From IMG/VR virus record IMGVR_UViG_3300043409_002246, positions 1-64,000 of that record: a stretch of DNA of 64,000 bases; one strand, given 5' to 3'. The notes below the pieces were generated by a model that ran no database searches, was not told the DNA's origin, and worked only from the letters and a program-made list of their open reading frames with translations. This stretch comes from a virus. This document shows, one piece after another, positions 1 through 64,000 of the stretch. The translations under genes and the position numbers were made by a program. Numbering within the stretch: the stretch's first letter is position 1; each line of letters opens with the position of its first letter.

Positions 1-173
1 ACGGCCACGAAGGGCTCGACAAGGTGCCCGGCCTTCTGTGCGTCGCTGGCCGGAACAATCGCGATCTGCGCGTTCGTGCCGTCGAGCTTCTCGGTGATGA
101 CGCAACCGCGCGACAGGCGCGCGATCTTCGAGAAGGGTTGAAAAACCGTCAGGGTAGTTTCGGGGGTGTTCAT
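1..173 (-). CDS. RNA ligase family protein, N-terminal part (runs off the window; absent from the ORF track)
   Basis: Hand translation MNTPETTLTVFQPFSKIARLSRGCVITEKLDGTNAQIAI contains nucleotidyltransferase motif I (EKxDGxN). ATGA overlap with the upstream gene. Confidence 0.75.
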   Translation of the reverse strand, partial: MNTPETTLTVFQPFSKIARLSRGCVITEKLDGTNAQIAIVPASDAQKAGHLVEPFVA

Positions 174-271
174 TTGAGTAGTGCAGTCAGGAGCCAGAGG
201 GTGAAAATTGCCCACACCGTCGCCCGGTTCCAAGCGGCGACGGCGTAGGTGTGGTGTTTGGTGAAGATCAT
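170..271 (-). CDS. 33-aa hydrophobic small protein
   Basis: MIFTKHHTYAVAAWNRATVWAIFTLWLLTALLK; ATGA overlaps at both ends. Confidence 0.55.
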   Translation of the reverse strand: MIFTKHHTYAVAAWNRATVWAIFTLWLLTALLK

Positions 272-444
272 GGGTTGATCTCGGTAATCCGCCCGGACTT
301 GGTTCGCGGTGCGGTCGCGCGCTTCGCAGCGTGCTTTGCCGCCGCGCGTTCGCCGGCGAGGTTGCGCCGGATGCGGGCGTTGTTGGCGGCGTGCGCCTTG
401 TCGGCGAGCCGGTTGGCTAGGATGATCTGGTCGAGTCCGTTCAT
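268..444 (-). CDS. 58-aa basic Ala/Arg-rich hypothetical protein
   Basis: MNGLDQIILANRLADKAHAANN...; A/C-rich leader (AAAACACC-ATG) downstream of the 479-507 promoter. Confidence 0.6.
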   Translation of the reverse strand: MNGLDQIILANRLADKAHAANNARIRRNLAGERAAAKHAAKRATAPRTKSGRITEINP

Positions 445-478
445 GGTGTTTTGCCTTTGTGTTAACTGTTACGTGTTT

Positions 479-507
479 AAGGTGCCCGGGTCGCGGTCGT
501 TTGTCAA
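479..507 (-). promoter_or_regulatory. Promoter TTGACA-N17-CACCTT
   Basis: Matches the repeated phage promoter motif; the -35 box contains the upstream gene's TGA. Confidence 0.65.
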
Positions 508-995
508 CCGGATATTTTCGTGAAATTTGCGCGCGGGATGTTGACCAATACTTCTTGGTCGCAGGCGTCGCCCCGGTCGGTGCGTCCTCCGAAGGTTTCG
601 TGCGTGTCGCCGAACGATTCCATGTCGCAGATAAAGAGTCCGTCGTCCCACTCGAAGAGTAGAAAGAATTGAACGGAGTAGATGTCTGCCAGATGTCCAC
701 ACTCCTTCAGCTTGCCTTTCGAGATATGCCAGTGCGCGTATCGCTCCGAGGGTCCCTTCCGGCGCTTGTATTCAACGATGGCAACCCTCTGCCCGTTGAG
801 TCCGACGAAGAAGTCGAAGGCAGCGCCAGCCGTCGCCAACAGGCCCGTGTAAACGTCCCCGGAGGGCGCTTTTGCGTTTAGGTAATCAATGGTCGAGCGA
901 AGCGCGTTTGCTTCGTTGACCCGGTCCTGTTCGGTTGCGTATCTTGGTCGCACGTGTGCCCTTTCGTTTGTTGTAGGTTTACCGTCGTTTGTCAC
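504..995 (-). CDS. PD-(D/E)xK family nuclease
   Basis: AFDFFV...AIVEYKRR (D...ExK) in a restriction-endonuclease-like pattern. Confidence 0.6.
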   Translation of the reverse strand: MTNDGKPTTNERAHVRPRYATEQDRVNEANALRSTIDYLNAKAPSGDVYTGLLATAGAAFDFFVGLNGQRVAIVEYKRRKGPSERYAHWHISKGKLKECGHLADIYSVQFFLLFEWDDGLFICDMESFGDTHETFGGRTDRGDACDQEVLVNIPRANFTKISG

Positions 996-1242
996 CCGAA
1001 ATTATCGGCGGGCTGTTCCGCAAGTAGGCTTCGTGCCGCAGGCGGTGGCACTCGTTTACGGTTTTCTCAACCCACACCGGCGGAGCCGGCGGCGGCGTCG
1101 GCGGGGGCGGGTTCACCAGCGCCTTGAGCATCATCCAGAACAGCTTGCAAAAGCTCGGCTCTGCCGAGGGCTTCTCACCCCTTCTATAAAAGACGGAAAT
1201 GAAACAGACGGCGAGCACGACAGTCCAAAAGAATGTAATCAT
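979..1242 (-). CDS. Small membrane protein with Pro-rich stretch
   Basis: N-terminal TM-like segment FFWTVVLAVCFISVFY. Confidence 0.55.
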   Translation of the reverse strand: MITFFWTVVLAVCFISVFYRRGEKPSAEPSFCKLFWMMLKALVNPPPPTPPPAPPVWVEKTVNECHRLRHEAYLRNSPPIISGDKRR

Positions 1243-1253
1243 GTTTTGGTCGT

Positions 1254-1856
1254 TCAGGAAAGGGTTTTCAAAAACTCGATCAGCTTCAGCGTATTCGCCA
1301 GCGTCAGGTGAAGCTGCGCGTTGATATTGTCCGCCGAATCTACGATGAAATGGCCCTCCGGGACGGCGACGGTGCAGCCGTAGGCGGTCGCCGGGGTGTT
1401 CCCGATCTTCGCGGCGCGCTTCACGGTTTCAATCGCGGACGCCTTGTTCGTGGTGTAAGCGTCGTTCGCGTTGCGTTGGGCGATGCACTTGGACAACACC
1501 GGGAGGTAGCCGGGCAGGTATCGCCGCATGATCTCGGCGACGATGACCTTCGGGGACTTGGTCGCGGCCATGTAGATGCTCTCGCACTCGCTCCCGTCGC
1601 GCAGGTCGCGCGGCGTGACCATCGTGGAGTAGTTGTGTTTGTTCTCCGGCAGCTTGCTCATGGGCCAGACCGCGTGAACCCCTACGCGCTCGCCGTCGTA
1701 GCTGATGCGGATGGTCGCTTCGCCGAGGCACTGGTCGGGAAAACGGATGCCGCAGGGGTTGCCGTTTTTGTCGCACTCCAACACGCCGACAGGCGCGAAG
1801 GCAGTGGCAACGTCGAGGATCAGGTGTTGTTTGATTTTCTCAGAAACATTTTTCAT
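1254..1856 (-). CDS. Hypothetical early protein (leaderless)
   Basis: ATG 7 nt after the -10 box; genome-typical codon use. Confidence 0.7.
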   Translation of the reverse strand: MKNVSEKIKQHLILDVATAFAPVGVLECDKNGNPCGIRFPDQCLGEATIRISYDGERVGVHAVWPMSKLPENKHNYSTMVTPRDLRDGSECESIYMAATKSPKVIVAEIMRRYLPGYLPVLSKCIAQRNANDAYTTNKASAIETVKRAAKIGNTPATAYGCTVAVPEGHFIVDSADNINAQLHLTLANTLKLIEFLKTLS

Positions 1857-1863
1857 ATACCTC

Positions 1864-1891
1864 AAGATGGACGGGTTTCGCCGATTGTCAA
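1864..1891 (-). promoter_or_regulatory. Early promoter TTGACA-N16-CATCTT, leaderless
   Basis: Repeated motif; ATG at 1856. Confidence 0.75.
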
Positions 1892-2106
1892 ATTTTTCTT
1901 TTCAGCCGGCGGTTCTTGCTCCCGGCGGCGCGGAAACTCCCGGGGTTGTTACGGCGGAAGCCGTGCCCGTCGCGGCAGCGGCCCGCCACGTCGCTTGGAG
2001 CGTCCGCCGGCAGTTGCGGACAGTTCACGCCTTGGAACGAGCCTAGGGCCAGCGTGAGCGCGGCAAGCTTCAGGCGGGAGGCGAAAAATGGCAGGGGCAG
2101 GCTCAT
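1888..2106 (-). CDS. Hypothetical small protein
   Basis: MSLPLPFF...; ATGA-coupled start; stop lies inside the next -35 box. Confidence 0.4.
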   Translation of the reverse strand: MSLPLPFFASRLKLAALTLALGSFQGVNCPQLPADAPSDVAGRCRDGHGFRRNNPGSFRAAGSKNRRLKRKI

Positions 2107-2186
2107 AGGTATTGGCAGAGAAGGTTGAGAAGCGCCGCAATCCCCCCGAGGAGGATTGCGGTCGCTAGGATGAAGAACAGTTTCAT
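2103..2186 (-). CDS. 27-aa single-TM microprotein (absent from the ORF track)
   Basis: MKLFFILATAILLGGIAALLNLLCQYL; ATGA overlaps at both ends. Confidence 0.6.
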   Translation of the reverse strand: MKLFFILATAILLGGIAALLNLLCQYL

Positions 2187-3286
2187 CGCGGGGGATGGTT
2201 CGCGAGGAATTTCCACCAGCCGGGGCAGTGGCGAAAAGCGTTCTGAACTTCCTGTGACCAGCGCCAAACGTCAGACCAGACACCGTCCCGGCGTTGGATC
2301 ATGCAGGTCCCGTCCGCCCAAAGGGCGTATGTCTCGCCGGCGACAAACCGGATCGTGGCCGTGTCGAGGGTAATCCCGGGGCGTCCCGGTGCCGGCGGCG
2401 TGGCGATGTTCTGCATATCGCTGGCCACGGTCGGAGCCGGTATTTGCCCGCGCGCGTCGGCCAGCAGGTTCGTGAGCGTCGTGATTCGCGCCTTCTGGCT
2501 CTCGATTATGTAGTGGGCCTCGGCTCGTCCGAACGTTCGGCTGGCTTGCAGGTCCGCGACCTGTTTGCGGAGAAATTCCTCGGCAGCGAAAGCCTCGGTG
2601 CTTTTCTCGCGGATGGTGCGAGCCTGATTGTCGTTGCGCTCCTGAAGCTCCTTGATCCTCGCTTCGTGTTGCGTCCGCTGGTTCACCAGATCGCAAATTC
2701 GCACCCGCAAATCCGAGTTCTCCGCCATCTCCTTGTCCTTGGCCCCGGAAAGGGCGGCGCGCAGCTTGGCGGTGTATTTGAAAAGGTTCTCCGCTTCGTA
2801 GGAGTAAACCAAGGTCGGGTCCATGTCCTCGCCCGCCGAGGCCCGGCGCATGATGTTTTGGAGGTTGACCCGGTTGGTGCGCTCGTTACGATACCATCGC
2901 TCGAAATCAGCGGCCTTCTGTTTCTCCGATTGCAAATCGCGCTCGCACGCAATGTTGTTCAGCACGGCGGGGGAATACGGCGGGAGGTTGTTGCAGAACG
3001 CGTGAACTTTCGCCCGGTTCGATTCGCGGCGAGTCTCGTCTTGGTTGAGGGCGCGCAAGTTTTCGCGCAGTTTCATTTGAAATTGAATGCGAACGATTTT
3101 CAGGTCGCGGCAAGCTGAAGATTCGAGCTTGCTTCCCTCGTCGCGAATCCACTCCTCGATGAACCGCAGCGGGTCCGGGCTCATTTCGCAAACCTCCCGG
3201 ATGGCGCAGCGGCGGCGGCGTCGCATTTGAAGTTGTTCCGTGTCGTGGACGTGGCAGGACGTGTTCATGGTCTGTTTTCCTTTCAT
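2183..3286 (-). CDS. Coiled-coil hypothetical protein
   Basis: Long E/K/R/Q helical region; start at 3286 or 3268 after CCAACC. Confidence 0.65.
   Translation of the reverse strand: MKGKQTMNTSCHVHDTEQLQMRRRRRCAIREVCEMSPDPLRFIEEWIRDEGSKLESSACRDLKIVRIQFQMKLRENLRALNQDETRRESNRAKVHAFCNNLPPYSPAVLNNIACERDLQSEKQKAADFERWYRNERTNRVNLQNIMRRASAGEDMDPTLVYSYEAENLFKYTAKLRAALSGAKDKEMAENSDLRVRICDLVNQRTQHEARIKELQERNDNQARTIREKSTEAFAAEEFLRKQVADLQASRTFGRAEAHYIIESQKARITTLTNLLADARGQIPAPTVASDMQNIATPPAPGRPGITLDTATIRFVAGETYALWADGTCMIQRRDGVWSDVWRWSQEVQNAFRHCPGWWKFLANHPPR
3236..3266. repeat. 31-bp exact direct repeat, copy 1 (copy 2 at 5966-5996)
   Basis: ttccgtgtcgtggacgtggcaggacgtgttc at both sites. Confidence 0.9.
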
Positions 3287-3297
3287 GGTTGGTGGTC

Positions 3298-3360
3298 TGA
3301 ATAGATGACAAGTGGTAGTTTCACAGTGACGAGTCGGGGGTGATAAGTGAACCGTGACCG
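3298..3360 (+). repeat. Degenerate 7-nt-period array (GTGAnnn)
   Basis: atgacaa gtggtag tttcaca gtgacga gtcgggg gtgataa gtgaacc gtgaccg. Confidence 0.6.
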
Positions 3361-3695
3361 TCCGTGATAAGGTTTGGGTCAAGTCGGGTGTTTCCGTAAA
3401 ACAAAGTTGACCCGGATTCAGAAGTCCCCACGGAGAAGGGTTGCCCCGGAACCGGGTAAATCCTCCCCGGGGGAAGTGTAGGGAAAGGACAGGGCTTGCC
3501 GCCTGCCGTGCCATAATAAACGTCCGCCTTGTAGTTCAGGACGGCGCACAATGCGAGCAGTTCCCGGCGGTGCGCGACTTCCAAATCCTTTTCGAGCTTT
3601 TCGATCCGTAGGAGGGCCTCGGCGACGTTGTCTTCGAGCATCAGGTCTGCATTGAGCCGGTGAATGCGGTATCGGATAAGTGCGGAGGATTGCAT
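3321..3695 (-). CDS. Hypothetical protein
   Basis: Helical N-terminal half; the C-terminus runs into the repeat array. Confidence 0.55.
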   Translation of the reverse strand: MQSSALIRYRIHRLNADLMLEDNVAEALLRIEKLEKDLEVAHRRELLALCAVLNYKADVYYGTAGGKPCPFPTLPPGRIYPVPGQPFSVGTSESGSTLFYGNTRLDPNLITDGHGSLITPDSSL

Positions 3696-3697
3696 AT

Positions 3698-4069
3698 TCA
3701 GTAATCAGGTGAGGCGCCGATGTCGTCGCGGTTGTAGCCGTCCACGCGATCCGCCTGCCGGAAACTGCGCGGTTTGCGTTCTGCCGGCGTGCGGTGCTTC
3801 ACGTAATTGCGCTCGTCGCACCTGCCGGGGGTGCCAAAACGGCCTCCGCAGTTGCAAACTACGTGGTCCGCGAACACGAGCGTCGCGCGCCCGGACTTCT
3901 CCGTCCACTCTTGGCCGTTGCGCCCGATGCCGTTCGGCACCAAAAACGTAACGCGGTCGCCGGGGCGGATGCCTTTGAAGGTGGACGCGCGGCGTTCGAC
4001 TTCCGGCGCGCTGGCGCGATAGCGGGCGGTTGCCTCGGCGAGGACTTGGACTGATTCAATTTCATTCAT
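3698..4069 (-). CDS. Hypothetical early protein (leaderless), C-terminal DGYNRDDIGASPDY
   Basis: ATG 6 nt after the -10 box. Confidence 0.7.
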   Translation of the reverse strand: MNEIESVQVLAEATARYRASAPEVERRASTFKGIRPGDRVTFLVPNGIGRNGQEWTEKSGRATLVFADHVVCNCGGRFGTPGRCDERNYVKHRTPAERKPRSFRQADRVDGYNRDDIGASPDY

Positions 4070-4075
4070 AGCTTC

Positions 4076-4104
4076 AATATGGACGGGTGCCGGCGGTCTG
4101 TCAA
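4076..4104 (-). promoter_or_regulatory. Early promoter TTGACA-N17-CATATT, leaderless
   Basis: Repeated motif. Confidence 0.75.
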
Positions 4105-4169
4105 ATTTTAATTTGCCGAGGGTTGCGCCAGCGGGAGTCCCCGGGAGCGCAACCCGTCGGCGTCGTCGG

Positions 4170-4496
4170 TCAAAGGCATTTCGCGGCGGCAACCACGTTA
4201 GCGTCTTCCATCGCGGCGAGCCGGCGGCGGGCGTTCTCCGCTATTTCGGCGGCGAGCTTGGCGCGAGCCTTCTGGCGCGCAACCCGGGAGGCATTGCGGC
4301 GCTCCTGCTTGGCCTGCAAGCGCGTCAGGTGAACCGCCTGCTTCTCGGTGTTGGCGAGCGCGCGAGCGTGCCGCCTTGCCCGGCTTGCTGCCCTTCGGGC
4401 TTTGTTGGTGGTGGTGCGGATGGCTTGCCGCGCGTAGTCGAAGTGGCCCCGGGGCGCCTTCGGTGTTTTCGGTGCTTTCTCGATGTTCGGTTTCAT
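4170..4496 (-). CDS. Highly basic Arg/Ala-rich helical protein (possible nucleic-acid binder)
   Basis: Composition; leader AAAACACC-ATG. Confidence 0.6.
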   Translation of the reverse strand: MKPNIEKAPKTPKAPRGHFDYARQAIRTTTNKARRAASRARRHARALANTEKQAVHLTRLQAKQERRNASRVARQKARAKLAAEIAENARRRLAAMEDANVVAAAKCL

Positions 4497-4511
4497 GGTG
4501 TTTTGGTGTGT

Positions 4512-4703
4512 TTACGGTTTGGTGATTTCGGTGCTGGTGGTGACGGAGGTTTCCTCGCGCCGGCTGACTTTGAACCCGGCGTGACCCGGGAAGGCCCGGA
4601 CAAGCTCAGACTCGGTCCACTCCGCGCGGTAGGTGTCTTGCTCCGGGTCAGTGCGGAACATAAAAGCGTTGTTGCACGACACGTTGAACCAAATTTTCTT
4701 CAC
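4512..4703 (-). CDS. Hypothetical small protein (GTG start)
   Basis: GTGA overlap with the upstream stop; VKKIWFNVSC... Confidence 0.5.
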   Translation of the reverse strand: MKKIWFNVSCNNAFMFRTDPEQDTYRAEWTESELVRAFPGHAGFKVSRREETSVTTSTEITKP

Positions 4704-5308
4704 GGATAAACCTCCTTCAAAACGTTCGCCGGGCACGTAGGCAACTGGCGGGGAATTTCGCAGGCGGGAAAGTAGGGGTTGCCCTTGCCGTCCACGGTCA
4801 GGCGGATGTCGTCGCCGACATTCCACTGCGGAAGGTGCGAGCCCGTCGAACGAGCGACTTCCCACGCCTCGCCGTCCTTGGCAATCAGGACGTGGCCGGA
4901 AAGCCCGAACGAGTTGGCATTGCGGCTGATGGCCGCGACCCGGAACATCTTCGCGATAACGCGCTCCGTCGTCGGTTGTTTGCGCGACTCCCATTTGTCA
5001 TAGTGCGCCGTGGTGACTGCGTCGAGGACGTCTGAACAGACGTAATCCGCGACCAGTTCCCCGGGAGAGTTGCCGAGCACGAGATACAACGTCCGGGCTT
5101 TCCCGTCGGGGCAGTGGACGGTCAACTGCGACTCGTCGCAAGCGATCAACTCGCTCACGAAATTCTCCCGCGACGTGTCTTCGAGGTTGATCCGGTCTTC
5201 GCCGTTGTTGGCGGTGAGCAGCGTGCAGCCGGCGGCTTCAAGCGCGCGGAGCAGGCTGTTGACTTCGGGCTTCCAGTTGTTCTCGGTGACTGTCAGTGAA
5301 TTATTCAT
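4700..5308 (-). CDS. Hypothetical early protein (leaderless)
   Basis: ATG 5 nt after the -10 box. Confidence 0.7.
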   Translation of the reverse strand: MNNSLTVTENNWKPEVNSLLRALEAAGCTLLTANNGEDRINLEDTSRENFVSELIACDESQLTVHCPDGKARTLYLVLGNSPGELVADYVCSDVLDAVTTAHYDKWESRKQPTTERVIAKMFRVAAISRNANSFGLSGHVLIAKDGEAWEVARSTGSHLPQWNVGDDIRLTVDGKGNPYFPACEIPRQLPTCPANVLKEVYP

Positions 5309-5311
5309 GGT

Positions 5312-5863
5312 TCAAGATAGCAGGGTTGCGGCAGTTGTCAAATCAGTCGGCGCGGCGGCGTTCTGCGCGGCAACCTTGGCGAGCATCGCGTCAACGATGG
5401 CGCGGGCTTCCACACACGACTTGCCCCTCTTGCAGACGAGCGTCGCGATCATGCTGCTGGCAGCGGCGCTGTAATTGTCCGCGCGTGCGGCTTCGTAGGT
5501 GCGTTTGAGCAGCAGCCACTCGTTCGCCTTCGCAGCCGCCGGCTCGTCGAGGAAAGGCCCGAAGGTGTCGAGCCATGCGGACGCCTCGGCGGCGCCGGAA
5601 TAGATGTTGAGCGTGGACCACGTAACGTGGCCAACATCATCCAAGAACATGCAGCCGGCCACGTCCGCGTAGGTCGAAGCTTTCGGCTTGTTCCAGACGT
5701 TGCCGCGCTTCGGGTTCGTCGTCTGACTCCAAAGCCGGGTTCCGCGCTTCGGATGGTGTTCGAGCCAGTAGCGGATTTGGCAGCGCAGGCGGAAGCCGTA
5801 AGGGTAATCCGCAACCACATAAGCAGTTTCGGGACTGGTATGACCTGAGAGGATTTCTTTCAT
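5312..5863 (-). CDS. Hypothetical early protein (leaderless)
   Basis: DYPYGFRLRCQIRYWLE...QTTNPK...WNKPKASTY looks globular; ATG 6 nt after the -10 box. Confidence 0.75.
   Translation of the reverse strand: MKEILSGHTSPETAYVVADYPYGFRLRCQIRYWLEHHPKRGTRLWSQTTNPKRGNVWNKPKASTYADVAGCMFLDDVGHVTWSTLNIYSGAAEASAWLDTFGPFLDEPAAAKANEWLLLKRTYEAARADNYSAAASSMIATLVCKRGKSCVEARAIVDAMLAKVAAQNAAAPTDLTTAATLLS
5314..5341 (-). promoter_or_regulatory. Early promoter TTGACA-N16-TATCTT, leaderless
   Basis: Repeated motif, embedded in the 3' end of the upstream gene. Confidence 0.75.
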
Positions 5864-5869
5864 GGATTC

Positions 5870-5897
5870 AATATGGACGGAGTTTGTGCTTTGTCAA
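5870..5897 (-). promoter_or_regulatory. Early promoter TTGACA-N16-CATATT, leaderless
   Basis: Repeated motif. Confidence 0.75.
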
Positions 5898-5899
5898 AT

Positions 5900-6226
5900 T
5901 TAAGATTGTGAGAGTGCGAGCCGTTCGGAGTTCCACTTGTCGAGCGCCGCCGCGCGCTCCGGGATTTCCGTGTCGTGGACGTGGCAGGACGTGTTCTTCT
6001 TCAGGTTGCCATTCGGCGTAACGGCAAAACTGGTGTGAAAAAGCCAAGCCTCGTCGGAGATGGAGGCGAACGTCCCGCGAGCGCGGATGACGGGCCCGGG
6101 GTTCAGCACGTAGTTTTCGTGCGTGTTGCGGTAGATGAACCCGGCAAGCGCGGCAGCGCGAGCCGAGGGCTTCAGTGCGTCGCCGCGCAGGGTGTGCGGA
6201 GCGTCGGTTTCAGTGTTTCGTTTCAT
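5900..6226 (-). CDS. Hypothetical early protein (leaderless)
   Basis: ATG 7 nt after the -10 box; carries NTSCHVHDTE shared with the 2183-3286 gene. Confidence 0.7.
   Translation of the reverse strand: MKRNTETDAPHTLRGDALKPSARAAALAGFIYRNTHENYVLNPGPVIRARGTFASISDEAWLFHTSFAVTPNGNLKKNTSCHVHDTEIPERAAALDKWNSERLALSQS
5966..5996. repeat. 31-bp exact direct repeat, copy 2
   Basis: Identical to 3236-3266. Confidence 0.9.
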
Positions 6227-6233
6227 GGTGTTC

Positions 6234-6261
6234 AGTATAGCAAGGTTTCGCGCGTTGTCAA
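6234..6261 (-). promoter_or_regulatory. Early promoter TTGACA-N16-TATACT, leaderless
   Basis: Near-consensus sigma70 boxes; the -35 contains the upstream TGA. Confidence 0.8.
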
Positions 6262-6593
6262 ATCGCGGGGCTGATCGAGAGCGCCCAAACCCAGCCGTTT
6301 TTCACAACGGCGCCGTTGTGCCACGATACATTCGTTCGGGCGACGTTGGCCGACTTCACGTTCGGTTGCGGGTCGAAGGCGATGAACTTGCAGTGATCCG
6401 GCTTGCCGGGCAGCGCGTAGGCGTGGCGGTCGCCGAAGACGTAGCCCGCCAGCCGGTCGAGGGAGATTGCGCGCAAGTAGCCGGGAGTCGGCAGCAGCGC
6501 GCCGCCGCAAAGCTCCTTGGCTTGGCGCACGGTGAGGCGAAAATACGAGTTGTCAATGTGGAGCAGTTCGTTGGACTTGAGCTTGATTTTCAT
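6258..6593 (-). CDS. Hypothetical early protein (leaderless)
   Basis: ATG 6 nt after the -10 box. Confidence 0.7.
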   Translation of the reverse strand: MKIKLKSNELLHIDNSYFRLTVRQAKELCGGALLPTPGYLRAISLDRLAGYVFGDRHAYALPGKPDHCKFIAFDPQPNVKSANVARTNVSWHNGAVVKNGWVWALSISPAI

Positions 6594-6599
6594 TGGTTC

Positions 6600-6627
6600 A
6601 ATGTGGACGGGTTTCGGGAATAGTCAA
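6600..6627 (-). promoter_or_regulatory. Early promoter TTGACT-N16-CACATT, leaderless
   Basis: Variant of the repeated motif with shared CCCGTC-CA..TT-GAA. Confidence 0.65.
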
Positions 6628-6630
6628 GTT

Positions 6631-6927
6631 TCATTTGAACGAGCTCGGACAATCGTCGCTGGCGAGATGGTAGCGGCCACAGTTCGTGCAATGGCACAGC
6701 GCGGCCTCTTCGGCGCCCCGTGGCGCGCTCCCGCAGTCCCAATGGACAAGAACACCCTTGGCGCGCAATCGGTCGCTCTCGGAGCGCACAGCGGCGAAGC
6801 TGGTGCATTGAAAGCGGCTCACGGCGCGAACCTTGCCGGTGCGCGTGACCTGCCAGAGGTTGTAAACGTTCCAAGAGGTTAGCGGGCTCCCGTAATTGCC
6901 CACGCGATAGGAGGTTGCAGCGTTCAT
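6631..6927 (-). CDS. Hypothetical protein with C-terminal Zn-knuckle-like CxxC-x3-H-x5-C
   Basis: CTNCGRYHLASDDC; ATGA-coupled start. Confidence 0.55.
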   Translation of the reverse strand: MNAATSYRVGNYGSPLTSWNVYNLWQVTRTGKVRAVSRFQCTSFAAVRSESDRLRAKGVLVHWDCGSAPRGAEEAALCHCTNCGRYHLASDDCPSSFK

Positions 6928-7310
6928 AGGACGTAGGAGAAAACCGGGCCGAACGCAATCGCCGTATAATTGTCGCAAGCCATAGCCGCCGGGCCGAAGA
7001 GGACGGACTTGACGGGCAGCATCGGATCGCCGTTGCAGAATTCGAGCCCCCGGTGGGTAATGACGGATTCTTGGTGGAAGATGCGTCCGATGGCGCGAGC
7101 GTCGCGCGGCTGAATGTTGTGGACGAAGAAACTCCGTCCTTGGTCAATCCCCTTGTAGTAGCCGACGCAGGCGTCGAAGGCGTAGCCAGCTTTGCGGAGG
7201 TAATCTGCGAGCGCGGTGGTAAGCGACACGTTAGCGGCGCCGTTGTGTGGGCCCCGGGCTTCAACAGTGCCGGTGATTACGGCGAAGGAGCGTTTGAAAA
7301 TGTTTTTCAT
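6924..7310 (-). CDS. Hypothetical early protein (leaderless)
   Basis: ATG 7 nt after the -10 box. Confidence 0.7.
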   Translation of the reverse strand: MKNIFKRSFAVITGTVEARGPHNGAANVSLTTALADYLRKAGYAFDACVGYYKGIDQGRSFFVHNIQPRDARAIGRIFHQESVITHRGLEFCNGDPMLPVKSVLFGPAAMACDNYTAIAFGPVFSYVL

Positions 7311-7317
7311 GGTTTTC

Positions 7318-7345
7318 AATATGGACGTGAAAGCGGCAAGTTCAA
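7318..7345 (-). promoter_or_regulatory. Early promoter TTGAAC-N16-CATATT, leaderless
   Basis: Variant of the repeated motif. Confidence 0.65.
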
Positions 7346-7482
7346 ACGAAAGCTGCAAGTAGTTTCATGCCAAGTAGTGGCGTAACGAGACGATAGGCGC
7401 CAACAATTTTCGTGCCAACTTCGGACGCTCTAGGATGCGATATAGGAGGCGATCCACCCTCGCTGCGCTCGGGTCCTCATTC

Positions 7483-7531
7483 GCTATAAGTGACTGGTGA
7501 ACAGTGGTATGTGAACAGTGACAGGTGACAG
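7483..7531 (+). repeat. 7-nt-period array (GTGAnnn)
   Basis: gctataa gtgactg gtgaaca gtggtat gtgaaca gtgacag gtgacag. Confidence 0.75.
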
Positions 7532-7665
7532 GCGCTACGGTCATGGCCGGCGGATTTAATCGTCGCGCCACGGGGCAGCTAGGGGCCGCAGCGCAATTTT
7601 GCGTTAACGTTACCGATTGGCGATTTTTATACACGTGGCCGGCGGCGACGGCGGATGCGTGATTC

Positions 7666-8121
7666 TCACGCTTTGTAAACGGCTTTGACGCGCGAGCGCA
7701 GCTTGGGCGAAAAGGTGTCGCACACGTAGCCGTCAGTGTAGGCGAAGACGTGGCCGGCGGTCGCGACGATGAACCGCCCGGAGCGAGGCAGGTTGCGGAG
7801 CGTCACCGCGACGGTCGCCTCGGGGCACGTCGGGACGGACAGAGGCACAAGGCCCGCCGGGAGCGCGACGTGGCTGAAGTAGGCGCCTCCGCCCGGCTTG
7901 CGGTCGGCGTGCTTGGCGAGGGCAGCGTGCGCCTCGGAGTAGGAAATCGCCTTGGCGATGGCCAGCGCGCGGACGGTGCAGTCCCGGCGCTCGCCGAAGA
8001 AGTGAATGCTGCGCCCGGCATCAGTGTTGAAAAACTTTGCCGTTGCTGGCTTGCGGCGTGTGCGCGCGGGGATGCGGCGCGCGGCGATGCGGTCGAGGAA
8101 GTAGCGTGCGTCGAATGTCAT
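7666..8121 (-). CDS. Papain-like (C39-like) cysteine peptidase-fold protein
   Basis: DCTVRALAIA (Cys), GHVFA (His), DGYVCD (Asp) triad pattern. Confidence 0.6.
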   Translation of the reverse strand: MTFDARYFLDRIAARRIPARTRRKPATAKFFNTDAGRSIHFFGERRDCTVRALAIAKAISYSEAHAALAKHADRKPGGGAYFSHVALPAGLVPLSVPTCPEATVAVTLRNLPRSGRFIVATAGHVFAYTDGYVCDTFSPKLRSRVKAVYKA

Positions 8122-8123
8122 AA

Positions 8124-8312
8124 TCACCATCCGTTCGTCCAAGCGTCGCGCAGTTCGGCCAGCGTGAACACGATTTCGGTTTTGCCGTCGGCGCGCGGCA
8201 TGTTCGGGACGAAACGATGCCACGGGCGGTTGTAGCCGATGTAGCGCCAGCCGGCGCGTTCGATGTTCGGGATGCAGTCGGCGACTTTGGGGACGATGCG
8301 GGAGTGTGCCAT
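8124..8312 (-). CDS. Hypothetical small protein
   Basis: Packs tightly between its neighbours. Confidence 0.55.
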   Translation of the reverse strand: MAHSRIVPKVADCIPNIERAGWRYIGYNRPWHRFVPNMPRADGKTEIVFTLAELRDAWTNGW

Positions 8313-8318
8313 AAAAAT

Positions 8319-8720
8319 TCAGGGCATACCGAGTTTCGCGGCGGCGAGTGCGGCAGTGAGCGCCACAGACTTGAACGCACGGTCGGCGCGTTCGGCTTTC
8401 GTCAGCTTGCGCGCCGCCGGATGGTTCAGGATGGACTCGCGGAAGGCGGTGGAGGAAAGCTGGCATTCGCCGTCGCAGTTCGGCTTGACGGTCGGAACGA
8501 CGAAGGTGCGCGCGACGATGGTGTGATTGCCGCGATCCTTGACCCGGTGGCCCAAATTAGCCTCGGTCGTCGCCAGCGAGCGTTCGGCGGCGCGGGTGAG
8601 TTCGCGCAGGTCGCGCAGGGAGAGCACCAGATACATTTTTTGGGGAGTGGCGGCGGCGGCGATGGCGGCGGCGGCGATGGCGGCGGCGGCGGCAGTGGCG
8701 GCGATTGAATTTTTCTTCAT
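8319..8720 (-). CDS. Hypothetical early protein with N-terminal poly-Ala (leaderless)
   Basis: GCC-repeat tract; ATG 7 nt after the -10 box. Confidence 0.7.
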   Translation of the reverse strand: MKKNSIAATAAAAAIAAAAIAAAATPQKMYLVLSLRDLRELTRAAERSLATTEANLGHRVKDRGNHTIVARTFVVPTVKPNCDGECQLSSTAFRESILNHPAARKLTKAERADRAFKSVALTAALAAAKLGMP

Positions 8721-8727
8721 GGTGGTA

Positions 8728-8755
8728 ACAGTAGCAGGTTTGCGGGCGTTGTCAA
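8728..8755 (-). promoter_or_regulatory. Early promoter TTGACA-N16-TACTGT, leaderless
   Basis: Repeated motif. Confidence 0.7.
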
Positions 8756-8756
8756 A

Positions 8757-8948
8757 TCAGGCAATCGTCCCGGTGCGTTCGCGCGGCACGCGGACGATGC
8801 GAAAGCCGGCGCGAGCGAGCTCGGCAAAAATGGAAGTGCCCCGGTCATATTGGGTGCGGTTGCCCGGGCGTGCCTCGGCAGCGGCGAAGGCTGCGCGGAT
8901 GGCTTTGCGGTCGGCTACGAATTTGGCGGCGCGTTTGGCGTTTGTCAT
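8757..8948 (-). CDS. Small basic hypothetical protein
   Basis: 63-aa ORF with C/A-rich leader. Confidence 0.55.
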   Translation of the reverse strand: MTNAKRAAKFVADRKAIRAAFAAAEARPGNRTQYDRGTSIFAELARAGFRIVRVPRERTGTIA

Positions 8949-8969
8949 AGGTGCGGTGTGGTTTATGGT

Positions 8970-9107
8970 TTACGGTTTACGGGTGCAGAGTTGCGCTACT
9001 GCGCGGAGCAGACCGCGCAGATGGAAAAAGAAGTTCGCCCACTTGCCCGCGCGGATGTCCCGGCAGCAGCAGGTCGCATTAAGTTTGAATTGGAGCTTGG
9101 CAGGCAT
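8970..9107 (-). CDS. 45-aa hypothetical protein
   Basis: MPAKLQFKLNATCCCRDIRAGKWANFFFHLRG...; fills the gap between neighbours. Confidence 0.4.
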   Translation of the reverse strand: MPAKLQFKLNATCCCRDIRAGKWANFFFHLRGLLRAVAQLCTRKP

Positions 9108-9125
9108 CGGAGCGTAGCGTGCGCT

Positions 9126-9236
9126 TCACGCGTAGTTGAGGATGGCAGCGAGGACGGCGAGTAAAAAGGAGCCGCCCACGAGCGCCACGAAATCGAGGCA
9201 ATCCGAGGCGCTGTCGAAGTTCAATGTTTTTCTCAT
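9126..9236 (-). CDS. 36-aa membrane microprotein (leaderless)
   Basis: MRKTLNFDSASDCLDFVALVGGSFLLAVLAAILNYA; ATG 7 nt after the -10 box. Confidence 0.6.
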   Translation of the reverse strand: MRKTLNFDSASDCLDFVALVGGSFLLAVLAAILNYA

Positions 9237-9243
9237 GGCAGAC

Positions 9244-9271
9244 AATATGGACGGCGCGGGAGCGAATTCAA
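9244..9271 (-). promoter_or_regulatory. Early promoter TTGAAT-N16-CATATT, leaderless
   Basis: Variant of the repeated motif. Confidence 0.65.
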
Positions 9272-9400
9272 GCGCGCGGAGTGCGATTGTTGCTAAGTGG
9301 TTGATTATCAACGAAAGTTTTTCGCAATCGTCGTAAGTCATAGCAACGCAACATTGTTACGTAAGCGAAGGCGTAGCCGGCGCAGCGTTGGAAATCGCAA

Positions 9401-9449
9401 GTGGCTGGTGATAAGTAGCTTGTGACAGGGAATAGGTGATAAGTGACCC
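9401..9449 (+). repeat. 7-nt-period array (GTGAnnn)
   Basis: gtggctg gtgataa gtagctt gtgacag ggaatag gtgataa gtgaccc. Confidence 0.75.
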
Positions 9450-9840
9450 GGCGAATGGACACTTGGACTCGACCTTTTGCATTTCCGTTCGCTCCCAGCC
9501 GGATTTGGGGAATCTGTTCCCTACCAGTAGGCCCTCCCGTAGGCCCTCCCGGAGGGAAACGCAGTAGAGGGTATTGTATAATAATTTTACTATAAAGATT
9601 TTATCTTTAACTTTATGTGTCCATGTGTTCAATCCCCCTGCAATCATTGGGGATATTCGGGCTGGACACATGAAAAGGGTAAGTGTCCATGAGTGTCCAG
9701 AATTCAGGGCTGCGCCCTTTTTGCGGCAGGCTCGAACCTCGAACATCGAACATCCCCGGAAACATCCCCGGAAACATCCCCGGTCAGCGCCGGCCAAGCC
9801 GGACGGGATACCCGGCAAGCCGCCGGCCAAGCCACCAGAA
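9450..9840. other. Candidate replication origin
   Basis: Strand-switch region: AT-rich core 9572-9615; five TGGACAC/GTGTCCA heptamers; 12-bp tandem repeats at 9527-9550 and 9749-9783. Confidence 0.5.
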
Positions 9841-9849
9841 AAGTAGCCG

Positions 9850-9878
9850 TTGACAAACAGGTCGCATCTTCGCATCTT
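9850..9878 (+). promoter_or_regulatory. Promoter TTGACA-N17-CATCTT, leaderless
   Basis: ATG at 9884, 5 nt after the -10 box. Confidence 0.75.
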
Positions 9879-9883
9879 AGGTT

Positions 9884-10042
9884 ATGGGAAACGACAAACG
9901 CAAGCGGGAGCATCCGCTATTCGACAAAATGCCGGCGCATGTTCGCAAGCTCCGCGAGAGCGCCGCGAAGAACAAGCGCAACCAAGACCGCCGTGACTTC
10001 GTCGCGCGGCTCAACGAGGGATCAAACAAAAATGTTCACTGA
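9884..10042 (+). CDS. 52-aa basic protein (absent from the ORF track)
   Basis: MGNDKRKREHPLFDKMPAHVRKLRESAAKNKRNQDRRDFVARLNEGSNKNVH. Confidence 0.6.
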   Translation: MGNDKRKREHPLFDKMPAHVRKLRESAAKNKRNQDRRDFVARLNEGSNKNVH

Positions 10043-10235
10043 CAACTGCATCCCCCTAGGCCGGAGCGCGTGCCTCTATTGGGGCGCGATCAAACCCTTG
10101 CCTGAAGCCGTGACAACCTCGAAGTGGATTTACCGGCGGGCGCTCTGGCGCTTTTACGTGAAGGTGATTGGCCCGGGCGTCGCTGGCATGGCGGCGTTCT
10201 TGAAGGCGTATGTTCGCCCGGAGGTCGCGCCGTGA
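10032..10235 (+). CDS. Hypothetical small protein
   Basis: MFTDNCIPLG...; overlaps both neighbours. Confidence 0.5.
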   Translation: MFTDNCIPLGRSACLYWGAIKPLPEAVTTSKWIYRRALWRFYVKVIGPGVAGMAAFLKAYVRPEVAP

Positions 10236-10483
10236 ACCTTGAAAACTTAACCGATGCTGAACGCGACGAATACAACGCCCGCGAGTTGGCCGCGCACCAA
10301 TCCCGGGAGCGCCAAGCGGCGGAGCGCCGAGCCGAGCGATGCGCCAAGTATGCCGCCAAGCGTGCCAAAGCCGGATCGAATCTCCCCCGGGTAGAACGCC
10401 CCCAGCGTGAGCTTTCCCAAATGAACGCCGGGCGGGTTGCCCTCGGCTTGCGCCCCCTTCCTTCCCTACCAAACCGACCATGA
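10232..10483 (+). CDS. Hypothetical helical protein (GTG start)
   Basis: GGAGG SD and GTGA overlap. Confidence 0.6.
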   Translation: MNLENLTDAERDEYNARELAAHQSRERQAAERRAERCAKYAAKRAKAGSNLPRVERPQRELSQMNAGRVALGLRPLPSLPNRP

Positions 10484-10887
10484 ATGCCTCAATGCGAAGA
10501 GAGATCAAGTTTTACGCGCGCACGCCGGAAGAGAAAAACCGTTTTCTCGCCGAAGACCGCGCAGTCAACAACGCCCGCCGTGACTACCTGAAAGTGGTTG
10601 AGTGGTATGCGAAGGCGAAGCCCGGCGAGCCCGTGCCCCCGCCTGAAAAGCGCGGCTACACTGTCCCGGCGTTACTCGTGGCGGAGCGTGCCAAGCGGAA
10701 GGCGCAGAGGTTAGCCGTCTTCGCCGTCGCTCGTGAGGCTCGCGAGGTTGCCGCCGCCTCTGCGAAAGCCGTCCGTGTTCGTGCAAAGCAAATTGAATCC
10801 GCGAAAGCTTTGGTCGAGCGCCTATCGGCGGACCTTGAAGCCGCCCTCGGCGTGCTGTGCGATTTAGAAGGGAGCGCGAAGTCGTGA
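10480..10887 (+). CDS. Hypothetical protein
   Basis: ATGA-coupled 135-aa ORF. Confidence 0.6.
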   Translation: MNASMRREIKFYARTPEEKNRFLAEDRAVNNARRDYLKVVEWYAKAKPGEPVPPPEKRGYTVPALLVAERAKRKAQRLAVFAVAREAREVAAASAKAVRVRAKQIESAKALVERLSADLEAALGVLCDLEGSAKS

Positions 10888-11465
10888 ACAAGAACAAGCT
10901 CGATGTCGTTCAGGTGTTTCAGTATTGGCTGACGTTCTCAGGTGACGCCACGCGCGTCGCCGTCGCCCTGTCCATCCCGCGCGAGGATGTCGAGGCACTG
11001 GCGAAGGCGGAAGAGTGGTCTGTCAAGCTCCGCGAGTGGAGTGAGCTAAAGGAGTCTGGCCCCGACGTTCAAATCAGCTTGAATCGCGCGGTCAACTACG
11101 TCCAGTCGTCGCGCCTGCGTGCCGTGCTCGACAAGCTTGTCACTGAGCTTGGAACGAAGACGGCGCAAGAGTTGATTGAGCTTTGTTCTGTGCGCGGGAA
11201 AGATGGCGCGTTTGGTTCGCTGAATTTTCGCGCGATCACCGATTTGACAAAGGCGTCTGAAGCCGTTCAGTTGATGACGATGCGAAGCCTCGGCGATACG
11301 CCGGCAGAGCAACCCGAAGCGAAGGAGCGCAAAGGCTCCGCCATCGCCCTCAGTGTGCAGGCGGCGCTCAATGCCGGAGAGAGCCTCGGCATCTCCTCGA
11401 TGGACGCGGTGAAGCTCGCCCTGAATGCCCCGGCCAAGCCGGCGCTTGCCCTCCCCGAATCGTGA
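10884..11465 (+). CDS. Probable terminase small subunit
   Basis: N-terminal HTH-like segment (ATRVAVALSIPREDVEALAKAEEW) followed by helices; upstream of a G-run region and TerL. Confidence 0.5.
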   Translation: MNKNKLDVVQVFQYWLTFSGDATRVAVALSIPREDVEALAKAEEWSVKLREWSELKESGPDVQISLNRAVNYVQSSRLRAVLDKLVTELGTKTAQELIELCSVRGKDGAFGSLNFRAITDLTKASEAVQLMTMRSLGDTPAEQPEAKERKGSAIALSVQAALNAGESLGISSMDAVKLALNAPAKPALALPES

Positions 11466-12232
11466 GACGCACCTACACCCTCGGCCAGCGTGCCGTTGAC
11501 CTCAGTCTGTTTTTCCACGGTCACTACGGGAAGCACTGGCGCAGGCGTCTGGTTGCCCTCGGCTTGCTCGCGAACGATCATCCCACCTTCCTGCCTACTT
11601 GGCGGCGCCCGGGCGATCCTAGGCCCGCCCTTGGCCCGTTGGCGCTTGTGTCACTGATAAGGCTAGACGAGCACGCCAAGAGCCTCGGATTTGCTGGCGT
11701 TATGAGCCATTGTGGCACACGAGCGAAAGTGGCTAGAATTGCTCAGGGTGGTCAAAAAGCTACACCTTCCGATACTCAGGTAACTCGATTGGATCACTTT
11801 AGATTCGTCACTTGTCATCCATCTCTGGTCACTGGTCGCTGTGCCTCGTTGACAGGCAACACGTTAGGAGGGATAGGGATACTGCATCCCCATCCCGGAC
11901 CTGCGGGAGGGCCTCCGGTGACGCAGGAATCGTGCCAAAAACGGGGTGGGGGACGGGGGGGCGATCCGGGGGGCCGTATTTCGCTCAAGGCTCGCCGCGC
12001 GGCCATAACCCTCTATCGTGACCTCACTTGTGAAGAACGGAGGATCAGGCGGGAAGAGTTGTGGCCGGCTGTCAACTACCTGAAGCTGACCGAGACGTGT
12101 GCCAAAATGGCTCAGTTGCGCCAAACTGTCACAGTGACTAAGATCGTCCCGGACGTGAGATTCATCACCCTCGTCGTGCCGCCGCCTGAGCTTTGGGCGA
12201 CGTGGGCGCAGTTGCACCTGACCGAAAAGTGA
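11462..12232 (+). CDS. Hypothetical ORF spanning a probable cis-acting region
   Basis: GTGA-coupled; the middle third has atypical composition (heptamer array, G-runs). Confidence 0.3.
   Translation: MRRTYTLGQRAVDLSLFFHGHYGKHWRRRLVALGLLANDHPTFLPTWRRPGDPRPALGPLALVSLIRLDEHAKSLGFAGVMSHCGTRAKVARIAQGGQKATPSDTQVTRLDHFRFVTCHPSLVTGRCASLTGNTLGGIGILHPHPGPAGGPPVTQESCQKRGGGRGGDPGGRISLKARRAAITLYRDLTCEERRIRREELWPAVNYLKLTETCAKMAQLRQTVTVTKIVPDVRFITLVVPPPELWATWAQLHLTEK
11805..11839 (-). repeat. 7-nt-period array (GTGAnnn), inverted relative to the other three
   Basis: Minus strand gcgacca gtgacca gagatgg atgacaa gtgacga. Confidence 0.55.
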
Positions 12233-12242
12233 GCCCGAATTT

Positions 12243-13007
12243 ATGACCGAATCATCTACCGTTAAGTATGCTGACCTCCGCAAGGAAGGCGGCGAAATGG
12301 AGACTCTGAAACTGCCGGCATACGTGGCCTGCACCCGGCGGCGCCCGGCGCTCGTGGAGCCCTTTTTGGCCGGCATCCATCCGCACGTTCTCTACTACGG
12401 GCCGGACGATACCTACCCTCCGGAGGACTTCAAACTGTCGCCTCAGTGGGCCGAACTGCAACGCTGTTTGGTGGGGCAGTTCCGGGCTTGGAACAACCAT
12501 GTCGAGATGGCCAAGCTGTTCCTCAAGACCGACGCCCCCGTCGGGCTGTTCATGGAAGACGACGCGGTCCCCATCGTAGATAACTGGTCAAATATCGTAA
12601 ACGCTTGTCTCTCGTTACTTACCACTTACGACGTGTTCGGCCTCTTCGCCGACCCGATGAAGCTCGATGGCGCCAAGACTCCGTTCACCTACGAAACGCA
12701 GTCGGTCTTTTGTCGCCGGCGGATTGTCACGGTTCGCCCGTGCTGGGGCAGACCGATCATGGTGTGGGGCTGTCAGGCTTACCTGATGACGAGGCGCGTC
12801 GCGGAGAAGCTGGTGCGGCGCGAATACGACGGCCAGCCGATTGACGCGTATCTCCCGAACTTTGGCAGTTTTGCTTTTCTCGATCCGAGTCCGTTTGTTC
12901 ACGACCGATCACAGGGCAGCATGATTGATCCGCACGTCGGGAATTTCGCGCAGAAAGAAAACGCAAAAAAGCCGTTGACAAACATATCGCGGATGGGCAT
13001 CTTGTAG
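12243..13007 (+). CDS. Glycosyltransferase, GT25-like
   Basis: H...W-like helix, GLFMEDDA, GCQAYLMTRRVAEKL, PID, FVHDRSQGS. Confidence 0.75.
   Translation: MTESSTVKYADLRKEGGEMETLKLPAYVACTRRRPALVEPFLAGIHPHVLYYGPDDTYPPEDFKLSPQWAELQRCLVGQFRAWNNHVEMAKLFLKTDAPVGLFMEDDAVPIVDNWSNIVNACLSLLTTYDVFGLFADPMKLDGAKTPFTYETQSVFCRRRIVTVRPCWGRPIMVWGCQAYLMTRRVAEKLVRREYDGQPIDAYLPNFGSFAFLDPSPFVHDRSQGSMIDPHVGNFAQKENAKKPLTNISRMGIL
12975..13003 (+). promoter_or_regulatory. Promoter TTGACA-N17-CATCTT
   Basis: Repeated motif; drives the structured leader/ncRNA. Confidence 0.75.
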
Positions 13008-13009
13008 TT

Positions 13010-13123
13010 GTAAGCGTCGTGTGCGGTAGATAAAAAATTCGCACCCCGAGAGTCTGGCTGAAACCGGACTTAACCGAATAGTTTGCGGAGCACCCGCACC
13101 GGGACGAACACACGACGCGCTTT
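13010..13123 (+). ncRNA. Candidate structured RNA (multi-stem)
   Basis: Perfect 10-bp closing stem 13014-13023/13109-13118 with inner hairpins 13051-13070 and 13084-13098; begins at the predicted TSS. Confidence 0.55.
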
Positions 13124-13137
13124 GGTTGCCGCCCCTT

Positions 13138-13512
13138 ATGAAACTATACATCGCCGCACAGGATCAGCACGCCGCTCGCGAAGCGTCACAGTCCCTCCGC
13201 ATTGAGGGGCACGTAATCACCGCGCGCTGGCTCCACGCTGAGTTCATGTCAACGGAGTTTTACTCCGAGGCCGAGCGCATTCAAATCGCCTTCGATGACG
13301 TGCGCGACGTGGTGCGCGCCGATGCGCTGGTGCTTTTGGAGCCGAGTCCGTTGGAGAAGGTGCCCGGCGGGAAGTTTGTGGAAGTCGGCGTCGCCCTCGG
13401 GTTGAACAAACGCGTTTACGTGGTCGGGCCGCGCGCGAACATGCTGATGTGGCACCCGCTCGTAACCTGCGTGGCGAACCTCTCCGAACTCTGCAACGAA
13501 CTGCGCGACTGA
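13138..13512 (+). CDS. Nucleoside 2-deoxyribosyltransferase-like protein
   Basis: MKLYIAA, DVVRADALV, GGKFVEVGVALGLNKRVYVVG. Confidence 0.7.
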   Translation: MKLYIAAQDQHAAREASQSLRIEGHVITARWLHAEFMSTEFYSEAERIQIAFDDVRDVVRADALVLLEPSPLEKVPGGKFVEVGVALGLNKRVYVVGPRANMLMWHPLVTCVANLSELCNELRD

Positions 13513-14282
13513 TGAACTGGTGCCTTACACATGGACGGGAAGCGACCGGGGACAACCGCTGCGATCCGTCCCTCGGCGGCATTATGATGCCGTGCCAGAC
13601 GGTGATGGTCCCCCCGATCTACGTTTTTGGATGCGTTCGCCGGCCTCCGTTGGCGATGCCGCCGCTGGTTGCCGCCGGCCTCAACCCCACGCTGCACGTC
13701 GGCACCGACTACAACCCGCCGCGCGGCACCACGTTTAAGCCGCCATACAACCGGGCGCTCGATCACAAGCTGACGGCGCATTACCGGGTGTTCCTCGGAC
13801 ACCGCGACATGGCGTATCGTTTTTTATGCGAGCATCCGGAGGCGCCGTATGCGCTGATGATGGAAGACGACGGAGTTCCGAACTGCGCGGACTTTGTTTC
13901 CGTCATCGCTGACTCTCTCAACTACGCGATTCGGAACAATCTTCCGACGCTCTGTTTACACGCGCGCTCCATCCGCCCTCAGCTATTCACCCCGTCCGGC
14001 CATCTCCCCAACCGCATCGTGTTCAAGCTCAGGCCGCAAACGCGCCGCACTCCGAACGCAATGGGCGGCACTCACCATCTTTACGGGTTCACGCTGGCCT
14101 ACCTGATCTCGCGCGCCGTCGCGAACTCATTTACCGAGGGGCCGGCATGGACTGGAATACCGGTTGACTGCCACCTGCCGGACACTTATGGAACCGAGCT
14201 TTTACAGCCAAGTCCGTTCAACCACGACCGCTCGCAAGGTTCACTGGTTGACGGCAAATACCGCAAGCCGAAACATGTCTGA
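13512..14282 (+). CDS. Glycosyltransferase, GT25-like (start uncertain)
   Basis: ALMMEDDG, LAYLISRAVA, PVD, FNHDRSQGS; paralogue of 12243-13007. Confidence 0.7.
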   Translation: MNWCLTHGREATGDNRCDPSLGGIMMPCQTVMVPPIYVFGCVRRPPLAMPPLVAAGLNPTLHVGTDYNPPRGTTFKPPYNRALDHKLTAHYRVFLGHRDMAYRFLCEHPEAPYALMMEDDGVPNCADFVSVIADSLNYAIRNNLPTLCLHARSIRPQLFTPSGHLPNRIVFKLRPQTRRTPNAMGGTHHLYGFTLAYLISRAVANSFTEGPAWTGIPVDCHLPDTYGTELLQPSPFNHDRSQGSLVDGKYRKPKHV

Positions 14283-14976
14283 GAACCACAACGTTAAATA
14301 TCCGCGCCGCGCGCCGGTTGTCCCCTTGGTGCCGCCGGTGTATGTGCTCGGCCACGCCAGCCGCTCGGGCCGGGTGTTGCCGCACCTGAGCCGGCTCAGT
14401 CATACTCTGGTCATCAACCCCGACTGGCCGCTGGGGAACATCACCATGCACCCGACCTACGCGGGCCGGTGTCCGTTGAATCACTACCGGGTGTTCCGGG
14501 GCTGGCAGACGATGGCGGATAAATTCCTCGTGGCCAACGCAAACCCCGTGGGATTGTTTTTTGAAGACGACGCGGTTCCGAATTGCCCCGACTGGACGCG
14601 CCGGATCAACTTGCTCGCTCACTGGATGGAGGGAAAATACGACCTGATGTATCTCTGCGGCAGGTGTTTTAATCCGAAGCGTTTCGACTTGGTTGCCACG
14701 GTGCTGCAAACCCCGGTGTATTCCCTCAAGGTTGATGCGGCTGGAAGCACCGACGATTTTGGTGGGATGAATCATGTCTTCGGCTGCTGTGCGGCGCTCA
14801 TGTCGCGCGACGGGGCCTGCAAAATGGCGACGGCTCGCTGGACCGGCGTCCCGGGCGACGTTTACTTCCCGGACCACTCTCGGTTCTGCTTCGTCGGCGC
14901 GACCGACTCCATGTTCATCCACGACCACTCGCAAGGATCGCTCATTGACCCGAGCGTGTCAGCGACCTATCTATGA
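14275..14976 (+). CDS. Glycosyltransferase, GT25-like
   Basis: GLFFEDDA, AALMSRDGACKM, PGD, FIHDHSQGS. Confidence 0.7.
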   Translation: MSENHNVKYPRRAPVVPLVPPVYVLGHASRSGRVLPHLSRLSHTLVINPDWPLGNITMHPTYAGRCPLNHYRVFRGWQTMADKFLVANANPVGLFFEDDAVPNCPDWTRRINLLAHWMEGKYDLMYLCGRCFNPKRFDLVATVLQTPVYSLKVDAAGSTDDFGGMNHVFGCCAALMSRDGACKMATARWTGVPGDVYFPDHSRFCFVGATDSMFIHDHSQGSLIDPSVSATYL

Positions 14977-15419
14977 AGAATTGCTCAAAGTGCAGGGAGC
15001 CTAAACCGTCTGAGGATTTCGCGGGGCACGTTAGCGGTAAGGACGGGAAACGGGCTGCCTGCAAGGAATGTGTTAAGCTCATGCAGCAGGACTGGAACCG
15101 GAGAAATCCCGGGAGGAACTCGGCTAGAGCCGTGGCGTGGAATAAGGCTAACCCTACAAAATTCAAAAGTGCTCAACTCAAATATACCTACGGGATTACC
15201 TTGGATGATTTTTTGAGGTTGGAGATTGCTCAGGAAGGTAAGTGTAGGGTTTGTGGGGGGTTGCCTCACCCCGGTAAGGCCCTCTGTGTGGATCACGACC
15301 ACGTGAGCGGTAGGATGAGGGCGCTGTTGTGTCATTCGTGCAACGTCTCGTTGGGATTGATGCGGGATAGTCCGGTTCTGCTGCGTAGGGCGGCTGACTA
15401 CTTGGAGGATTTTCAATGA
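14973..15419 (+). CDS. Endonuclease VII-like HNH protein (probable homing endonuclease)
   Basis: CxxC pairs, VDHDHVSGRMRALLCHSCNVSLG; visibly lower GC3 than its neighbours. Confidence 0.85.
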   Translation: MKNCSKCREPKPSEDFAGHVSGKDGKRAACKECVKLMQQDWNRRNPGRNSARAVAWNKANPTKFKSAQLKYTYGITLDDFLRLEIAQEGKCRVCGGLPHPGKALCVDHDHVSGRMRALLCHSCNVSLGLMRDSPVLLRRAADYLEDFQ

Positions 15420-16111
15420 GGGTCTATACCTTTTATGAACCGATCAATGCGGAGACTCCCGGCACCATGCAGGTGTGGAAGGAGAGTTGGGCGCATCATG
15501 GCTGGGAGCCGGTAGTTCTCGGCGTGGAAGATTTCAAGCAGCACCCTGCGTGGGAGTTTTACGACGCGGCCACGGACAAGCTGCCGACCTTCAACAACCG
15601 GATTTACGAGCGCGCGTGCTACCGGCGCTGGATGGCTATGGGCCCCGTCGGCGGCGGGCTGATGACGGACTACGACGTGCTCAACCGGGGATTCATTCCA
15701 TCCGATTTGAACAACCTTGACCTCTCCGAGCTTTCGATCATGTGCGAGGACCGGGTGCCGTGTGTGGTGTTCGGCACCGGGCACCAGTATCTCCGGGCGG
15801 CGCTGGAATTCGCCCGCTACGTGCCGGATGAACGCGATGTTTATCGTGGCCACGATGCCGACCCCTACAAGGGGAACAACGGCAAGCAGTTGGTGGAAGA
15901 CATGACGATTCTCCGCCGGCATACCTCCGACATGAACATCGTCGGCAGAGCCGAGCCGCACCCGTGGTTCGTGGAGCGATACGTCTGCTGTGATTACCGG
16001 CATTACCTGAACAATCCCAAGGGCTACGCGCGGACGCCGCTGGTCCACTTCAGCGCCTACGGAACGCACGGGCTCAACCGGACTGCGGTCATGCGGAAGA
16101 TGATGAAATGA
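15416..16111 (+). CDS. GT-A fold (DxD) glycosyltransferase-like protein
   Basis: WKESWAHHGWEPVVL, RW.AM..VGGGLMTDYDV, late VHF. Confidence 0.6.
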   Translation: MRVYTFYEPINAETPGTMQVWKESWAHHGWEPVVLGVEDFKQHPAWEFYDAATDKLPTFNNRIYERACYRRWMAMGPVGGGLMTDYDVLNRGFIPSDLNNLDLSELSIMCEDRVPCVVFGTGHQYLRAALEFARYVPDERDVYRGHDADPYKGNNGKQLVEDMTILRRHTSDMNIVGRAEPHPWFVERYVCCDYRHYLNNPKGYARTPLVHFSAYGTHGLNRTAVMRKMMK

Positions 16112-17985
16112 ACCGGGACGAACTCATTGAAGAGGTAGCCAAGTGCCTGCACTCCGACCAACGGTTGCAGGCGGGGAAGCTCGTCGCTACTTTTTCCGGC
16201 ATCAACCCGGACTCCGTTGACGATGACACCAAGGCTATCGAGTATTGCAACTCGCTGCTCTATTGGTGCCTGAACAATAACCGCTACCCGGACGCCGCCA
16301 AAATCCTATGGACGCCGAACTACTTCACCTTCGAGCCCCGGTCAACCAAGCTGATTTGGCAGACCATCCCCAAGTCGAACTCCCTGATGCTGATGGGGGC
16401 TGCGTCTATGTCGAAGTCCTACTCCGCCGGTGTGTGGCTGTTCCTCGACTGGCTGCGCGACCCGGAATTCACGTCTGTCAATGTGGTCGGACCTTCCGAG
16501 AATCACCTGAAAGACAATCTATTTACGCACTTGGTTACGCTGCACAACAACGCTTCGCTGCCGCTGCCGGGGTTGATTGGCGATCTGTTTATTGGCTTAG
16601 ACCCCCGCTCAAGAAAGGGCTCAATCATTGGCGTCGTGATTCCGCTCGGGAGCAGACCATCCGGGCGGTTGCAGGGCCGCAAGCGGGTGCCGCGTCGGGT
16701 GCCGCATCCGATCTTCGGCAAGCTGTCGCGGATTCGGTTCATGCTCGACGAAGTTGAGAAGATTCCGCTCGGTGTCTGGAAAGACGTGGACAACATTTTC
16801 GGTAACTTGGACGAAGACATAGACGGGTTCAAGATCATCTGCGCGTTCAACCCCGAGGACGCCGCCGGGCCCGTGGCTCAACGCTGCGAGCCGGGGAAGG
16901 GCTGGGAAAATTTCGACAAGGAGACTGATGAAGAGTGGATTTCTAAACGAAAATGGAACGTGCTCCGCCTCGACGCCGCGAAATGCGAAAATGTCCTGCA
17001 AGATAGGGTGCTCTACCCCGGGCTGCAAACGCGCGTCGGCTACGACCGGATTATTCAAAATTCTGGCGGGATGGACAGCCCGGGCGCGCAGACTATGGCG
17101 CGCGGATGTTTCCCCTCCCAAGGCGCGATCTATTCGGTGGTCCCGGCGTCGCTTGTATTGAGGATGCGCGGGGAGTTTCTGTTCGCGGAAGAGCCGATCA
17201 ACGTGGGCGCCGCCGACTTGGCGCTCGAAGGCCGCGATACCGCTGAGTTCGCCGCCGGACGGTTCGGTCGCGCGGTCGGCATCAAGTATCAACCCACCTT
17301 CGACAACCCGAACGGGCGCGAGGTCATGTTCAAGGACAAGCTCGGCGCGCGGCGCTTCCGCTGGGCGCTGCAAGTGGATCAGATTTTCTCGCTGCCCAAG
17401 GGCGACACGGTGAAAATGGCGGAGGCGGTGCGCGACGCCGCTGTCAAGCTGACGATCAAGCCGGGCAACCTGATGCTGGATCGCACGGGCAACGGCGCCG
17501 GGGTCCACGACTTTTTGAAGTCGCTTTGGTCGGAGGAAGTCCGGGGCGTCAACTACCAACAGTCGGCCACGGAGCGAAAGATTTTGGAGGAAGACACGGA
17601 GACGGCCAAGGAGCAATATGTTCGCGCGGTGTCCGAGCTTTGGTTCGCCCTCAAATCGTGGTCGGAGTTTGATTTTCTGAAGATTAAGCCAGTAGCACTA
17701 TCCGAGGAATTGGCACTTGAACTCGGCGGGCGTCGTTACGCCACCGGCAAGAACAACAAAGTCGAGAGCAAGGACGAATACGCCTCGCGCGGGAACAAGT
17801 CGCCAAACAAGGCGGACGCGCTGACGCTGCTACTCCACGGAGTTCGCATCGCCACGGGTTGCATACCATCTTCCAAAGATGACTTGGCAGGTATCACTGG
17901 GTCCTTGTCACGGGAAGCTGATGACGCGGTGCCGGTCTTTGAAAGCCGGGGAGAAGCCTTCGATTACTTGGACAACTATTTATGA
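16108..17985 (+). CDS. terL: Terminase large subunit
   Basis: Variant Walker A GAASMSKS, Walker B FMLDE, FNP coupling motif; nuclease motifs AADLA..GRD, LDRTG.G.G and KSPNKADAL; upstream of portal. Confidence 0.85.
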   Translation: MNRDELIEEVAKCLHSDQRLQAGKLVATFSGINPDSVDDDTKAIEYCNSLLYWCLNNNRYPDAAKILWTPNYFTFEPRSTKLIWQTIPKSNSLMLMGAASMSKSYSAGVWLFLDWLRDPEFTSVNVVGPSENHLKDNLFTHLVTLHNNASLPLPGLIGDLFIGLDPRSRKGSIIGVVIPLGSRPSGRLQGRKRVPRRVPHPIFGKLSRIRFMLDEVEKIPLGVWKDVDNIFGNLDEDIDGFKIICAFNPEDAAGPVAQRCEPGKGWENFDKETDEEWISKRKWNVLRLDAAKCENVLQDRVLYPGLQTRVGYDRIIQNSGGMDSPGAQTMARGCFPSQGAIYSVVPASLVLRMRGEFLFAEEPINVGAADLALEGRDTAEFAAGRFGRAVGIKYQPTFDNPNGREVMFKDKLGARRFRWALQVDQIFSLPKGDTVKMAEAVRDAAVKLTIKPGNLMLDRTGNGAGVHDFLKSLWSEEVRGVNYQQSATERKILEEDTETAKEQYVRAVSELWFALKSWSEFDFLKIKPVALSEELALELGGRRYATGKNNKVESKDEYASRGNKSPNKADALTLLLHGVRIATGCIPSSKDDLAGITGSLSREADDAVPVFESRGEAFDYLDNYL

Positions 17986-18557
17986 AAGAACAAACCAAAC
18001 TGAAAATCAAACCCGACTTGTATCCCCTGAGCGGATACAGTTACTCCGACCCGGACGGCGTGAAGCATCTGGCGAAAGATTTGCGCGGACTCGTCAAGTC
18101 GGTATCTGCCTACCGGGTCCGCGTGGGCCGACCGCTCGGCGATCCGGAGCAGGACATTCTGAAACAGCTATGCGCGCGTCAGCCGAAGCTCTGCACCGAA
18201 TACGTGCCGGCGCACGACTCGGGCGCGCTCACCCGCGTCGTCGCCTCGAACGCAGCGTTCGTTTTCAGCCAGAAGACTTTTGAGAAGGTGACGGCGGCGG
18301 AGGCGAGCCTGCGCGCGGAGACTTGTTTGCGGTGCCGGTCGAACGTAAGCTGGGGCGCCGATTGTCCGCCCTGCCTGAAGAACGCCGACGACATGATCTC
18401 GAAGATGCTGGAAAAGCTGCCCAAGAACAAGGCGCTGAAGAACCGGGCCTGCCTGCACGCGCTCGACGATTTGCAACTCGCGGTCTGGAAGACGGAGGGC
18501 AAGCCGGTGTTGAACCCGCCCCCGGGCTCGAACTGCTGGCGGGAAATGCTGCCATGA
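17982..18557 (+). CDS. Cys-rich hypothetical protein
   Basis: RAETCLRC, CPPC, NCW. Confidence 0.65.
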   Translation: MKEQTKLKIKPDLYPLSGYSYSDPDGVKHLAKDLRGLVKSVSAYRVRVGRPLGDPEQDILKQLCARQPKLCTEYVPAHDSGALTRVVASNAAFVFSQKTFEKVTAAEASLRAETCLRCRSNVSWGADCPPCLKNADDMISKMLEKLPKNKALKNRACLHALDDLQLAVWKTEGKPVLNPPPGSNCWREMLP

Positions 18558-19261
18558 TTGATGTCGTATATGTCCTCGGCACGGGGAGCGCGCACGCCGA
18601 CGTGGAGCTTCTTCACTCCATGCGGAGTGTGAAGAAACACCTGCACAACGTCCGCGCCATCGTGGTCGTCGGCTCGATCCCGAGATGCGGTGATCTGCCC
18701 GGGCACGAGTTCATTCACTTGGAAGACCCGAGCAAGTGCAGCCAGTTCAACTCGATGCACAAGACGCTGACGGCGGCGCAGACGCCCGGCATCACGGATG
18801 AATTTCTGCTGATGAACGACGATTTTTTCTTCACTGCCGATACCGATGCGGAAACCTTTCCGCATTACTCGATGGGCGGCTTGGAGCCGCATATCAAGTG
18901 GCGCGAGGACCATCCCTCGGCCTACGGGCGCAGTCTGAAGGAAACTTTTCGCCAACTGAAGGAGCGCGGACAAACGCTGATTGACTTCGAGATTCATGCG
19001 CCGATTCGCTACACCAAGCGCGGTCTGCTGCGGACGGTGAGTGAATTTGATTGGAGCCCTGAGATAAAGCCGCTGCTGCGGTCCCTCTACGGCAACCTGC
19101 TGAAGGTGACTGAAGTCCGCAAGGGTGATTGCAAGATGGCGGAGCCGAACACGCGGGAGAACATCGAGCGCCGGCTGATTGGCCGCAACTATTTTTCAAT
19201 CGGCGATGGTGCGCTGGCCGGCGGCGATGTGCTGGCCTTCCTGAAGGAGAAATTTCCATGA
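18554..19261 (+). CDS. Stealth-family-like (sugar-1-phosphate transferase) protein
   Basis: IDVVY (CR1-like), ELLHSMRSV.KH, FLLMNDDFFF (CR2-like), HAP, SLYGN. Confidence 0.65.
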   Translation: MIDVVYVLGTGSAHADVELLHSMRSVKKHLHNVRAIVVVGSIPRCGDLPGHEFIHLEDPSKCSQFNSMHKTLTAAQTPGITDEFLLMNDDFFFTADTDAETFPHYSMGGLEPHIKWREDHPSAYGRSLKETFRQLKERGQTLIDFEIHAPIRYTKRGLLRTVSEFDWSPEIKPLLRSLYGNLLKVTEVRKGDCKMAEPNTRENIERRLIGRNYFSIGDGALAGGDVLAFLKEKFP

Positions 19262-19977
19262 TTGACGCCGTCTATGTTCTTGGACCGAGCAGCGTGCGCG
19301 GCGATTTGGAACTGGCCGCGTCCATGTGGAGTCTGGTGAAGCACGTCCGCAACGTCCGCAACATCGTAGTGTTCGGCGAAACGCCGCGCCCGCAGAAGTA
19401 TCCGAAATTCAAACTCCGCCCGGTGGAACCCTTCGGGCGCGACAAGCAACACCGGGTGCAGACGAACCTGCGCGCGGCGATGGCTTCCGACGAACTCACG
19501 GAGGAAATCCTGCTGATGAACGATGACCATTTCTTCGTCCGTGACGTGGACGCGACGAGCTATCCGTTCTACTCCGCCGGCCCGCTCGAACCACATGTCC
19601 GCTGGCGGATGGAGAACGACCGCTCGAACTATTCCTGCGCGCTCGAAGGCTCCTACCGGCAGTTGCTCAAGGCGGGGCTTCCGACCTTCGACTACGAGAC
19701 GCACTCGCCAATCCGCTACGAGCGGCAGAAGATGCGCGCGACCTTCGAGAAATTCAAATTCGATCTCCGGGTGCCGCCGGTCTTCAAGTCGCTCTACTCA
19801 AATCACCACGGGGTCACGCCGACGATCCAGCCCGGGTGCAAAATCAGCACAAACGTTTCCCCGGGCGAACTCGCGGCCATGCTGGGTGATCGCGACTGCT
19901 TTTCTATCGGTGACGACGCCCTGAACTACAACTGCACGACGATGCTGAATCTGCTGAAAGGTTACATACCATGTTGA
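19258..19977 (+). CDS. Stealth-family-like protein, paralogue
   Basis: IDAVY, ELAASMWSLVKH, ILLMNDDHFF, HSP, SLYSN. Confidence 0.65.
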   Translation: MIDAVYVLGPSSVRGDLELAASMWSLVKHVRNVRNIVVFGETPRPQKYPKFKLRPVEPFGRDKQHRVQTNLRAAMASDELTEEILLMNDDHFFVRDVDATSYPFYSAGPLEPHVRWRMENDRSNYSCALEGSYRQLLKAGLPTFDYETHSPIRYERQKMRATFEKFKFDLRVPPVFKSLYSNHHGVTPTIQPGCKISTNVSPGELAAMLGDRDCFSIGDDALNYNCTTMLNLLKGYIPC

Positions 19978-20231
19978 TCCCGAAATTCCATACCGTATTC
20001 CATGCCGTCCGCCGGATGGTGAAGGCCGTGCTGACTGGCAAGCGTTTGTTCGTAACTTGGGAAACCGGCCAGCGCCGGGCGCACACCTGTCGCACCCGCT
20101 GCGGCTACTACGACGGGCACAGCGATCAATGCAGCCGGTGCGCCTGTTTCGTGGGGGTGAAAGCGCAGTTTGCCACGGAGCGTTGCCCCTTCGGGCGATG
20201 GCACCGGGATTGGGTGAACACCCGGGAGTAG
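19971..20231 (+). CDS. Small Cys-rich Zn-binding protein
   Basis: R..TC..RC...CSRCACFV..K......CPFGRW. Confidence 0.65.
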   Translation: MLIPKFHTVFHAVRRMVKAVLTGKRLFVTWETGQRRAHTCRTRCGYYDGHSDQCSRCACFVGVKAQFATERCPFGRWHRDWVNTRE

Positions 20232-20238
20232 ATTCCAG

Positions 20239-20267
20239 TTGACAAAGCCGGTAAAAATACGCATTTA
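20239..20267 (+). promoter_or_regulatory. Promoter TTGACA-N17-CATTTA, leaderless (portal)
   Basis: GTG start 5 nt after the -10 box. Confidence 0.7.
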
Positions 20268-20272
20268 AGTGT

Positions 20273-22705
20273 GTGGACACAACTTTGATAAATTCTGAGA
20301 ATGAGCTTCAGGCGGACGCGCCGAACTCCCCCAATCTTGATACTTCCGGCAAGCAGCACACCCCCGCGTTGCTGAACATCGGGCAGGCGGTCGGTCTGGT
20401 GCGCTCCCTCGTGGCCGAGAACCGGGATCGCAGTTTGAAGAACGCGCGGATTCAGGAGAAGTATAACTCCGAGCGCCCGCAGGACCCGAACCGGCTGACT
20501 GCCGACGGCCTCGCGTGGAAGACCAATTTTTCTACCAAGCCCCTTGCTACCCTCATTGACAAGGTCGTCCCCCGCTTCACCACGGCTCTCCGGCAGATGC
20601 GCTATCTCACGGCGTCCAAGCTGCCGGATACAGAGCCGGGGGCCGCTGACAAGACGGAAGCCTTCCGGCGCACGATTACGGAAGCCTGCCGGGGTCACGA
20701 GGGCTGGGAGGAATTGATGTCGGAGATCGCGCAGGAAAACGCGTTGTTCGGCTACGTCGGCCTCGGCTGGCTCGATTCCTTCAGTTGGTTCCCCACTTTC
20801 TACCGTCAGGACATGTTCCTCGTGCCCAACGGCACCAAGCACACCGCAAACACGGCGCAAGTCGTGTGCCTGAAAAACTCGTATCTCCTGCATGAGATGT
20901 TTGAGTGGATCGCGAACCCCGAGGCGGCTAAGTCTGCCGGCGTTACGGTCGGCAACGTGATTCTTTCCCTGAACGACGCAACCCCGGAGGACCGCCGGAG
21001 CACGAGTCAGGACCCCGAGCGCATTTACGCGGACTTGGCCCGGGAGGGTTCAGTGATTACCTCCTTCCACGGCGCGAAAACCGTCGAGGTCTGGCACGTT
21101 CTGGTTGCCGAGGTTGACGGGCGGATCACGCACGTCGCTTTCGACGCCAAGAGCGACCTCCAACTCTTGTGGGTCCCCAAACAATTTGAGTCCATGTCGG
21201 ACGCGGTGACGTTTTTCTCCTTCCAACACGGCAACGGCAAGCTCCAAGGTAGCAAGGGCATTGGCCGGGAGCTTTACAACATGGCCACGGTGCTTGACCG
21301 GGCACGCAATGAGGCGGTTGACCGGCTGCAACTCAGCGGCAAGCTGGTGTTGACCTGCCCGGAGAACCAAATCAAACGCTTCCGCATGTCGGTCGTGGGC
21401 AACGCGATCCTGATTGCCGAGGGTTACACGGTCCAGCAGCAGCGGATTGACGGCGCCATTGAGCCGTTCGTTGCACTTGACCGATTCTTGACCGATTTGC
21501 TTGACCAAGTGGCCGGTTCGACGAGTCCGAAAGCCTTTGAGGGCGAGCGCGTTACGCGCGCGGCGGTCGAAGTGCAGACGAGCCGCGAGGAAGAGCGCCG
21601 GGACGCGATTATCGAACGCTTTTTGGGCCAGTTTTCGCGAATGATGAGCACTATTCAGCGCCGATTGTGCAATCCCGAGACGATTGACCGCACGGCGCTT
21701 GAAGTCCAGAAGAAATTGCTGTCAATTATGACTCCCGAGGAACTGGACTACCTCGCGAAGTCGCCCGCCGTCTCCACGGTGCGCGATTACACCGAAGGCG
21801 AGCGCGAACGGGTCATCATGGTGTCTGCGGAAGCGCGCGGGAACCCACTTTACAACCAACACGAGCTTGAAAAGCGCGCGTTGATCGCAAAAGTTGACGT
21901 GGCCTTCGCCGAAGCGGTTTTGCTCCCGGTAAACGACCCCACGGAGCAGGCCGAAAACGTGCGCCAACAGAAATTGGAGCTAATCATCATCAAAACCGGT
22001 GACGTGATTGACGTTTCGCCGCGCGACAGCCACATTGTCCATCTGCAAGTGCTCAAAGAAGCTGCCGGGCCGTATATTCAAGCCGCAGTTGACGATCCGG
22101 TCAACGTTCACGTCCTCGATGCCATCGCGCAACACGCAGCGGAGCACGTCAAGGCCGCTCAGACGTTGGGCCTCGGCAAACAGGTCGCAGAATTCGAGAA
22201 TTGGGTGAACCAACTCGTTCAAGGCATCCAAAAGCTCAACGAGCATGAAGCTCAGGTCCAGCAAGACATCGCCGCACAGGGCGGGCCGCAGGCGCAGGTT
22301 GACGAACAGGGTCAGCCGGTCGCTCCGCAGGCGCCGAAGCCTTCCAACAACGACAACGTGACGCTGAACTACAAGGACATGCCCCCGAGCATTCAACGCC
22401 AGATGGAAGCCGCCGCCGGATTCCAGCCCGCGACTGAAACGCCCGAGGAACTCGCGCGGATCAAACTTTTGTCGGTCCCGCCGGAAATTCCCGCGCCGGC
22501 ACCGCTGCCGCCTCCGCCGGAAGAGCCTGACTTGGTCGGCATGATGAAAGTCATCCCGTATCTGGACTCGCCCCCGAGCATTCAGCGCCAGATCGAAACT
22601 CGGCTGGGCTTCGTCCCGGCCACGAATGAAGAAGCCCTCGCCTCGGCCCGCGCGATGACGAAAGCGACGGCCCTGCCCAAACCGAAGACCCCCACACCAA
22701 AATGA
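20273..22705 (+). CDS. Portal protein
   Basis: 810 aa between TerL and scaffold; RVTRAAVEV (TATEV-like) motif; Q-rich C-terminal barrel as in podovirus portals. Confidence 0.75.
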   Translation: MDTTLINSENELQADAPNSPNLDTSGKQHTPALLNIGQAVGLVRSLVAENRDRSLKNARIQEKYNSERPQDPNRLTADGLAWKTNFSTKPLATLIDKVVPRFTTALRQMRYLTASKLPDTEPGAADKTEAFRRTITEACRGHEGWEELMSEIAQENALFGYVGLGWLDSFSWFPTFYRQDMFLVPNGTKHTANTAQVVCLKNSYLLHEMFEWIANPEAAKSAGVTVGNVILSLNDATPEDRRSTSQDPERIYADLAREGSVITSFHGAKTVEVWHVLVAEVDGRITHVAFDAKSDLQLLWVPKQFESMSDAVTFFSFQHGNGKLQGSKGIGRELYNMATVLDRARNEAVDRLQLSGKLVLTCPENQIKRFRMSVVGNAILIAEGYTVQQQRIDGAIEPFVALDRFLTDLLDQVAGSTSPKAFEGERVTRAAVEVQTSREEERRDAIIERFLGQFSRMMSTIQRRLCNPETIDRTALEVQKKLLSIMTPEELDYLAKSPAVSTVRDYTEGERERVIMVSAEARGNPLYNQHELEKRALIAKVDVAFAEAVLLPVNDPTEQAENVRQQKLELIIIKTGDVIDVSPRDSHIVHLQVLKEAAGPYIQAAVDDPVNVHVLDAIAQHAAEHVKAAQTLGLGKQVAEFENWVNQLVQGIQKLNEHEAQVQQDIAAQGGPQAQVDEQGQPVAPQAPKPSNNDNVTLNYKDMPPSIQRQMEAAAGFQPATETPEELARIKLLSVPPEIPAPAPLPPPPEEPDLVGMMKVIPYLDSPPSIQRQIETRLGFVPATNEEALASARAMTKATALPKPKTPTPK

Positions 22706-23022
22706 CAAACACGCCCCCTGTTTGGAATAGCGCCGCCGCCGGCTTGCTGAAGCAATTCATCGAGTCCGGGTGCGGCCAGTCCTTTTTGACCAACATGGTT
22801 GCGGCGCGTCCGGCGCTGCATACCCAAACGAACGACCTCAACAGCGTTGCCTTGCGCGCACAGCTTGTTGCCGGATATGAGCAAGCGTTGAGCCAGATCA
22901 TTTCACTCACGGAGCCCGTCGAGAAATTCGCTGAAGCTCCTGAACTGGAAAATTACCCGCCCTTGGATTTGCCGGATGGCGATCCTCGATGGGCGGGCGC
23001 CCCCAAACCCCCGACCCCCTGA
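22702..23022 (+). CDS. Small head-region hypothetical protein
   Basis: Sits between portal and scaffold; FIESGCGQSFL. Confidence 0.6.
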   Translation: MTNTPPVWNSAAAGLLKQFIESGCGQSFLTNMVAARPALHTQTNDLNSVALRAQLVAGYEQALSQIISLTEPVEKFAEAPELENYPPLDLPDGDPRWAGAPKPPTP

Positions 23023-23028
23023 AGAACT

Positions 23029-24378
23029 ATGGCAGACAACTCCGAATTCCACGCCAAAGGCGATGACGCAACCCTGAAGCCCGACGAAGCTAATGGAGCC
23101 GGCGCCGCGCTCGACTCCCTCTTTTCCGAAATTACGGAAACTCCGCCGGATGCGGCTGCTGCCGCTGCGAAGAAAAAGGCGGAGGACGAAGCTGCCGCCG
23201 CTGCCGCCGCGACGAAGGTTGCGGATACCGCGCCGACGATTGATGAAACCGTAGCGTCTGCTAAAGCGGACGAAGAAGCTAAGTTAGCATCTGCTAAAGC
23301 GGACGCTGACGCCAAAGCTGCTGCCGCTGCTGATCCGGCTGCTGCCGCCGCTGCCGCCGCTGCCGTTGACCCGCTCGACGCGGTTGAACTGCCGCCGCAC
23401 ACGAAGCCGAAGAGCGCCGAAGCTTTTGGCCGGCTGAAGCAACTCGCCAAGGAGAACGCCAAAATCCTCAAGGACAAGATCGCGGAGAACGACACGAAAC
23501 TCGCGGCGGTGCAGGCCGAACTCGACAAGGCCAAGGCCATCGTCCCCGGGTCACTGACGCCTGAACTCCAAGCGGAGATGGAAGACCTCCGGAAGTTCCG
23601 GCTCTCGATTGACGCGACGAGCGATCCGACGTTCAAAGAATTCGACTCGAAGATCGAAGCGAACGTGGCACAGATATACAAGAAACTTGAAGCTTCGGGA
23701 TTGAGCGCCGAAAGTGTCAAGGCCATCAAGGACCTCGGCGGGCCCGAACAGGTTGATTGGGAGCCGATTATGCCGAAGCTGCCCCTGACGACCCGCCGGC
23801 TGGTCGAGTCGCTGCTGGTGAGCAACGAAGGGCTGAAGGACTCCAAAGCCGAAGCTCTGGAAAAGGCCAAGGCCGACGCGCCGAAGTATGTCGCGGAACG
23901 CAGCGCCCGGGAAGCGGAAGAATTGACCAAGGTCGCGCAGGGCTACATCAAGAACCTGCCGTGGACCTCGGAGAAGGCGATTCCTGCCGGCGCCAAGCCG
24001 GAAGAAGTTGCGGCCATTGAAGAGAGCAACACTTTCGCTCGCGAATCGCTCGGCAAGCTGAAAGATTTTTTGGCGAACCGGTCGCTTCCGCACATTGCGG
24101 AACTCGCCGTCGGAACGCTGATTGCGTATCAGCAACGCCGGGAACTGAACGCCATCAAAGCCGCGCAGGCGGCGCTCAACGAGAAGCTGGTTGCCATCAC
24201 GGCGGAGCGCGACAAACTGGCGGCGGCTACGGCTGCGCGCAAGCTCGCGGAACTCCCGCGCGGGGGCGGAGCGGCTCAGGTAATCGCTCCCGTAGCCAAG
24301 GTCGGCTCCCTCGACGTGCGGAAAGCCGGTGAGGCGCTCGACGCGCTTTACGAGGAAATGAAGACGGCTCAGGGTTGA
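23029..24378 (+). CDS. Probable scaffolding protein
   Basis: Acidic/Ala-rich N-terminus, coiled coil, immediately before the MCP. Confidence 0.65.
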   Translation: MADNSEFHAKGDDATLKPDEANGAGAALDSLFSEITETPPDAAAAAAKKKAEDEAAAAAAATKVADTAPTIDETVASAKADEEAKLASAKADADAKAAAAADPAAAAAAAAAVDPLDAVELPPHTKPKSAEAFGRLKQLAKENAKILKDKIAENDTKLAAVQAELDKAKAIVPGSLTPELQAEMEDLRKFRLSIDATSDPTFKEFDSKIEANVAQIYKKLEASGLSAESVKAIKDLGGPEQVDWEPIMPKLPLTTRRLVESLLVSNEGLKDSKAEALEKAKADAPKYVAERSAREAEELTKVAQGYIKNLPWTSEKAIPAGAKPEEVAAIEESNTFARESLGKLKDFLANRSLPHIAELAVGTLIAYQQRRELNAIKAAQAALNEKLVAITAERDKLAAATAARKLAELPRGGGAAQVIAPVAKVGSLDVRKAGEALDALYEEMKTAQG

Positions 24379-24406
24379 TAAAACACACCCGTATTTTCAA
24401 CATCAC

Positions 24407-24434
24407 GGCCCCCAAGTCGGGGGCCTTTCTTTTT
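24407..24434 (+). terminator. Intrinsic terminator
   Basis: GGCCCCC-aagtc-GGGGGCC followed by TTTCTTTTT. Confidence 0.8.
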
Positions 24435-24438
24435 GCCG

Positions 24439-24467
24439 TTGACAAATGAGCCAGAATGACGCATCTT
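24439..24467 (+). promoter_or_regulatory. Promoter TTGACA-N17-CATCTT (capsid)
   Basis: Repeated motif. Confidence 0.75.
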
Positions 24468-24473
24468 AGTGTA

Positions 24474-24639
24474 GTAGGAACTAAAGCGACCCTGAACGTG
24501 TTCCGGTTCAGACGGGCCTTAAAGCGAACCCTCCTTGGCCGAGAGAGTTGAAGAAAAATTGGAGTTGCGCCTGTCGGCGCGATTCGTAGTTGAACAACTC
24601 GCTCGGTGGAATTACCACCAGCAACAACGGAGGATCATA
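24474..24639 (+). promoter_or_regulatory. Long structured 5' leader of the capsid gene
   Basis: Several stems followed by a GGAGG SD. Confidence 0.5.
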
Positions 24640-25863
24640 ATGGCCTATCAACTGGATACAACTCATATCAATGAGATTGCTGTCCGCGACTCAAACCGCC
24701 TCGTCGGCAGCGTTGCACGCTGTCTCGCGGCAAATTCACCTTACATTGGCGTTCTTAACGGGGGCGTGTTCGCTTCCGGTCAGGGCGACGTAGTTACGTC
24801 TGCTGTCGAAATGCAGGCGGCTCCGGGCGACTCGCTCGCGGTTCCCACTTTCGTCGCTTACCGCGACATTGCTGGCGACGTGGGCACTAAGGAGCGCACC
24901 GGCAAGGTGGACTTCACCTACCAGCTTCAATCCAAACGCGGCACCGGCCCCAAGGTCAGTGTCAAGGATGGCTTCGGCGCTTTCAAGTCCAGCTATGTGT
25001 CTGCGGAAGACGCGCTTCGCAAGCTGTTGACTCAATACATCAACGCGGACGTTCAGGCGCAGTTGTGGCTGAAGTCGGCGACCAAAGGGACGTGCGACTC
25101 CACCGGCACTCTGGCGGCTAACACCGTCGGCGGGTCCGAGACTGACATCAGCATTGACTGCACCAGCCTCGCTTTGCCCGACAGCCCGCTCTCGTTCAAG
25201 GCTCTCCATGCTTGGGCGCGGCATCTCAAAGAAGGTCTGTTCGGCGACATGTTCCCGGCTGAGAACAAAGTGCAACAGCACTTCCGTTTCATCGGTTCGA
25301 GCGACATCATCGAATCGTTTCGCGCTGAAGTCGGCGTTGAAAACGTTTTGCTCGCTTTGACGCAGGGTTCTTACAAGCTCGGCGAACAGGCTGTGACGGC
25401 TTACAGCTTTGAAACCAGTCCTGCGTATCGCGGCATTGGCTTCGGCATGACGCACCGCCCGTTGCGGTTCAACGTGATTGATTCGGGGACGAATCTCCCG
25501 ACTCTGTTGAACCCGGTAACGGTTGTGAACGATTCGAGCACCCTCACGGGCTACTCGATCCCGAACGCGACTTGGGTCAACGCGACCTACGAAATCGGTA
25601 TGCTTCTCGGCGAGGGCTCTTTTGAGCGCCAGACCCCGGAGCAATACACTGGCGAAGGCACCTTCAAGTATGCGCCGCAACTGCACGCGGGCGAACTCGA
25701 ATGGCACTACGTCAAGGACAGTGGCTCGAACATGTGGGGCGACTACGGCTGGCACAAATACCAGATCAGCCGCGCCTACAAGCCTCTGCGCCCGCAGCAC
25801 ATCATCCCGATTATCTACAAGCGCGCAGTTAGCGATCTTGGTCTGACTCCGGTCAGTTCATAA
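24640..25863 (+). CDS. Major capsid protein
   Basis: ~407 aa after the scaffold; dedicated promoter, strong SD, high-expression codon bias (GCT/GTT/ACT), downstream hairpins. Confidence 0.75.
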   Translation: MAYQLDTTHINEIAVRDSNRLVGSVARCLAANSPYIGVLNGGVFASGQGDVVTSAVEMQAAPGDSLAVPTFVAYRDIAGDVGTKERTGKVDFTYQLQSKRGTGPKVSVKDGFGAFKSSYVSAEDALRKLLTQYINADVQAQLWLKSATKGTCDSTGTLAANTVGGSETDISIDCTSLALPDSPLSFKALHAWARHLKEGLFGDMFPAENKVQQHFRFIGSSDIIESFRAEVGVENVLLALTQGSYKLGEQAVTAYSFETSPAYRGIGFGMTHRPLRFNVIDSGTNLPTLLNPVTVVNDSSTLTGYSIPNATWVNATYEIGMLLGEGSFERQTPEQYTGEGTFKYAPQLHAGELEWHYVKDSGSNMWGDYGWHKYQISRAYKPLRPQHIIPIIYKRAVSDLGLTPVSS

Positions 25864-25864
25864 T

Positions 25865-25939
25865 TTGGGTAGGGCCTCCAAGCCCGCCCAATAGGGGGCA
25901 GTAAACCGGGGCCGGTGGTTCGCAAGACTACCGGCCCCG
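25865..25939 (+). terminator. Twin hairpins after the MCP (terminator or RNA stabiliser)
   Basis: ttgggtagggc..gcccgcccaa and cggggccggtggt..actaccggccccg; weak U tail. Confidence 0.5.
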
Positions 25940-25954
25940 CGTCTTGAAAACAAT

Positions 25955-27133
25955 ATGATTACCTCGATCCACGAACTCTACAAGTCCAACGCGGTAGCCG
26001 CAGGGGCAACACTCAAGTTTGGCGACGAGATTCATACGACCATGCAGCGATGGCTGGTAGCCGAGGGCGGCTCGCCGAAACTCCATGACTCGAAGAACGA
26101 TTTGGCGCGCAAGATTTCCGTCGCGCGCGGGACCGCCGTCAAGCACGGCGACTCCACGGTGGACATTTTTCGCCGGCTGGCTGGCCTGAGCTACAACAAC
26201 AGCCTGCACGAGTGTTTGCGGACGATTCTGGCTACTCCGGCGGTTCCGGCGGTGTTGCTGGCTCCCGTAATGCTGGCGGCGACCCCGGTGAACCCCGTCT
26301 CGTTCACTGTGAACTGGACCCCGGGAGTGGGAAGCATTCCCCCGGATGGATACTTGGTGGACATCGCGTTCGACGAGAACTTTCTTTTCATAGCGGCGGC
26401 TTGGGATGGTTTCGATGTAGGTCTTGTGACCTCTGCTGAGTTTATCGAGGGTGTTCCCGACACAGACTACTACGTCCGGGTCCGGGCCTACACCAATGGC
26501 CCCGGGGAAGTAAGTGGACAGTCAAACGTGGTGATCGCGGAAGAGCTACACGCTCCGCCGGAACCGGTCCCGATCTCAGTCACGGAATTCCCCACCGCAA
26601 CCAGTTTTGAACTTACGTGGACCTCCCCTCCCTCTTTCGACGGCGTCGTCATTGATGTTACCCCGGTAGTCAACGATTGGGTTTTCGACGAGACAGGGGT
26701 CCTGTATCAGTTCGACGCGGGCGCCGTGGAAGTTTTTGAAGTCACCGGGCTGGCCCCCGGGATCGAGTATGCCTTCCGAGTTTCAGGCTACAATAACGGC
26801 GGAGTTGGGCCCGGCATCCCCGGGACAGCGACTACCTTGGTAGCGGCGCCGGCGATGCCGGACACCAACTCGATAGTCGTGACGGATTCTACGATCCAAG
26901 TGGGCTGGGTTGACGACCCGGCGGCTAGCGGATGGAAGGTGGACCTTTCTATCGCCGCAGACTTCTCTTCCTTTGTCGGGCCCTACGAGAACCTCGACTT
27001 GGGTCCGTTGAACCTCGCGCTGTTCGCGGGTCTGGACCCGGAGACTCTCTACTACTACCGGATACGCGCCTATAACGATGGTGGGACCAGCCCGTCCAAG
27101 TCGGCTAACGCGACCACGGAAGCTACCCCCTGA
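25955..27133 (+). CDS. Virion protein with three FN3-like domains
   Basis: SFTVNW...YYVRVRAY, SFELTW...YAFRVSGYN, SIQVGW-like...YYYRIRAYN. Confidence 0.75.
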   Translation: MITSIHELYKSNAVAAGATLKFGDEIHTTMQRWLVAEGGSPKLHDSKNDLARKISVARGTAVKHGDSTVDIFRRLAGLSYNNSLHECLRTILATPAVPAVLLAPVMLAATPVNPVSFTVNWTPGVGSIPPDGYLVDIAFDENFLFIAAAWDGFDVGLVTSAEFIEGVPDTDYYVRVRAYTNGPGEVSGQSNVVIAEELHAPPEPVPISVTEFPTATSFELTWTSPPSFDGVVIDVTPVVNDWVFDETGVLYQFDAGAVEVFEVTGLAPGIEYAFRVSGYNNGGVGPGIPGTATTLVAAPAMPDTNSIVVTDSTIQVGWVDDPAASGWKVDLSIAADFSSFVGPYENLDLGPLNLALFAGLDPETLYYYRIRAYNDGGTSPSKSANATTEATP

Positions 27134-27136
27134 TAT

Positions 27137-27520
27137 ATGGCCGCACGACGCAAATTAACTGACTGTCCTGTAAAGGGCCCATGTCCCCGGGGGTTCGACG
27201 TGGACCTCGCCAACATCTCCGGGCGGGTAAACCATCTGGACTCGCTCCTACCCGGCATCGCCGCTGACGTGCGCGCCATCTCGGGGAAAATCAACGTGAT
27301 GGAGGTCCATCTTGCAACTATCCCGACGTGGGATAACGTAAAAGAGCTTCATCTGTCCGTAAAGGGAGACGTGAAGGTCGTGGCGGACAAGATCGCGGTG
27401 CTGGAAGAGTCCGGCGCACAGATGCGAGGCGGCTGGAAGGTCATCGCTTTCGCCAGTGGCATTTCCGGCTCGGTGGTAGCCGTCGTCTCTTGGGTCATCC
27501 AACACTTCCCCAAACCATGA
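27137..27520 (+). CDS. Coiled coil plus C-terminal TM protein (holin/hemolysin-like)
   Basis: GGWKVIAFASGISGSVVAVVSWVI. Confidence 0.5.
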   Translation: MAARRKLTDCPVKGPCPRGFDVDLANISGRVNHLDSLLPGIAADVRAISGKINVMEVHLATIPTWDNVKELHLSVKGDVKVVADKIAVLEESGAQMRGGWKVIAFASGISGSVVAVVSWVIQHFPKP

Positions 27521-28269
27521 AAAAGTCCCTGCTACCCTACGTCCTAGTCGCGCTCCTGTTCACGGGCTGCTCGATCCTGATGCCGAAGCCCAAGGAATTT
27601 TTCCAAGACAAGGTTCATGCCGTCCCGGAGATGAAAGCCTCCGAGAAAGAAACCCAGCGCCAGACCGCGAAGCTCGCCGCCGACAAGGCCAAGGAGACTT
27701 GGATCGCCGCCGTCGCTGATGACGCTACCCCGCTTGTGACTTTGCCCGCCGCGCAGACCGTCGCTCTCACCGAGGCCGTCTCCGTCAGCGTAGGCCCGCC
27801 CCTTTCCCCCTCTACTCTTGACCCGATGGTGTTGGCTGAGAAGCTCAACCGCGCGGTTGCCAAACTGAGCACCCGCTTGGACGAATTCAAGGACGAAAAC
27901 AACGTCAACGCCGGCAAGAAGATAGAGGGCACGGGTCTTTTCTCGGTTCCGTATTTCGTTTGGATTGGCGGCATCCTTTTCATCTCTTTCGTCGGCTACA
28001 CGATCCTCAAGACCGTTTTGAAGGGCCTTGCGCTGACGAACCCGCCGATTGCGGTTGGAATGAACGTGGCCGGCGTGGCTGGCCGCACTGCTGCCAAAGG
28101 GTTCGCGCAGTTGCTCAAGGGCGGGGAACAGTTCAAGCAGCGAATCGAGGAAGAGATTTCTGATCCGGCGGTGAAGGCCGCAGTTCTACGCGCGTTTCGT
28201 TCGGAGCACCAGAAGGCCGCAGACGACGACGTGAAAAATGTGGTTGAGCAGTTGACAAAGACGCCGTAA
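27517..28269 (+). CDS. Lipoprotein with internal TM helix (spanin-like)
   Basis: Lipobox MKKSLLPYVLVALLFTG-C; TM FVWIGGILFISFVGYTIL. Confidence 0.55.
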   Translation: MKKSLLPYVLVALLFTGCSILMPKPKEFFQDKVHAVPEMKASEKETQRQTAKLAADKAKETWIAAVADDATPLVTLPAAQTVALTEAVSVSVGPPLSPSTLDPMVLAEKLNRAVAKLSTRLDEFKDENNVNAGKKIEGTGLFSVPYFVWIGGILFISFVGYTILKTVLKGLALTNPPIAVGMNVAGVAGRTAAKGFAQLLKGGEQFKQRIEEEISDPAVKAAVLRAFRSEHQKAADDDVKNVVEQLTKTP

Positions 28270-28280
28270 ATCGGCATCTT
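28252..28280 (+). promoter_or_regulatory. Promoter TTGACA-N17-CATCTT
   Basis: Repeated motif; AGGAG follows. Confidence 0.75.
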
Positions 28281-28295
28281 AACTAGGAGAATCTT

Positions 28296-29588
28296 ATGGC
28301 ATGTGAAGATACTGATGACTGTCCGGAAAATACACCCGCATCGGAGACGCTTGCGTCGCAGATGGACAACTTCGTCGCCGCGTTCTTCGGGGCGCTGACG
28401 AAGGAGGCCGGCGACAACGACACGGTAACGTGGACGCTGCCCTGCAACCTTGAGGACGGCATCTACGACGACTCCGTCCCTACCCCCGTTCTGATATACC
28501 CCCGGGAAGAGGGCGAGGGCCTTGCCTGCTTTTTCGCGCGCATCCTCGGTCAGCAAATCAACGGCCTCGCGGGCGCGGACGCCTTCGCGACGGTCAACGG
28601 AGCGTTTACACAGCCTGCGATTCTCGCCAATGTGGACGTAACTGTCACCACGATTGCGCCCTTCGCGGTCGGTCAATACGTTTGGGTTGCGTCCGGCAAC
28701 GGTAGCTTCTACACGGTTCAGGCCATCAACGGCTTGGTGTTGACGCTGAAGAATTTATATGGCAACCCGCACAACTTGTCCCCCGGCGCGGTCCTCGCGA
28801 ACGGGTCCAAGGTTGTTCCCTCGGGGGCGGCGGAAACGTCCGGCCCGCAGGGGGCGCGCGGTCTTACCGGAGCGACCGGCCCGCAGGGCGAAATCGGCCC
28901 TCAGGGCGATCAGGGCGTTCAGGGCGAAATCGGCCCGACTGGCGCGGGCGTTACCGATAAAGCTTGGAGTTTCAACACCCCCGGCGTCCATACTTTCATC
29001 CCCGATTTCGACGGGAGAATCCGGGTTCGGGGTTACGGAGCCGGCGGCGGCGGCGGCGGCGGGGCCGCAAACATCGGCGATGACGGTAGCATCCCGAACG
29101 GTTCTGGCTACGGCGGCGGCGGCGGGGAATATGCCGTAAAAGAGATTACCGTTACCTCAGGCTTGATCTATACCTGCACGGTCGGTAACGGCGGAGCCGG
29201 CGGTGAAGGCGGTGACAATACCGCAGCGGGGTCTGACGGGGAAGACTCGGAATTTGCTTTACAGGGCGGCGGGGTTTACCTCGAAGCCAAAGGCGGCGGC
29301 GGCGGCGACGCGGCGGCGGACGGCATCTTAGAGGGCGCAGGCGGCACCGGCGGTGCCGGAGTCGCTGACTTTCGATACAGCGGATGGCCGGGGCTGTCTG
29401 AGGAAGGCGGCAAGTGCGGTCGCGACGGCGCAGGAGGGCTTGAGAGCGCCGGAGCCGGCAATGCGGGTGAATTCCCGGGCGGCGGCGGCGGAGCCGGCCA
29501 TGACGGCGGAGAGGGCGGCGTGGGGGCTCCCGGCGGCGCTGGTGCCAACGGTCGCATCGCAATCGAAGTAATTTCCGAAACCCCGTGA
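28296..29588 (+). CDS. Fibre protein with collagen repeats and Gly-rich domain
   Basis: (GxY)n GPQGARGLTGATG...; GAGGGGGG Gly-rich C-domain. Confidence 0.75.
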   Translation: MACEDTDDCPENTPASETLASQMDNFVAAFFGALTKEAGDNDTVTWTLPCNLEDGIYDDSVPTPVLIYPREEGEGLACFFARILGQQINGLAGADAFATVNGAFTQPAILANVDVTVTTIAPFAVGQYVWVASGNGSFYTVQAINGLVLTLKNLYGNPHNLSPGAVLANGSKVVPSGAAETSGPQGARGLTGATGPQGEIGPQGDQGVQGEIGPTGAGVTDKAWSFNTPGVHTFIPDFDGRIRVRGYGAGGGGGGGAANIGDDGSIPNGSGYGGGGGEYAVKEITVTSGLIYTCTVGNGGAGGEGGDNTAAGSDGEDSEFALQGGGVYLEAKGGGGGDAAADGILEGAGGTGGAGVADFRYSGWPGLSEEGGKCGRDGAGGLESAGAGNAGEFPGGGGGAGHDGGEGGVGAPGGAGANGRIAIEVISETP

Positions 29589-29589
29589 A

Positions 29590-31476
29590 ATGCCATTTTT
29601 CCCTGCGCCTGACGATGGTTGCCCCGGCACGGCGATAACGCCCGGTGCCTGCGCTCGATCCGCGCACACGATCAGGCCCGGGGCATGTCCCGACAAGGTT
29701 CTCGGCGCTGAAGGCGCTACTGGCGCTACTGGCGCTACCGGCCCGGCGGGTCCCCAAGGTATCCCCGGAGTTGACGGCGATGATGGCGCTCCCGGAACTC
29801 CCGGAACTCCCGGTGCTCCCGGACTCGATGGCGACGACGGCGCTCCCGGAACTCCCGGAACTCCCGGAAATCCCGGCGCGGACGGAACCAACGGTGTTGA
29901 CGGTGCCACGATCCGCAACGGCTCAGGCGCTCCATCGAACGGACTCGGACTCAACGGCGACTACTATCTCAACGTCACCAACGACGATCTCTATTTCAAA
30001 GCCGCCGGAACCTACTCGGTTGTCGCCACTCTCAAGGGAGCCACGGGAGCTACGGGCGCCCCCGGAACCCCCGGAGCAGACGGAACTGATGGCGACGTGT
30101 TCCACGGGACTTCTGCAAACAGTTTTGCGATTTCCGCAGTTGGTGACGTGGTCGGCATCGTAACGCAGACCGGGTTGAATTTTGCGGTCGGTCAGACGGT
30201 TGTTGTAACTGCTGACGCTGCCCCCACGAAGTATTTTGTCGCCACGATCACGGCTTACGATTCGGGGACGGGTGCGATCTCGCTTCAGAATACCAAGACG
30301 AACGCTGAAGGCGAGACATTCTCCGCGTGGACGATTACTTTATCGGGCGCTGTCGGCGCTACCGGAAGCCCCGGGGCGGACGGAGCCGACGGAGCCGATG
30401 GAACTAACGGAACTGACGGTTCAGTTTGGCGCGACGGCACGGGGGTTCCCTCTGATGCCCTCGGGGTCAACGGGGACTATTACCTCGATGACGCGACCGG
30501 GAACGTGTATCTACGCGCTGCGGGCACTTACAGTGTTGTTGCCAGCATCAAGGGTGCGGACGGAGCCGACGGAGCCGACGGCGGCAACGCCGGAAAGATT
30601 TTCTACCTCGACTCACGCAATGCCTCCGACGTGGGCGGTATGTTCACCGCTCTGGAACTTCCCTCGGCGCTGGCGGAGGAAATACTTACCCTCAACGCCA
30701 CGGGAACCGGCGATAACCTGTTGGCGGAGTTCATTACTGAGCCGGGAGTCCCGAATCAGACTTCCCTGCCCCCCGGGACTGCGTTTCGACACTTCCACGT
30801 TTACACCGGTCACGCTACTCAGGTTTGTCGTTTGAAAGTTGAGCTATACTCCGCCGACGCGAGCGGGGGAAATCAGGTGTTGCTCCGCACGGGATACTCG
30901 GCCAACTTCTCGGGGACAGCGCCTCAAGGTCTTGTGTGGGATTTCTCCGACGCAAACGGTTACAGTTTTTCCAGTTCGAGCCGGATAATTTTCAAGATTT
31001 ACGTGGCGCGAGTCAGCGGGGGAGCCCCGGGTTGCGACGGCTATGTCATCTTCAACGGGGATGAAGCTTCATATATCCAGACCACGATCACCGCCGGTTC
31101 AGTAGGGCCCGCAGGATCAACTGGTCGTTCGGTTTTGCTTTGCGCGGGCTATACTCCCTCCGCCACGGGCGCGGACGTAGTCGAGGTCGTGGTTCCTCGC
31201 GGCGCCTCCGACGCATCGGTTACGTGGAACGTCAACCGGATTACTTTACGGGTGAAGACTGCCGGCGGTGCGCCGGTTGCGGTTGTTGAAAAGTCAACTG
31301 CTGCGGGGGTGTTCTCCGCAACCACGGTCGGCACGCTGACGATGCCGAGCGGCGATTATCAGGTCACGAACGCGACCGCCCTCGGGACGGTTGCCAGCGG
31401 AGACAAGCTTCGCTTCAACGTGACGACGCTCGGAACGGCGCTCTACTGGACAATTCAAGTGGACATTGAGGAATGA
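29590..31476 (+). CDS. Collagen-like tail fibre protein
   Basis: Several (GxY)n runs; duplicated G.PS..LG.NGDYYL....YS module. Confidence 0.8.
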   Translation: MPFFPAPDDGCPGTAITPGACARSAHTIRPGACPDKVLGAEGATGATGATGPAGPQGIPGVDGDDGAPGTPGTPGAPGLDGDDGAPGTPGTPGNPGADGTNGVDGATIRNGSGAPSNGLGLNGDYYLNVTNDDLYFKAAGTYSVVATLKGATGATGAPGTPGADGTDGDVFHGTSANSFAISAVGDVVGIVTQTGLNFAVGQTVVVTADAAPTKYFVATITAYDSGTGAISLQNTKTNAEGETFSAWTITLSGAVGATGSPGADGADGADGTNGTDGSVWRDGTGVPSDALGVNGDYYLDDATGNVYLRAAGTYSVVASIKGADGADGADGGNAGKIFYLDSRNASDVGGMFTALELPSALAEEILTLNATGTGDNLLAEFITEPGVPNQTSLPPGTAFRHFHVYTGHATQVCRLKVELYSADASGGNQVLLRTGYSANFSGTAPQGLVWDFSDANGYSFSSSSRIIFKIYVARVSGGAPGCDGYVIFNGDEASYIQTTITAGSVGPAGSTGRSVLLCAGYTPSATGADVVEVVVPRGASDASVTWNVNRITLRVKTAGGAPVAVVEKSTAAGVFSATTVGTLTMPSGDYQVTNATALGTVASGDKLRFNVTTLGTALYWTIQVDIEE

Positions 31477-32171
31477 CGCCGGAACTCCCACCAAGTCAGG
31501 ACGACGCCAGACCCGCTCGACGGCTGGGCGAGGTTAGCCGGAAGGCTGGCAGAGCTACCCCGCCGAAGACCCGGTGCGCGGGAGACGGGTGCCCGTGTCC
31601 GAAGGCGGTTAGAATGGTAAAGCGGGACCGGCTGGACCTCGACGTTACCGTTGCCTCCGGACAACTGGATGTTAAGACTGTCCGGGCTTCTGATCGCCTC
31701 TCGGTGGACAACACGATGCTCCTTGGGTGGGGGCCCCCGGTTCGACGGTATTGTCGTGATTTGCTGGGGCTTGATAACACTTTGGCGAGTGGGATGTTGA
31801 ACCCGAGGGGCAAAACCTTGAGGGACTTCCTGAACTTGAGCAACACGTTTTTGGACGGCGTTTACCTGATTACCGTCGCTCCATACGACGCCCCCCAAGA
31901 CCGTTTGAGCGTGGTGAATTTCACAGTCTCCGGCGACTACATTCAGCGGGTGTTGCCGAACGAGGCCCCGCAGGACCGCTTGGTCATCGGAAACTTCTTT
32001 GATTCCGGGGACTACATTCAGCGGGTGCTTCCGAATGAGGCCCCCACGGACAAACTTTTGATCGGGAATGAGATTGTCTCAGGAGAGTATGACCGGAAGG
32101 TGTTCCCCACGGAGGCGCCGTCGGAAAAATTGTCGTTGACAAACAGCATGGTTTCGGGCACTTATAGTTGA
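31473..32171 (+). CDS. Structural protein with C-terminal 22-aa repeats
   Basis: SGDYIQRVLPNEAP(Q/T)D(R/K)L repeated 3-4 times. Confidence 0.6.
   Translation: MTPELPPSQDDARPARRLGEVSRKAGRATPPKTRCAGDGCPCPKAVRMVKRDRLDLDVTVASGQLDVKTVRASDRLSVDNTMLLGWGPPVRRYCRDLLGLDNTLASGMLNPRGKTLRDFLNLSNTFLDGVYLITVAPYDAPQDRLSVVNFTVSGDYIQRVLPNEAPQDRLVIGNFFDSGDYIQRVLPNEAPTDKLLIGNEIVSGEYDRKVFPTEAPSEKLSLTNSMVSGTYS
32136..32164 (+). promoter_or_regulatory. Promoter TTGACA-N17-CACTTA
   Basis: Variant of the repeated motif. Confidence 0.6.
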
Positions 32172-32176
32172 GGACT

Positions 32177-33625
32177 ATGATGAACAAAAAATGTGAGTTT
32201 CACGGATCGAGTTTGGGAATGTCGAACCATTTCAAGGCTCAGATTATCGAGCGGCGCAAAGGTCATCCCGACGAGGGCAAAGTCGTGTTCGAGACGCCGA
32301 CGGCGCCGAACTTGATCTTGCAGAACGGGATGAACCGGTTTGCGACTAATGGCATCGCCACGAATTTTACTCACTGCGCCATCGGGTCTGACGCGACCCC
32401 GGTCGAGGACGATTCTGGCGCCGTCACGGCAACCACGACGGGGACCGCCTGCAATTCCGACGGAGCTTTCTTCGTAGTGGGAGACGTTGGGAAGCTGCTT
32501 CGGTTCGACACCGGGGAGAAGTCCATCATCGCCGCGTATGTGGACGGCGATACGGTTACGCTCTCCGATACGCTCAACGTGTCCTCCGGCACCCTGTTTA
32601 CGATGTATCGCATCGCGCAGACCGGGCTGTTCGCGGAGGTCAAAAGGTCCAGCACATACCTCACGGGCTCGGGGAACTGCGGCACCACTCTTTCGGGGAG
32701 CTTGTTCACTCACCAACGGACCTTCGACTTCCCAGTTGAAACGGGTGATGTGACATATAGTGAAGTCGGATTCGGGGCCTCCGCAACCGTGGCGCAAAAC
32801 CTCTACATGCGGGGCATCTTCTCGGGCGCCCCCGTGTCGGTTTTGACAGGCCAGCAAATCCGGGTGATCTACTACTTCTTGCTTACGGTGTCTCCGACCT
32901 CCCCGCGCGATGGAGAGGTAGCCGTCTCTGGATGGCCGTCCCTCGAACACCCCGTGGCGATGGACGAGACTACGGACAAAGTAACGCTAGTAACACACGG
33001 GTTCGCGGCGGGGACCCAAATCTTTTTCGACGGAGCGGTGTGTCCTACCGGACTCACGTTCAATACGAACTATTTCGTAATCACGGTTGACGGCGATCAC
33101 TTCAAATTGGCGGAGACTTACGCCGACGCCATCGCGGGGACTCCCGTCATTGACTTTACCTCGAACGGGACCTCGGTGATCCTGTTCACCAACACCAAGG
33201 GGACTGAACAGATGATGGGCCCCTACGTGACTTCAGTCCTTTCGGCTACGGGAGGCAACACCAGCTATATTACGGGGGCGAACAGCGCGGTTCTTCAAAC
33301 GTTGGAACCTTCGGGAGGTAAGGCTATGAGACTGTCGGTTACTTCAACCGTCCACGGCACTTGGCCGACTGCGGTCGCTATCACCCTTCTCGCGGACGCG
33401 GCCTTGACGGCGGAGGCGTATGTCCAAGACAGCCACGAGAAGTTTTATGGTGGGTCTTTTGCCGTTGGAGCCGGAAATTCTGCGGTGCTCCGGAGTATTC
33501 AAGTAACCTCGACTGACGGTTCCGGGCCCGGGCTAAGATACCTGTTCGACCACAATCAGGAAAAGACGAGCCTCTACACCTTGGCCTTTCGGTTTAAGTT
33601 TACTTGGGATTGGGACTTCTCCTAA
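32177..33625 (+). CDS. Tail/fibre-associated structural protein
   Basis: NLILQNG...CAIGSDATP tail-protein-like N-terminus; T/S/G-rich beta structure. Confidence 0.65.
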   Translation: MMNKKCEFHGSSLGMSNHFKAQIIERRKGHPDEGKVVFETPTAPNLILQNGMNRFATNGIATNFTHCAIGSDATPVEDDSGAVTATTTGTACNSDGAFFVVGDVGKLLRFDTGEKSIIAAYVDGDTVTLSDTLNVSSGTLFTMYRIAQTGLFAEVKRSSTYLTGSGNCGTTLSGSLFTHQRTFDFPVETGDVTYSEVGFGASATVAQNLYMRGIFSGAPVSVLTGQQIRVIYYFLLTVSPTSPRDGEVAVSGWPSLEHPVAMDETTDKVTLVTHGFAAGTQIFFDGAVCPTGLTFNTNYFVITVDGDHFKLAETYADAIAGTPVIDFTSNGTSVILFTNTKGTEQMMGPYVTSVLSATGGNTSYITGANSAVLQTLEPSGGKAMRLSVTSTVHGTWPTAVAITLLADAALTAEAYVQDSHEKFYGGSFAVGAGNSAVLRSIQVTSTDGSGPGLRYLFDHNQEKTSLYTLAFRFKFTWDWDFS

Positions 33626-33631
33626 AATTTT

Positions 33632-34606
33632 ATGGCACAATTCACTAAATACACCAGTTCCGACGTAGGCGCTCCGGCACTCACGGGACGCACGGGCACC
33701 CTTATCGGGGTTCTAAACTTTTGCTTGGTCACGGGGCAGGGGTGGACGCACCCGGTCGCTACCGCCGGCGACATTGGAACGTTCAAGCAATTCGACGCAG
33801 TCGGAACCAAGCGGACGCTGCTGATAAACGACGCCGGGCCTGACGGAACCTCAACTTTCAAGGAGGCGTGGGCAACCGGGTGGACAAATTGTGTCGGCGT
33901 AGGCTCCCCGGTAGGAACCGGATCAGGCCAGTTTCCTCTCCCGTCTCAAGAATCTACCACTGGAAAATTGTGGGTTCGTAAATCTGTAGCAGTTGACGAC
34001 GCGGCCCGGGCGTGGCAATGTTACGCCGACGGTCGCACGTTTCATCTGTTCGTGAAATCCGAGGGAACCTCGACTTACTACTCATTACACTTCGGGGAGT
34101 TTTACTCATTGGCGGGGAGTGCGGATGTTGGAAATTGTTTCATCGCGGGGAGGGTAGTCACGGCTGCGACTCTCTCTCAAGCCGCCGGAAGTCTGGACTC
34201 TCAAAGGAGTCCGCTTCAAAGCTCCGGAATTCTCGGAAGCTATTTCGCGGATACGCAGGCGGGGGGCGGGGGCTCTACTCGATTTTACAACATGGGGGAC
34301 CCGGGAAAACAATCAGGGGTTTTTGCCAGCAGTAGCGGGTTGCCGACGTTAGGTAGCATACCCGCTCCAAACCCAGCCGACGGGGCCTACTATTTATCCC
34401 CGCTGAAGTTACTCGACGAGCAATGGAACATTCGTGGGAGACAGCGCGGGCTCTACCACTTATGTCACCCGACGGCATCTTTTGCCGACGGCGCAACTTT
34501 CAACGGCGCGGGCGACTATGCTGGAAAAACTTTTGCGGTAGTTTCTCTCGGTTCCGCTTCCGGGCACTACTGTATCGAAACCAGCGACACTCTCGAAACG
34601 AACTGA
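33632..34606 (+). CDS. Tail structural protein (paralogue A)
   Basis: YTSSDVGAPALTG..GTLIGVLNFCLVTG. Confidence 0.65.
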   Translation: MAQFTKYTSSDVGAPALTGRTGTLIGVLNFCLVTGQGWTHPVATAGDIGTFKQFDAVGTKRTLLINDAGPDGTSTFKEAWATGWTNCVGVGSPVGTGSGQFPLPSQESTTGKLWVRKSVAVDDAARAWQCYADGRTFHLFVKSEGTSTYYSLHFGEFYSLAGSADVGNCFIAGRVVTAATLSQAAGSLDSQRSPLQSSGILGSYFADTQAGGGGSTRFYNMGDPGKQSGVFASSSGLPTLGSIPAPNPADGAYYLSPLKLLDEQWNIRGRQRGLYHLCHPTASFADGATFNGAGDYAGKTFAVVSLGSASGHYCIETSDTLETN

Positions 34607-34607
34607 T

Positions 34608-35582
34608 ATGGCTCAATTCACCAAATACAGTTTCGCCGATGTCGGTGCTCCGCAGTTGTCCGGGGAAGTGGGGAAGCTGATTGGGGTGCTAGACCACTGT
34701 CTAGTTACCGGTCAGAGTTGGACGCACCCGGTAGCGACCGCCGGAAACTGCGCGAGTTACCAGCCCCCGGCGGGCGTGGCATACATTCTGCACGTAAACG
34801 ACAACGGGCCTCACGGCACGGCGCTCGCGAAGGAGGCGCGGATGACCGGGTGGGTTTCTCTCTCCGCCGTCGGTGGAGTCGGAGTCGGGACGGGCCAGTT
34901 TCCGACCCCCGCGCAATGCCTGACTACCGGGTTTGTTAACTATCGAAAGTCCATCAGTGCCGACGCCGCGATAGTCCCGTGGGTTTGCTACGCCGACGAC
35001 AGGACCTTTTACCTTTTCGTGACCTCCGGCGACGGGGTCTTAAACCTCCATTACGGGTTCGGCTTTGGTGAGTTTTACTCTTACTACCCCGGGACGACGG
35101 ACGCAAATCGAGTCGGTATTTTTGGGAGGTCCGTGGAGAATTCGGCCAGTGTTTCCGGGACTAGCGGCGGTCTAGCCAACCAAACTAAGCCGAGCATGAC
35201 CATTACTTCCTGTAAGGGGCGCTATGCCGCAGACACCGCTGCGGGAGGCGCAGGTAGCCAGCAGCTTTTCCCGAACTACAACGTAGGATTTTGTTCTGGT
35301 GTTGAAGTGACAACTCCCCTATACTTCTCCGGAGGAAGCCAGCATTGCCACGCAGACAACTCCCGATACATACAACCAATCCTCCTGCTTGACGCAGCTT
35401 GGGGGGTCCGGGCGCAGTATCGCGGGCTTCACACGATGATTGGGGCTTACTACGTGGCCGAGGGGGTGAAGATTATCGGGACGGGAGACTACGAGGGAAA
35501 AACATTTGACGTTATTTCTGCGTGCGACTACGCCAACGTGATTTTGGTTGAAACCAGCGACACCCTTCCTACGAACGCTTGA
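34608..35582 (+). CDS. Tail structural protein (paralogue B)
   Basis: Same length (324 aa), same MAQFTKY start and ETSDTL end as paralogue A. Confidence 0.65.
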   Translation: MAQFTKYSFADVGAPQLSGEVGKLIGVLDHCLVTGQSWTHPVATAGNCASYQPPAGVAYILHVNDNGPHGTALAKEARMTGWVSLSAVGGVGVGTGQFPTPAQCLTTGFVNYRKSISADAAIVPWVCYADDRTFYLFVTSGDGVLNLHYGFGFGEFYSYYPGTTDANRVGIFGRSVENSASVSGTSGGLANQTKPSMTITSCKGRYAADTAAGGAGSQQLFPNYNVGFCSGVEVTTPLYFSGGSQHCHADNSRYIQPILLLDAAWGVRAQYRGLHTMIGAYYVAEGVKIIGTGDYEGKTFDVISACDYANVILVETSDTLPTNA

Positions 35583-35583
35583 T

Positions 35584-36087
35584 ATGCCTGACGCTTATCC
35601 AATTCCGGAACCTCGCCCGCGTGCGGCGGCGTTTACGAGTATGCCGGTGCATGACATGGCCCCCCGGGCGGTAGCAACTAAAACGATTTACCTCGGGGAG
35701 GGGGGAGGCCCGCTCAATAACTCAGTCGGAAAGAACGCGGTGGAGGGTAGCCCGGACACCCCTAGCTTGGAAATCAGGGATGTCGGATTGTGGCGATTCA
35801 GGTGGGTGGTCGCGGCGGGAGATCGCACGCTCTCCGTTCGCGTGAAGCAGCCGGCGAACGTGACTCCCTACCCGAGTGTGGTTCTGAAGAAGAACACCGG
35901 GGTCGGGTTGAACGCCGACGCTACGTTCGCGAGCGCAGGCGGCGCCGGCTGGGTGACGATCACCGCGAGTTTTACCGCTTCCGCCGCCGGGGCGATTTGG
36001 GTGGAGTTGCACAATAACGCGCGCTCGGCATCGGTTCTAGGGGTAATCCGGACGCCGGCCTACTTCGATCATATCGTCGTTACATGA
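35584..36087 (+). CDS. Structural protein, beta-sandwich/carbohydrate-binding-like
   Basis: WVTITASFT...AYFDHIVV pattern. Confidence 0.5.
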   Translation: MPDAYPIPEPRPRAAAFTSMPVHDMAPRAVATKTIYLGEGGGPLNNSVGKNAVEGSPDTPSLEIRDVGLWRFRWVVAAGDRTLSVRVKQPANVTPYPSVVLKKNTGVGLNADATFASAGGAGWVTITASFTASAAGAIWVELHNNARSASVLGVIRTPAYFDHIVVT

Positions 36088-36248
36088 CGGCCACGAATGA
36101 AATCGTAGTGTGGCTGAACGGTGCTCCGGTCGTCGCTTTGAACTCGAACCGGGAGTTCGACATCTGGCTCGACGGCGCCCCGGTTCTCGACATTGACGAA
36201 GGCGGACTTGGCATTGACGCCGCGCGGCGCCGGGTGGCGATATTTTGA
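36084..36248 (+). CDS. 54-aa protein with an internal WL(N/D)GAPV repeat (absent from the ORF track)
   Basis: MTATNEIVVWLNGAPVVALNSNREFDIWLDGAPVLDIDEGGLGIDAARRRVAIF; ATGA overlap. Confidence 0.6.
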   Translation: MTATNEIVVWLNGAPVVALNSNREFDIWLDGAPVLDIDEGGLGIDAARRRVAIF

Positions 36249-36250
36249 CG

Positions 36251-36279
36251 TTGACAGATGGGTCAAAATGACCCATCTT
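36251..36279 (+). promoter_or_regulatory. Promoter TTGACA-N17-CATCTT overlapped by a perfect 10-bp inverted repeat
   Basis: AGATGGGTCA-AAA-TGACCCATCT at 36256-36278. Confidence 0.75.
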
Positions 36280-36299
36280 AAGTGGTAGAGCAAAACATT

Positions 36300-36635
36300 A
36301 TGAAAACACCGATTGATCTTGGCCAGAAGTCCGAAACCGAAACCGGGCCGGTGCCCGTGAGTATGCCGGAGTCGCCCGGAAAAGAGTGTTGCCACTATCC
36401 CTGCCTCTACATTGACGGCGGGCCCGAACTGGCCGACCTGCCGGCCTCTGGCGTCATGGAGATCGCGTTCAAGCGAAACTCCTGCACCGTAACCGACCGC
36501 GACGGCAAAAAGACTACCAGCGTGTCGGTTGACGTGCTGAAGATTCTCGAAGTGGAAGCCGACGCGAGCCTCGGCGAGGAAGCTGAAGATACCGACGACG
36601 TGCTCGACAAACTGGCGGCTGAATCTGAGGATTGA
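36300..36635 (+). CDS. Acidic hypothetical protein
   Basis: D/E-rich tail. Confidence 0.65.
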   Translation: MKTPIDLGQKSETETGPVPVSMPESPGKECCHYPCLYIDGGPELADLPASGVMEIAFKRNSCTVTDRDGKKTTSVSVDVLKILEVEADASLGEEAEDTDDVLDKLAAESED

Positions 36636-37591
36636 TGATGGAAACACGACTGATTGACATCCTGCCGGAGGTCCAGAAGATCGTCGGCAACAGCAACGAA
36701 AGCTTTCTCCTGCGCCGGGTGACGGACGTGGTGGAGTTGCTCGCCAACAAGGGCGACTTCGATGCGTTGCTCGGCACGCTCGACATCTGCGTGTCCAGTC
36801 GGATCGTAACCCTGCCCCCGGAGGTCGAAGTGATCCTCGGGTGCAACATGGTTGGCACGCCGGCAATGGCGCGCGACAACCTTTTTGAATTTCACCTGAA
36901 CGGCCCGGGCTCGTGCGGGGCCGCGATTCGTTACGAATGGATGGACATGGGGGACACCTGCACTTACCGCGAACTCGCCTGCCCCGGGCGGCTTTACGGT
37001 TACTGCTACGAAACTGCCGACGAGCAATGCGAGATGTGGGCGGAGGGCCTCGACACGAACGGCAACACCATCCGCACGGAAGTCTCGGAGGGAAACTGGC
37101 GCGACGGATACAAAATCCCCGTGTTCAAGACGTATCACGCCGCCGATGCTGACGCTCCAATTTTTGCACGCATCACCCGGATTCGCAAACCGCTTACCGC
37201 TGGTCCCTTGCGAGTGACGACTATCGCTGGCGAAGGGACGGACGAGATTCTTCTCGGGGTTTACCAGTCTTACGAGACGTTGCCGAAGTATCGCCGAATC
37301 AAGCTTTCGACGGAGGTTGATTGGGTCCGCATTTACTACCGGAAGCGGAACCTTGAGGTCCGCAGCCGCTACGACATCCTCCCCCTCGCGCCCGCGCAGG
37401 CTATCATCATGGGCCTCCGGGCGCTCAAAGCCTACGACAGCCCCGGCGGATTCGCGGAAGGCGAAGCGTTCGAGGCAACGGCGGTGCGCTGGATCACGGA
37501 AGACCAGATGACCCGGCGACCGAACGCGGTTCACCCGGTTCAGGTGTCCGATGCGAGCCCGCTGCTCGACTCATTCGACTCGATGGATTAA
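36635..37591 (+). CDS. Probable head-tail adaptor / tail tubular protein A
   Basis: Helical ends and position just before the nozzle-like gene. Confidence 0.5.
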   Translation: MMETRLIDILPEVQKIVGNSNESFLLRRVTDVVELLANKGDFDALLGTLDICVSSRIVTLPPEVEVILGCNMVGTPAMARDNLFEFHLNGPGSCGAAIRYEWMDMGDTCTYRELACPGRLYGYCYETADEQCEMWAEGLDTNGNTIRTEVSEGNWRDGYKIPVFKTYHAADADAPIFARITRIRKPLTAGPLRVTTIAGEGTDEILLGVYQSYETLPKYRRIKLSTEVDWVRIYYRKRNLEVRSRYDILPLAPAQAIIMGLRALKAYDSPGGFAEGEAFEATAVRWITEDQMTRRPNAVHPVQVSDASPLLDSFDSMD

Positions 37592-37595
37592 CGAC

Positions 37596-39566
37596 ATGGC
37601 TATCGGCAATTTGAAAGACGGCGACCTGCGCTTCACGCGAGGGATGGACTCGATTAGCGATCCCATTACCCTCGGGGCGGAGTCATACACCTTTGCCGTG
37701 AACATGCTCAATCGCGGCGGCGCGATGCAGACCCGGCCCGGGCTGGTTCCGCGTGTTCTCCTTCCTAAAGGGAAGCTTCAAGGGCTTTCTGTCTTCCAGC
37801 CGAGGCGGGGAGTTCCGACGCTCGTGTCGTTCGTGGACGGCGTGGCGCACGCGACCAATTTCCCATACCGCGACTACCGGGTTGTCGGCGGCGCGACCAT
37901 GTCGCCGGTTGCGGACAAGGTTTTCACGGCCTCAACCACGAAAGCGGTCGAGCGCAACTTCGACAACTCGATCAAGCTCGTTGCGCCTTACTCGGTCCTG
38001 ATGGTTCAGGACGGACTGAGCGCGGCGGCATATTTCGACGGTCGCATCATGGCGCGTCCGACTGGCGATTATCGGACCCCGATGGGGACGAGCATGGCTT
38101 GGGCCGGCGCCCGGCTTTGGGTTGCCCGTCGGGAGAAGCTTTTTGCCTCCGACATCGCGGACCCGCTATCGTTCTATGAGCAGGCTTTCAACACGCTCGG
38201 CGGGCTGAGTTACTTTTTGCTCCCCGGCGCCTGCACCGGCCTCTCGCCGATTCCCGGGACGAACACGGCGGTAAAGACCCCGCTGATTGCCTTCACCAAC
38301 GACACAACGACCATGTTCCTCGCGAACATTCTCAGCCGCGACTTGTGGGCGACGACTCCAGACTTCCAAAGCCCGATGTTCGACTCGCTCGGGTGTGTGG
38401 CCCCGCGTAGCATCGTGGCGCTGAACGGGATGTTGTGGTGGTTCTCCGCTTTCGGCCAGACGCGCCTCGACGCCGCCGCTGCGTCGTATGTGTCAACCAA
38501 GATTGACTATCTGGACCGGGAGATGGCGCGGAGCGCGAAGAGTTTGTCCGGCAATCTGTCCGGCATCGCGTGTGCCGGCTTCGAGAACTTCATGCTGTCA
38601 AGCGTGCCGTTCGCGAGCAAGAAAAATGTCCATACTTGGGTTTACGACGCGAACACGATCAAGACGCTCAACGAGGAATTTCCGGCGGCTTGGGCGAGCA
38701 TCTGGACGGGCATCAACCCGGTCCAGTGGGTGTCCGTCCGCACGGACGGCAACGCGCGACTGTTCTGCGTGTCCGCCGACGCCGACGGCAACAACCGAAT
38801 TTACGAAGCCTTCACCGGCGAGCGCCGCGACGGCGGCTGCGACATCCCTTGGCGCTTCGAGAGCCGGGCCTACTCTGCCGGCGGGAGCAACCGGAAGCAT
38901 TTCCGCTTCATGGAATACGCGCTCTCGGAGATCGAGGGGCAGGTTGACATCAACATCTCGTGGGCCGGCGCGAACCGGGGCCGGTGGAAGTCCATCGCGA
39001 CGCCGACGTTCAACGCCCAAGAGGGCAACATTGACGCGACCCGGACCTACGAAGCTGACGACCAGATTTACGGACTGAAGAAACAGTCGCGCCACGCGCG
39101 CACGCAGGACGTTCGCGACATGGCTGAAGACAGCTTGACCTCCGCCGGGGTGGAGGGCGACATCTACCTTGTGGAAGTCGAGAAAGAACCGGTTGACACC
39201 GCTTTTCAAGTCGCCTTCGAGGGCTCGGGCCCTTGCGCGATCCGCGCGCTGCGCCTGTTCATGGACGCGGAGAAGGACCCGGACGGCGGGATGCAGGATA
39301 ATCTGGAAAGCGATGACCATTTTGTCAGGGTTGATGGCGGGGCGGCTAAAAGCGAAGTTGACCTGCGCGTTGATCCCGAGAGCTTTACCGCAACGGCGAC
39401 GGAAACCGCGATCATCGGGAACCTGTCGGCCACGGGCACCGCGACCATCGTGAGCACGATCAGCCAGTCGGATGCGGACAAGCGGGCCAGCCAAGTCGCG
39501 CGCCAGCGCGCGGAGAATCGCGTCCGCCGGGACAGCGAGCCTTACGTCGGGGGTAGCCTAGTATGA
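37596..39566 (+). CDS. Probable tail nozzle / tail tubular protein B (P22 gp10/T7 gp12-like)
   Basis: NMLNRGGAMQTRPG, RLWVA...LFASD, GCVAPRSIV; beta-propeller-like. Confidence 0.65.
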   Translation: MAIGNLKDGDLRFTRGMDSISDPITLGAESYTFAVNMLNRGGAMQTRPGLVPRVLLPKGKLQGLSVFQPRRGVPTLVSFVDGVAHATNFPYRDYRVVGGATMSPVADKVFTASTTKAVERNFDNSIKLVAPYSVLMVQDGLSAAAYFDGRIMARPTGDYRTPMGTSMAWAGARLWVARREKLFASDIADPLSFYEQAFNTLGGLSYFLLPGACTGLSPIPGTNTAVKTPLIAFTNDTTTMFLANILSRDLWATTPDFQSPMFDSLGCVAPRSIVALNGMLWWFSAFGQTRLDAAAASYVSTKIDYLDREMARSAKSLSGNLSGIACAGFENFMLSSVPFASKKNVHTWVYDANTIKTLNEEFPAAWASIWTGINPVQWVSVRTDGNARLFCVSADADGNNRIYEAFTGERRDGGCDIPWRFESRAYSAGGSNRKHFRFMEYALSEIEGQVDINISWAGANRGRWKSIATPTFNAQEGNIDATRTYEADDQIYGLKKQSRHARTQDVRDMAEDSLTSAGVEGDIYLVEVEKEPVDTAFQVAFEGSGPCAIRALRLFMDAEKDPDGGMQDNLESDDHFVRVDGGAAKSEVDLRVDPESFTATATETAIIGNLSATGTATIVSTISQSDADKRASQVARQRAENRVRRDSEPYVGGSLV

Positions 39567-40612
39567 ACCCCTTCATCCAAGTTTTTGAAGTCCGCGAGCC
39601 CTTCGGCGCACTCTACGTGTTGCCGCCGCTCGACGTGTTGAGCGACGCGGGCGATTGTGTGTTGCCGGCCACGCCGCAGTTGACGAGCGTTTACCCCGGC
39701 TCGGTCGGCTGGTTCGTGGTTCCCGGCGCAGTCAGTTACAAGGTCGAACGCAACCTCGGCGGCACGGGCTACTCCGAAATCGGAACGGTTGAGCAACCGA
39801 CCGATCCCGAAATTACGGAACTCGTTTTTCACTCTACCTCGGTTCAGCACTTCGCTTATTACCGGGTGATCGCGGTCAACGCGTGCGGCGACAGCGCGCC
39901 GTCGGCGCCGATGGACCTGCACATTGAAGCGCAGCAAGGCTCCGGCGACTCGTCCTGCACCTTGTGGGCGGATTCCGCGTCTTCAGCTTCGTCTTCGGCA
40001 CCAGTGGATGAATCGTCCGCTCCGCGCGTTTACGACAACGACATTCTATATTTGATCGCCGGGGCTACTGAGGAACTTTGGCCCGGGCCAGTCACGGAAG
40101 GGCACAGCGAGGGCATCTGGCTCGAAGCGCGCTGCTACAACTCGCCGACCTTTGACACTTTCACTTGCAGCCCCGGGCTACTCACGCTGATTGACTTCTC
40201 CGGCAACACAGTGCTCGGCGGGCTCTCGGCGGAGAACAACTTTTTGACGAGCTTGGACTTGACGGGCAACACGGCGCTTACGGTCGTCGGGCTCGACGGA
40301 AATGATTTGACCTCCCTCGACATCTCGGGGTTGACCATCCTCAGTTCGTTGTCCGTGACTGACAATGTGGGTTTGACGGACATCACCATGACCGGCGTGG
40401 AGCATGTCTCGACGTTCGCGGGCGGCGGTTGCGCGTTCACCGAGGCCGCAGTTGACAAGATTCTCGCCGCCGCCGTCGCGGGCGCGTTAATCAGCGGGAC
40501 CATCACCCTTGACGGCGGGACCAGCGCGCCTCCTTCGGCGGCGGGCCTCGCGTCCATCGCGGACCTGACGAACGGCGTCACTAAGTTCTGGACGATCTAC
40601 GTGAACTCTTGA
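39563..40612 (+). CDS. FN3 plus leucine-rich-repeat virion protein
   Basis: YYRVIAVNACGDS; LTSLDLTGNTAL/LTSLDISGL repeats. Confidence 0.7.
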   Translation: MNPFIQVFEVREPFGALYVLPPLDVLSDAGDCVLPATPQLTSVYPGSVGWFVVPGAVSYKVERNLGGTGYSEIGTVEQPTDPEITELVFHSTSVQHFAYYRVIAVNACGDSAPSAPMDLHIEAQQGSGDSSCTLWADSASSASSSAPVDESSAPRVYDNDILYLIAGATEELWPGPVTEGHSEGIWLEARCYNSPTFDTFTCSPGLLTLIDFSGNTVLGGLSAENNFLTSLDLTGNTALTVVGLDGNDLTSLDISGLTILSSLSVTDNVGLTDITMTGVEHVSTFAGGGCAFTEAAVDKILAAAVAGALISGTITLDGGTSAPPSAAGLASIADLTNGVTKFWTIYVNS

Positions 40613-40615
40613 TTT

Positions 40616-41554
40616 ATGGCATACACCGTTACCTTTGCACCGTTGCCGACCAACTTCCGGGGAACCCCGCAGGAGTTGCTTGAAGCTTTCCTTGACCGCA
40701 TGGAGATTACCTCCGACGTGGTCGGGTTTGTCACCAGCGACTCCGCGCCGACCGCGAACGACGGCGTCTGGCTGAAGAACGGCCAGCAGATTTGGGTTTG
40801 GGACGAAGAAGTCGAGGGCGGAACGTATGTCCCGCTCGACGTGTCTGCGTCAACGCGGAACGAAATCTGGATTGGCCCGGGCACCCTTGACCCGGTGACT
40901 CCGGATACCTCGCTCTACTCGATCTGGCTGAAAATCGTTGACTCAGCAGTTGAAGGACTTTTTTACTGGAACGGCACCGCGTGGGTTTCCCAGCCGGTCG
41001 TAATTGGAGCCGGCGCGATCACTACGGACATGCTCGCCGACAACAGCGTTACTACCAACAAGATCAAGAACGGCGCCGTCACGAACATCAAGCTGGCCGG
41101 CAACATCCCTATGAGCAAGTGGGAGAAGGGCCCTGCGAACTACTACGTCAGAATGAGCACGGGCGGGACGGAAGCGCAGTGGCGCGCAGCGGATGAATTG
41201 GACGCGTTCATCGAAGAGTCGGAGTTGATTGACATAACCCCCTACACCGGGGGGGTGGTTGGAGACTACTATCCCGCGCTGTCGGTAGCTCATACCTTGG
41301 GCGTTACCCCCAAGTATGTTCAGTTTGTCATCCGCTGTAAGACGGCGGAAAAGGGCTATCTTGTCGGTGATGAAGTTTCGATTCCGCTTCAGACGTGGTC
41401 GAATGCTACTGAGCTAAAGGTGTTCATCCCCGAGAACTATACCTTTCCGATTGTCTATGACTCCAACCTCGGAGCCGGGGAGAAATGGGATGCTACCGGC
41501 ATCACCCTGTCCAAGTGGGAAGGAAAGTTTTACTACGCCAAAGGCATCGCATGA
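40616..41554 (+). CDS. Tail fibre/spike-like protein (paralogue A)
   Basis: AITTDMLADNSVTTNKIKNGAVTNIKL 10-aa repeats. Confidence 0.65.
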   Translation: MAYTVTFAPLPTNFRGTPQELLEAFLDRMEITSDVVGFVTSDSAPTANDGVWLKNGQQIWVWDEEVEGGTYVPLDVSASTRNEIWIGPGTLDPVTPDTSLYSIWLKIVDSAVEGLFYWNGTAWVSQPVVIGAGAITTDMLADNSVTTNKIKNGAVTNIKLAGNIPMSKWEKGPANYYVRMSTGGTEAQWRAADELDAFIEESELIDITPYTGGVVGDYYPALSVAHTLGVTPKYVQFVIRCKTAEKGYLVGDEVSIPLQTWSNATELKVFIPENYTFPIVYDSNLGAGEKWDATGITLSKWEGKFYYAKGIA

Positions 41555-42441
41555 TTACGATTACCGCCGCACCGATTCCGACTGACTTCCGGGGCACTCC
41601 GCAGGAGTTGCTGAACGCATTTCTTGACCGGGTGGAGATTACCTCCGACACCGTTGGCTTTGTCGTCACGGACGAGCAGCCGACCGCGAACGACGGCGTC
41701 TGGCTGAAGAACGGAACGCAAATTTGGGTATGGGACGAGGACACTTCTACCTACGTCCCGCTCGACGTTTCCGCGTCAACCTCCGACGAGATTCATGTCG
41801 GCGCCACGGCGCCAGACGAAGCGGAGTTTCAAATCTGGCTGAAGGTCGTTTCGTCGGCGGTTGTTGGCCTGTTCTACTACATGGGGACCGAGCTCGGCTG
41901 GGTTGCCCAAGAAGTCGGCGTGGCCGACGGCTCGATCACGACGGCCAAGCTCGGCGACCTGAGCGTTACCACGAACAAGATCGCAAACGGCGCGGTCACG
42001 GCGGTCAAGCTCGGCGACAACATCCCTATGAGCAAGTGGGAAATCGGCGATCCACGCGCTTTCCTGCGGATGAACGCCGCCGGCACTGCCGCCGATTGGG
42101 AGACTCCTTTTTCGGTCACTACGGAACAAGTGGTCGCGATCAACTCGATTGTCGAAGTGGCTCACCTACTCGATGCAACTCCACATAGCGTGGAGTGCGT
42201 CATGGTGCTGAAGGAAGCTGACGGAAGCTCGTGGGAAGTGGGCGACGAAGTGAAGATTGAAATGTTCCGTTGGGATTCTGGCGGAGCCGATGACGAGATC
42301 ACGTATTCGTCTTTCAAGAACGAAACTACCGTGGGCTGTGTGTTTCGCGGAAACATCTTTGTTTGGGATAGGGCGACCTCGGGGAATTATCAGATTGACC
42401 CCCTGAACTGGCGGGTCAAGTTTTACATAACGAGCAGTTGA
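41551..42441 (+). CDS. Tail fibre/spike-like protein (paralogue B)
   Basis: N-terminal ~60% closely similar to paralogue A; C-domain divergent. Confidence 0.65.
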   Translation: MITITAAPIPTDFRGTPQELLNAFLDRVEITSDTVGFVVTDEQPTANDGVWLKNGTQIWVWDEDTSTYVPLDVSASTSDEIHVGATAPDEAEFQIWLKVVSSAVVGLFYYMGTELGWVAQEVGVADGSITTAKLGDLSVTTNKIANGAVTAVKLGDNIPMSKWEIGDPRAFLRMNAAGTAADWETPFSVTTEQVVAINSIVEVAHLLDATPHSVECVMVLKEADGSSWEVGDEVKIEMFRWDSGGADDEITYSSFKNETTVGCVFRGNIFVWDRATSGNYQIDPLNWRVKFYITSS

Positions 42442-42466
42442 CCAAAGGGTGAAAAACAGGCATCTT
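42438..42466 (+). promoter_or_regulatory. Promoter TTGACC-N17-CATCTT
   Basis: Repeated motif; the -35 contains the upstream TGA. Confidence 0.7.
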
Positions 42467-42475
42467 AAGTGAGGG

Positions 42476-42967
42476 ATGAACGATCTTGTAATCACGACGC
42501 CAAACGGTTCCGCGTTAGCGGTGCCGGATCGCATGTCGCGGGCGGAGGTCGTGGCCTTCGGGCGGGCGAGCGAGAATTACATGGCCATCGCGAAGCTCAC
42601 GCGGCAGATGCGCGCGGAGGTTCCGCTAAAGGACCAGCCGGAGTGCCCGGTCACGCATACTTTCAATGGGAAGATGTATATTCGCGAGTGCCGGGTGCCG
42701 AAGGGCTCGCGGGTGATTTCCCGGATTCACCGGACACGGCACCTGTTCGTGCTCTCGCAGGGAGCGGCGGTCGTGTGGACGGAACACGCTGGGGTGGAGA
42801 TTCTGGTCGCGCCGCATATCGGCATAACTCCCCCGGGGACGCTTCGGGTTTTGCAGGCATTGGAAGACACGGTCTGGACGACTTTTCACAACACGGAAAA
42901 GACCAGCGTGGCGGAGGTCATGGACGAGATCGTCATTGACCCCGAGGAATTACTTTTGGAGAACTGA
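42476..42967 (+). CDS. Cupin (double-stranded beta-helix) fold protein
   Basis: THTF..MYIRE..VP.GS.VISRIH.T.H.FVLSQG...TPPGT.R...ALEDTVWTTFH. Confidence 0.7.
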   Translation: MNDLVITTPNGSALAVPDRMSRAEVVAFGRASENYMAIAKLTRQMRAEVPLKDQPECPVTHTFNGKMYIRECRVPKGSRVISRIHRTRHLFVLSQGAAVVWTEHAGVEILVAPHIGITPPGTLRVLQALEDTVWTTFHNTEKTSVAEVMDEIVIDPEELLLEN

Positions 42968-42970
42968 ACT

Positions 42971-43909
42971 ATGTCAATTATCGCCATCGCAGTCGTCGGA
43001 ACAGTCGCCGCCGTCGGAGCCGCCGCCGCTAAAGGAGCCGCCGCCAACAAAGCCGCCAAGGCCATGCAGAAGGGTTGGAACGCGACCGAGCCGCTTGATC
43101 TTGACGAGATGCAGGAAGTCGGCAAAGCCGCCGACCTGCAAAAGTATCAGGACCAGTTCGCGGCCCAGCGCAAATACGATCCAGTGCTCGGGGCGATGCG
43201 CTCACAGGGCTCGGAGAATTTTCTGGCGCAACTGCAATACGACAAAACCGGGCAGGGCGTCGGCGACAAGGCGACGCGCGAAGTGTCGAAACTGATTGAA
43301 GATGCGAAGGCCGGGCAGCAGAGCGCGATTGATACTTTGATGACGAAGGCGCAGGAAGAACTCGACGCGGGTGCAACGTTGCCCCCGGAGTTTCAAGCGG
43401 AACTCGTCAAGGCCGGCCTCGAAGGCGCCGGCACGGGCGGTCTAGGAATTGAAGGTCGCGGAGCATCTGGAACCGGAGTCCGCACCTTGCTTGGCTCGGC
43501 TGGCTTGCAGTTGAAACAGCAGCGCGAGAAGAATGCCATCGGCATGTTCGGCGCGGCGGACGACATCCGCGCGGGACGCATGAAGGCGCTCGCGGGGGTA
43601 GCGGAGCTTGACAATAACGTCCGAAGCGGCAAGTTCGCCCGGGCCGGCGGGGCAATCGGCGTCGGCAACGCGGCCATGCCGTCGGTTGGTATGAGCGGCG
43701 CGACCGCGATGGCGTTGACGAGTGCAAACAACGATTTTGAGAACACGCGCAAGCTCGGCAAGGCCGGGGTTGAAGCGGCCCGGCTGAAAGCGCAAGGCGA
43801 CATGTGGGCGAGCATCATCGGCAGCGTGGGCTCCGGCATGACCGGCGCGGTGGGCGGGAGCTACGGCGGGATTATGACCAAGGCCGCTTACGACCGCCAA
43901 GGGGCATAA
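42971..43909 (+). CDS. Probable DNA ejection / internal virion protein
   Basis: G/A-rich hydrophobic termini typical of pilot proteins; position. Confidence 0.6.
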   Translation: MSIIAIAVVGTVAAVGAAAAKGAAANKAAKAMQKGWNATEPLDLDEMQEVGKAADLQKYQDQFAAQRKYDPVLGAMRSQGSENFLAQLQYDKTGQGVGDKATREVSKLIEDAKAGQQSAIDTLMTKAQEELDAGATLPPEFQAELVKAGLEGAGTGGLGIEGRGASGTGVRTLLGSAGLQLKQQREKNAIGMFGAADDIRAGRMKALAGVAELDNNVRSGKFARAGGAIGVGNAAMPSVGMSGATAMALTSANNDFENTRKLGKAGVEAARLKAQGDMWASIIGSVGSGMTGAVGGSYGGIMTKAAYDRQGA

Positions 43910-43924
43910 CAGACACCAGAATTT

Positions 43925-45280
43925 ATGAGCGAATCACTACCGTCCAGTCGGAGCGAGGTCCAGTTCAACGTCCCGGTCAACCGGCTGCAACAGCCGGACA
44001 TGCCGGTGCTGACGGGCATGGCTGACGCTTTTCAACGCGGCGCGCTCGACGTGCAGACTCTTTTCAAGTCGGCCTCGATGGGGAGCGACCTCAAACGGCA
44101 GAAGGCGGAAGACGAAGTGCGCGTGACGAAAGCCAAGAGCGAGCTTGAGTCTGCCCCGGCTGAACAGGCAGTCCGGATTGCTAAACTAGAGTCGGAGCTT
44201 GCCGACATAAAGAACAAGGAGTTGAATCGGCCCAAAGTAGAGGCTTTCAAGTCGGCGGAGGCGGACATCGCGATTGCAAACCAGACGGCTAGAAAGCTGG
44301 CGGCGGCTAATTTCAGTAACGGCGTAGAGCCAGATGCCCTGACGTTAGTTCAAGCTTGGGAGTCAAACTTCAAGAACGAGGCCATCCCCTACCGCGCCGA
44401 GCAGGGTCAGCGGGAATTTCTCGACTACAATAAGATGCGGGAACGTCTTGCACCGATTCAAAAACGCGACGCCGAACAGGCGGCGCAGGGGCCCGCGTCC
44501 GCGCTGAATACCGCCAGCAACATCAAACAAGCTGCGGAAAGCGGGCGACCTCTATATCACGCGGACGGGAAGGCAAAGACTACCTTTGAATTGGACTCTG
44601 ACCGGGTCAAGGATTTCGCGGCTCTGCGGGATACCGGGACGCCCTTGACGGAGCGCCAAAAGATAGACCAGAGAGATGTTCTGGATCGCAACCTTCAGCT
44701 TCTCGCGGACATGGAGCAGGCTTCTACCATCATCGCAAAGGATACCGCGACCGGCCCGTTCATAGGGACCCTACCCGGTCAGGCGGCAGCATGGGCGCTG
44801 GCCGCGACGCGGATTGACCCGACCATTCGGGACGACCAAAAGAAATTGACGATGTTCGCCAACTGGAAGGTTGCGGAAGGGACCCAGCTTTTGAAGGGCG
44901 CCCTGTCTGAGAAGGAATTGAAGTTCATTGAGCAGACGGTCCCCGAGCTTTCTTCCAGCAAATTAGTGTGGGAACAATATCTGGCTCCGAGGATCAAGAT
45001 GCTCAAAGCCGCCAATGACCGAATGGTGCGGGGCGGTAAAGTCCCGGCGCCGGGCGAGGCAGATTTGACTGACGGTTTGGAGAGCCTACCGATGGCTACT
45101 CAACCTTCCTCCAATGTGGGAGTTCCCTCTTCCCGCCCGCCTTCGCCGATTCCAGACGGACAGCCGGGGTCAACCAAAGAGAACCCGGCTAAGGCTGCTT
45201 CCGCAGATGAATACGCGAAGCTCGCGCACGGGGCGTGGTATTGGAACGCCAAGCACAAAATGTCACTCCAAAAACCTTGA
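43925..45280 (+). CDS. Probable internal virion protein
   Basis: Helical; LKGALSEKELKF motif; C-terminal EYAKLAHGAWY element. Confidence 0.55.
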   Translation: MSESLPSSRSEVQFNVPVNRLQQPDMPVLTGMADAFQRGALDVQTLFKSASMGSDLKRQKAEDEVRVTKAKSELESAPAEQAVRIAKLESELADIKNKELNRPKVEAFKSAEADIAIANQTARKLAAANFSNGVEPDALTLVQAWESNFKNEAIPYRAEQGQREFLDYNKMRERLAPIQKRDAEQAAQGPASALNTASNIKQAAESGRPLYHADGKAKTTFELDSDRVKDFAALRDTGTPLTERQKIDQRDVLDRNLQLLADMEQASTIIAKDTATGPFIGTLPGQAAAWALAATRIDPTIRDDQKKLTMFANWKVAEGTQLLKGALSEKELKFIEQTVPELSSSKLVWEQYLAPRIKMLKAANDRMVRGGKVPAPGEADLTDGLESLPMATQPSSNVGVPSSRPPSPIPDGQPGSTKENPAKAASADEYAKLAHGAWYWNAKHKMSLQKP

Positions 45281-45309
45281 TTGACAAACGGGGTCAAACG
45301 GGGCATCTT
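45281..45309 (+). promoter_or_regulatory. Promoter TTGACA-N17-CATCTT, near-leaderless
   Basis: Spacer holds a tandem CAAACGGGG; ATG at 45319. Confidence 0.75.
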
Positions 45310-45318
45310 AATTCAGAC

Positions 45319-48300
45319 ATGTCTTCACTGATTGATACTAATCGGATCGCCGATCCGGCACCTGAACCTCTGTCCATGAACATCCCCGACCCGGGACTGG
45401 CGCCGCTTCCGGCTCCGCCTGCCGGCGGATTCCAGATGTTGCCCCTGCCGGTTGCGCCCGTGGCGCCGGTTGCGCCCGCCGAGCCGTGGAGTCCGCCTGA
45501 CGAAATTTCGGGACTTCCCGGGACGGAGTCGTGGAGTCCGCCTGACGAAATCTCGGGGATAGAGTCCGCCGAGCAGTGGAGCCCTCCCGAGGCAGATGTT
45601 GCTCTCGAAAAGATTCGTTCTTATTCCCCGGAGAAACTCGCGGAGATGGCAGAGCCGGAGCGACAGGCACTTTGGGCGGAGGTTCGGGATTTCGCGCCGC
45701 CGGACGATCTGAAGAAACTGGCAGACGCTTCTGCGAAACACCGCGCCATCGGGCTAACCCCCAAGATCGTCGCTGAAGGCGTCGCCGGGACGCTCGGCAC
45801 TTTGTGGAAAATGGGAACCAGTCTGGTGCAGGCCGGTTGGTCGGCTACCCACCTTCCCGGTCCTTCCGACATCAAGAAGATTCTCAAAGCTACCTCGAAA
45901 GATGAAGCCTTGAAAATCTTGGCCGACGTTAGCACCCGCTCTGACGCGGAACTCGTGTCGGGGTTGTCCACTGCCAGCGCCAACGCGGTTATCCTCGCCC
46001 GGGATGCGATTCGCGAGATTGTGAATTTTGAGCCCCCGGTAGGTAAGGCCCTCGGCATCCCCGGGACCCGGGACATCCTGAGCGCCGTGACGGGAACCGA
46101 CCTTACAAAGCGCCTCGGAGCCGACGTTTCCGACCCTGAGAATTTTCTCGAACCGGAGGACAACGTAAAGCGTTTTCTGAACGATTTCGACGCCGCTGAC
46201 GCGGTGAATAAAACCGCCGAGGGCCAGTCGGTGTTCTCCGAGTGGCTCGGGATGGATGCCGCAGAACTGAAGAAGCAGGACATCGAGATCAACCCCGAGG
46301 CCATCGAAGGCTTCGGAGTCGCGCTCGACATTACGAATTTGGTCCCGGCCTTGGGAGCGTTAAAGTCGCTCAAGGTCGTAAAGCTGGCGGGGGTTGGAAA
46401 CGCCGCCGCGCGGTCGGCGCTGGTTGACGAAGCCGGAAAAGTCTATCTCACCACGGCGAAAGAAGGAACCGCGCTTTTCATGGCGCAAAGGCTCGCGCAA
46501 AAGGCAGCAGCGGGAGTTGCCGCTGTCGGTGACGCGGCTGCTAAGTTCGGTAAGCGAGCCTTCCAAAGCAAGACCGTCGGGGCAGGCGCCTTTGGAGCGT
46601 TAGCGGCAGGTCATGCCGCCACGGCGGGTAAAGCGGCGGCGCTTGCCGGCGGAACCATGTTGTCGGGCAAGGCCGTCGCGGGCATCGCCCGGATGGCCGG
46701 CAGTCAAACCGCCATAAATTTTGCAACCGACGTGGGAGTCTCCGCGCTCAAGGGAGCCAAAGGCGGGTTACTGTTCGGCTTGCCGCTGGCGGCGCTGACG
46801 GATGACCCGGAGAAGCAAGTTGCAATGGCGACTATCGCGCCGGCAATCGGCGGAGTAATCGGCGGAGCGATGGGCGGAGCTACCGGCATCAAACGCGCGG
46901 CGCTGGCCAAGACGGAGGCCATCAACCGGACGATTCTCAAGAACGCGGAGCAACTCGGAGACGTTGATCCGGCACAGCCGCACGATCTCGCGGTCGAAGG
47001 CCATGAAGCGGTCGAGGCCATGCACCGGGAGAATCAGTCCAAGATCGCGGACGACAACAGTCGCAACCGGGTGAACATCGTCCGGCGGCTTGCTGAAAAA
47101 TTGGGACGGCCAATGTATGTCGTCACTCCCGATCAGTTTGCCGCTCTTGGAGTCCGGGCAGCTTCGGGCGTGGCTGACCATCCAATCAACGGCAAGCCGG
47201 CCATGTTGGTCAAGCTCAATCCCGACGGAAGTCTCCCCGCGCTCGGTCACGAATTGGCTCACCCGGTCCTCGATTCTTTTAAGGCGGAGAATGCCCCCGA
47301 AGGCATGGCCCCGGAGATGGTTGCTCTGCGCCAACGGCTGCACGATGAATTGATGGCGTCCTTCAGGAAGCGCAAGGTTGGCGCGATGGAGGCGGACATG
47401 AACTCGACGCTTGTCAAGGCCGTCAAGGCGGCGCAAGTTGCCCTCGCTGAGAGGCCCGAGAGCGCGCGGCTTCAAATCAAGTTGGCCGAGGCGCAGGCCG
47501 CTCTCCAAAAGGAAGGCATCAACCTCGGTCAAGGTGCCGAAGAACTGGCTGCTGAAGCTCTCACCGTCGTAATGGAAGGCCGGGGGCTCACCGGCGACGT
47601 GAAGTTCACTCCGGAAAACGCCAGCGCGGCTAACCGTCTATTTTTGTCGTTGCTCGAAAGTCTCGGGTTGGTCAACGATCAGGTGCTCGCGCGCTTGCCC
47701 GAGGGAATGGATCGCAAGTCGAACGTATCGCCGGGCCAAGAGGTCGAGCACACGCAACGCTCGATTCGCGCCGCGCAGGCGCTTTGGGATAATTTTCACG
47801 ACAACCCGCTAATCAAAGAGGCGCTGGCCGACGCGGGCGGAACCCCCGAAGCACCCGCAGCGCCCGACGCTCCGGTCGCTCCCGTGGTGCCGGACAATGC
47901 GGCAGCAATCGCCGCGCGGCTCGCCGAACTGAAGAAGTCCGGCACGCACACCCTCGCGCAGAAGCTTCTCGACAAATTCAATCGCGGTGAAGTGCTGACG
48001 CCGGACGAGCAAGCCAACTTTGACACGTTTTTCGGCAAGCTCAATCTCGGCAAGCCGGCTCAACCGGTGATCGCTCCCGTGGCTCCCCAGCCGATTCCTC
48101 CGGTAATCCGGGGAGTGAAGCCTACCCCTCCGTTTAACCCGGGCAGCAAAGAACTCAACGGGCTCAACATGCCCCTCGGGACCGATGTTCCCGTAAATCC
48201 CGTGACACCCGGGGCGCCTCCGGTAATTGAAGCGCCCAGCCGGCGGGGGCAGACCTCCGCAGATTTTAACAACCCCGCGCGGGACGCGGCAGACGCGGCG

Positions 48301-51300
48301 ACGGCGGCTCAGGCGGAACGAGTGGCGAAGTCGAACCTGCCGAAGGAGGCCAAATCTGCGTTTGCGAAAATCGCGGCCTTGCCCGGCGCGCTCTGGAAGA
48401 TTCTCCACGAAGGCGCCAAGAATGAAGAGGGCGCCGCCGGCATGTTGGATCAACGTCGCCGACAGGTAATCCAAGCGGCTCGCGACAACCCGGCTCTCAG
48501 GGACGAAGCGAACAAGTATGGATGGATGAAGAAGTCCTCGGAAGTAACCTCCGGGGGCGAAGAGATTTTAGTCGGCTTCAACGGTGAGGCTCTGCTGGCG
48601 AACGCATTGCTCGCGGTGAAAGAAATCGGGTTCAAAAAAGTTCCCTACCTCAAAGACAAAGTAGTCGGCGGGGAGTTGACCGGAGAGGGGCTGAGAGCCA
48701 TCCGCGAGGACCAGCTAAAATATCTTCAGAATCAAAATGCGGGATTCGGCGGCGACGGGTCAAAGCTGGTCCGTGGAAAAGAGACGGCGCAGCATGTCCC
48801 GGCGGAGGACCCGAACTACACGCCGCAGCAACTTTCTTCGCCGGACGCACTCGACTTTATCAATCTGACGATGGGGGAGAACACCCCGATTTCCGCGAAG
48901 GTTTACACCAAGGGAACCCCGGTGCCGATTCTCGCGGCGGACTTCGCCAAAGCGAACAAGAAAGTCGGAACTCCCGCGCTCGGCAAAGACGGCCAGCCGT
49001 TGATTTACGCGAAGGAGCCTTTTGCCGGCCAGCCGATTGAGGGATTCAACAAGCTGCGCGCCGACCTCGAAGCGCAGGGAGTTAATTTCCGGGACCTGAA
49101 GCCCGCGAGCGAGCGTCTGAACGTCAAGAATCTACGGGGAGCGGAAGTGATGGAGAACGTGTCCGGGATGAAACCGAACGTGTCCGTCACTACGGCAGCG
49201 GGGTTCATGGCAGAGAAGCGCGCGATCCAGATCGAAGGCCCTGATGGGAAAATGTATGATGCGACCTTCGACGGCTGGCAGGATTTCGGCAAGCTGAAGG
49301 GCTGGGGCCAGCAGGCTCAAATTACCACGCTTGAGAAGATGCCCGGGTTCAGCGACGGCACCACGACCTACGAAGCCGCGCTCCGTGAGGCCGGCTACAA
49401 GGTTCAAGATTTCGGCAAGCCGCAGACGCTCAAAGAAGACCCGGCGGCGCACGTCCCCGGGGAAGTCAGCAAGCGCCCGGACGACACCGCGCTGAAACTT
49501 CCGACTCCTGCGGACGCGCCGGTGAAGCTCGCCGGGGATGACATCGGACTCACCCCGGCTCGGTTCATGGCGGAGAAAGTCTCCGGCAGCGAGCATACCG
49601 AACAGAGTCCATCCTACCCGGATGCCATCGAGAAAGCGAAAGCGCGCGGCGGCAATGCGTGGGTGCGGCAGACCGATTCCCCGACGAACGCCGACCGCGT
49701 ATTGCTCGTGCAGTTCGCGCCGGAGTTGATGTATCCGAACGGCCCGGACCCGATCTCGACTCCGTATTACGAGAAGCTTTACTCCGGGGTCCGCAAGGGC
49801 TTCGACAAGGCTCCGACGTTTTGGGAAATCCCGCAATGGGCCGCAGTCGCGAAGAACAATCTGGCCAAGTCTGATTTTTACGCGGTTCACAACGTCGCGG
49901 AAGCGAAGGCATTTTTGGAAAAAGCGGACTACGGTCGCGTGGCCTTCTCCGTGATGGACGTGAGCAAGGCGCTGACCGAAGAACTCGTGCCGCATATCAA
50001 GGGCGAGGTTGACCTCGGCGGCTACACCGACCGCACCGCCGCCGCCGCACTCAGCCCGAAGTCGCACATTTGGAACTCGATGAATGAGTTCGTGGAAGCG
50101 CAGGGCGTGAAATACCAGAAGGGCTTCGACTACGCGCACTTTCGGGGCACGCCGATCATCCCGCGCATGGAACTGTCGGCAGGTTGCCGGCACAAATGCA
50201 CGTTCTGCACTATTGACCGCAAGGTGACGAACAGCCCCGTCTCTGAAGTCAACGCACAGGTGGACTCCTTCTCCGACCTGAACGCGAAGCTGGTGTATTT
50301 GAACGACAAAACCTTCGGCCAGTCCCCGAACGTCGCGGAGATGCCGCGTATCTTCAAACAGATGAAGGAAGCGAACCCCGAGTTCGAGGGCTTCGTGATC
50401 CAGACCACGGCGGCGCAGATGAAGCTGTTCAAGCCCGAGTTCCTGAAGGAAGCCGGCATCAAATACGTGGAGCTTGGCGTTGAATCTTACAACGACTCCA
50501 TTCTGAAGCCGCTGCGGAAGCCGGCGAATGAAAAGCTGATTGACGAAGCCGTCACCAAGCTGCGCGAGACGGGAGTGAACTTCATCCCGAACATCGTCAT
50601 CGGCTTCCCGGAAGAGACTGCCGCGACCTACGCGCACACGATGGATTTCCTCCGCAAGAATGAGGACATCATCAGCCACGTCAACGTGTATAACCTCGCG
50701 GTTTACGAGGGCACCGAGATTTCCGGCAAGATCAAGACGAAGACTGCCGGCGACGTGGACGAGAACACGGCGGCGAAATCCTTCCACAAGGACCCGGCGC
50801 TGCACGCCAAGTTTGCAAAAGACGTTTACGACTTCGCCACGGAGCGCCTCGGCAAGCCGGCAGCGTTCATGGCTGAGAAGGTAGCCCGGGAGCGAACTGC
50901 GGAAGCTCACCCCTCTCTCAAAGACGAGACGGGGATGCCGAAGATGTTTTATCACGGGTCGTTCAAATCGAAAGAGTTGATCGCTTCCGGAGGGTGGGAT
51001 ATTGACAAAACCAAATCTGGCGGTCTATTCGGAAAGGGGTTTTACTTTACCGACAACCCCGGGGTAGCCGGCGGAGTCCCTTGGAGAAATTCTTTGCGGA
51101 AGCTCGTTGGGAAATCCCCCGAGGGCTACGCGATGCAACCTACCTCGACGAATTCGTTCTTTGAGCAGAAGGTAAACCCGGCGGAAGGAACCCCCGGGGT
51201 GTTTCCGGCGTATCTGGATTTGCGGAACCCGTTCATCGCCGACAAAACTTATACTGGACCCGAGGCGCTGGCTTTAATCGAGAAGTTGCCTCCACTGCCC

Positions 51301-54300
51301 GAGGGCTATGGGACCGCCCGTAAGTTTTTCGAGCGGACTCTAGCTGACGCGCCCCGACCTCTTCGGGGGACTGATCTGTTCAAAGCGGTTCAGGAATACG
51401 CCATCAAGTCGCAGAAGGCCGACGAATTTCTAGGATACCAAGCGGACCCCTCGGGAGCTTCCCTGAAGGGGTTGGAGATGGCGCCGGATCGAGTAGTTCG
51501 CTGGATGCAGGAAGCGGGCTACGATGGAGTTACCTACCTAGGCGGAGTCACCCGAAAAGCGACGTTCACTTCACTCGGAGAACACGCTGTCGCCGTGGCC
51601 TTCGCGCCGGAGCAAATCATCTCCCCCTACGAGAAGCCCGGGTCCGAGCCCGGCAGGTTCATGGCTGAGAAGGGCCGGCCTCTCACCGAGGCGGGCGAGG
51701 CACTCGAACGCAAAGGTTTATTTTTCACCGGCACGCGCGATCCGAAGGACGGTCTGACGGTTCTCCGATACAGCAACAGTTCCGGGGAGCCCGTCGCGGA
51801 CATTTCCTTCCGGGCGGCGGACGGCGCCAAGTCGGCGACGGTCAACATGGTGTTCACCGACGAGACATATCGCCGGCTCGGCCTCGCGGAAGCACTCACG
51901 CGCGAAATGGGCGCACGCTTGCAGGAGGCCGGAGTCACCGACTTAAAGGGCACCGCAGTTTCTAACAAGGAAGGCGAGTTTCCCGCCATCGGCCTGCGGA
52001 AGAAAGTTTTCGGCAACGTGGAAATCCGCCCCATCAAGGGCTTGGAGGGCACCGACAAAACCGTCGGGATGCAGGACATCCGCTCGAAAGTTGACCCGAA
52101 CCAGAAGTTCATGGCGGAGAAAACTCAAGCCACGAAGGAGATTGAGTCCTCCGGTTTGGAGTTTTCGGAGAAGGGCAATACCCTGAAATTCAAGGATGGG
52201 AAAAAGACCGTGGCATACCTTCGCTACTCTGTGAACGATGGAGAGGCGTATCTGGACGAAACCAAAACCGACGCCGGCTACCGAAGGCGGGGGTTGGCGG
52301 AAGCACTTTATCGGGAGTTGGGCTCCCGGTTGCAGAAGTCTGGCATTACGGTCCTCGACGGGGACGTGATTTCGGAGGCGCCTCTTCACTTGAGGAAGAA
52401 AGTATTCGGTAACGTCCAAGAGTCGGGAAAAGAATTGACGTTGTCTGTCCCGGAACCTCTACTTAATCAGAGGGACGCGCTGCTGGAAGAGAAACGCGGG
52501 CTGGAAAAAGTTCTGTTAGACGTGGAGAACGAGATCACCCGAGCGTGGAACGCGGGAGAGCGGAAGACGAGCGCGAAGAATGAACTTGCACTGAAACAAG
52601 CCGAAACAAACCTAGCGGCGGTTCGCCAGCGTGTCGAGGACTTCAACCGGGACAACCCCGGAGTTTTGGGGTTCCAGAAAAGTCCCCCGGGTCACGACGC
52701 TACTAAGAAATTTGACGATCACGTATGGATGCAAGTGTCCTCCAAAGTTGACCCGAACCAAAAGTTCATGGCGGAGAAAACGTGGATCACCCGCGAAGGT
52801 GAAGTCGTGGACGCCAAGGGAGATCACGCACGCGACGCCGCCGAACGCCACGGCGTGAAGATCACGAACGACACGCGCGACAAGTCGGTCAACGCGGCGC
52901 TCGACAAGGGCGAGGTTCAGGCGGAGTTGATGGACAACACGCTCTACCTTTTTGCCGACGCTGCATCGTTCACCGAACTCAACCGCCGGCAGCGCGCGGC
53001 CATCGAGAAAGCAGCCCTCGAAGGCGGTCACGCAGTCGTTTACAACGGCAAGCACATTGAAGACTTCGGGCCGGCCATGAAGTTCATGGCGGACAAGGCT
53101 ACCAACTCCCGAGGGTTGCCTCCGGCAGTCGAAAAGGACGTTAGGCGGGCGGCTAGAATTCTGCGAGCTTCCGAACAGCGCCTCCGGGACCTTCCCGACG
53201 GAGCTTCCCTCGAACAACGGGACGCGGCAGTGGGAAGCCTGAGCAAGGCCGAGCAACTTCTGAATGATGTCAATCTCAACTACGATATTCTGGATTTTCC
53301 GGCGTTGGAGTGGGTGCGAAAATCACTTCGAGAACATGCCTCCGACTTGACCGACCTGCTAAACACCGAGCGCCGACCGGCGATAACCGAGGATGCGGCT
53401 TTAATCGGGCGACTCGCCGACGGCATGGATGATCTCCTAAAGCCCGCCTCCAAGTCCTTCATGGCGGACAAGTCTCCGACCGTGTGGATCACCCCGGACG
53501 GGAAGAAGGAGCCGCTGGGGGGAGTCCTGCACGAACACTACCTCGCGCAGAACTCCGATAAGCTCAACAAGAAGTTCGGCACCAAGTTCTCTGGCGAATA
53601 CGATGAAGCGCAACGGCTGAAAGCTTTGAACGCCGGATTCGTCCGGGTCCGATCCTCCGGGCAGGGCGACATGACGGTCGAACTGAACGAAAGATTTTGG
53701 GGCAAGCGCAAAGCCCAGCTTCTCGCCCATGCCCTCGACAACGTGGCCGAGATGAACTCGTTGACCGTGGACCTTCTCACCGACAAGGGCAAGCACGTCG
53801 CCGGAAACTACGCTGACGTGTATGTGTCCAAGGACCCGAGCCAAGCGATTCGGGACGTGTTTTCCGAGATGCTCCTGCCGACCGGGAAGCCGACGGTCAA
53901 GGAACCGACGGCGATCCAGCGCGCCCGCGCGATGCGCGAGCCGCAATACATGGCGGACAAGGTCAAAGCGCCCGTAGTCGAAGATCAACTCGAACTCGGA
54001 AAGCCGGCGCCGCCGATTGACCGCTACAACCGGGAGTTCGTGAAGTCGCTCACGCTCGAACAGAAGAAAGAACATTTCCCCGAGGCGGTCGTAACCGCGC
54101 GCGACGCGGACGGAACGCCGCCGTTAATCGGCTCCGACATTGTCGGCTCGCCGATGGTGAAGAAATATGGCGAGGCGGCTGCGATCAAGAAAGTCGGCGA
54201 CAAGCTCGCGGCCCGTTACGAAGAATTCAAGAACGATCCGGCAGTCGAACTCGGGAGAACGTGGTATTCCCGTTTTACCGGCCCGCTGAAAAAGCACTTC

Positions 54301-55224
54301 GGCAAAGACGCTTCGCTGTTCGCGGAATTGCTGGCCGCGACCTCCCCGCAGACGCAGCCGAAGCAGAACTTCGAGACGGCGTATCACGCTTTCGAGCTTT
54401 ACAAGGCTGGTTGGTTCGACGATCTGGTTGCCGGGTTTATCGAAGGGCTCGACAAGATTGAGTCCGGCGTGCTATATCAAGATTACGTGGACGCGGTGCC
54501 GGCGAGCAAGCGGCCCGCGAAGATTTCCGACGAGACTCTTCTCGGCTGGTGGATTGACAGCCAGAATTTGCGCCCGACGAAAGCGCCCCGGCTCAAAGGC
54601 AAAAGTCTGAGCATCGAAGACGAAGTGCTTTTCAACGCCAATAGCGTCGCGGTGCTGAAGGTCGCGGCCCGGAAGTGGATGACGGAGAACACGGGACCGA
54701 AGACGAGCCAGTTCGTCCGCAACCTGCTTGGACTTGACCACGGCGCCACGATTGACCTTTGGGCCGACCGTTCGGTTCGCGAGGCGGCTTACTCCGACTT
54801 CGAGAAACGCTGGCGGATTCTTCCGGAGAACACCAAGGGCGTGTCCGACGTGGACTTCGACTTTTCTCAGGCCGCATTCAAGCACGGCGCGGACAAACTT
54901 GGTATGAAACCAAGTGAGTTGCAAGGCGCGCTCTGGTTCTTGGAAAAACGCCGTTGGGCGGAGAAAGGCTGGTCGCAACTCAATCTCGGCGATTACCTGC
55001 CGCACTTGCAGGAACTCGTGGATGCCGGCCCGCTCTCCGAGGCGCTAAAGAACGTCCCCATCTCAAGGGCTAAAGCCTTGGCCGACGTGGTCATCGCGCG
55101 CAAGCAACTGGTGAAGGCGAAGGCGGAAGTCGCCAAGATCGAGCACGCCGAAGATTTGGCCATCCGCCGGGCGAAGTCGCGGCAGGAAACCTTTGCCCTT
55201 GACATCAAACCCAAAGCCAAGTAA
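45319..55224 (+). CDS. Giant polyvalent internal virion protein (~3301 aa): zincin, radical SAM, ART-like, 2x GNAT and HhH-like modules separated by [FY]MA[ED]K
   Basis: HELAH...EELAAE; CRHKCTFC; FYHGS...GKGFYFT; YRR.GLAEAL twice; ATSPQ...GPKT...TIDLW; last gene of the ejection cluster. Confidence 0.85.
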   Translation: MSSLIDTNRIADPAPEPLSMNIPDPGLAPLPAPPAGGFQMLPLPVAPVAPVAPAEPWSPPDEISGLPGTESWSPPDEISGIESAEQWSPPEADVALEKIRSYSPEKLAEMAEPERQALWAEVRDFAPPDDLKKLADASAKHRAIGLTPKIVAEGVAGTLGTLWKMGTSLVQAGWSATHLPGPSDIKKILKATSKDEALKILADVSTRSDAELVSGLSTASANAVILARDAIREIVNFEPPVGKALGIPGTRDILSAVTGTDLTKRLGADVSDPENFLEPEDNVKRFLNDFDAADAVNKTAEGQSVFSEWLGMDAAELKKQDIEINPEAIEGFGVALDITNLVPALGALKSLKVVKLAGVGNAAARSALVDEAGKVYLTTAKEGTALFMAQRLAQKAAAGVAAVGDAAAKFGKRAFQSKTVGAGAFGALAAGHAATAGKAAALAGGTMLSGKAVAGIARMAGSQTAINFATDVGVSALKGAKGGLLFGLPLAALTDDPEKQVAMATIAPAIGGVIGGAMGGATGIKRAALAKTEAINRTILKNAEQLGDVDPAQPHDLAVEGHEAVEAMHRENQSKIADDNSRNRVNIVRRLAEKLGRPMYVVTPDQFAALGVRAASGVADHPINGKPAMLVKLNPDGSLPALGHELAHPVLDSFKAENAPEGMAPEMVALRQRLHDELMASFRKRKVGAMEADMNSTLVKAVKAAQVALAERPESARLQIKLAEAQAALQKEGINLGQGAEELAAEALTVVMEGRGLTGDVKFTPENASAANRLFLSLLESLGLVNDQVLARLPEGMDRKSNVSPGQEVEHTQRSIRAAQALWDNFHDNPLIKEALADAGGTPEAPAAPDAPVAPVVPDNAAAIAARLAELKKSGTHTLAQKLLDKFNRGEVLTPDEQANFDTFFGKLNLGKPAQPVIAPVAPQPIPPVIRGVKPTPPFNPGSKELNGLNMPLGTDVPVNPVTPGAPPVIEAPSRRGQTSADFNNPARDAADAATAAQAERVAKSNLPKEAKSAFAKIAALPGALWKILHEGAKNEEGAAGMLDQRRRQVIQAARDNPALRDEANKYGWMKKSSEVTSGGEEILVGFNGEALLANALLAVKEIGFKKVPYLKDKVVGGELTGEGLRAIREDQLKYLQNQNAGFGGDGSKLVRGKETAQHVPAEDPNYTPQQLSSPDALDFINLTMGENTPISAKVYTKGTPVPILAADFAKANKKVGTPALGKDGQPLIYAKEPFAGQPIEGFNKLRADLEAQGVNFRDLKPASERLNVKNLRGAEVMENVSGMKPNVSVTTAAGFMAEKRAIQIEGPDGKMYDATFDGWQDFGKLKGWGQQAQITTLEKMPGFSDGTTTYEAALREAGYKVQDFGKPQTLKEDPAAHVPGEVSKRPDDTALKLPTPADAPVKLAGDDIGLTPARFMAEKVSGSEHTEQSPSYPDAIEKAKARGGNAWVRQTDSPTNADRVLLVQFAPELMYPNGPDPISTPYYEKLYSGVRKGFDKAPTFWEIPQWAAVAKNNLAKSDFYAVHNVAEAKAFLEKADYGRVAFSVMDVSKALTEELVPHIKGEVDLGGYTDRTAAAALSPKSHIWNSMNEFVEAQGVKYQKGFDYAHFRGTPIIPRMELSAGCRHKCTFCTIDRKVTNSPVSEVNAQVDSFSDLNAKLVYLNDKTFGQSPNVAEMPRIFKQMKEANPEFEGFVIQTTAAQMKLFKPEFLKEAGIKYVELGVESYNDSILKPLRKPANEKLIDEAVTKLRETGVNFIPNIVIGFPEETAATYAHTMDFLRKNEDIISHVNVYNLAVYEGTEISGKIKTKTAGDVDENTAAKSFHKDPALHAKFAKDVYDFATERLGKPAAFMAEKVARERTAEAHPSLKDETGMPKMFYHGSFKSKELIASGGWDIDKTKSGGLFGKGFYFTDNPGVAGGVPWRNSLRKLVGKSPEGYAMQPTSTNSFFEQKVNPAEGTPGVFPAYLDLRNPFIADKTYTGPEALALIEKLPPLPEGYGTARKFFERTLADAPRPLRGTDLFKAVQEYAIKSQKADEFLGYQADPSGASLKGLEMAPDRVVRWMQEAGYDGVTYLGGVTRKATFTSLGEHAVAVAFAPEQIISPYEKPGSEPGRFMAEKGRPLTEAGEALERKGLFFTGTRDPKDGLTVLRYSNSSGEPVADISFRAADGAKSATVNMVFTDETYRRLGLAEALTREMGARLQEAGVTDLKGTAVSNKEGEFPAIGLRKKVFGNVEIRPIKGLEGTDKTVGMQDIRSKVDPNQKFMAEKTQATKEIESSGLEFSEKGNTLKFKDGKKTVAYLRYSVNDGEAYLDETKTDAGYRRRGLAEALYRELGSRLQKSGITVLDGDVISEAPLHLRKKVFGNVQESGKELTLSVPEPLLNQRDALLEEKRGLEKVLLDVENEITRAWNAGERKTSAKNELALKQAETNLAAVRQRVEDFNRDNPGVLGFQKSPPGHDATKKFDDHVWMQVSSKVDPNQKFMAEKTWITREGEVVDAKGDHARDAAERHGVKITNDTRDKSVNAALDKGEVQAELMDNTLYLFADAASFTELNRRQRAAIEKAALEGGHAVVYNGKHIEDFGPAMKFMADKATNSRGLPPAVEKDVRRAARILRASEQRLRDLPDGASLEQRDAAVGSLSKAEQLLNDVNLNYDILDFPALEWVRKSLREHASDLTDLLNTERRPAITEDAALIGRLADGMDDLLKPASKSFMADKSPTVWITPDGKKEPLGGVLHEHYLAQNSDKLNKKFGTKFSGEYDEAQRLKALNAGFVRVRSSGQGDMTVELNERFWGKRKAQLLAHALDNVAEMNSLTVDLLTDKGKHVAGNYADVYVSKDPSQAIRDVFSEMLLPTGKPTVKEPTAIQRARAMREPQYMADKVKAPVVEDQLELGKPAPPIDRYNREFVKSLTLEQKKEHFPEAVVTARDADGTPPLIGSDIVGSPMVKKYGEAAAIKKVGDKLAARYEEFKNDPAVELGRTWYSRFTGPLKKHFGKDASLFAELLAATSPQTQPKQNFETAYHAFELYKAGWFDDLVAGFIEGLDKIESGVLYQDYVDAVPASKRPAKISDETLLGWWIDSQNLRPTKAPRLKGKSLSIEDEVLFNANSVAVLKVAARKWMTENTGPKTSQFVRNLLGLDHGATIDLWADRSVREAAYSDFEKRWRILPENTKGVSDVDFDFSQAAFKHGADKLGMKPSELQGALWFLEKRRWAEKGWSQLNLGDYLPHLQELVDAGPLSEALKNVPISRAKALADVVIARKQLVKAKAEVAKIEHAEDLAIRRAKSRQETFALDIKPKAK
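52087..52124 (+). repeat. 38-bp direct repeat (37/38 identical to 52744-52781)
   Basis: aaagttgacccgaacca(g/a)aagttcatggcggagaaaac. Confidence 0.9.
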
Positions 55225-55234
55225 CTTGTGACCT

Positions 55235-55426
55235 ATGATAAATGATAAGCTACCAGAGATTTCGGAGAAAGAACTGCCGGCGCTGATTGACGGTGCGCGG
55301 CAGGCAACCAGTTCCGGCCTCGACGGATTCATCCGCCGGGTGCTTGGTCTTGGCGCCGCAGATCAAGCCACGCTTGAACAATCACCCCCAAACGACGCGG
55401 TTGATAATCAACCGTCCCGCAGTTGA
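55235..55426 (+). CDS. Small hypothetical protein
   Basis: 63-aa ORF whose stop lies in the next -35 box. Confidence 0.5.
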   Translation: MINDKLPEISEKELPALIDGARQATSSGLDGFIRRVLGLGAADQATLEQSPPNDAVDNQPSRS

Positions 55427-55451
55427 CAATTAACCGCCGCAGAGGCATCTT
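55423..55451 (+). promoter_or_regulatory. Promoter TTGACA-N17-CATCTT, leaderless
   Basis: ATG 6 nt after the -10 box. Confidence 0.75.
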
Positions 55452-55457
55452 AAATAT

Positions 55458-56057
55458 ATGATCGAACAACTCATGCCGGCGCCCAGCGCCGAAACCGAAG
55501 CGCCCGTCGAACCGACTCAACCCGAGGCGGAAATCCCCGCGCTTGAAGAAGGCACCGAATTCCCCAAGGGCGGGCAACTCCTATTCCGCGCCATCGCCAA
55601 CGGCCAAATCCCGGGCGCCTACGTGGCGGCGGGCTCAACCGGCGGCATTGATAACCCTCCGCCGAGAGAGGCGATCACCGGTATGGGGATCGAATTTTTC
55701 AAGCCGAAGGTGTCAACGGACGTAATGGCAGTGCTCTACAACCCGAAAGCCCTGAATGTCAAGGAGTTAACCCGCCTCGACGAGACGGGCAAGCTGACCG
55801 AGGTTTTCCCGAACGCTGCCAGCATCGTTGGGAGCCCCGCCAGTGCGTCGGAGGATCAGACCAACCCGGACGGCTCGGTCGCTCCCAGCGTGCCGGAAAT
55901 GCCCCAGCAGGTGCCAATCCAGCCACGGCAGGCCGCAGGTGGGGACCCGATGGCTGCACAGCGCCTCGCGGTGCTGAATAGTGGCGGTTCCCCCTCAAAA
56001 AGAGTCGTCCCCGGCGGCGGTGCCGTTCTGGACGGTCTAATGCGCCGCGCAGTCTGA
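55458..56057 (+). CDS. Hypothetical protein
   Basis: 199-aa ORF with its own promoter. Confidence 0.7.
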   Translation: MIEQLMPAPSAETEAPVEPTQPEAEIPALEEGTEFPKGGQLLFRAIANGQIPGAYVAAGSTGGIDNPPPREAITGMGIEFFKPKVSTDVMAVLYNPKALNVKELTRLDETGKLTEVFPNAASIVGSPASASEDQTNPDGSVAPSVPEMPQQVPIQPRQAAGGDPMAAQRLAVLNSGGSPSKRVVPGGGAVLDGLMRRAV

Positions 56058-56088
56058 TTTCTGCCCTCCCCTCTGGTTGAAAAACCAT

Positions 56089-56120
56089 ACGCCGTCAGAC
56101 GTGAGTCTGGCGGCGTTTTA
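56089..56120. terminator. Intrinsic terminator between convergent blocks
   Basis: acgccgtcagac-gtga-gtctggcggcgt followed by TTT. Confidence 0.75.
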
Positions 56121-56133
56121 CTGAATGTCGCCT

Positions 56134-56163
56134 TGTTACAAGAAGTGGGAGCTTTTTGTAACA
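56134..56163. other. Candidate tyrosine-recombinase core site (attP/lox-like, 12-6-12)
   Basis: TGTTACAAGAAG-TGGGAG-CTTTTTGTAACA (arms match 11/12), ~160 bp from the recombinase stop. Confidence 0.5.
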
Positions 56164-56233
56164 GAGACGATTTCCCGATCCGGCAAATGTCAATTTTCAA
56201 GAAATTAGCAGTAGATTGATAGTTCAGCGAAAA

Positions 56234-56263
56234 GGCCGCTTTCACCGAGCGGTGAAAACGGCC
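56234..56263. repeat. Inverted repeat/hairpin downstream of the recombinase
   Basis: GGCCGCTTTCACCG-AG-CGGTGAAAACGGCC. Confidence 0.7.
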
Positions 56264-56324
56264 AGAGTGAGGCAATCGTAGGATTTTATCTCATGGGTTC
56301 ACCCTCCTTTCGCACAGTTCCTTT

Positions 56325-57215
56325 TCAGAAATTCATCTTCGCGGCGGCGGAGCGCAGGTGCTCGTTGCTCAGGTGCCCGTAAACCTTCGACACCAGAATG
56401 CCGCCGTCGGAGTGGCCGAGCATCGCGGCCACGGTCATAAAGTCAATGCCGGCCATGACGGCGCGGCTGGCGAACGCGTGGCGCAGGTCGTGTAAACACA
56501 TCGTCCCCAACCCAGCCGCGCGGCTGACCGCGCTGAAGACTGCCGAGGGGCTGATCCAGTGGCCGGCGCTGGTCCGGTCGGGCGAGGGGAACAGCCACTC
56601 ATTCTCGTCGCGCCGCGAGGCATACATGGCTTTCAGGTGATCGAAAAGTGACTTGTTCATCACCACGACAACGTCCTTGTCGAACTTGGTGTGAAACACG
56701 ATGGTTCGCTTGCCGAAGTCAACATCCGACCAGCGGGCGGAGATTCCGGCCTGCCGCCGGCAACCGCTATAAGCGACCAGCCGCAAGTAGTCCGCCAGCA
56801 TCTTCCCGTTGCGGAACTCCGGTCGCTCCTTCCAATCCAAGCGGGTAGCCACGGTGCAGAGCCGTTCGAGCGCGTCGTCCGGTATCAACTCCCGGCGGGG
56901 CGTCTTGTGCTTTAGCGGCTTCCATTCCGCCGTCACCAAGGGCGCCTTGGAAAAGAGGCCCGTTTCCAAACCGAACTTTAGCACGTTGTGCAACGAGAGA
57001 ATGTCGAGGTTGACGGTGCGATTGCACACGTCCTCCCCCCGGTTCATCGCGAACTCGTTCAGGTCGGAGCGGGTGATCTGGTCCGCCTCGCGGTCGCCGT
57101 AGGCGGTGAGCCAGCGGTCGAGCGTGTAGCGTTCTTTCTGCACCGTCAGCGGCGACTTGGATCGCAGCCGGGTGACGGAGTCCAAGTATTTTTCAGACAG
57201 TTCTCGTAACTTCAT
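56325..57215 (-). CDS. Tyrosine recombinase/integrase (short, ~296 aa)
   Basis: YSGCR, TK, HDLRH, LGH, VYGH catalytic residues; ATGA-coupled start. Confidence 0.9.
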   Translation of the reverse strand: MKLRELSEKYLDSVTRLRSKSPLTVQKERYTLDRWLTAYGDREADQITRSDLNEFAMNRGEDVCNRTVNLDILSLHNVLKFGLETGLFSKAPLVTAEWKPLKHKTPRRELIPDDALERLCTVATRLDWKERPEFRNGKMLADYLRLVAYSGCRRQAGISARWSDVDFGKRTIVFHTKFDKDVVVVMNKSLFDHLKAMYASRRDENEWLFPSPDRTSAGHWISPSAVFSAVSRAAGLGTMCLHDLRHAFASRAVMAGIDFMTVAAMLGHSDGGILVSKVYGHLSNEHLRSAAAKMNF

Positions 57216-57415
57216 GCGCGTGCGAGGGTAGTGGTCTGGCCCCAGCGCGGGAAAAACCATCCCCGGACGGCCCATTCGTGGCGGGTGAAGGTTTTGCCGG
57301 TGGGACGCCGGTCGGTGATTACGCCCGTCTTGGGACAGACGCGGTAACTTTCCTCCGGGATGGAGCGTTGACGCGGAGCCGGCCTTGCCGGTCCTTTGCA
57401 GTGTTCAAGTTTCAT
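57212..57415 (-). CDS. Small basic protein co-transcribed with the recombinase (leaderless)
   Basis: ATG 6 nt after the -10 box; its stop overlaps the recombinase ATG. Confidence 0.55.
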   Translation of the reverse strand: MKLEHCKGPARPAPRQRSIPEESYRVCPKTGVITDRRPTGKTFTRHEWAVRGWFFPRWGQTTTLARA

Positions 57416-57421
57416 GCAGTC

Positions 57422-57450
57422 AATTTACACGGGTCCCCGGCCACTGTCAA
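57422..57450 (-). promoter_or_regulatory. Promoter TTGACA-N17-TAAATT (TG-extended), leaderless
   Basis: Host-sigma70-like boxes. Confidence 0.75.
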
Positions 57451-57457
57451 GCGCCAA

Positions 57458-57868
57458 TTAGCTCAACCCCGAGGGCGCGGTTTCGAGCGCGTCGTGCGGC
57501 TTCATTTTCACCTTGTTCACGGAGAGGAACATCATAACGTTGCGGACGATGTTCTCCGTAATCATGGCGATCAATTCCTCGCCGAGGCCGTTCGTCGCCG
57601 CCAACCGCAGCCGGCGGGTAACAGCGAGCGTGGCGTGCGTCGCTTCGTGCGCGACGAGCGGGACGTTGACGAAGTTCCGGCAAAAATTGAGCGTGGCAAC
57701 CCGCTTGCGTTTTCGAGCATATCCGACGGTGCAGAATGCCCAAGTATCGTGGCCCCCGGGCCCGAAGGCTTTCTCGAAAGATTTCACCGACTCGTGCAGC
57801 ACGCACGCGACGGTGAAGTTCGAGCAGTTGATGGCCCGGAAGGAGGTTCTTACTTTGGTAATCCTCAT
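57458..57868 (-). CDS. Small HExxH metallopeptidase-like protein
   Basis: VAHEATHA...EELIA. Confidence 0.6.
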   Translation of the reverse strand: MRITKVRTSFRAINCSNFTVACVLHESVKSFEKAFGPGGHDTWAFCTVGYARKRKRVATLNFCRNFVNVPLVAHEATHATLAVTRRLRLAATNGLGEELIAMITENIVRNVMMFLSVNKVKMKPHDALETAPSGLS

Positions 57869-59121
57869 TCCATTGGAAAGTTGCCCGGGATGGTGTAAGG
57901 GCGCTCGGCGTAGGTCTTGGCCCATTTCAGGCTCAGGTCATACTCGGCGGTTTTCCCGTATTTCGGGTGCATGAAGAAAAGCCGTTGGCTTGGGTCCACG
58001 GGATTGAAGTTCTCAGCCAGTCCGTAATTGTCGAGGCCCGGGAACCCACCGTTAATTGTGACATCCCCGAGTGCGTGCGGTAGAACAATTCCCCGGTGCA
58101 AATGACCGGTGACGTAATAGTGCGGAGCCTGCCTTCCGTGCTTCCCGAACAGTTGAGTCTTGGTCGAAATCTCCCGCGCGATAGCGTGGTTTGGAATTCC
58201 CATCGCCTTATCGCCGCCGCGTAGGTGGTCCCCGTGTGCGGCGTGAAAGGTGAAGCCTTGAACCTCGAAGATGCTGAAGGGCTGGCAGTCGAGATCAAAG
58301 TTAATGTTAGGAATGTCGTGGACCAAAGATTGAACCATCGCATAAAAGAACTGGTCGAGGTTGCTGAAACGGTTTTCGGTCGGCATCTTGCGCTGATTCA
58401 TCCAGCGGGTGTGGTTGCCGACCACGGTTTTGATGCGGAGCTTCGGGAAGTGCGGCGCGAGATTGCGGAGGAACTGCGCGACCGCGTGGCTGGCGCCGTA
58501 GAACTGGCTGAACAACGTAACGCGCTGGCCGGCTTCAACGCCGTGGTTCAGCGCGCCGTCGAGCATGTCGCCGAGCATCGCGATCACAAGCTCGCTGATC
58601 TCGGTCGTGGTGTGGTTCTCGCGGATGGAAATGACCGACTCTTCCAGATACTTCAGGCGCGCGAGGAACACGTCGAAATTGTAGTTGCCGAACCCGAGGG
58701 TCTGGTCCGGGCGAATGTCCTTGCCGACGTGCGTGTCGGAAAACAGCAGCATCGCGCTCTGCGGCGTGCCGTGGTTGCGCGGGCGCAGCTTCGTGATGGC
58801 CGGCGCCGACTTATATGACTTCGGCGCTATGTCCTTGATCTCGCCCACCAGTTGCTCGACTACGGATTGCTCCTTGAGCGCCTTCTGGTATTTGGCGGAG
58901 AGTTCGTTGAACTTCACCCGCCACAAATCACCGGTCGCTCGTTCCTTGTCACCTTCGTAAGTGACCGGTGGCAAGCCATCAGTGACAAGCGATCCGAGCA
59001 GGCCGAGCCGCTTGCGGGCCTGCCATACCGTGCTCCGCGAGCGCCCAAGGGAGCGCGCCAACTCGGCGGTGTTCGCCCCCGAGCCAAGGGCATCAACTTC
59101 AGCATCAGTCCAGTTTTTCAT
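57865..59121 (-). CDS. Calcineurin-like metallophosphoesterase with N-terminal HTH
   Basis: SDTH, GDMLDG, GNH, HGD, GHLH. Confidence 0.85.
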   Translation of the reverse strand: MKNWTDAEVDALGSGANTAELARSLGRSRSTVWQARKRLGLLGSLVTDGLPPVTYEGDKERATGDLWRVKFNELSAKYQKALKEQSVVEQLVGEIKDIAPKSYKSAPAITKLRPRNHGTPQSAMLLFSDTHVGKDIRPDQTLGFGNYNFDVFLARLKYLEESVISIRENHTTTEISELVIAMLGDMLDGALNHGVEAGQRVTLFSQFYGASHAVAQFLRNLAPHFPKLRIKTVVGNHTRWMNQRKMPTENRFSNLDQFFYAMVQSLVHDIPNINFDLDCQPFSIFEVQGFTFHAAHGDHLRGGDKAMGIPNHAIAREISTKTQLFGKHGRQAPHYYVTGHLHRGIVLPHALGDVTINGGFPGLDNYGLAENFNPVDPSQRLFFMHPKYGKTAEYDLSLKWAKTYAERPYTIPGNFPME

Positions 59122-59546
59122 TTCGATTTTCTCTTTCGTTTGGTGGTTGGTGGTTGTGCCATCATGGAAATAAGGTGAGCGACGTGGCGGTTCGCGTCCT
59201 CCTTGATTGCTACTGCGTTCTGCGCCTCAATGTCGAGGCGCTGATTCACGATCCGGGTGCCGGTCGCGACCTGCCGGTATTGCTCGCCGCAGAGCGCGGC
59301 GGCGTAGGAGTGGCCGTCAACTGGCTGGACTCCCCAGCGGGTGTCATCGTCGAGGATTTTTTCCAGCCGGTCGCACGCCTTGGTCAACGTGACTTCCAGC
59401 GTGGTCCGATGGTCGCCGTTCGCCGACGTGTCTTTGAAGTCGCCGGAATGAGTCAAAAACTGACTCGTCGTAGCGACTACGTGCAGGCAGTCCGCAATTT
59501 GATGCGAGGTAATCTCGCGATTGGTTCTCACGCTCATAATGTTCAA
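59118..59546 (-). CDS. Hypothetical protein
   Basis: ATGA overlaps on both sides. Confidence 0.6.
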   Translation of the reverse strand: MNIMSVRTNREITSHQIADCLHVVATTSQFLTHSGDFKDTSANGDHRTTLEVTLTKACDRLEKILDDDTRWGVQPVDGHSYAAALCGEQYRQVATGTRIVNQRLDIEAQNAVAIKEDANRHVAHLISMMAQPPTTKRKRKSK

Positions 59547-60037
59547 ATCCCGAGTTCCTTCCGGGCGAGGGCCAGCAGATGCCTCGCGTCAACTTCGTTG
59601 TCGTCCATCGCGCGGAAGCCGTCGCCGGCCTCGTTCGCTACCATGATTCCGCCGGGCAGCGCCTTCGCCATGTCTTCCTTTTTGGCGTTGCCGAAGCCCG
59701 TGGCGAATTTCTTCAACGTGCCGACGGGCACCGCGACAAGGCGGACTTCCGGGTGAAGCAACGTCACAACGCAGCGCAGGCTCGCCCAAAGCTGTGCCTG
59801 ATACTGCGTGCTCAAAAATTGAACGTCCTCGAAATAGACCACGTCCACGGGCAGGACCCCCCGGATGAAGGCTATGAGCCGGGCGGGTCGCATGTCACAA
59901 CACCGATGAAGGTTCATCGCCTTTTGCGTGGCGATCTCCTTCGGCTTGGCCAGCGTCCACGTCCCGCCGGTGACAATGCCCTCGTCGAGCATGGCCCAAC
60001 CTGTCTTCGTCCCGAGATCGAGCGCGAGGACTCTCAT
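59543..60037 (-). CDS. ruvC: RuvC-like Holliday junction resolvase
   Basis: VLALDLGTKTGWA, YFED, KKFATG.GNA.KEDM, DNEVDA. Confidence 0.8.
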   Translation of the reverse strand: MRVLALDLGTKTGWAMLDEGIVTGGTWTLAKPKEIATQKAMNLHRCCDMRPARLIAFIRGVLPVDVVYFEDVQFLSTQYQAQLWASLRCVVTLLHPEVRLVAVPVGTLKKFATGFGNAKKEDMAKALPGGIMVANEAGDGFRAMDDNEVDARHLLALARKELGI

Positions 60038-60309
60038 GCCACGTCCATGTAGCGGTGAATCGCTTCCTCGCGGACGCGGCACGCAAGCAGTTGTTGGTTT
60101 ATGGTTCGCTGATTCGTCTCGTCGCCGACCTTTGTGCGCCGCAGCAGGCCGCGCAGGACGCGCGCTTGGCGGAGGGTTGCGTGCAGGCGCGACTTCACCT
60201 TCTTCAGGCTCAGGCGCGGCCAGAACATAAACACTTTCTTCTCGCCCTTGTTCACGCGAACCTTGGGCCAGTCGGAGTGTCGTTTCATTTTGATGTTTTT
60301 CGCATTCAT
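60034..60309 (-). CDS. Basic hypothetical protein
   Basis: 91-aa ORF, ATGA-coupled to ruvC. Confidence 0.6.
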   Translation of the reverse strand: MNAKNIKMKRHSDWPKVRVNKGEKKVFMFWPRLSLKKVKSRLHATLRQARVLRGLLRRTKVGDETNQRTINQQLLACRVREEAIHRYMDVA

Positions 60310-60314
60310 GGTTT

Positions 60315-60350
60315 TTTGTTTGTTTGTTTGTTTGTTTGTTTGTTTGTTTG
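60315..60350. repeat. (TTTG)9 / (CAAA)9 simple sequence repeat
   Basis: Nine perfect tetramers filling the intergenic gap. Confidence 0.95.
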
Positions 60351-61049
60351 TCAGAGCAAATCGTGTTTCTGTGCCGCGAGCGCGCCGCGAAGTTTCCGCA
60401 GCGCCCGCATCCGCAGGTTGCCGACGGCCTGCCGCTTCACTTTCATCGCCTTCGCCGTCTCGGTCTGCGTTTTGCCGTCCAGTTCATGCCGGATGATCCG
60501 GCGTTCTGCCGTCGTCAGCATCCGCGCGGCGTGTAAAATGGACTCTCGTCTCACTGAGTTAAGTTGCCTGTTTTCATAGCCTTCGTCAACCTCTAATTTC
60601 ATGTCCGCGTAATCCCGGTTCCACGTCGAACCGGTCAGGTGGGCGCGGCCCGTAACGACTGCGCCTTCCCCGTATTCGTCGTGATACGAAAATGCACTTT
60701 TTCCGAGGCGCTGGCCCTTCTTCAACGACTCGAAGACCTGCCCCCGGATGAACTTCCGCAGATACCCCGAGAAGCGCGGCCCGCGCGCCGGGTTGAAGCG
60801 CCGCGTCTTCAATGCCTGCATCAGTCCGAAGTTGCCGGCGCTGATGGCGTCGTCTTCGTCCAAGGCTCCCTTCGCGCAGGCGATGGCCGTCTTGGCGGTG
60901 AACTTCAGGTAGTGCCGTATGATCCGATTGCGCGCCCGCAGCGAGTTGCTGGTGCGGGAGTGGTAAACTTTGAACAGCGCCGCCTCGTCGTCACGGGAAA
61001 GCGGAGTGAAGGAGAGGTCGGTGGCTTCGGAGTAGTATGGCATAAACAT
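60351..61049 (-). CDS. Sigma-70 family RNA polymerase sigma factor
   Basis: Region 2 DDAISAGNFGLMQA...FNP.RG.RFSGY...IRG; region 4 TQTETAKAMKVKRQAV...RALRKLR. Confidence 0.85.
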   Translation of the reverse strand: MFMPYYSEATDLSFTPLSRDDEAALFKVYHSRTSNSLRARNRIIRHYLKFTAKTAIACAKGALDEDDAISAGNFGLMQALKTRRFNPARGPRFSGYLRKFIRGQVFESLKKGQRLGKSAFSYHDEYGEGAVVTGRAHLTGSTWNRDYADMKLEVDEGYENRQLNSVRRESILHAARMLTTAERRIIRHELDGKTQTETAKAMKVKRQAVGNLRMRALRKLRGALAAQKHDLL

Positions 61050-61058
61050 TGATTCAGA

Positions 61059-63254
61059 TTACACGGAGTCGGTGGTGGTGTCAACAATTACTTTGTTCAA
61101 GTCCCGGTGAATTTTCCAGTAGCGGCCCCGTCCTCTGTTCGGCGCAATGCCGCGCTCAATGCCCGGCGTCCCCTTGTGCATCAGGGTCGCCATCGCGCGG
61201 CCTACGGCGTCGCCGGTCTTCGCCTGCATCGCGCCCCGGCGGTTCGGGTCCATCGCAATCGCGATTTGAAGCTCGGTCGCGGAACCATGCCAGAACTCCG
61301 CTGTCGGGTTGTCGCGGAACCACTCCGCGTGCCAGATGGTCATAACCTCACGGAAGCCGGCGGACGAACTCGATTGCTCCGCGATCTCGAACAGGCTTTC
61401 GTCGGCGAAAGGCTTGATGCCGAACCTGCCGCCGGAAAGAAGGTGCGCGGGGATTTCAGTGTCAAGCAGCCAGCGACAGTAGAACGGAAGCTCGCGCTCG
61501 ATGATCTCAGACAAGTTACCCGGGAACTCCCAGCACTTCTTTCCGACTGTCCGCAGGATGATCGTCTTGTCGAGGTTCGACAGGTCGAGGTCGGGCAGCA
61601 TCCGCGCGCTCTCTTCGTCGGCGTTCATCGTCACCACGGCGCGGCCCAGCCAGACGGCCTTGCCGGCGGAGCGAAACTTCTCGTTGAAGTAGAACTCCCG
61701 GCTGGCGGCGATCTGTTTCAGGGCGGCGGAGAATTTTCGGCGCCCGGCGATGTCGGTTATGGCGTTGCTATCGTCGAGGACCCACAGCCCGGCGTTGAAC
61801 AGTTCGGAGTTGAAGGACGTTTCGCCCATGAGCCACGGCGCCGCGTTGGCGGAGCCGCCGAAGACTTTGGCCATGACGGCAGTCACGAGAAAAGTTTTGC
61901 CAATCTCCACCGGCCCGGCGATGAACATTACCTGCCCGCTCTTCGGCGCCTGAATGAACGCGTTCTTGTAGGCCCACTTCATCCACGCTTGGAAAACGTC
62001 GCCTTGCTCCGGCGTGTAAATGTGCTCCAAGAAGAACGACAGCCACGGGAAATTTCCGTTCGGACCCCAAATCCCCGGGTCGGCGGAGGGCGCCATGACC
62101 CGCATCGTTGACGTGTTCAGCGTGCGCCGGCCTTCGATGATGTTGAACCCGGTGGGGAAGAAGATCGCGGGGACGGCCACGTCAACCCGGTTCGTGTTGC
62201 AGATGAAATCGAGCGTGCTGTTCAGGGATGAAATGGGCATGTCCTTGGAGGTCTTCGCCGAGACTCCCCGGTTGACGATCAGGTGCCGGGAGATTGTCCC
62301 CTCCGCTTCCGGTCGCCAAGCGCCATCGGTAAACCGACGGAAATAGTTTTTGCCGTCGTAGTATATGTCAGCCGCCGCCGCGCCGGCAGACTCCGCCTGA
62401 TGCTTCTTGACGAAGTCCATCCCGAGCAGGTCAGCCCACGAGAAAAAGGTCTTGTGCGCGTTCTCGGAAAAGGTCCGCAGACCGTTCTCGTAAACCGTCG
62501 CCGACATTGGCGACTTCGAGAGCGGGACCCAAAAGGTCGGGCCGTGAGCGCCCACCACGAACTCCCCCGGCCACTCTGCGAAGGTCGGATATTTTTCCGT
62601 CAGCGCCGGGATGACTGACTCAATCGGGATTGACGCGCCGAACTCGCGCTGTGAAAACTCGAACTTGGCCATCGCCGCCGCCAGCCAGCCCTCCGTTACG
62701 TTGGCCGGGATGAACTCCGATTTCAGTATCCGCCAGTCGCATCCGTTCGTCCAATAGCGTTCCGGGGCCTCCCACGCGGGTTGGTCGAAGCCGATGCCGC
62801 CGAGCGCCGGGTCGAAGCCGAACTCGGTGAACGTTTTCAAAAAGTGCGTCGCGAAGGAGAATGACGGCAGGCGGATGGCTTTCTCGAAGACCCACACAAA
62901 GCGCCAGTTGCCGGACAGGGTGCGCTCGATCCAGTTTGGCGGCGTGCTGAGTTGACTGGCTGATTCCAGCATGGCAGGCTCCTTCGTCGCGTGATCGAAG
63001 TCGGCCACGAGGCCGTGCAGGAACAGTGGCGGGTTGCCTTCGCCTTCGGCCTTCGGCTTGGTGATGCGGAGGTTTACGTTGACCCCCTCGAACATGGAAT
63101 AAACGTGGTGGTTCGTGCTCGGTCGGTTGATCCAAAGGTGTCGCTCCTTTTTGTCGAAGCGAACCTCTTCAGGAATGGGCGTGGCCGGCTTGAAATCCCA
63201 AGGCGCGATACCGGTTTTGATGGCGTGGTCGGAGAGTCGTTCGAGATAGATCAT
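61059..63254 (-). CDS. Primase-helicase (AEP-like N-domain plus SF3-type P-loop NTPase)
   Basis: ADFD and RTLSGN.R primase-like motifs; Walker A GPVEIGKT; WVLDD; EKF. Confidence 0.75.
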   Translation of the reverse strand: MIYLERLSDHAIKTGIAPWDFKPATPIPEEVRFDKKERHLWINRPSTNHHVYSMFEGVNVNLRITKPKAEGEGNPPLFLHGLVADFDHATKEPAMLESASQLSTPPNWIERTLSGNWRFVWVFEKAIRLPSFSFATHFLKTFTEFGFDPALGGIGFDQPAWEAPERYWTNGCDWRILKSEFIPANVTEGWLAAAMAKFEFSQREFGASIPIESVIPALTEKYPTFAEWPGEFVVGAHGPTFWVPLSKSPMSATVYENGLRTFSENAHKTFFSWADLLGMDFVKKHQAESAGAAAADIYYDGKNYFRRFTDGAWRPEAEGTISRHLIVNRGVSAKTSKDMPISSLNSTLDFICNTNRVDVAVPAIFFPTGFNIIEGRRTLNTSTMRVMAPSADPGIWGPNGNFPWLSFFLEHIYTPEQGDVFQAWMKWAYKNAFIQAPKSGQVMFIAGPVEIGKTFLVTAVMAKVFGGSANAAPWLMGETSFNSELFNAGLWVLDDSNAITDIAGRRKFSAALKQIAASREFYFNEKFRSAGKAVWLGRAVVTMNADEESARMLPDLDLSNLDKTIILRTVGKKCWEFPGNLSEIIERELPFYCRWLLDTEIPAHLLSGGRFGIKPFADESLFEIAEQSSSSAGFREVMTIWHAEWFRDNPTAEFWHGSATELQIAIAMDPNRRGAMQAKTGDAVGRAMATLMHKGTPGIERGIAPNRGRGRYWKIHRDLNKVIVDTTTDSV

Positions 63255-63271
63255 AGGGGGAGCTTGTTCAC
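63251..63271 (-). CDS. Leaderless 6-codon mini-ORF (MNKLPL) coupled to the primase start
   Basis: GTG 6 nt after the -10 box; its TGA overlaps the primase ATG (ATGA). Confidence 0.4.
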   Translation of the reverse strand: MNKLPL

Positions 63272-63277
63272 GTAGTC

Positions 63278-63306
63278 AAGATGCGTAGTTTAGACAGGTT
63301 TGTCAA
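63278..63306 (-). promoter_or_regulatory. Promoter TTGACA-N17-CATCTT
   Basis: Repeated motif. Confidence 0.75.
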
Positions 63307-63309
63307 CCA

Positions 63310-64000
63310 TCATTCTCCGTAGCACGTTCCTTCTTTCCCCTCGGCTTCCACCGGAAGATCATTCCACCAGTCCGGCGACTTGGCCATTACGTGCTCCACA
63401 TCAGCGACTTTCACGTCGAGGTCTGTTTCCACAATCGCTTCGTCGTGAACGTGAAAAATAACATCGCCAATTTGCTTCTCAAGTTCCAACAAATGCGTTC
63501 CGAACACGTCGCGGGAGATCGCCTGCGTGATATTTTCCGAGAGCTTTCCGCCGTAGGACTCCTCGCGGTCAAGGCCGATTCCGCAAACATAGACCGTGCG
63601 CTTCTCGAATTTTCCGGTCTTGCTGTTCTTCTTGCTCCGCGTTTCGCAGCGGATGTCCCGGAAGTTCAGCGAGCGCCCCGAGGGCAGGTCCATCGAGAAG
63701 TTGCCGCCCACGGAGCGCCGGAAGGCCGCGTCGAGGGTCGCCCAAAACTCGGGGATGCCGGGAGTTCCGGAGCGGAATTTGTCCACAAGTTCCCGGCTGG
63801 TTTCCTCCGTCAACGATATTCCGTAGCCGGCGGCAATCGAGATGAACTTCTCCCAGCCGCAGCCGTAGCCGAGGCCGAGCACTTGAATTTTGCTCAGTTT
63901 ATACATGTCCGGGTTCTCCTTCTTGAGAACTCCGCCAGTCCAGCCGGAAGACGTTCGCGCAAAAGCTTCGTAGATGTTCATCCCCGACTTAATCAGGTCG
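63310..64000 (-). CDS. DNA polymerase family A, C-terminal part (5' end outside the window)
   Basis: Motif B KIQVLGLGYG; YGGKLSENITQA..RD; motif C FHVHDE; frame open to the window edge. Confidence 0.9.
   Translation of the reverse strand, partial: DLIKSGMNIYEAFARTSSGWTGGVLKKENPDMYKLSKIQVLGLGYGCGWEKFISIAAGYGISLTEETSRELVDKFRSGTPGIPEFWATLDAAFRRSVGGNFSMDLPSGRSLNFRDIRCETRSKKNSKTGKFEKRTVYVCGIGLDREESYGGKLSENITQAISRDVFGTHLLELEKQIGDVIFHVHDEAIVETDLDVKVADVEHVMAKSPDWWNDLPVEAEGKEGTCYGE

Follow-up and report, generated by a model that had tools for sequence, protein, structure and literature searches.

Polyvalent proteins occur widely among phages and plasmids, though how one such chain deploys many unrelated enzymes has so far been a matter of speculation. 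This question is raised by a giant gene in the window that we analysed (64,000 nt, positions 1 to 64,000 of IMG/VR virus record IMGVR_UViG_3300043409_002246). A first-pass annotation had noticed a repeated pentapeptide in its product and had read it as a cleavage signal between enzyme modules. The source virus record comprises 75,414 bp, is 100 % complete according to CheckV and has a G+C content of 60 %; most proteins of the virus belong to no recognisable family. The giant gene is the last in a run of co-directional genes that includes those for tail-fibre-like, collagen and fn3 proteins, and its synteny is preserved in nine loci. In all nine, the 312-aa product of positions 42971-43909 is conserved just upstream. 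An atlas search suggested that this protein is P22 gp7-like, and PF25688 gave no confirmation. The database copy of the giant gene starts at ATG 45319 (3,301 aa) and not at GTG 45235; residue numbers used here refer to the 3,329-aa frame from the GTG (Table 1). The chain joins several unrelated conflict-type domains, namely Radical_SAM, ART-PolyVal, two GNAT and DUF7178 detected with Pfam, together with an HExxH domain. Gene context and analogy suggest that this polyvalent protein is located in the virion.

Table 1. Features of the giant gene and its product (positions in the window; residues in the 3,329-aa frame).
Feature	Positions	Strand	Remarks
Giant polyvalent-protein gene	45319-55224	+	ATG 45319 gives 3,301 aa; GTG 45235 gives the longest frame, 3,329 aa
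N-terminal chassis (aa 1-1323)	45235-49203	+	motif-free; conserved in ~70 relatives; stops at first junction motif
Three tandem 15-aa repeats with W-S-P-P	45476-45590	+	
Hydrophobic Gly-zipper-like segment (aa 528-547)	46816-46875	+	sole strongly hydrophobic stretch of chassis
Zincin-like domain (aa 593-885)	47011-47889	+	family profile; AF2 model; weak domain-wide matches
H-E-L-A-H metal/catalytic motif (aa 672-676)	47248-47262	+	H, E, H invariant in alignment A2; family alignment
E-E-L-A-A-E helix (aa 769-774)	47539-47556	+	E770, A773 invariant
Junction motif 1, FMAEK (aa 1324)	49204-49218	+	chassis / module 1; AF2 coil, pLDDT <50
Module 1, 120 aa, no assigned function	49204-49563	+	common to P0007, P0009, P0017
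Junction motif 2, FMAEK (aa 1444)	49564-49578	+	module 1 / radical SAM; positional homologue of FQP/FMP/FSP in relatives
Module 2, 434 aa, radical SAM enzyme	49564-50865	+	CxxxCxxC at 50185-50208; Pfam; AF2; stand-alone homologues
Junction motif 3, FMAEK (aa 1878)	50866-50880	+	radical SAM / ART; stand-alone radical SAM proteins stop 3-5 aa upstream
Module 3, 264 aa, ART-PolyVal-like	50866-51657	+	Pfam E 1.5e-6
Junction motif 4, FMAEK (aa 2142)	51658-51672	+	ART / GNAT-1; AF2 coil, pLDDT <50
Module 4, 150 aa, GNAT acetyltransferase-like	51658-52107	+	Pfam; shared blocks in relatives
Junction motif 5, FMAEK (aa 2292)	52108-52122	+	GNAT-1 / GNAT-2
Module 5, 219 aa, GNAT and helical extension	52108-52764	+	duplicate of module 4
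Junction motif 6, FMAEK (aa 2511)	52765-52779	+	GNAT-2 / module 6
Module 6, 106 aa, no assigned function	52765-53082	+	common to P0009
Junction motif 7, FMADK (aa 2617)	53083-53097	+	module 6 / module 7
Module 7, 125 aa, no assigned function	53083-53457	+	no homologue found
Junction motif 8, FMADK (aa 2742)	53458-53472	+	module 7 / module 8
Module 8, 163 aa, no assigned function	53458-53946	+	common to six relatives
Junction motif 9, YMADK (aa 2905)	53947-53961	+	module 8 / DUF7178 module
Module 9, 425 aa, C-terminal, contains DUF7178	53947-55221	+	Pfam; homologues
G-D-Y-L-P-H-L (aa 3252-3258)	54988-55008	+	sister proteins read F-M-P there

The nine pentapeptides start exactly where the first-pass annotation had placed them, all in the frame of one ORF. 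From the composition of the protein, 0.005 copies of [FY]-M-A-[ED]-K were expected against the nine observed (Poisson P ~6e-27), and the motif was absent from the rest of the six frames of the window and of the whole virus. The earlier claim that the motifs lie outside recognisable domains was confirmed: none of the nine was within a Pfam envelope (Radical_SAM, aa 1646-1806; ART-PolyVal, 1897-2130; GNAT, 2184-2245 and 2314-2373; DUF7178, 3145-3236). The module sizes were also as claimed. All nine cassette boundaries, which coincide with homology-block ends and natural protein termini, carry the motif, which is supported as a true module delimiter. The G-D-Y-L-P-H-L sequence may be a tenth site or merely part of a domain.

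Module 2 scored 52 bits against PF04055 (cut-off 29.5). Its residues C1651, C1655 and C1658 are invariant, its predicted fold is confident (AF2 pLDDT >90), and its weak PDB matches are of RimO/MiaB type. Radical SAM enzymes like module 2 were found at ~60 further viral loci; this particular enzyme is a common phage cargo. The ART-like label of module 3 was not confirmed: the match (E 1.5e-6) scores 29.5 bits, just under the cut-off of 31.2, although ART-PolyVal in homologues is above the cut-off (151 bits in P0010 and 56.7 bits in P0006). The two GNAT modules, 4 and 5, arose by a duplication that includes a 42-nt repeat with 95 % identity (52083-52124 and 52740-52781). The last module had been labelled HhH-like, a label that was not upheld: its Pfam match is DUF7178, and no HhH domain was recognisable. 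A DUF7178-containing module is the commonest terminal module in the family. PF26092 was listed on homologues. No similarity between modules 6 and 8 was detectable, and PDB sequence searches with modules 6-9 gave no match.

A search for related loci with a single protein as query matched nothing; an alignment-based scan succeeded. The ORF product belongs to a family of giant phage polyvalent proteins that has not been described before. The family chassis, of ~1,100-1,300 aa, consists of a hydrophobic segment, an HExxH...ExxA zincin-like domain and a conserved pre-cargo region, the last of which had no usable match in the atlas search. For the chassis and the DUF7178 and radical SAM modules, no useful relatives were found among cultured phages. 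Exact [FY]MA[ED]K was found in none of the homologues. This seemed a refutation, and it was overturned by de novo word counts, which revealed that each protein has its own F-x-P/A word. The relatives that share the chassis each have a recurrent junction word, FLP, FMP, FQP, FSP or FMA, and ~70 related giant proteins use their own version of the F-x-P/A tag. In 55 proteins we counted 365 junction sites, all in the cargo part, and the median distance between sites was 148 aa; some motifs are duplicated in tandem, with 9-12 aa between the copies. The family consensus is [Q/G/K/R]-F-[L/M/Q]-[P/A]-[K/A/S]-x-[E/K], with F-x-(P/A) as the conserved core; the Met and the E/D-K tail are peculiar to the present lineage, [F/Y]-M-A-[E/D]-K. 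The expectation that a family-specific linker would recur at junctions while module content varies was thus borne out.

Exchange of the radical SAM cassette shows what the motif belongs to. Radical SAM proteins that occur on their own stop 3-5 aa short of the motif position. The cassette is 71 % identical between chassis that are themselves ~29 % identical, and only motif positions 2-3 have changed, FMA versus FQP. In other chassis types, radical SAM cargo is without the motif. The motif is tied to the chassis and not to the cargo and, as judged from these sequence comparisons, it brackets exchangeable cassettes.

Could the motif act at the level of DNA or translation? The first-pass annotation had offered internal starts as an alternative, with the ATG in each F-M-A-E/D-K initiating a separate M-A-E-K protein. 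This fits the Met-Ala found in nine of nine motifs here and in seven motifs of the sister protein P0024. No Shine-Dalgarno sequence or other start context precedes any of the nine ATGs; the absence of Shine-Dalgarno sequences is not decisive, since most genuine genes of the virus also lack one. However, Q, S or L replaces M at homologous junctions of relatives, so that a conserved F and P/A flank a variable Met. As the Met is not conserved, internal starts are rejected family-wide, and we consider them very improbable. A motif with no reader at the protein level, serving as a relic or tool of cassette shuffling (a microhomology joint) or as co-translational pause or folding punctuation, is also improbable, if less extremely so. 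Cassettes do move between chassis and duplicate with their linker, and the 42-nt repeat borders the two GNAT modules. Translation can also slow down at motifs that contain Pro. Against this, the DNA shared between motifs, besides the GNAT repeat, is only ~15 nt with synonymous variation, and the motif DNA differs between the lineages that exchanged the radical SAM cassette. Ala stands for Pro throughout the present lineage, which removes a Pro-dependent pause, and the invariant Phe is left unexplained.

The chassis contains a candidate protein-level reader. The AF2 model of the zincin-like domain (pLDDT 64.7) gave weak structural matches that include a MuF-C protein of phi191, a phage related to phi24B, and weak matches across the domain were to M34 zincins and phage polyvalent or internal proteins; against solved structures, neither Foldseek nor profile searches gave a significant match. 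HExxH is kept in ~55 of 70 relatives, with HDxxH in one clade. The E-x-x-A motif (E770, A773) lies ~95 aa downstream of HELAH in a predicted helix, and E770 is a candidate third metal ligand. The motif and the weak fold matches point to a candidate gluzincin-type metallopeptidase. Apart from the HDxxH clade and the zincin-less relative P0018, the HExxH...ExxA domain is conserved in cis family-wide.

The reading that best accounts for these results, and that we hold to be about as likely true as not, is that the motif is a lineage-specific protease site. The chain would then be a multi-effector polyprotein of a phage, with its own zincin as a possible cutting enzyme. The conserved chassis and, behind it, a varying series of exchangeable enzyme cassettes would be made as one chain, which would be cut at the motifs, during or after delivery, into the chassis and up to nine separate enzymes in a MARTX-like manner. 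The freed enzymes would include a radical SAM enzyme, an ADP-ribosyltransferase and acetyltransferases. The in-cis zincin would be the best candidate protease. The F|M cut proposed earlier, which would leave M-A-E/D-K starts, is weakened by relatives with F-L-P, F-Q-P and F-S-P. If the zincin reads the motif, Phe as P1' is at least as likely as the F|M cut; the Phe would probably sit in S1', with the cut before F. Complex prediction with the zincin alignment, Zn and a 40-aa junction peptide gave no answer (score 0.01) and favours neither binding nor its absence. We infer the cleavage itself, the acting protease, the scissile bond, the timing and the packaging in the virion. The fuller version is more tentative and somewhat doubtful: a MARTX-like giant ejection protein whose own zincin cuts the F-x-P/A sites and frees up to nine enzymes in the bacterium, its specificity co-evolving with the sites and captured cassettes being retuned.

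Both the HDxxH clade and P0018 still carry the junction motif, which fits two other readings. The main rival, in our view unlikely, is docking without cleavage. The F-x-P/A motif, uncut and repeated in flexible linkers, would bind a lineage-specific partner multivalently and package or thread the intact chain; the partner could be the capsid interior, the portal or core, the conserved 312-aa upstream protein or a chaperone. Docking fits the linker location, the conservation at the peptide level, the lineage retuning, the tandem motifs and the presence of the 312-aa gene in all nine syntenic loci, and uncut delivery is known for N4 vRNAP and for other polyvalent proteins with an MPTase (PMC5512222). 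However, docking does not need one motif at essentially each cassette boundary, that between chassis and cargo included, nor its placement where natural protein termini fall; it has no identified partner and leaves a conserved metal-site domain in the chain without a role.

A protease acting in trans is less probable still. A host or unrecognised phage protease would cut the motif, and the zincin would do another job, such as cleavage of the cell wall or of host proteins at entry. A precedent is phage 80alpha, which uses the host protease Prp to make an F|A cut in a conserved motif of unrelated virion proteins (PMC5744158). L/M/Q switches occur between near relatives while the HExxH context is unchanged, two separate FLP clades differ in that context, and no covariation of motif class with the two inner HExxH residues was seen. 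A hidden protease is possible, since most proteins of the virus have no recognisable family. On the other side, six-frame Pfam searches of the virus found no Prp, S78, S77, ClpP or S49, a weak absence in so divergent a virus. The motif is in no other protein of the virus, unlike the sites of general head-maturation proteases, and its quick lineage-specific retuning is more in keeping with a reader inherited together with it than with a host enzyme that is conserved. A T4/phiKZ-type x-x-E| prohead site was rejected: relatives do not keep the Glu/Asp of motif position 4, no S77/S78 match was found and other virus proteins lack the motif. A Prp substrate system with a phage-encoded protease found no support, as PF04327 matched nothing in the virus at E<=1.

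An F-x-P/A delimiter code that is conserved in ~70 divergent giant proteins and retuned by lineage makes autoprocessing directly testable, with defined sites and a candidate protease. Repeated short protease sites at domain junctions and an in-cis protease are familiar from RNA-virus polyproteins (e.g. picornavirus 3C sites), but those belong to eukaryotic viruses and hold replication and capsid proteins. We know of no established dsDNA phage polyprotein of this kind. If our preferred reading of a cut polyprotein is true, this dsDNA phage would be the first with a polyprotein strategy that has defined sites. 'Dark' giant phage ORFs could then be divided into functional units by a simple rule, one inter-motif segment being one effector, and the chain would offer a natural scaffold for modular protein delivery, with cut sites that can be programmed.

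Among phage systems, T4 gp21, phiKZ gp175 and SPN3US gp245 also involve DNA-packaged proteins trimmed at a short consensus, possibly with several copies per protein (PMC10052503). Those prohead proteases work in trans, have many head proteins as substrates and for the most part take off N-terminal propeptides, whereas here the motif occurs in one protein only, between enzyme modules, and no S77/S78 is detectable. Prp likewise serves as one protease for a short F|A motif on unrelated phage proteins (80alpha capsid and scaffold; also ribosomal protein L27; PMC5744158). The likeness to F-M-A-E-K is superficial: Prp is a cysteine protease of Firmicutes hosts that makes one N-terminal cut per protein, whereas no Prp homologue was found in this 60 % G+C virus and in most relatives F-x is followed by Pro and not by Ala. 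Phage phi24B gp47 (2811 aa) is another giant polyvalent protein that includes a metallopeptidase domain; proteomics detected it in podovirus particles, and a role in ejection has been proposed for it (bioRxiv 10.64898/2026.04.10.717836). It differs in its LPD1/5/38 and MuF-C domains, has no detectable sequence similarity to the present protein, and no junction motif or multi-site processing has been reported for it.

The family is a variant of the known polyvalent proteins, which combine 2-15 unrelated conflict-type domains per polypeptide and for which autoproteolytic domain release by the MPTase has been proposed (Iyer, Burroughs, Anand, de Souza and Aravind 2017, PMC5512222). Both have a giant chain with ART-PolyVal or similar domains, acetyltransferases and a zincin-like MPTase, and in both the gene lies next to those for virion proteins. 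No recurrent motif for junctions or cleavage is described in that paper, and the words 'linker' and 'radical SAM' are absent from it; what is new here is the fixed chassis with a motif-delimited cassette array, with a radical SAM enzyme in the cargo. The MARTX toxins resemble the family in their giant delivery chassis, modular exchangeable effectors and in-cis protease (a candidate in our case), and their processing sites, which lie in unstructured stretches that separate the effectors, are defined by a single residue type, Leu at P1 (PMC2900308). MARTX toxins are secreted by bacteria, act on eukaryotic cells and use an InsP6-activated cysteine protease, whereas the family described here comes from phages, presumably targets bacteria and would be processed at F-x-P/A motifs by a candidate zincin.

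The giant ORF is a single open frame of 9,990 nt; in the public database copy, its product begins at the ATG at 45319 and has 3301 aa (residues here are numbered in the 3329-aa frame). The nine pentapeptides described in the first-pass annotation were all found in frame at their positions, six as FMAEK, two as FMADK and one as YMADK. A six-frame search of the entire virus record (75,414 bp) detected [FY]MA[ED][KR] only in the giant protein, where 0.005 copies are expected from composition (Poisson P ~6e-27 for nine). All nine (9/9) fall beyond every Pfam envelope of the protein. Since the motifs are in place, are found nowhere else and lie outside the envelopes, the original observation is confirmed. 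Two of the module labels are not confirmed: for the ART-like module, the ART-PolyVal match in this protein scores just under the Pfam cut-off, and for the HhH-like module, the last one, the Pfam match is DUF7178, with no recognisable HhH domain. Near the N-terminus, three tandem 15-aa repeats with W-S-P-P-(D/E) may be another short linear motif array.

Coordinates of the giant gene, its Pfam envelopes and short motifs, and neighbouring genes (nt, window positions; aa, 3329-aa frame)
Feature	Position	Remark
Paralogous gene, 312 aa	40616-41554	overlaps next gene by ~70 nt
Paralogous gene, 318 aa	41485-42441	
312-aa protein upstream of giant gene	42971-43909	listed together with 43925-45280
Giant ORF	45235-55224	+ strand
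W-S-P-P-(D/E) repeats	45476-45590	
K-F-T-P-E	47602-47616	
Radical_SAM	aa 1646-1806	Pfam envelope
ART-PolyVal	aa 1897-2130	Pfam envelope, score just under cut-off
GNAT	aa 2184-2245 and aa 2314-2373	Pfam envelopes
DUF7178	aa 3145-3236	Pfam envelope
G-D-Y-L-P-H-L	54988-55008	inside DUF7178 module
Tyrosine integrase	56325-57275	directly downstream of giant gene
Sigma-70-family factor (regions 2 and 4)	60351-61049	
DUF5906 primase/helicase-like protein	61059-63254	

Parts of the cargo region are common to 18 database proteins of 1,900-4,200 aa. The exact pentapeptide occurs in 0/18 of these, and de novo word counts revealed in each a protein-specific, over-represented tripeptide of like form, such as FQP (6-9 copies vs ~0.3 expected) or FMP (4-7 copies); the homologue P0007 uses FSP/FQP/MQP and P0006 uses AMP/FMP. 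Searching 1.8 billion representatives exhaustively by HMMER, with aa 100-1299 of the N-terminal chassis as query, returned 73 relatives, most of 2,000-2,800 aa. In most of them, the top-enriched tripeptide among all 8,000 is F-x-P or F-x-A. Pooling 55 proteins gave 365 sites with the consensus [Q/G/K/R]-F-[L/M/Q]-[P/A]-[K/A/S]-x-[E/K] and polar, Pro- and Gly-rich flanks, at a median spacing of 148 aa (interquartile range 105-254), the first at ~aa 1,140; the chassis region holds very few. Thus, as had been anticipated, the modules differ from protein to protein and the junctions between them repeatedly carry a linker particular to the family. In some linkers of the homologues P0007, P0033 and P0039 the motifs are paired 9-12 aa apart (F-L-P ... 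F-L-P; M-Q-P ... M-Q-P) and are redundant sites inside one junction. K-F-T-P-E, directly after the E-x-x-A helix of the zincin, is similar to the family motif; among the aligned relatives it is not conserved, so the likeness is probably chance. About 75 aa from its C-terminus the giant protein reads G-D-Y-L-P-H-L where the sister proteins P0023, P0024 and P0027 read F-M-P. F-x-P/A lies 15-70 aa ahead of the C-terminus in 15 of 64 family members, from which a short terminal peptide could be released or bound.

The radical SAM module (49564-50865; CxxxCxxC motif, weak likeness to RimO/MiaB) is a widespread phage cargo, detected at 73 loci in a scan of viral contigs. Approximately 50 of these copies are embedded in giant ORFs, on several different chassis, and about 12 are stand-alone genes coding for 385-440 aa. 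Aligned with the window protein, the stand-alone proteins end 0-4 residues past aa 1872-1874, a point 3-5 residues ahead of the FMAEK at aa 1878. Segment BLAST placed the block edges in eight relatives 0-7 aa from the motif upstream and 1-12 aa downstream, and the neighbouring module differs, being ART in the window protein and GNAT in P0003. By these alignments, the motif marks the limits of real, exchangeable units. In an AlphaFold2 model of aa 1310-2509, motifs 1 and 4 are in coil (pLDDT <50), motif 2 is at the edge of the radical SAM fold on its N-terminal side, motif 3 is five residues past its last helix, in a short helix (pLDDT ~75), and motif 5 is within low-confidence sequence. Complete independent folds had been expected between motifs; the radical SAM unit was modelled at pLDDT >90 and the ART and GNAT modules poorly, so independent folding is demonstrated for the radical SAM unit alone.

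Between the radical SAM cassette and its counterparts in P0003-P0006, P0010 and P0011, identity is 60-71 %; the chassis of these relatives match that of the window protein at just 26-40 % identity, over short stretches. Both cassette-flanking junctions read F-M-A in the window protein and F-Q-P or F-M-P in these relatives, in an otherwise alignable context (G-L-T-P-A-R-FMA-E-K-V vs G-L-K-P-I-R-FQP-E-K-V). Across all F-[LMQS]-[PA] sites past aa 1000, taken without pre-selection, within-protein agreement at position 2 was 0.633 compared to a permuted mean of 0.321 and maximum of 0.367 (2,000 permutations). Motif class is clade-specific on a zincin-region tree, where the window protein clusters with P0024 (F-M-A-[E/A/N]-R, seven copies), P0023 (FQA) and P0027 (FVA); the change from Pro to Ala at position 3 is therefore clade-wide. 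At the DNA level, the nine copies have only ~15 nt in common and vary synonymously (Ala GCA/GCG/GCT; Lys AAG/AAA), so conservation is at the peptide level. The sole longer repeat (42 nt, 95 %) marks duplication of a GNAT cassette plus linker. Beside this pattern, it is quite improbable that the motif is a relic of shuffling or translational punctuation. The earlier proposal that products would start M-A-E-K like ordinary proteins fails to generalise, the Met being Q, S or L in relatives, and internal starts are the faintest of the explanations considered.

F-x-P/A is enriched (p<1e-4) in 43/73 giant proteins with the zincin-type chassis and in just 4/47 that have this radical SAM cargo on a different chassis, an association of chassis and motif that is confounded by common descent. 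In most of the remaining zincin-chassis proteins, FLP or FMP is still the top F-x-P word. The four comprise two N-terminally truncated family fragments, P0008 (divergent HELFH) and P0018, a genuine exception. The motif goes with the chassis, and this comparison shows that the radical SAM cargo does not carry it along. P0018 (3143 aa) has four I-R-F-M-P motifs, ART-PolyVal and DUF7178, with neither HExxH nor chassis similarity; the motif therefore also occurs outside the zincin chassis.

The chassis contains H-E-L-A-H (aa 672-676), followed ~95 residues downstream by an E-x-x-A helix that is invariant; by sequence, this is the gluzincin ligand arrangement. Elsewhere in the virus, HExxH occurs in a long ORF only within a Stealth-like protein, and a six-frame Pfam search of the virus detected no Prp, S78, S77, ClpP or S49 protease. 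That the motif is cut by a protease of the host, or by a hidden one of the phage, is unlikely. As a caveat to the zincin as reader of the motif, the motifs are kept in proteins with altered sites: one FLP clade with H-D-x-x-H (P0047, P0051, P0052, P0055, P0058, P0062, P0063, P0067, P0070, P0075, P0080 and P0083), P0011 (HExxE), P0092 (HExxxH) and P0018 (no site). P0069 and P0074 are nested in the H-D-x-x-H clade yet are back at H-E-A-G-H; in that clade, either Asp can take the part of catalytic base or the domain has no catalytic role. A further caveat is that position 2 of the motif changes among L, M and Q in close relatives with identical HExxH context. We favour, with roughly even confidence, a motif that is recognised by a protease, the zincin being the leading candidate, and the protein would therefore be a polyprotein. 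In this reading the chassis would carry the zincin and a variable cassette array, and the cassettes would be cut apart at F-x-P/A sites within flexible linkers; the full scenario, in which the zincin itself makes these cuts in cis, is more tentative. A multivalent docking site that is never cut is a less probable reading of the motif. The S1' pocket of zincins usually selects a large hydrophobic residue, and the conserved motif core is Phe with a small or Pro residue two positions on. Lethal-factor inhibitors, as far as the PDB 1pwq entry describes them, mimic Tyr-Pro-Met on the primed side. Given this pocket preference and mimicry, a putative scissile bond before Phe is at least as plausible as the F|M cut first suggested.

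The virus record is a viral contig rated complete by CheckV. Its annotation is very sparse: upstream of the giant gene, the only proteins with a Pfam or PHROGs assignment are tail-fibre-like, collagen and fn3 proteins, and downstream, on the opposite strand, they are the integrase, sigma factor and DUF5906 protein. A search among cultured phages found no relatives of the chassis, radical SAM module or DUF7178 module. The giant gene is the last of a co-directional late block in 9/9 syntenic viral loci, and in each of them it is immediately preceded by the gene of a conserved 312-aa protein, a candidate partner of the giant protein. For the 312-aa protein, a language model pointed to P22 gp7 (DNA-transfer protein), which the Pfam model did not confirm. 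The polyvalent protein gp47 of phi24B (2811 aa) was detected in particles by proteomics (bioRxiv 10.64898/2026.04.10.717836). From the late-block context and this precedent, we infer that the giant protein may be a virion or ejection protein. Further upstream, two adjacent paralogous genes with a weak tail-fibre PHROG match both correspond to one same gene in eight related loci and thus represent a local duplication. Most start codons in this 60 % G+C virus lack a Shine-Dalgarno sequence (e.g. 23029, 25955, 29590, 33632), a hint that its host may initiate translation independently of SD.

The giant protein has the architecture that defines polyvalent proteins. It does not belong with the Prp-type or T4/phiKZ prohead-protease substrate systems, the defining features of which were tested for and not found. 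The proposed cutting between cassettes matches the processing logic of MARTX toxins, in which an in-cis protease cuts at Leu within unstructured inter-effector segments (PMC2900308). Autoprocessing of polyvalent proteins was suggested by Iyer et al. 2017 (PMC5512222) with no junction motif, and the F-x-P/A reading makes that idea concrete. The family is discrete and comprises, at 50 % identity, at least 70 representatives, every one from an uncultured virus; no description of it was found in the searchable literature. What is new is the grammar, namely a fixed chassis followed by a cassette array that is punctuated by a lineage-tuned F-x-P/A delimiter.

Follow-up and report, generated by a model that had tools for sequence, protein, structure and literature searches.

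The locus considered here raises the question of whether the short stretch of DNA that recurs between the domains of a giant phage protein is only a peptide signal, or whether it is also the place at which these domains are exchanged. It lies in the window, which is the whole stretch of 64,000 nucleotides that was analysed (positions 1 to 64,000 of the 75,414-base IMG/VR virus record IMGVR_UViG_3300043409_002246, from an uncultured freshwater phage). The first-pass annotation had proposed that modules are gained, lost or duplicated in frame by microhomology recombination at the linker DNA, like in an integron cassette array inside one reading frame.

Modules and border peptide of the giant protein

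The giant reading frame (Table 1) begins with a GTG codon, and the database gene call (P0002) starts 28 codons further downstream and has 3301 aa. Tail-fibre-like genes are found upstream of it. Because Radical_SAM, ART-PolyVal, two weak GNAT and DUF7178 matches of Pfam share this one reading frame, its product is a phage polyvalent protein, in which an N-terminal part of 1324 aa is followed by nine effector modules. The protein is a chain of enzyme modules that are set apart by one short repeated peptide, [F/Y]MA[E/D]K, which is encoded by TWCATGGCNGANAAR and carried by all nine module borders. The conserved linker motif had already been noticed from the letters alone, and it holds: the nine matches in the 75,414-base record all lie on the plus strand and in the giant reading frame alone, where 0.01 matches are expected and none of 100 shuffles reached nine, and neither the reverse strand of the whole record nor the reversed-pattern control gave a match. 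Read in frame, the linker is FMAEK six times, FMADK twice and YMADK once, and seven of the nine copies are within the originally annotated span (50866-53961). The 163-aa module is the most widespread one and occurs also as free-standing small proteins, and for the ART and the 125-aa module no paralogue was found within the array.

Table 1. Features of the giant reading frame and its linkers (window positions)
Feature	Position	Strand	Remarks
Giant ORF, 3329 aa from GTG	45235..55224	+	phage polyvalent (multi-effector) protein
HELAH (HExxH)	47248..47262	+	in the N-terminal part (1324 aa); candidate zinc peptidase acting in cis, motif level only
Linker 1, TTCATGGCAGAGAAG (FMAEK)	49204..49218	+
120-aa module	49207..49566	+	no Pfam family; GC3 0.775
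Linker 2, TTCATGGCGGAGAAA (FMAEK)	49564..49578	+
Radical SAM module, 434 aa	49567..50868	+	PF04055, E 1.3e-14; GC3 0.813
Linker 3, TTCATGGCTGAGAAG	50866..50880	+	same 15-mer as linker 4
ART-PolyVal ADP-ribosyltransferase module, 264 aa	50869..51660	+	PF18760, 39.1 bits vs cut-off 31.2; GC3 0.659
Linker 4, TTCATGGCTGAGAAG	51658..51672	+	same 15-mer as linker 3
GNAT module 1 (GNAT1), 150 aa	51661..52110	+	GC3 0.780
42-nt repeat, copy 1	52083..52124	+	GNAT1 tail (SKVDPNQKF) and linker 5
Linker 5	52108..52122	+	inside first copy of 42-nt repeat
GNAT module 2 (GNAT2), 219 aa	52111..52767	+	helical insert; GC3 0.658; variable
42-nt repeat, copy 2	52740..52781	+	GNAT2 tail and linker 6
Linker 6	52765..52779	+	inside second copy of 42-nt repeat
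106-aa module	52768..53085	+	no Pfam family; GC3 0.792
Linker 7, TTCATGGCGGACAAG (FMADK)	53083..53097	+	same 15-mer as linker 8
125-aa helical module	53086..53460	+	no Pfam family; GC3 0.640
Linker 8, TTCATGGCGGACAAG (FMADK)	53458..53472	+	same 15-mer as linker 7
163-aa module	53461..53949	+	GC3 0.822
Linker 9, TACATGGCGGACAAG (YMADK)	53947..53961	+
C-terminal DUF7178 module, 424 aa	53950..55221	+	PF23802, E 2.4e-10; GC3 0.752

There are 79 giant relatives with varied module sets, and they use other peptides at the same borders. The motif [FY]MA[ED]K is absent from all 78 relatives P0003-P0080 and occurs once in P0081, and the relatives each repeat a border motif of their own, for example FQPK, FMPK, FLPK, FMAER, QFSP or QAQPK. 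A general form of these, [FY][QMLS][PA], is found at -10 to +8 residues from 56 of the 124 projected module starts in relatives, compared with 210 of 2480 random positions. The codons of the border motif vary even inside single genes of relatives, and it is thus the peptide that is conserved. Of 12 genes of relatives that were examined, 10 have no exact repeat of at least 14 nt at a linker, and identity of the linker DNA is therefore not a maintained feature. Judged from these sequences, the linker is conserved as a peptide and not as DNA, and the assumption of a conserved DNA element had to be given up.

Since there is an in-frame ATG in each of the nine linkers, it could be thought that this is an internal start codon from which modules are also made as separate proteins, and the free-standing GNAT relative P0210 indeed starts with MPKTKAG, which resembles the F-MPK-TEAG borders of giant relatives. 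Most relatives, however, have the Met-less FQPK, FLPK or QFSP at the same borders, and by eye no consistent Shine-Dalgarno-like run precedes the nine linker ATGs, so that internal starts have the slightest chance of all explanations considered.

The border peptide may rather be a putative recognition or cutting site for the HExxH motif in the N-terminal part. The H, E and H of this motif are invariant in all 12 aligned sequences, and HExxH occurs in 67 of 81 proteins, with some copies outside the N-terminal region. The region matched no Pfam peptidase family and no PDB sequence.

Codon usage and silent sites along the array

Along the array, GC3 alternates between 0.64-0.66 and 0.78-0.82, and it switches at the linkers. 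The nine array modules are heterogeneous (chi2 44.4, 8 df, p 5e-7), and a joint shift of all borders gives the highest chi2 at -5 to 0 codons (45.3, 44.4) and only 16-18 at ±60 codons. When the segment lengths were put into random order 5000 times, the observed value was never reached. The codon switch at linkers that had been seen by eye is therefore real, and GC3 is not uniform across the modules. In a CAI-like index with 13 late genes as reference, ART (0.631), GNAT2 (0.658) and the 125-aa module (0.598) differ from the other six array modules (0.76-0.83), and these three low modules are, as had been claimed, richer in CTA, TTA, GTA and TCT (4.5, 3.7 and 2.4 per 100 codons in the same order, compared with 1.86 in the reference genes). 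It does not hold that the adjacent modules have a genome-typical high GC3: with 0.725 in the reference late genes and a median of 0.71 in 56 long ORFs, the low modules are slightly below and the high ones slightly above the genome, and both are within the gene-to-gene range of this phage.

The atypical modules are flanked by identical linker copies. The repeat of 38 nt that had been noted, with one mismatch (52087-52124 and 52744-52781) exists and brackets GNAT2 exactly; it extends to 42 nt with two mismatches, and the spacing of 657 nt corresponds to the second GNAT module plus one linker. The exact run that is shared through linkers 3 and 4 has 17 nt. Identical 15-mers are found in three of the eight adjacent linker pairs of the window and in two of the 28 non-adjacent ones, and the three identical adjacent pairs are exactly those around ART, GNAT2 and the 125-aa module, a pairing with the low-GC3 modules that was noticed after the fact and that has a chance of 1 in 56 by our own arithmetic (three modules among eight). 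The window gene contains 11 exact repeats of at least 14 nt, compared with a mean of 1.0 in codon shuffles, and eight of its ten longest exact repeats cover a linker, while one more is the GNAT tail adjoining one. The two GNAT modules are paralogous (41% identity, E 1e-19), and where they have the same residue, they use the same codon at 10 of 13 positions in the tail and linker and at 19 of 56 in the body (Fisher p 0.006). The tail SKVDPNQKF is a feature of the family, with SSKIDPNQKF in P0012 and TSTIDPNAQF in P0024.

Module polymorphism in contigs and relatives

If modules are exchanged at linkers, arrays that lack single modules should exist, and a deletion of 657 nt, from one 38-nt repeat copy to the other, had been named as the event to look for. 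It is present in one contig. The metagenome evidence consists of assembled contigs that were aligned at 85% similarity, where each joint is represented by a single contig at a depth of 2.7-3.5, from the source run (X1) and from runs of two other studies (X3 and X4). In the 544-nt contig 21 of X3, 51819-52082 is joined directly to 52740-53008, by which 657 nt are skipped ("both 24", side 255), and the joint falls inside the repeat. Two X4 contigs start at 52740 with nine loose letters, GGACATCCG, that are found once in the window, at 52074-52082 directly before the first repeat copy, and these loose ends would imply the same loss of GNAT2. One X3 contig joins 53085 to 53461 and skips the 125-aa module (375 nt), with a weaker joint ("both 11", side 51, "between: not known"). 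No joint of this kind is present in the contigs of the source run, but rare variants are lost when reads are assembled into contigs.

The GNAT2-less contig is 90-97% identical to the window, and as the two GNATs are just 41% identical, the presence or absence of GNAT2 is recent and the duplication is old. This bears on the explanation that nothing was acquired from outside, that the GNATs are an old tandem duplication with ends kept alike by gene conversion, and that the codon differences reflect amino-acid content or translation needs. The paralogy, the family-wide tail and a GC3 of the low modules within the genome range agree with it. The recent polymorphism does not. The codon shift, with identical linkers on both sides, is seen also for ART and the 125-aa module, which have no paralogue in the array, and the low GC3 of a variable module recurs in an independent lineage (L029, below); this explanation is thus quite improbable.

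Related phages gain and lose whole modules at the peptide-coding linker DNA. Six protein pairs of 84-100% identity differ by nine indels of at least 30 aa, eight of which begin and end at a linker motif; the flanks of the nine are at least 74% identical, with the exception of one (40%). In four of the nine, an exact repeat of 5-9 aa (GAFMAKRKE, RQFQPK, QAQPK, ESQFQP) is found at the joint, with no scar. Between P0041 and P0044, a block of about 450 aa is replaced, again with both ends at linkers. Module order differs between relatives, with breakpoints at the linkers, as the exchange idea predicts. In L029, a 130-aa module (GC3 0.485, neighbours 0.801 and 0.683) lies between perfect 26-nt repeats, and L027 lacks it, with flanks that are 99.5% and 100% identical over 600 nt. 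As the 14 nt upstream of TTCATG differ between the two, a plain deletion from one 26-nt repeat to the other does not explain this event.

What the linker DNA contributes to such events is less certain. The linker might be only a protein signal or a flexible spacer, so that illegitimate recombination is random, selection keeps the in-frame, module-precise products, and modules spread via homologous recombination in conserved neighbours, without any part for the linker DNA. A motif that is kept as a peptide with varied codons, the lack of exact linker repeats in most relatives' genes (10 of 12) and the L027/L029 junction speak for this, as do sharp identity transitions in the linker-free N-terminal part (P0041/P0044 at column 160, L028/L029 at column 736). 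It does not account well for the more similar silent sites in GNAT tail and linker, the identical 15-mers around exactly the three atypical modules, the perfect 26-nt repeats around the variable L029 module and the scarless exact repeats at four of nine indels, and we regard it as a possible but rather unlikely explanation. A module-precise indel in an array of repeated linkers always has its joint inside a repeat, and therefore joints at linkers alone are no proof of a homology-driven event. Of the original proposal, in-frame gain and loss with breaks at the linker thus stands, and microhomology as the driver, over selection for module-precise products, is not supported by these data.

Known modular systems and the likely role of the linker

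In an integron, each cassette is a gene of its own that lacks a promoter and has a hairpin-forming attC site, and IntI moves it. Like in integron arrays, serial units are gained or lost singly at a repeated boundary sequence, but the units of the phage protein share a single ORF and its frame, and what separates them is a coding motif of 15 nt at which no inverted repeat recurs. A dedicated site-specific system, in which a recombinase such as the tyrosine integrase 1.1 kb downstream (Phage_integrase family, 56328-57275, minus strand) recognises linker DNA and moves circular module cassettes, would fit the identical linker copies around each atypical module, as after a Campbell-type insertion. 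However, no inverted repeat recurs at the linkers (one of the eight found touches one), linker DNA differs between relatives with varying silent sites, no linker copy or spare cassette is found outside the ORF in the 75,414-base record, and in the simplest view the integrase serves the integration of the phage itself. The integron-like cassette array is hence to be abandoned as very improbable.

In the modular theory of Susskind and Botstein, short conserved sequences at the borders of lambdoid phage modules are said to have been proposed as sites of homologous exchange. The linkers are similar as candidate exchange sites, but lambdoid borders are between genes, whereas these are inside one reading frame and constrained as a peptide. 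MARTX toxins are made by bacteria and act on eukaryotic cells, and they contain RTX repeats as well as a cysteine protease domain. These giant delivered proteins have a central array of exchangeable effector domains that are released by the in-cis protease, and the set is changed by recombination between strains. A paper by Kwak, Jeong and Satchell from 2011, cited in a review of MARTX toxins (PMC6315884), is reportedly devoted to this recombination. The phage protein resembles them as a giant protein with an exchangeable effector-domain array and, presumably, with release by a protease in cis; unlike in MARTX, neither RTX repeats nor a cysteine protease domain were reported by Pfam in the giant ORF, and we know of no fixed junction peptide of this kind in MARTX toxins.

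In the polymorphic toxin CdiA, according to the passages concerned in PMC7662968, a short conserved peptide (VENN motif) marks the border between the constant part and the replaceable toxin, and the conserved coding sequence is thought to permit replacement via homologous recombination; each protein has a single variable tip and an accompanying immunity gene, and cdiA-CT/cdiI modules lie as orphans outside the gene. The short conserved peptide at the border of an exchangeable part is common to both, but here there are nine serial in-frame modules, with no immunity genes between them and no spare cassette or linker copy elsewhere.

Phages and conjugative elements have polyvalent proteins (Iyer, Burroughs, Anand, de Souza and Aravind 2017, PMC5512222), which likewise unite many unrelated effector domains, ART-PolyVal among them, in one giant phage polypeptide. 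In the passages on these proteins, an embedded metallopeptidase is proposed to release the domains by autoproteolysis, extensive mosaicism is noted, and it is suggested as a possibility that recombination makes these proteins variable in the way of polymorphic toxin cassettes. These passages contain no junction peptide or breakpoint rule, and "linker" and "shuffl" do not occur in the main text. Different from what is described there, the protein studied here has a defined lineage-specific border peptide to which module indels map, and its HExxH region matches no Pfam peptidase model.

Taken as a whole, a polyvalent array with a selected border peptide, in which the linker is the site of in-frame module turnover, is reasonably probable. 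The lineage-specific junction peptide would be the selected feature at each border and would allow separate enzymes to be cut from the chain, with the in-cis HExxH as the probable peptidase. As a small set of codons is repeated from border to border, the linker is also the place of in-frame gain, loss and replacement of modules. The atypical modules would have been gained in this phage and not lost in the others, and short homology may have driven the change: the longer DNA identity at their borders would be a fading trace of recombination by short homology, or of template switching, in the linker and not a sequence kept for recombination. Near-identical phages could also exchange modules via ordinary homologous recombination in conserved neighbouring modules. 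ART, GNAT2 and the 125-aa module may be those units of the array that were acquired last or that move most, marked by atypical codons and identical flanking linker DNA, and GNAT2 at least is absent from close relatives.

Modules and linkers of the giant protein

The window covers the first 64 kb of a virus record of 75,414 bases (CheckV completeness 100), and its giant ORF encodes a polyvalent protein of a phage as defined by Iyer et al. 2017 (PMC5512222). The single polypeptide unites several enzymatic or effector domains that are unrelated to each other, one of them (ART-PolyVal) belongs to a domain family that was defined from polyvalent proteins, and the gene is viral, in a neighbourhood of late or virion genes, with tail-fibre-like genes upstream on the same strand (25955-33625). 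The database gene call for this protein (P0002) starts 28 codons downstream of the start of the ORF. By a word-based search, 79 further giant proteins (1893-5345 aa) were detected in which the module sets are shuffled; LPD38 and ART-PolyVal occur among them, and the modules include radical SAM, DUF7178, ART, GNAT, histidine phosphatase, NUDIX, methyltransferase, nucleotidyltransferase and other domains.

Features of the giant ORF and its downstream neighbours
Feature	Position	Strand	Remarks
Giant ORF	45235-55224	+	3329 aa; all modules in frame, no stop codon
Radical_SAM module	49567-50868	+	Pfam E 1.3e-14
ART-PolyVal module	50869-51660	+	Pfam PF18760, E 1.6e-9, 39.1 bits (curated cut-off 31.2)
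GNAT1 module	51661-52110	+	weak, below Pfam cut-offs; paralogous to GNAT2
GNAT2 module	52111-52767	+	weak, below Pfam cut-offs; paralogous to GNAT1
DUF7178 module	53950-55221	+	Pfam E 2.4e-10
Phage_integrase family tyrosine recombinase	56328-57275	-	E 6e-19; 1.1 kb downstream of the giant ORF
Sigma-70-like factor	60354-61049	-	regions 2 and 4
731-aa protein	61062-63254	-	weak DUF5906 match

Among the cargo modules, the radical SAM module is conserved best; it is found in 39 of the 79 relatives and is 69-71% identical to that of the giant relatives P0003-P0005. Neither this module nor the DUF7178 module has a tblastn match in 50,697 GenBank phage records; in IMG/VR, relatives of the former were found at 54% identity only and no close relative of the latter, and among GTDB genome contigs close relatives were found neither of P0004 nor of the radical SAM module. 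Small free-standing proteins of 122-192 aa (P0123, P0163, P0157, P0158, P0173, P0193, P0210) match the 125-aa, 163-aa and GNAT modules. The integrase gene downstream of the giant ORF indicates that the phage is probably temperate. Near the N-terminus of the giant protein, a 32-nt tandem repeat with a period of 45 nt (45481-45557) encodes (E)xWSPPDEISG, and contigs of the metagenome runs X1, X2 and X3 have joints that go back by 34 or loose ends at 45445-45481, suggesting strain differences in copy number. In the tail-fibre region, two adjacent plus-strand ORFs (33632-34606 and 34608-35582) of exactly 324 aa each have a low GC3 (0.60 and 0.66) and may be tandem paralogues.

The C-terminal 2005 aa of the giant protein are divided into nine modules by nine linkers, which encode FMAEK (six linkers), FMADK (two) and YMADK (one). 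The pattern TWCATGGCNGANAAR has 9 matches against 0.01 expected, all of them in frame in the giant ORF, and none was found elsewhere in the whole 75,414-base record. The gene contains 11 exact repeats of at least 14 nt, compared with 1.0 in codon shuffles, and 8 of the ten longest include a linker, a ninth being the GNAT tail that adjoins one. A 38-nt repeat had been described as bracketing GNAT2; it is present with one mismatch, can be lengthened to 42 nt if two mismatches are allowed, and has a spacing of 657 nt, which is exactly one module, while the longest exact repeat within the window's copy is 20 nt. Identical 15-mers are shared by 5 of the 36 linker pairs overall and by 3 of the 8 adjacent pairs, and these three are exactly the pairs around the ART, GNAT2 and 125-aa modules. 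By post hoc arithmetic, the chance of three modules among eight coinciding with the identical linkers is 1 in 56.

Movement of modules at the linkers

The same three modules are distinguished by their codon usage. An alternation of GC3 with a switch at the linkers had been noticed by eye in the first-pass annotation, and it is borne out by the values of the individual modules (ART 0.659, GNAT1 0.780, GNAT2 0.658, 106-aa 0.792, 125-aa 0.640, 163-aa 0.822), which are heterogeneous (chi2 44.4, 8 df, p 5e-7). The contrast is sharpest with borders at the linkers or at most about 10 codons away, and none of 5000 random orders of the segment lengths matched it. A CAI-like index with 13 late genes as reference sets the same modules apart, as ART, GNAT2 and the 125-aa module reach 0.60-0.66 and the other modules 0.76-0.83. 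The high-GC3 modules had been taken as typical of the genome, but as its typical GC3 is about 0.71-0.73, the low modules are slightly under the genome and the high modules slightly over it.

A comparison of relatives gave nine indels of at least 30 aa between near-identical proteins, and in 8 of these both ends are at the linker motif, as the idea of an exchange at the linkers had demanded; an exact repeat is found at the joint in 4 of the 9. Thus, a 128-aa indel between the locus L029 and P0008 lies between two GAFMAKRKE copies, P0071 and P0072 differ by 92 aa between RQFQPK copies and by 73 aa between QAQPK copies, P0041 and P0044 differ by 175 aa between ESQFQP copies and also by a replaced block of ~450 aa with both ends at linkers, and the pairs L020/P0138 and P0064/P0073 have two indels each. 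The count leaves out five indels of P0018/P0065, a pair that is 75% identical, because they lie in a badly aligned replaced region with flanks of 25-78% identity. No internal indel of at least 30 aa was found in the pairs P0014/P0214, P0044/P0056 and P0037/P0047. The indels of P0071/P0072, P0041/P0044, P0064/P0073 and L029/P0008 were seen at the protein level only, as a single scan of metagenomes with P0072 as query yielded neither the P0071 nor the P0072 contig. At the DNA level, L029 carries a 130-aa module between perfect 26-nt repeats that is missing in L027, with flanks of 600 nt on either side being 99.5% and 100% identical. This module has a GC3 of 0.485 compared with 0.801 and 0.683 in its neighbours; the codon signature seen in the window thus recurs in an independent lineage. 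In the lineage of L027, L029 and P0008 (flanks 96-100% identical), 0, 1 or 2 extra modules (130 aa, 128 aa) are present at the linker that follows the radical SAM module, and as ART holds the same position in the window, this linker resembles a hot spot for insertions.

Loss of the 657-nt unit had been predicted from the sequence of the window, and Logan contigs of four metagenome runs were compared with positions 44000-56500 at 85% likeness. X1 is possibly the source sample and hence not independent, X3 comes from a freshwater sediment study and X4 from a sediment study of another year. Contig 21 of X3 matches 51819-52082 (25 of 264 letters differ) and then directly 52740-53008 (7 of 269 differ), with zero letters between; it omits the 657 nt of GNAT2, and 24 letters fit both sides of the joint. 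Logan assemblies are built with words of 31 letters, and since the longest exact repeat of 20 nt is shorter than such a word, the repeat is unlikely to have caused a false join. In X4, two 220-nt contigs start at 52740, each preceded by 9 loose letters that occur once in the window, at 52074-52082, immediately before the first repeat copy, so that in both contigs, too, the GNAT1 tail is followed by the 106-aa module. The predicted loss is therefore found in one X3 contig, with which the two X4 contigs agree by their loose ends. As another X3 contig lies within GNAT2 (52348-52581, 3 letters differ), forms with and without this module coexist in the sample. In one more X3 contig, 53085 is joined to 53461 and the 375-nt module is missing, with 11 letters fitting both sides; this joint is weaker, since its shorter side has 51 letters and the stretch between was reported as not known.

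The 657-nt joint was not found among the X1 contigs, and X2 gave short identical pieces only, with no joint bearing on module loss. A long skip in X1 from 50912 to 55078 was discounted (side of 21, 2 letters between). The depth of X3 and X4 is zero over 51089-51505 inside ART, and contig 24 of X4 stops within linker 3 (50873); since none of the contigs in the compared runs bridges the radical SAM module and GNAT1, the zero depth is no sign that ART is absent. Among the matches listed, that of X3 contig 23 (1325 nt) to the window starts no earlier than 53949, within the opening bases of linker 9, and leaves out 748 of the contig's letters. Within 49303-51585, X1 contigs break at about 49323, 49865, 51009 and 51585, and contig depth, which is a poor measure, goes from 12 to 7-8 and then 10.7; the breaks may reflect strain variation over the 120-aa, radical SAM and ART modules. 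Taken together, metagenomes, near-identical protein pairs and the DNA of one pair agree that modules move at the linker.

Junction peptide and linker DNA

The linker motif of the window is absent from 78 relatives, and a further one has a single copy. The relatives have recurrent private motifs (FQPK, FMPK, FLPK, FMAER, QFSP, QFAP, QAQPK), which in BLAST alignments coincide with the starts and ends of the window's modules; [FY][QMLS][PA] occurs within -10 to +8 residues of 56 of the 124 projected module starts, compared with 210 of 2480 random positions. In the relatives compared at the DNA level, the motifs are encoded by varying codons (TTT/TTC, CAA/CAG, CCG/CCT/CCC, AAA/AAG). As the motifs differ and their codons vary, the conserved object is the peptide, an aromatic residue followed by Q/M/L/S, then P/A and usually a charged residue, in a version private to each lineage. 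The use of the linker ATG as an internal start codon is excluded as a general rule, because many linkers without Met occupy the same borders in relatives. The N-terminus of the small protein P0210, MPKTKAG, resembles F-MPK-TEAG borders of giant relatives, and the linker Met may sometimes turn into, or derive from, a start codon.

A peptide of this kind could be a cleavage site. The N-terminal part of the giant ORF contains an HExxH motif (47248-47262) that is invariant in all 12 aligned giant proteins, and 67 of 81 proteins have an HExxH somewhere, in most cases at a comparable place. An embedded zincin-like metallopeptidase (MPTase) is a feature of many polyvalent proteins (Iyer et al. 2017, PMC5512222). 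The HExxH region gave no match to peptidases in Pfam or in PDB sequence and profile searches, and the ESM Atlas gave weak leads only, to LPD domains (scores up to 0.81). Judged from its sequence, it may be an undescribed zincin-like domain, and it would be natural to consider it a candidate peptidase that cuts the chain in cis at the junction peptide.

Whether the linker DNA itself takes part in module exchange is partly shown. GNAT1 and GNAT2 are old paralogues with 41% identity, in which identical residues share their codon at 19 of 56 positions in the body compared with 10 of 13 in tail and linker (p 0.006), where the shared codons include the rarer AAA and GTT. Because codons are more often alike in tail and linker than in the body, the repeat is younger than the duplication. 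Against the linker DNA as a cause, a module-precise indel must join inside the repeated linker whatever its mechanism, and modules can also spread by homologous recombination within neighbouring modules. Furthermore, the junction of L027 differs from that of L029 in 14 nt before TTCATG and is therefore not the product of a simple repeat-to-repeat deletion, and most relatives have no DNA repeat at their linkers (no exact repeat of at least 14 nt in 10 of the 12 relatives' genes examined). The extended DNA identity at the borders would therefore best be read as the decaying footprint of recent linker events and not as a maintained recombination site. It is a rather unlikely idea that the linker coding sequence has a dual use, as protease site in the protein and as a portable short-homology joint in the DNA, by which co-infecting or resident phages would capture and shed single effector modules in frame through template switching or single-strand annealing, possibly with excised module-plus-linker circles. 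If true, the linker would be a cassette-capture system inside one reading frame, with a private linker dialect per phage lineage.

Known systems and significance

The array had been likened to an integron, and this likeness does not hold. Integron cassettes are separate, mostly promoterless genes, whereas the modules are in frame in one ORF without a stop. Integrons also have an IntI-type integrase with an adjacent attI site, and the window carries a Phage_integrase family gene of generic type that nothing links to the linkers. Spare cassettes are absent, and of eight inverted repeats in 49100-54100, searched for attC-type elements, one touches a linker and none recurs. The observation on which the first-pass annotation was based is thus confirmed and its interpretation partly supported: modules move at the linker, support for an integron-like machinery is lacking, and a role of the DNA is partly shown.

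The nearest working parallels are found in the VENN border of CdiA, a conserved coding sequence that is thought to permit toxin replacement (PMC7662968), and in the effector arrays of MARTX toxins (reviewed in PMC6315884). Like in CdiA/Rhs polymorphic toxins, where a conserved peptide marks the replaceable part, there are nine [FY]MA[ED]K borders in the window and analogous motifs in relatives. Those toxins differ in having a cognate immunity gene per toxin and orphan cassettes outside, while the window has no ORFs between modules and the 75-kb record no further linker copy. As for MARTX, neither of its marks, RTX repeats and a cysteine protease domain, appeared in a Pfam scan of all ten pieces with E up to 0.1. 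MARTX toxins were reportedly treated by Kwak et al. in 2011.

The polyvalent class, its mosaicism and the idea of an autoproteolytic release come from Iyer et al. 2017 (PMC5512222), the main text of which does not contain the words "linker" or "shuffl"; outside subscription journals and supplements, no literature on junction peptides or breakpoint rules in polyvalent proteins was found. What is new here is that a deletion predicted from sequence alone is found in one contig of another study, with two contigs of a third agreeing, and also that codon-atypical modules are linked with identical flanking linker DNA.

It was proposed in 2017 that polyvalent proteins are cut into separate effectors after delivery, with the cutting sites left unnamed in the main text (Iyer et al., PMC5512222). 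As the borders are exact and repeated, they are putative cutting sites that are accessible to proteomic and mutational tests. The linker borders also explain how phages re-assort their sets of injected enzymes, which probably serve anti-defence or host takeover, with the reading frame kept intact. A rule that modules swap at the junction peptide would aid in dividing giant phage proteins, of which thousands lack annotation, into functional units, and in spotting recently acquired modules by their codon usage and flanking repeats.
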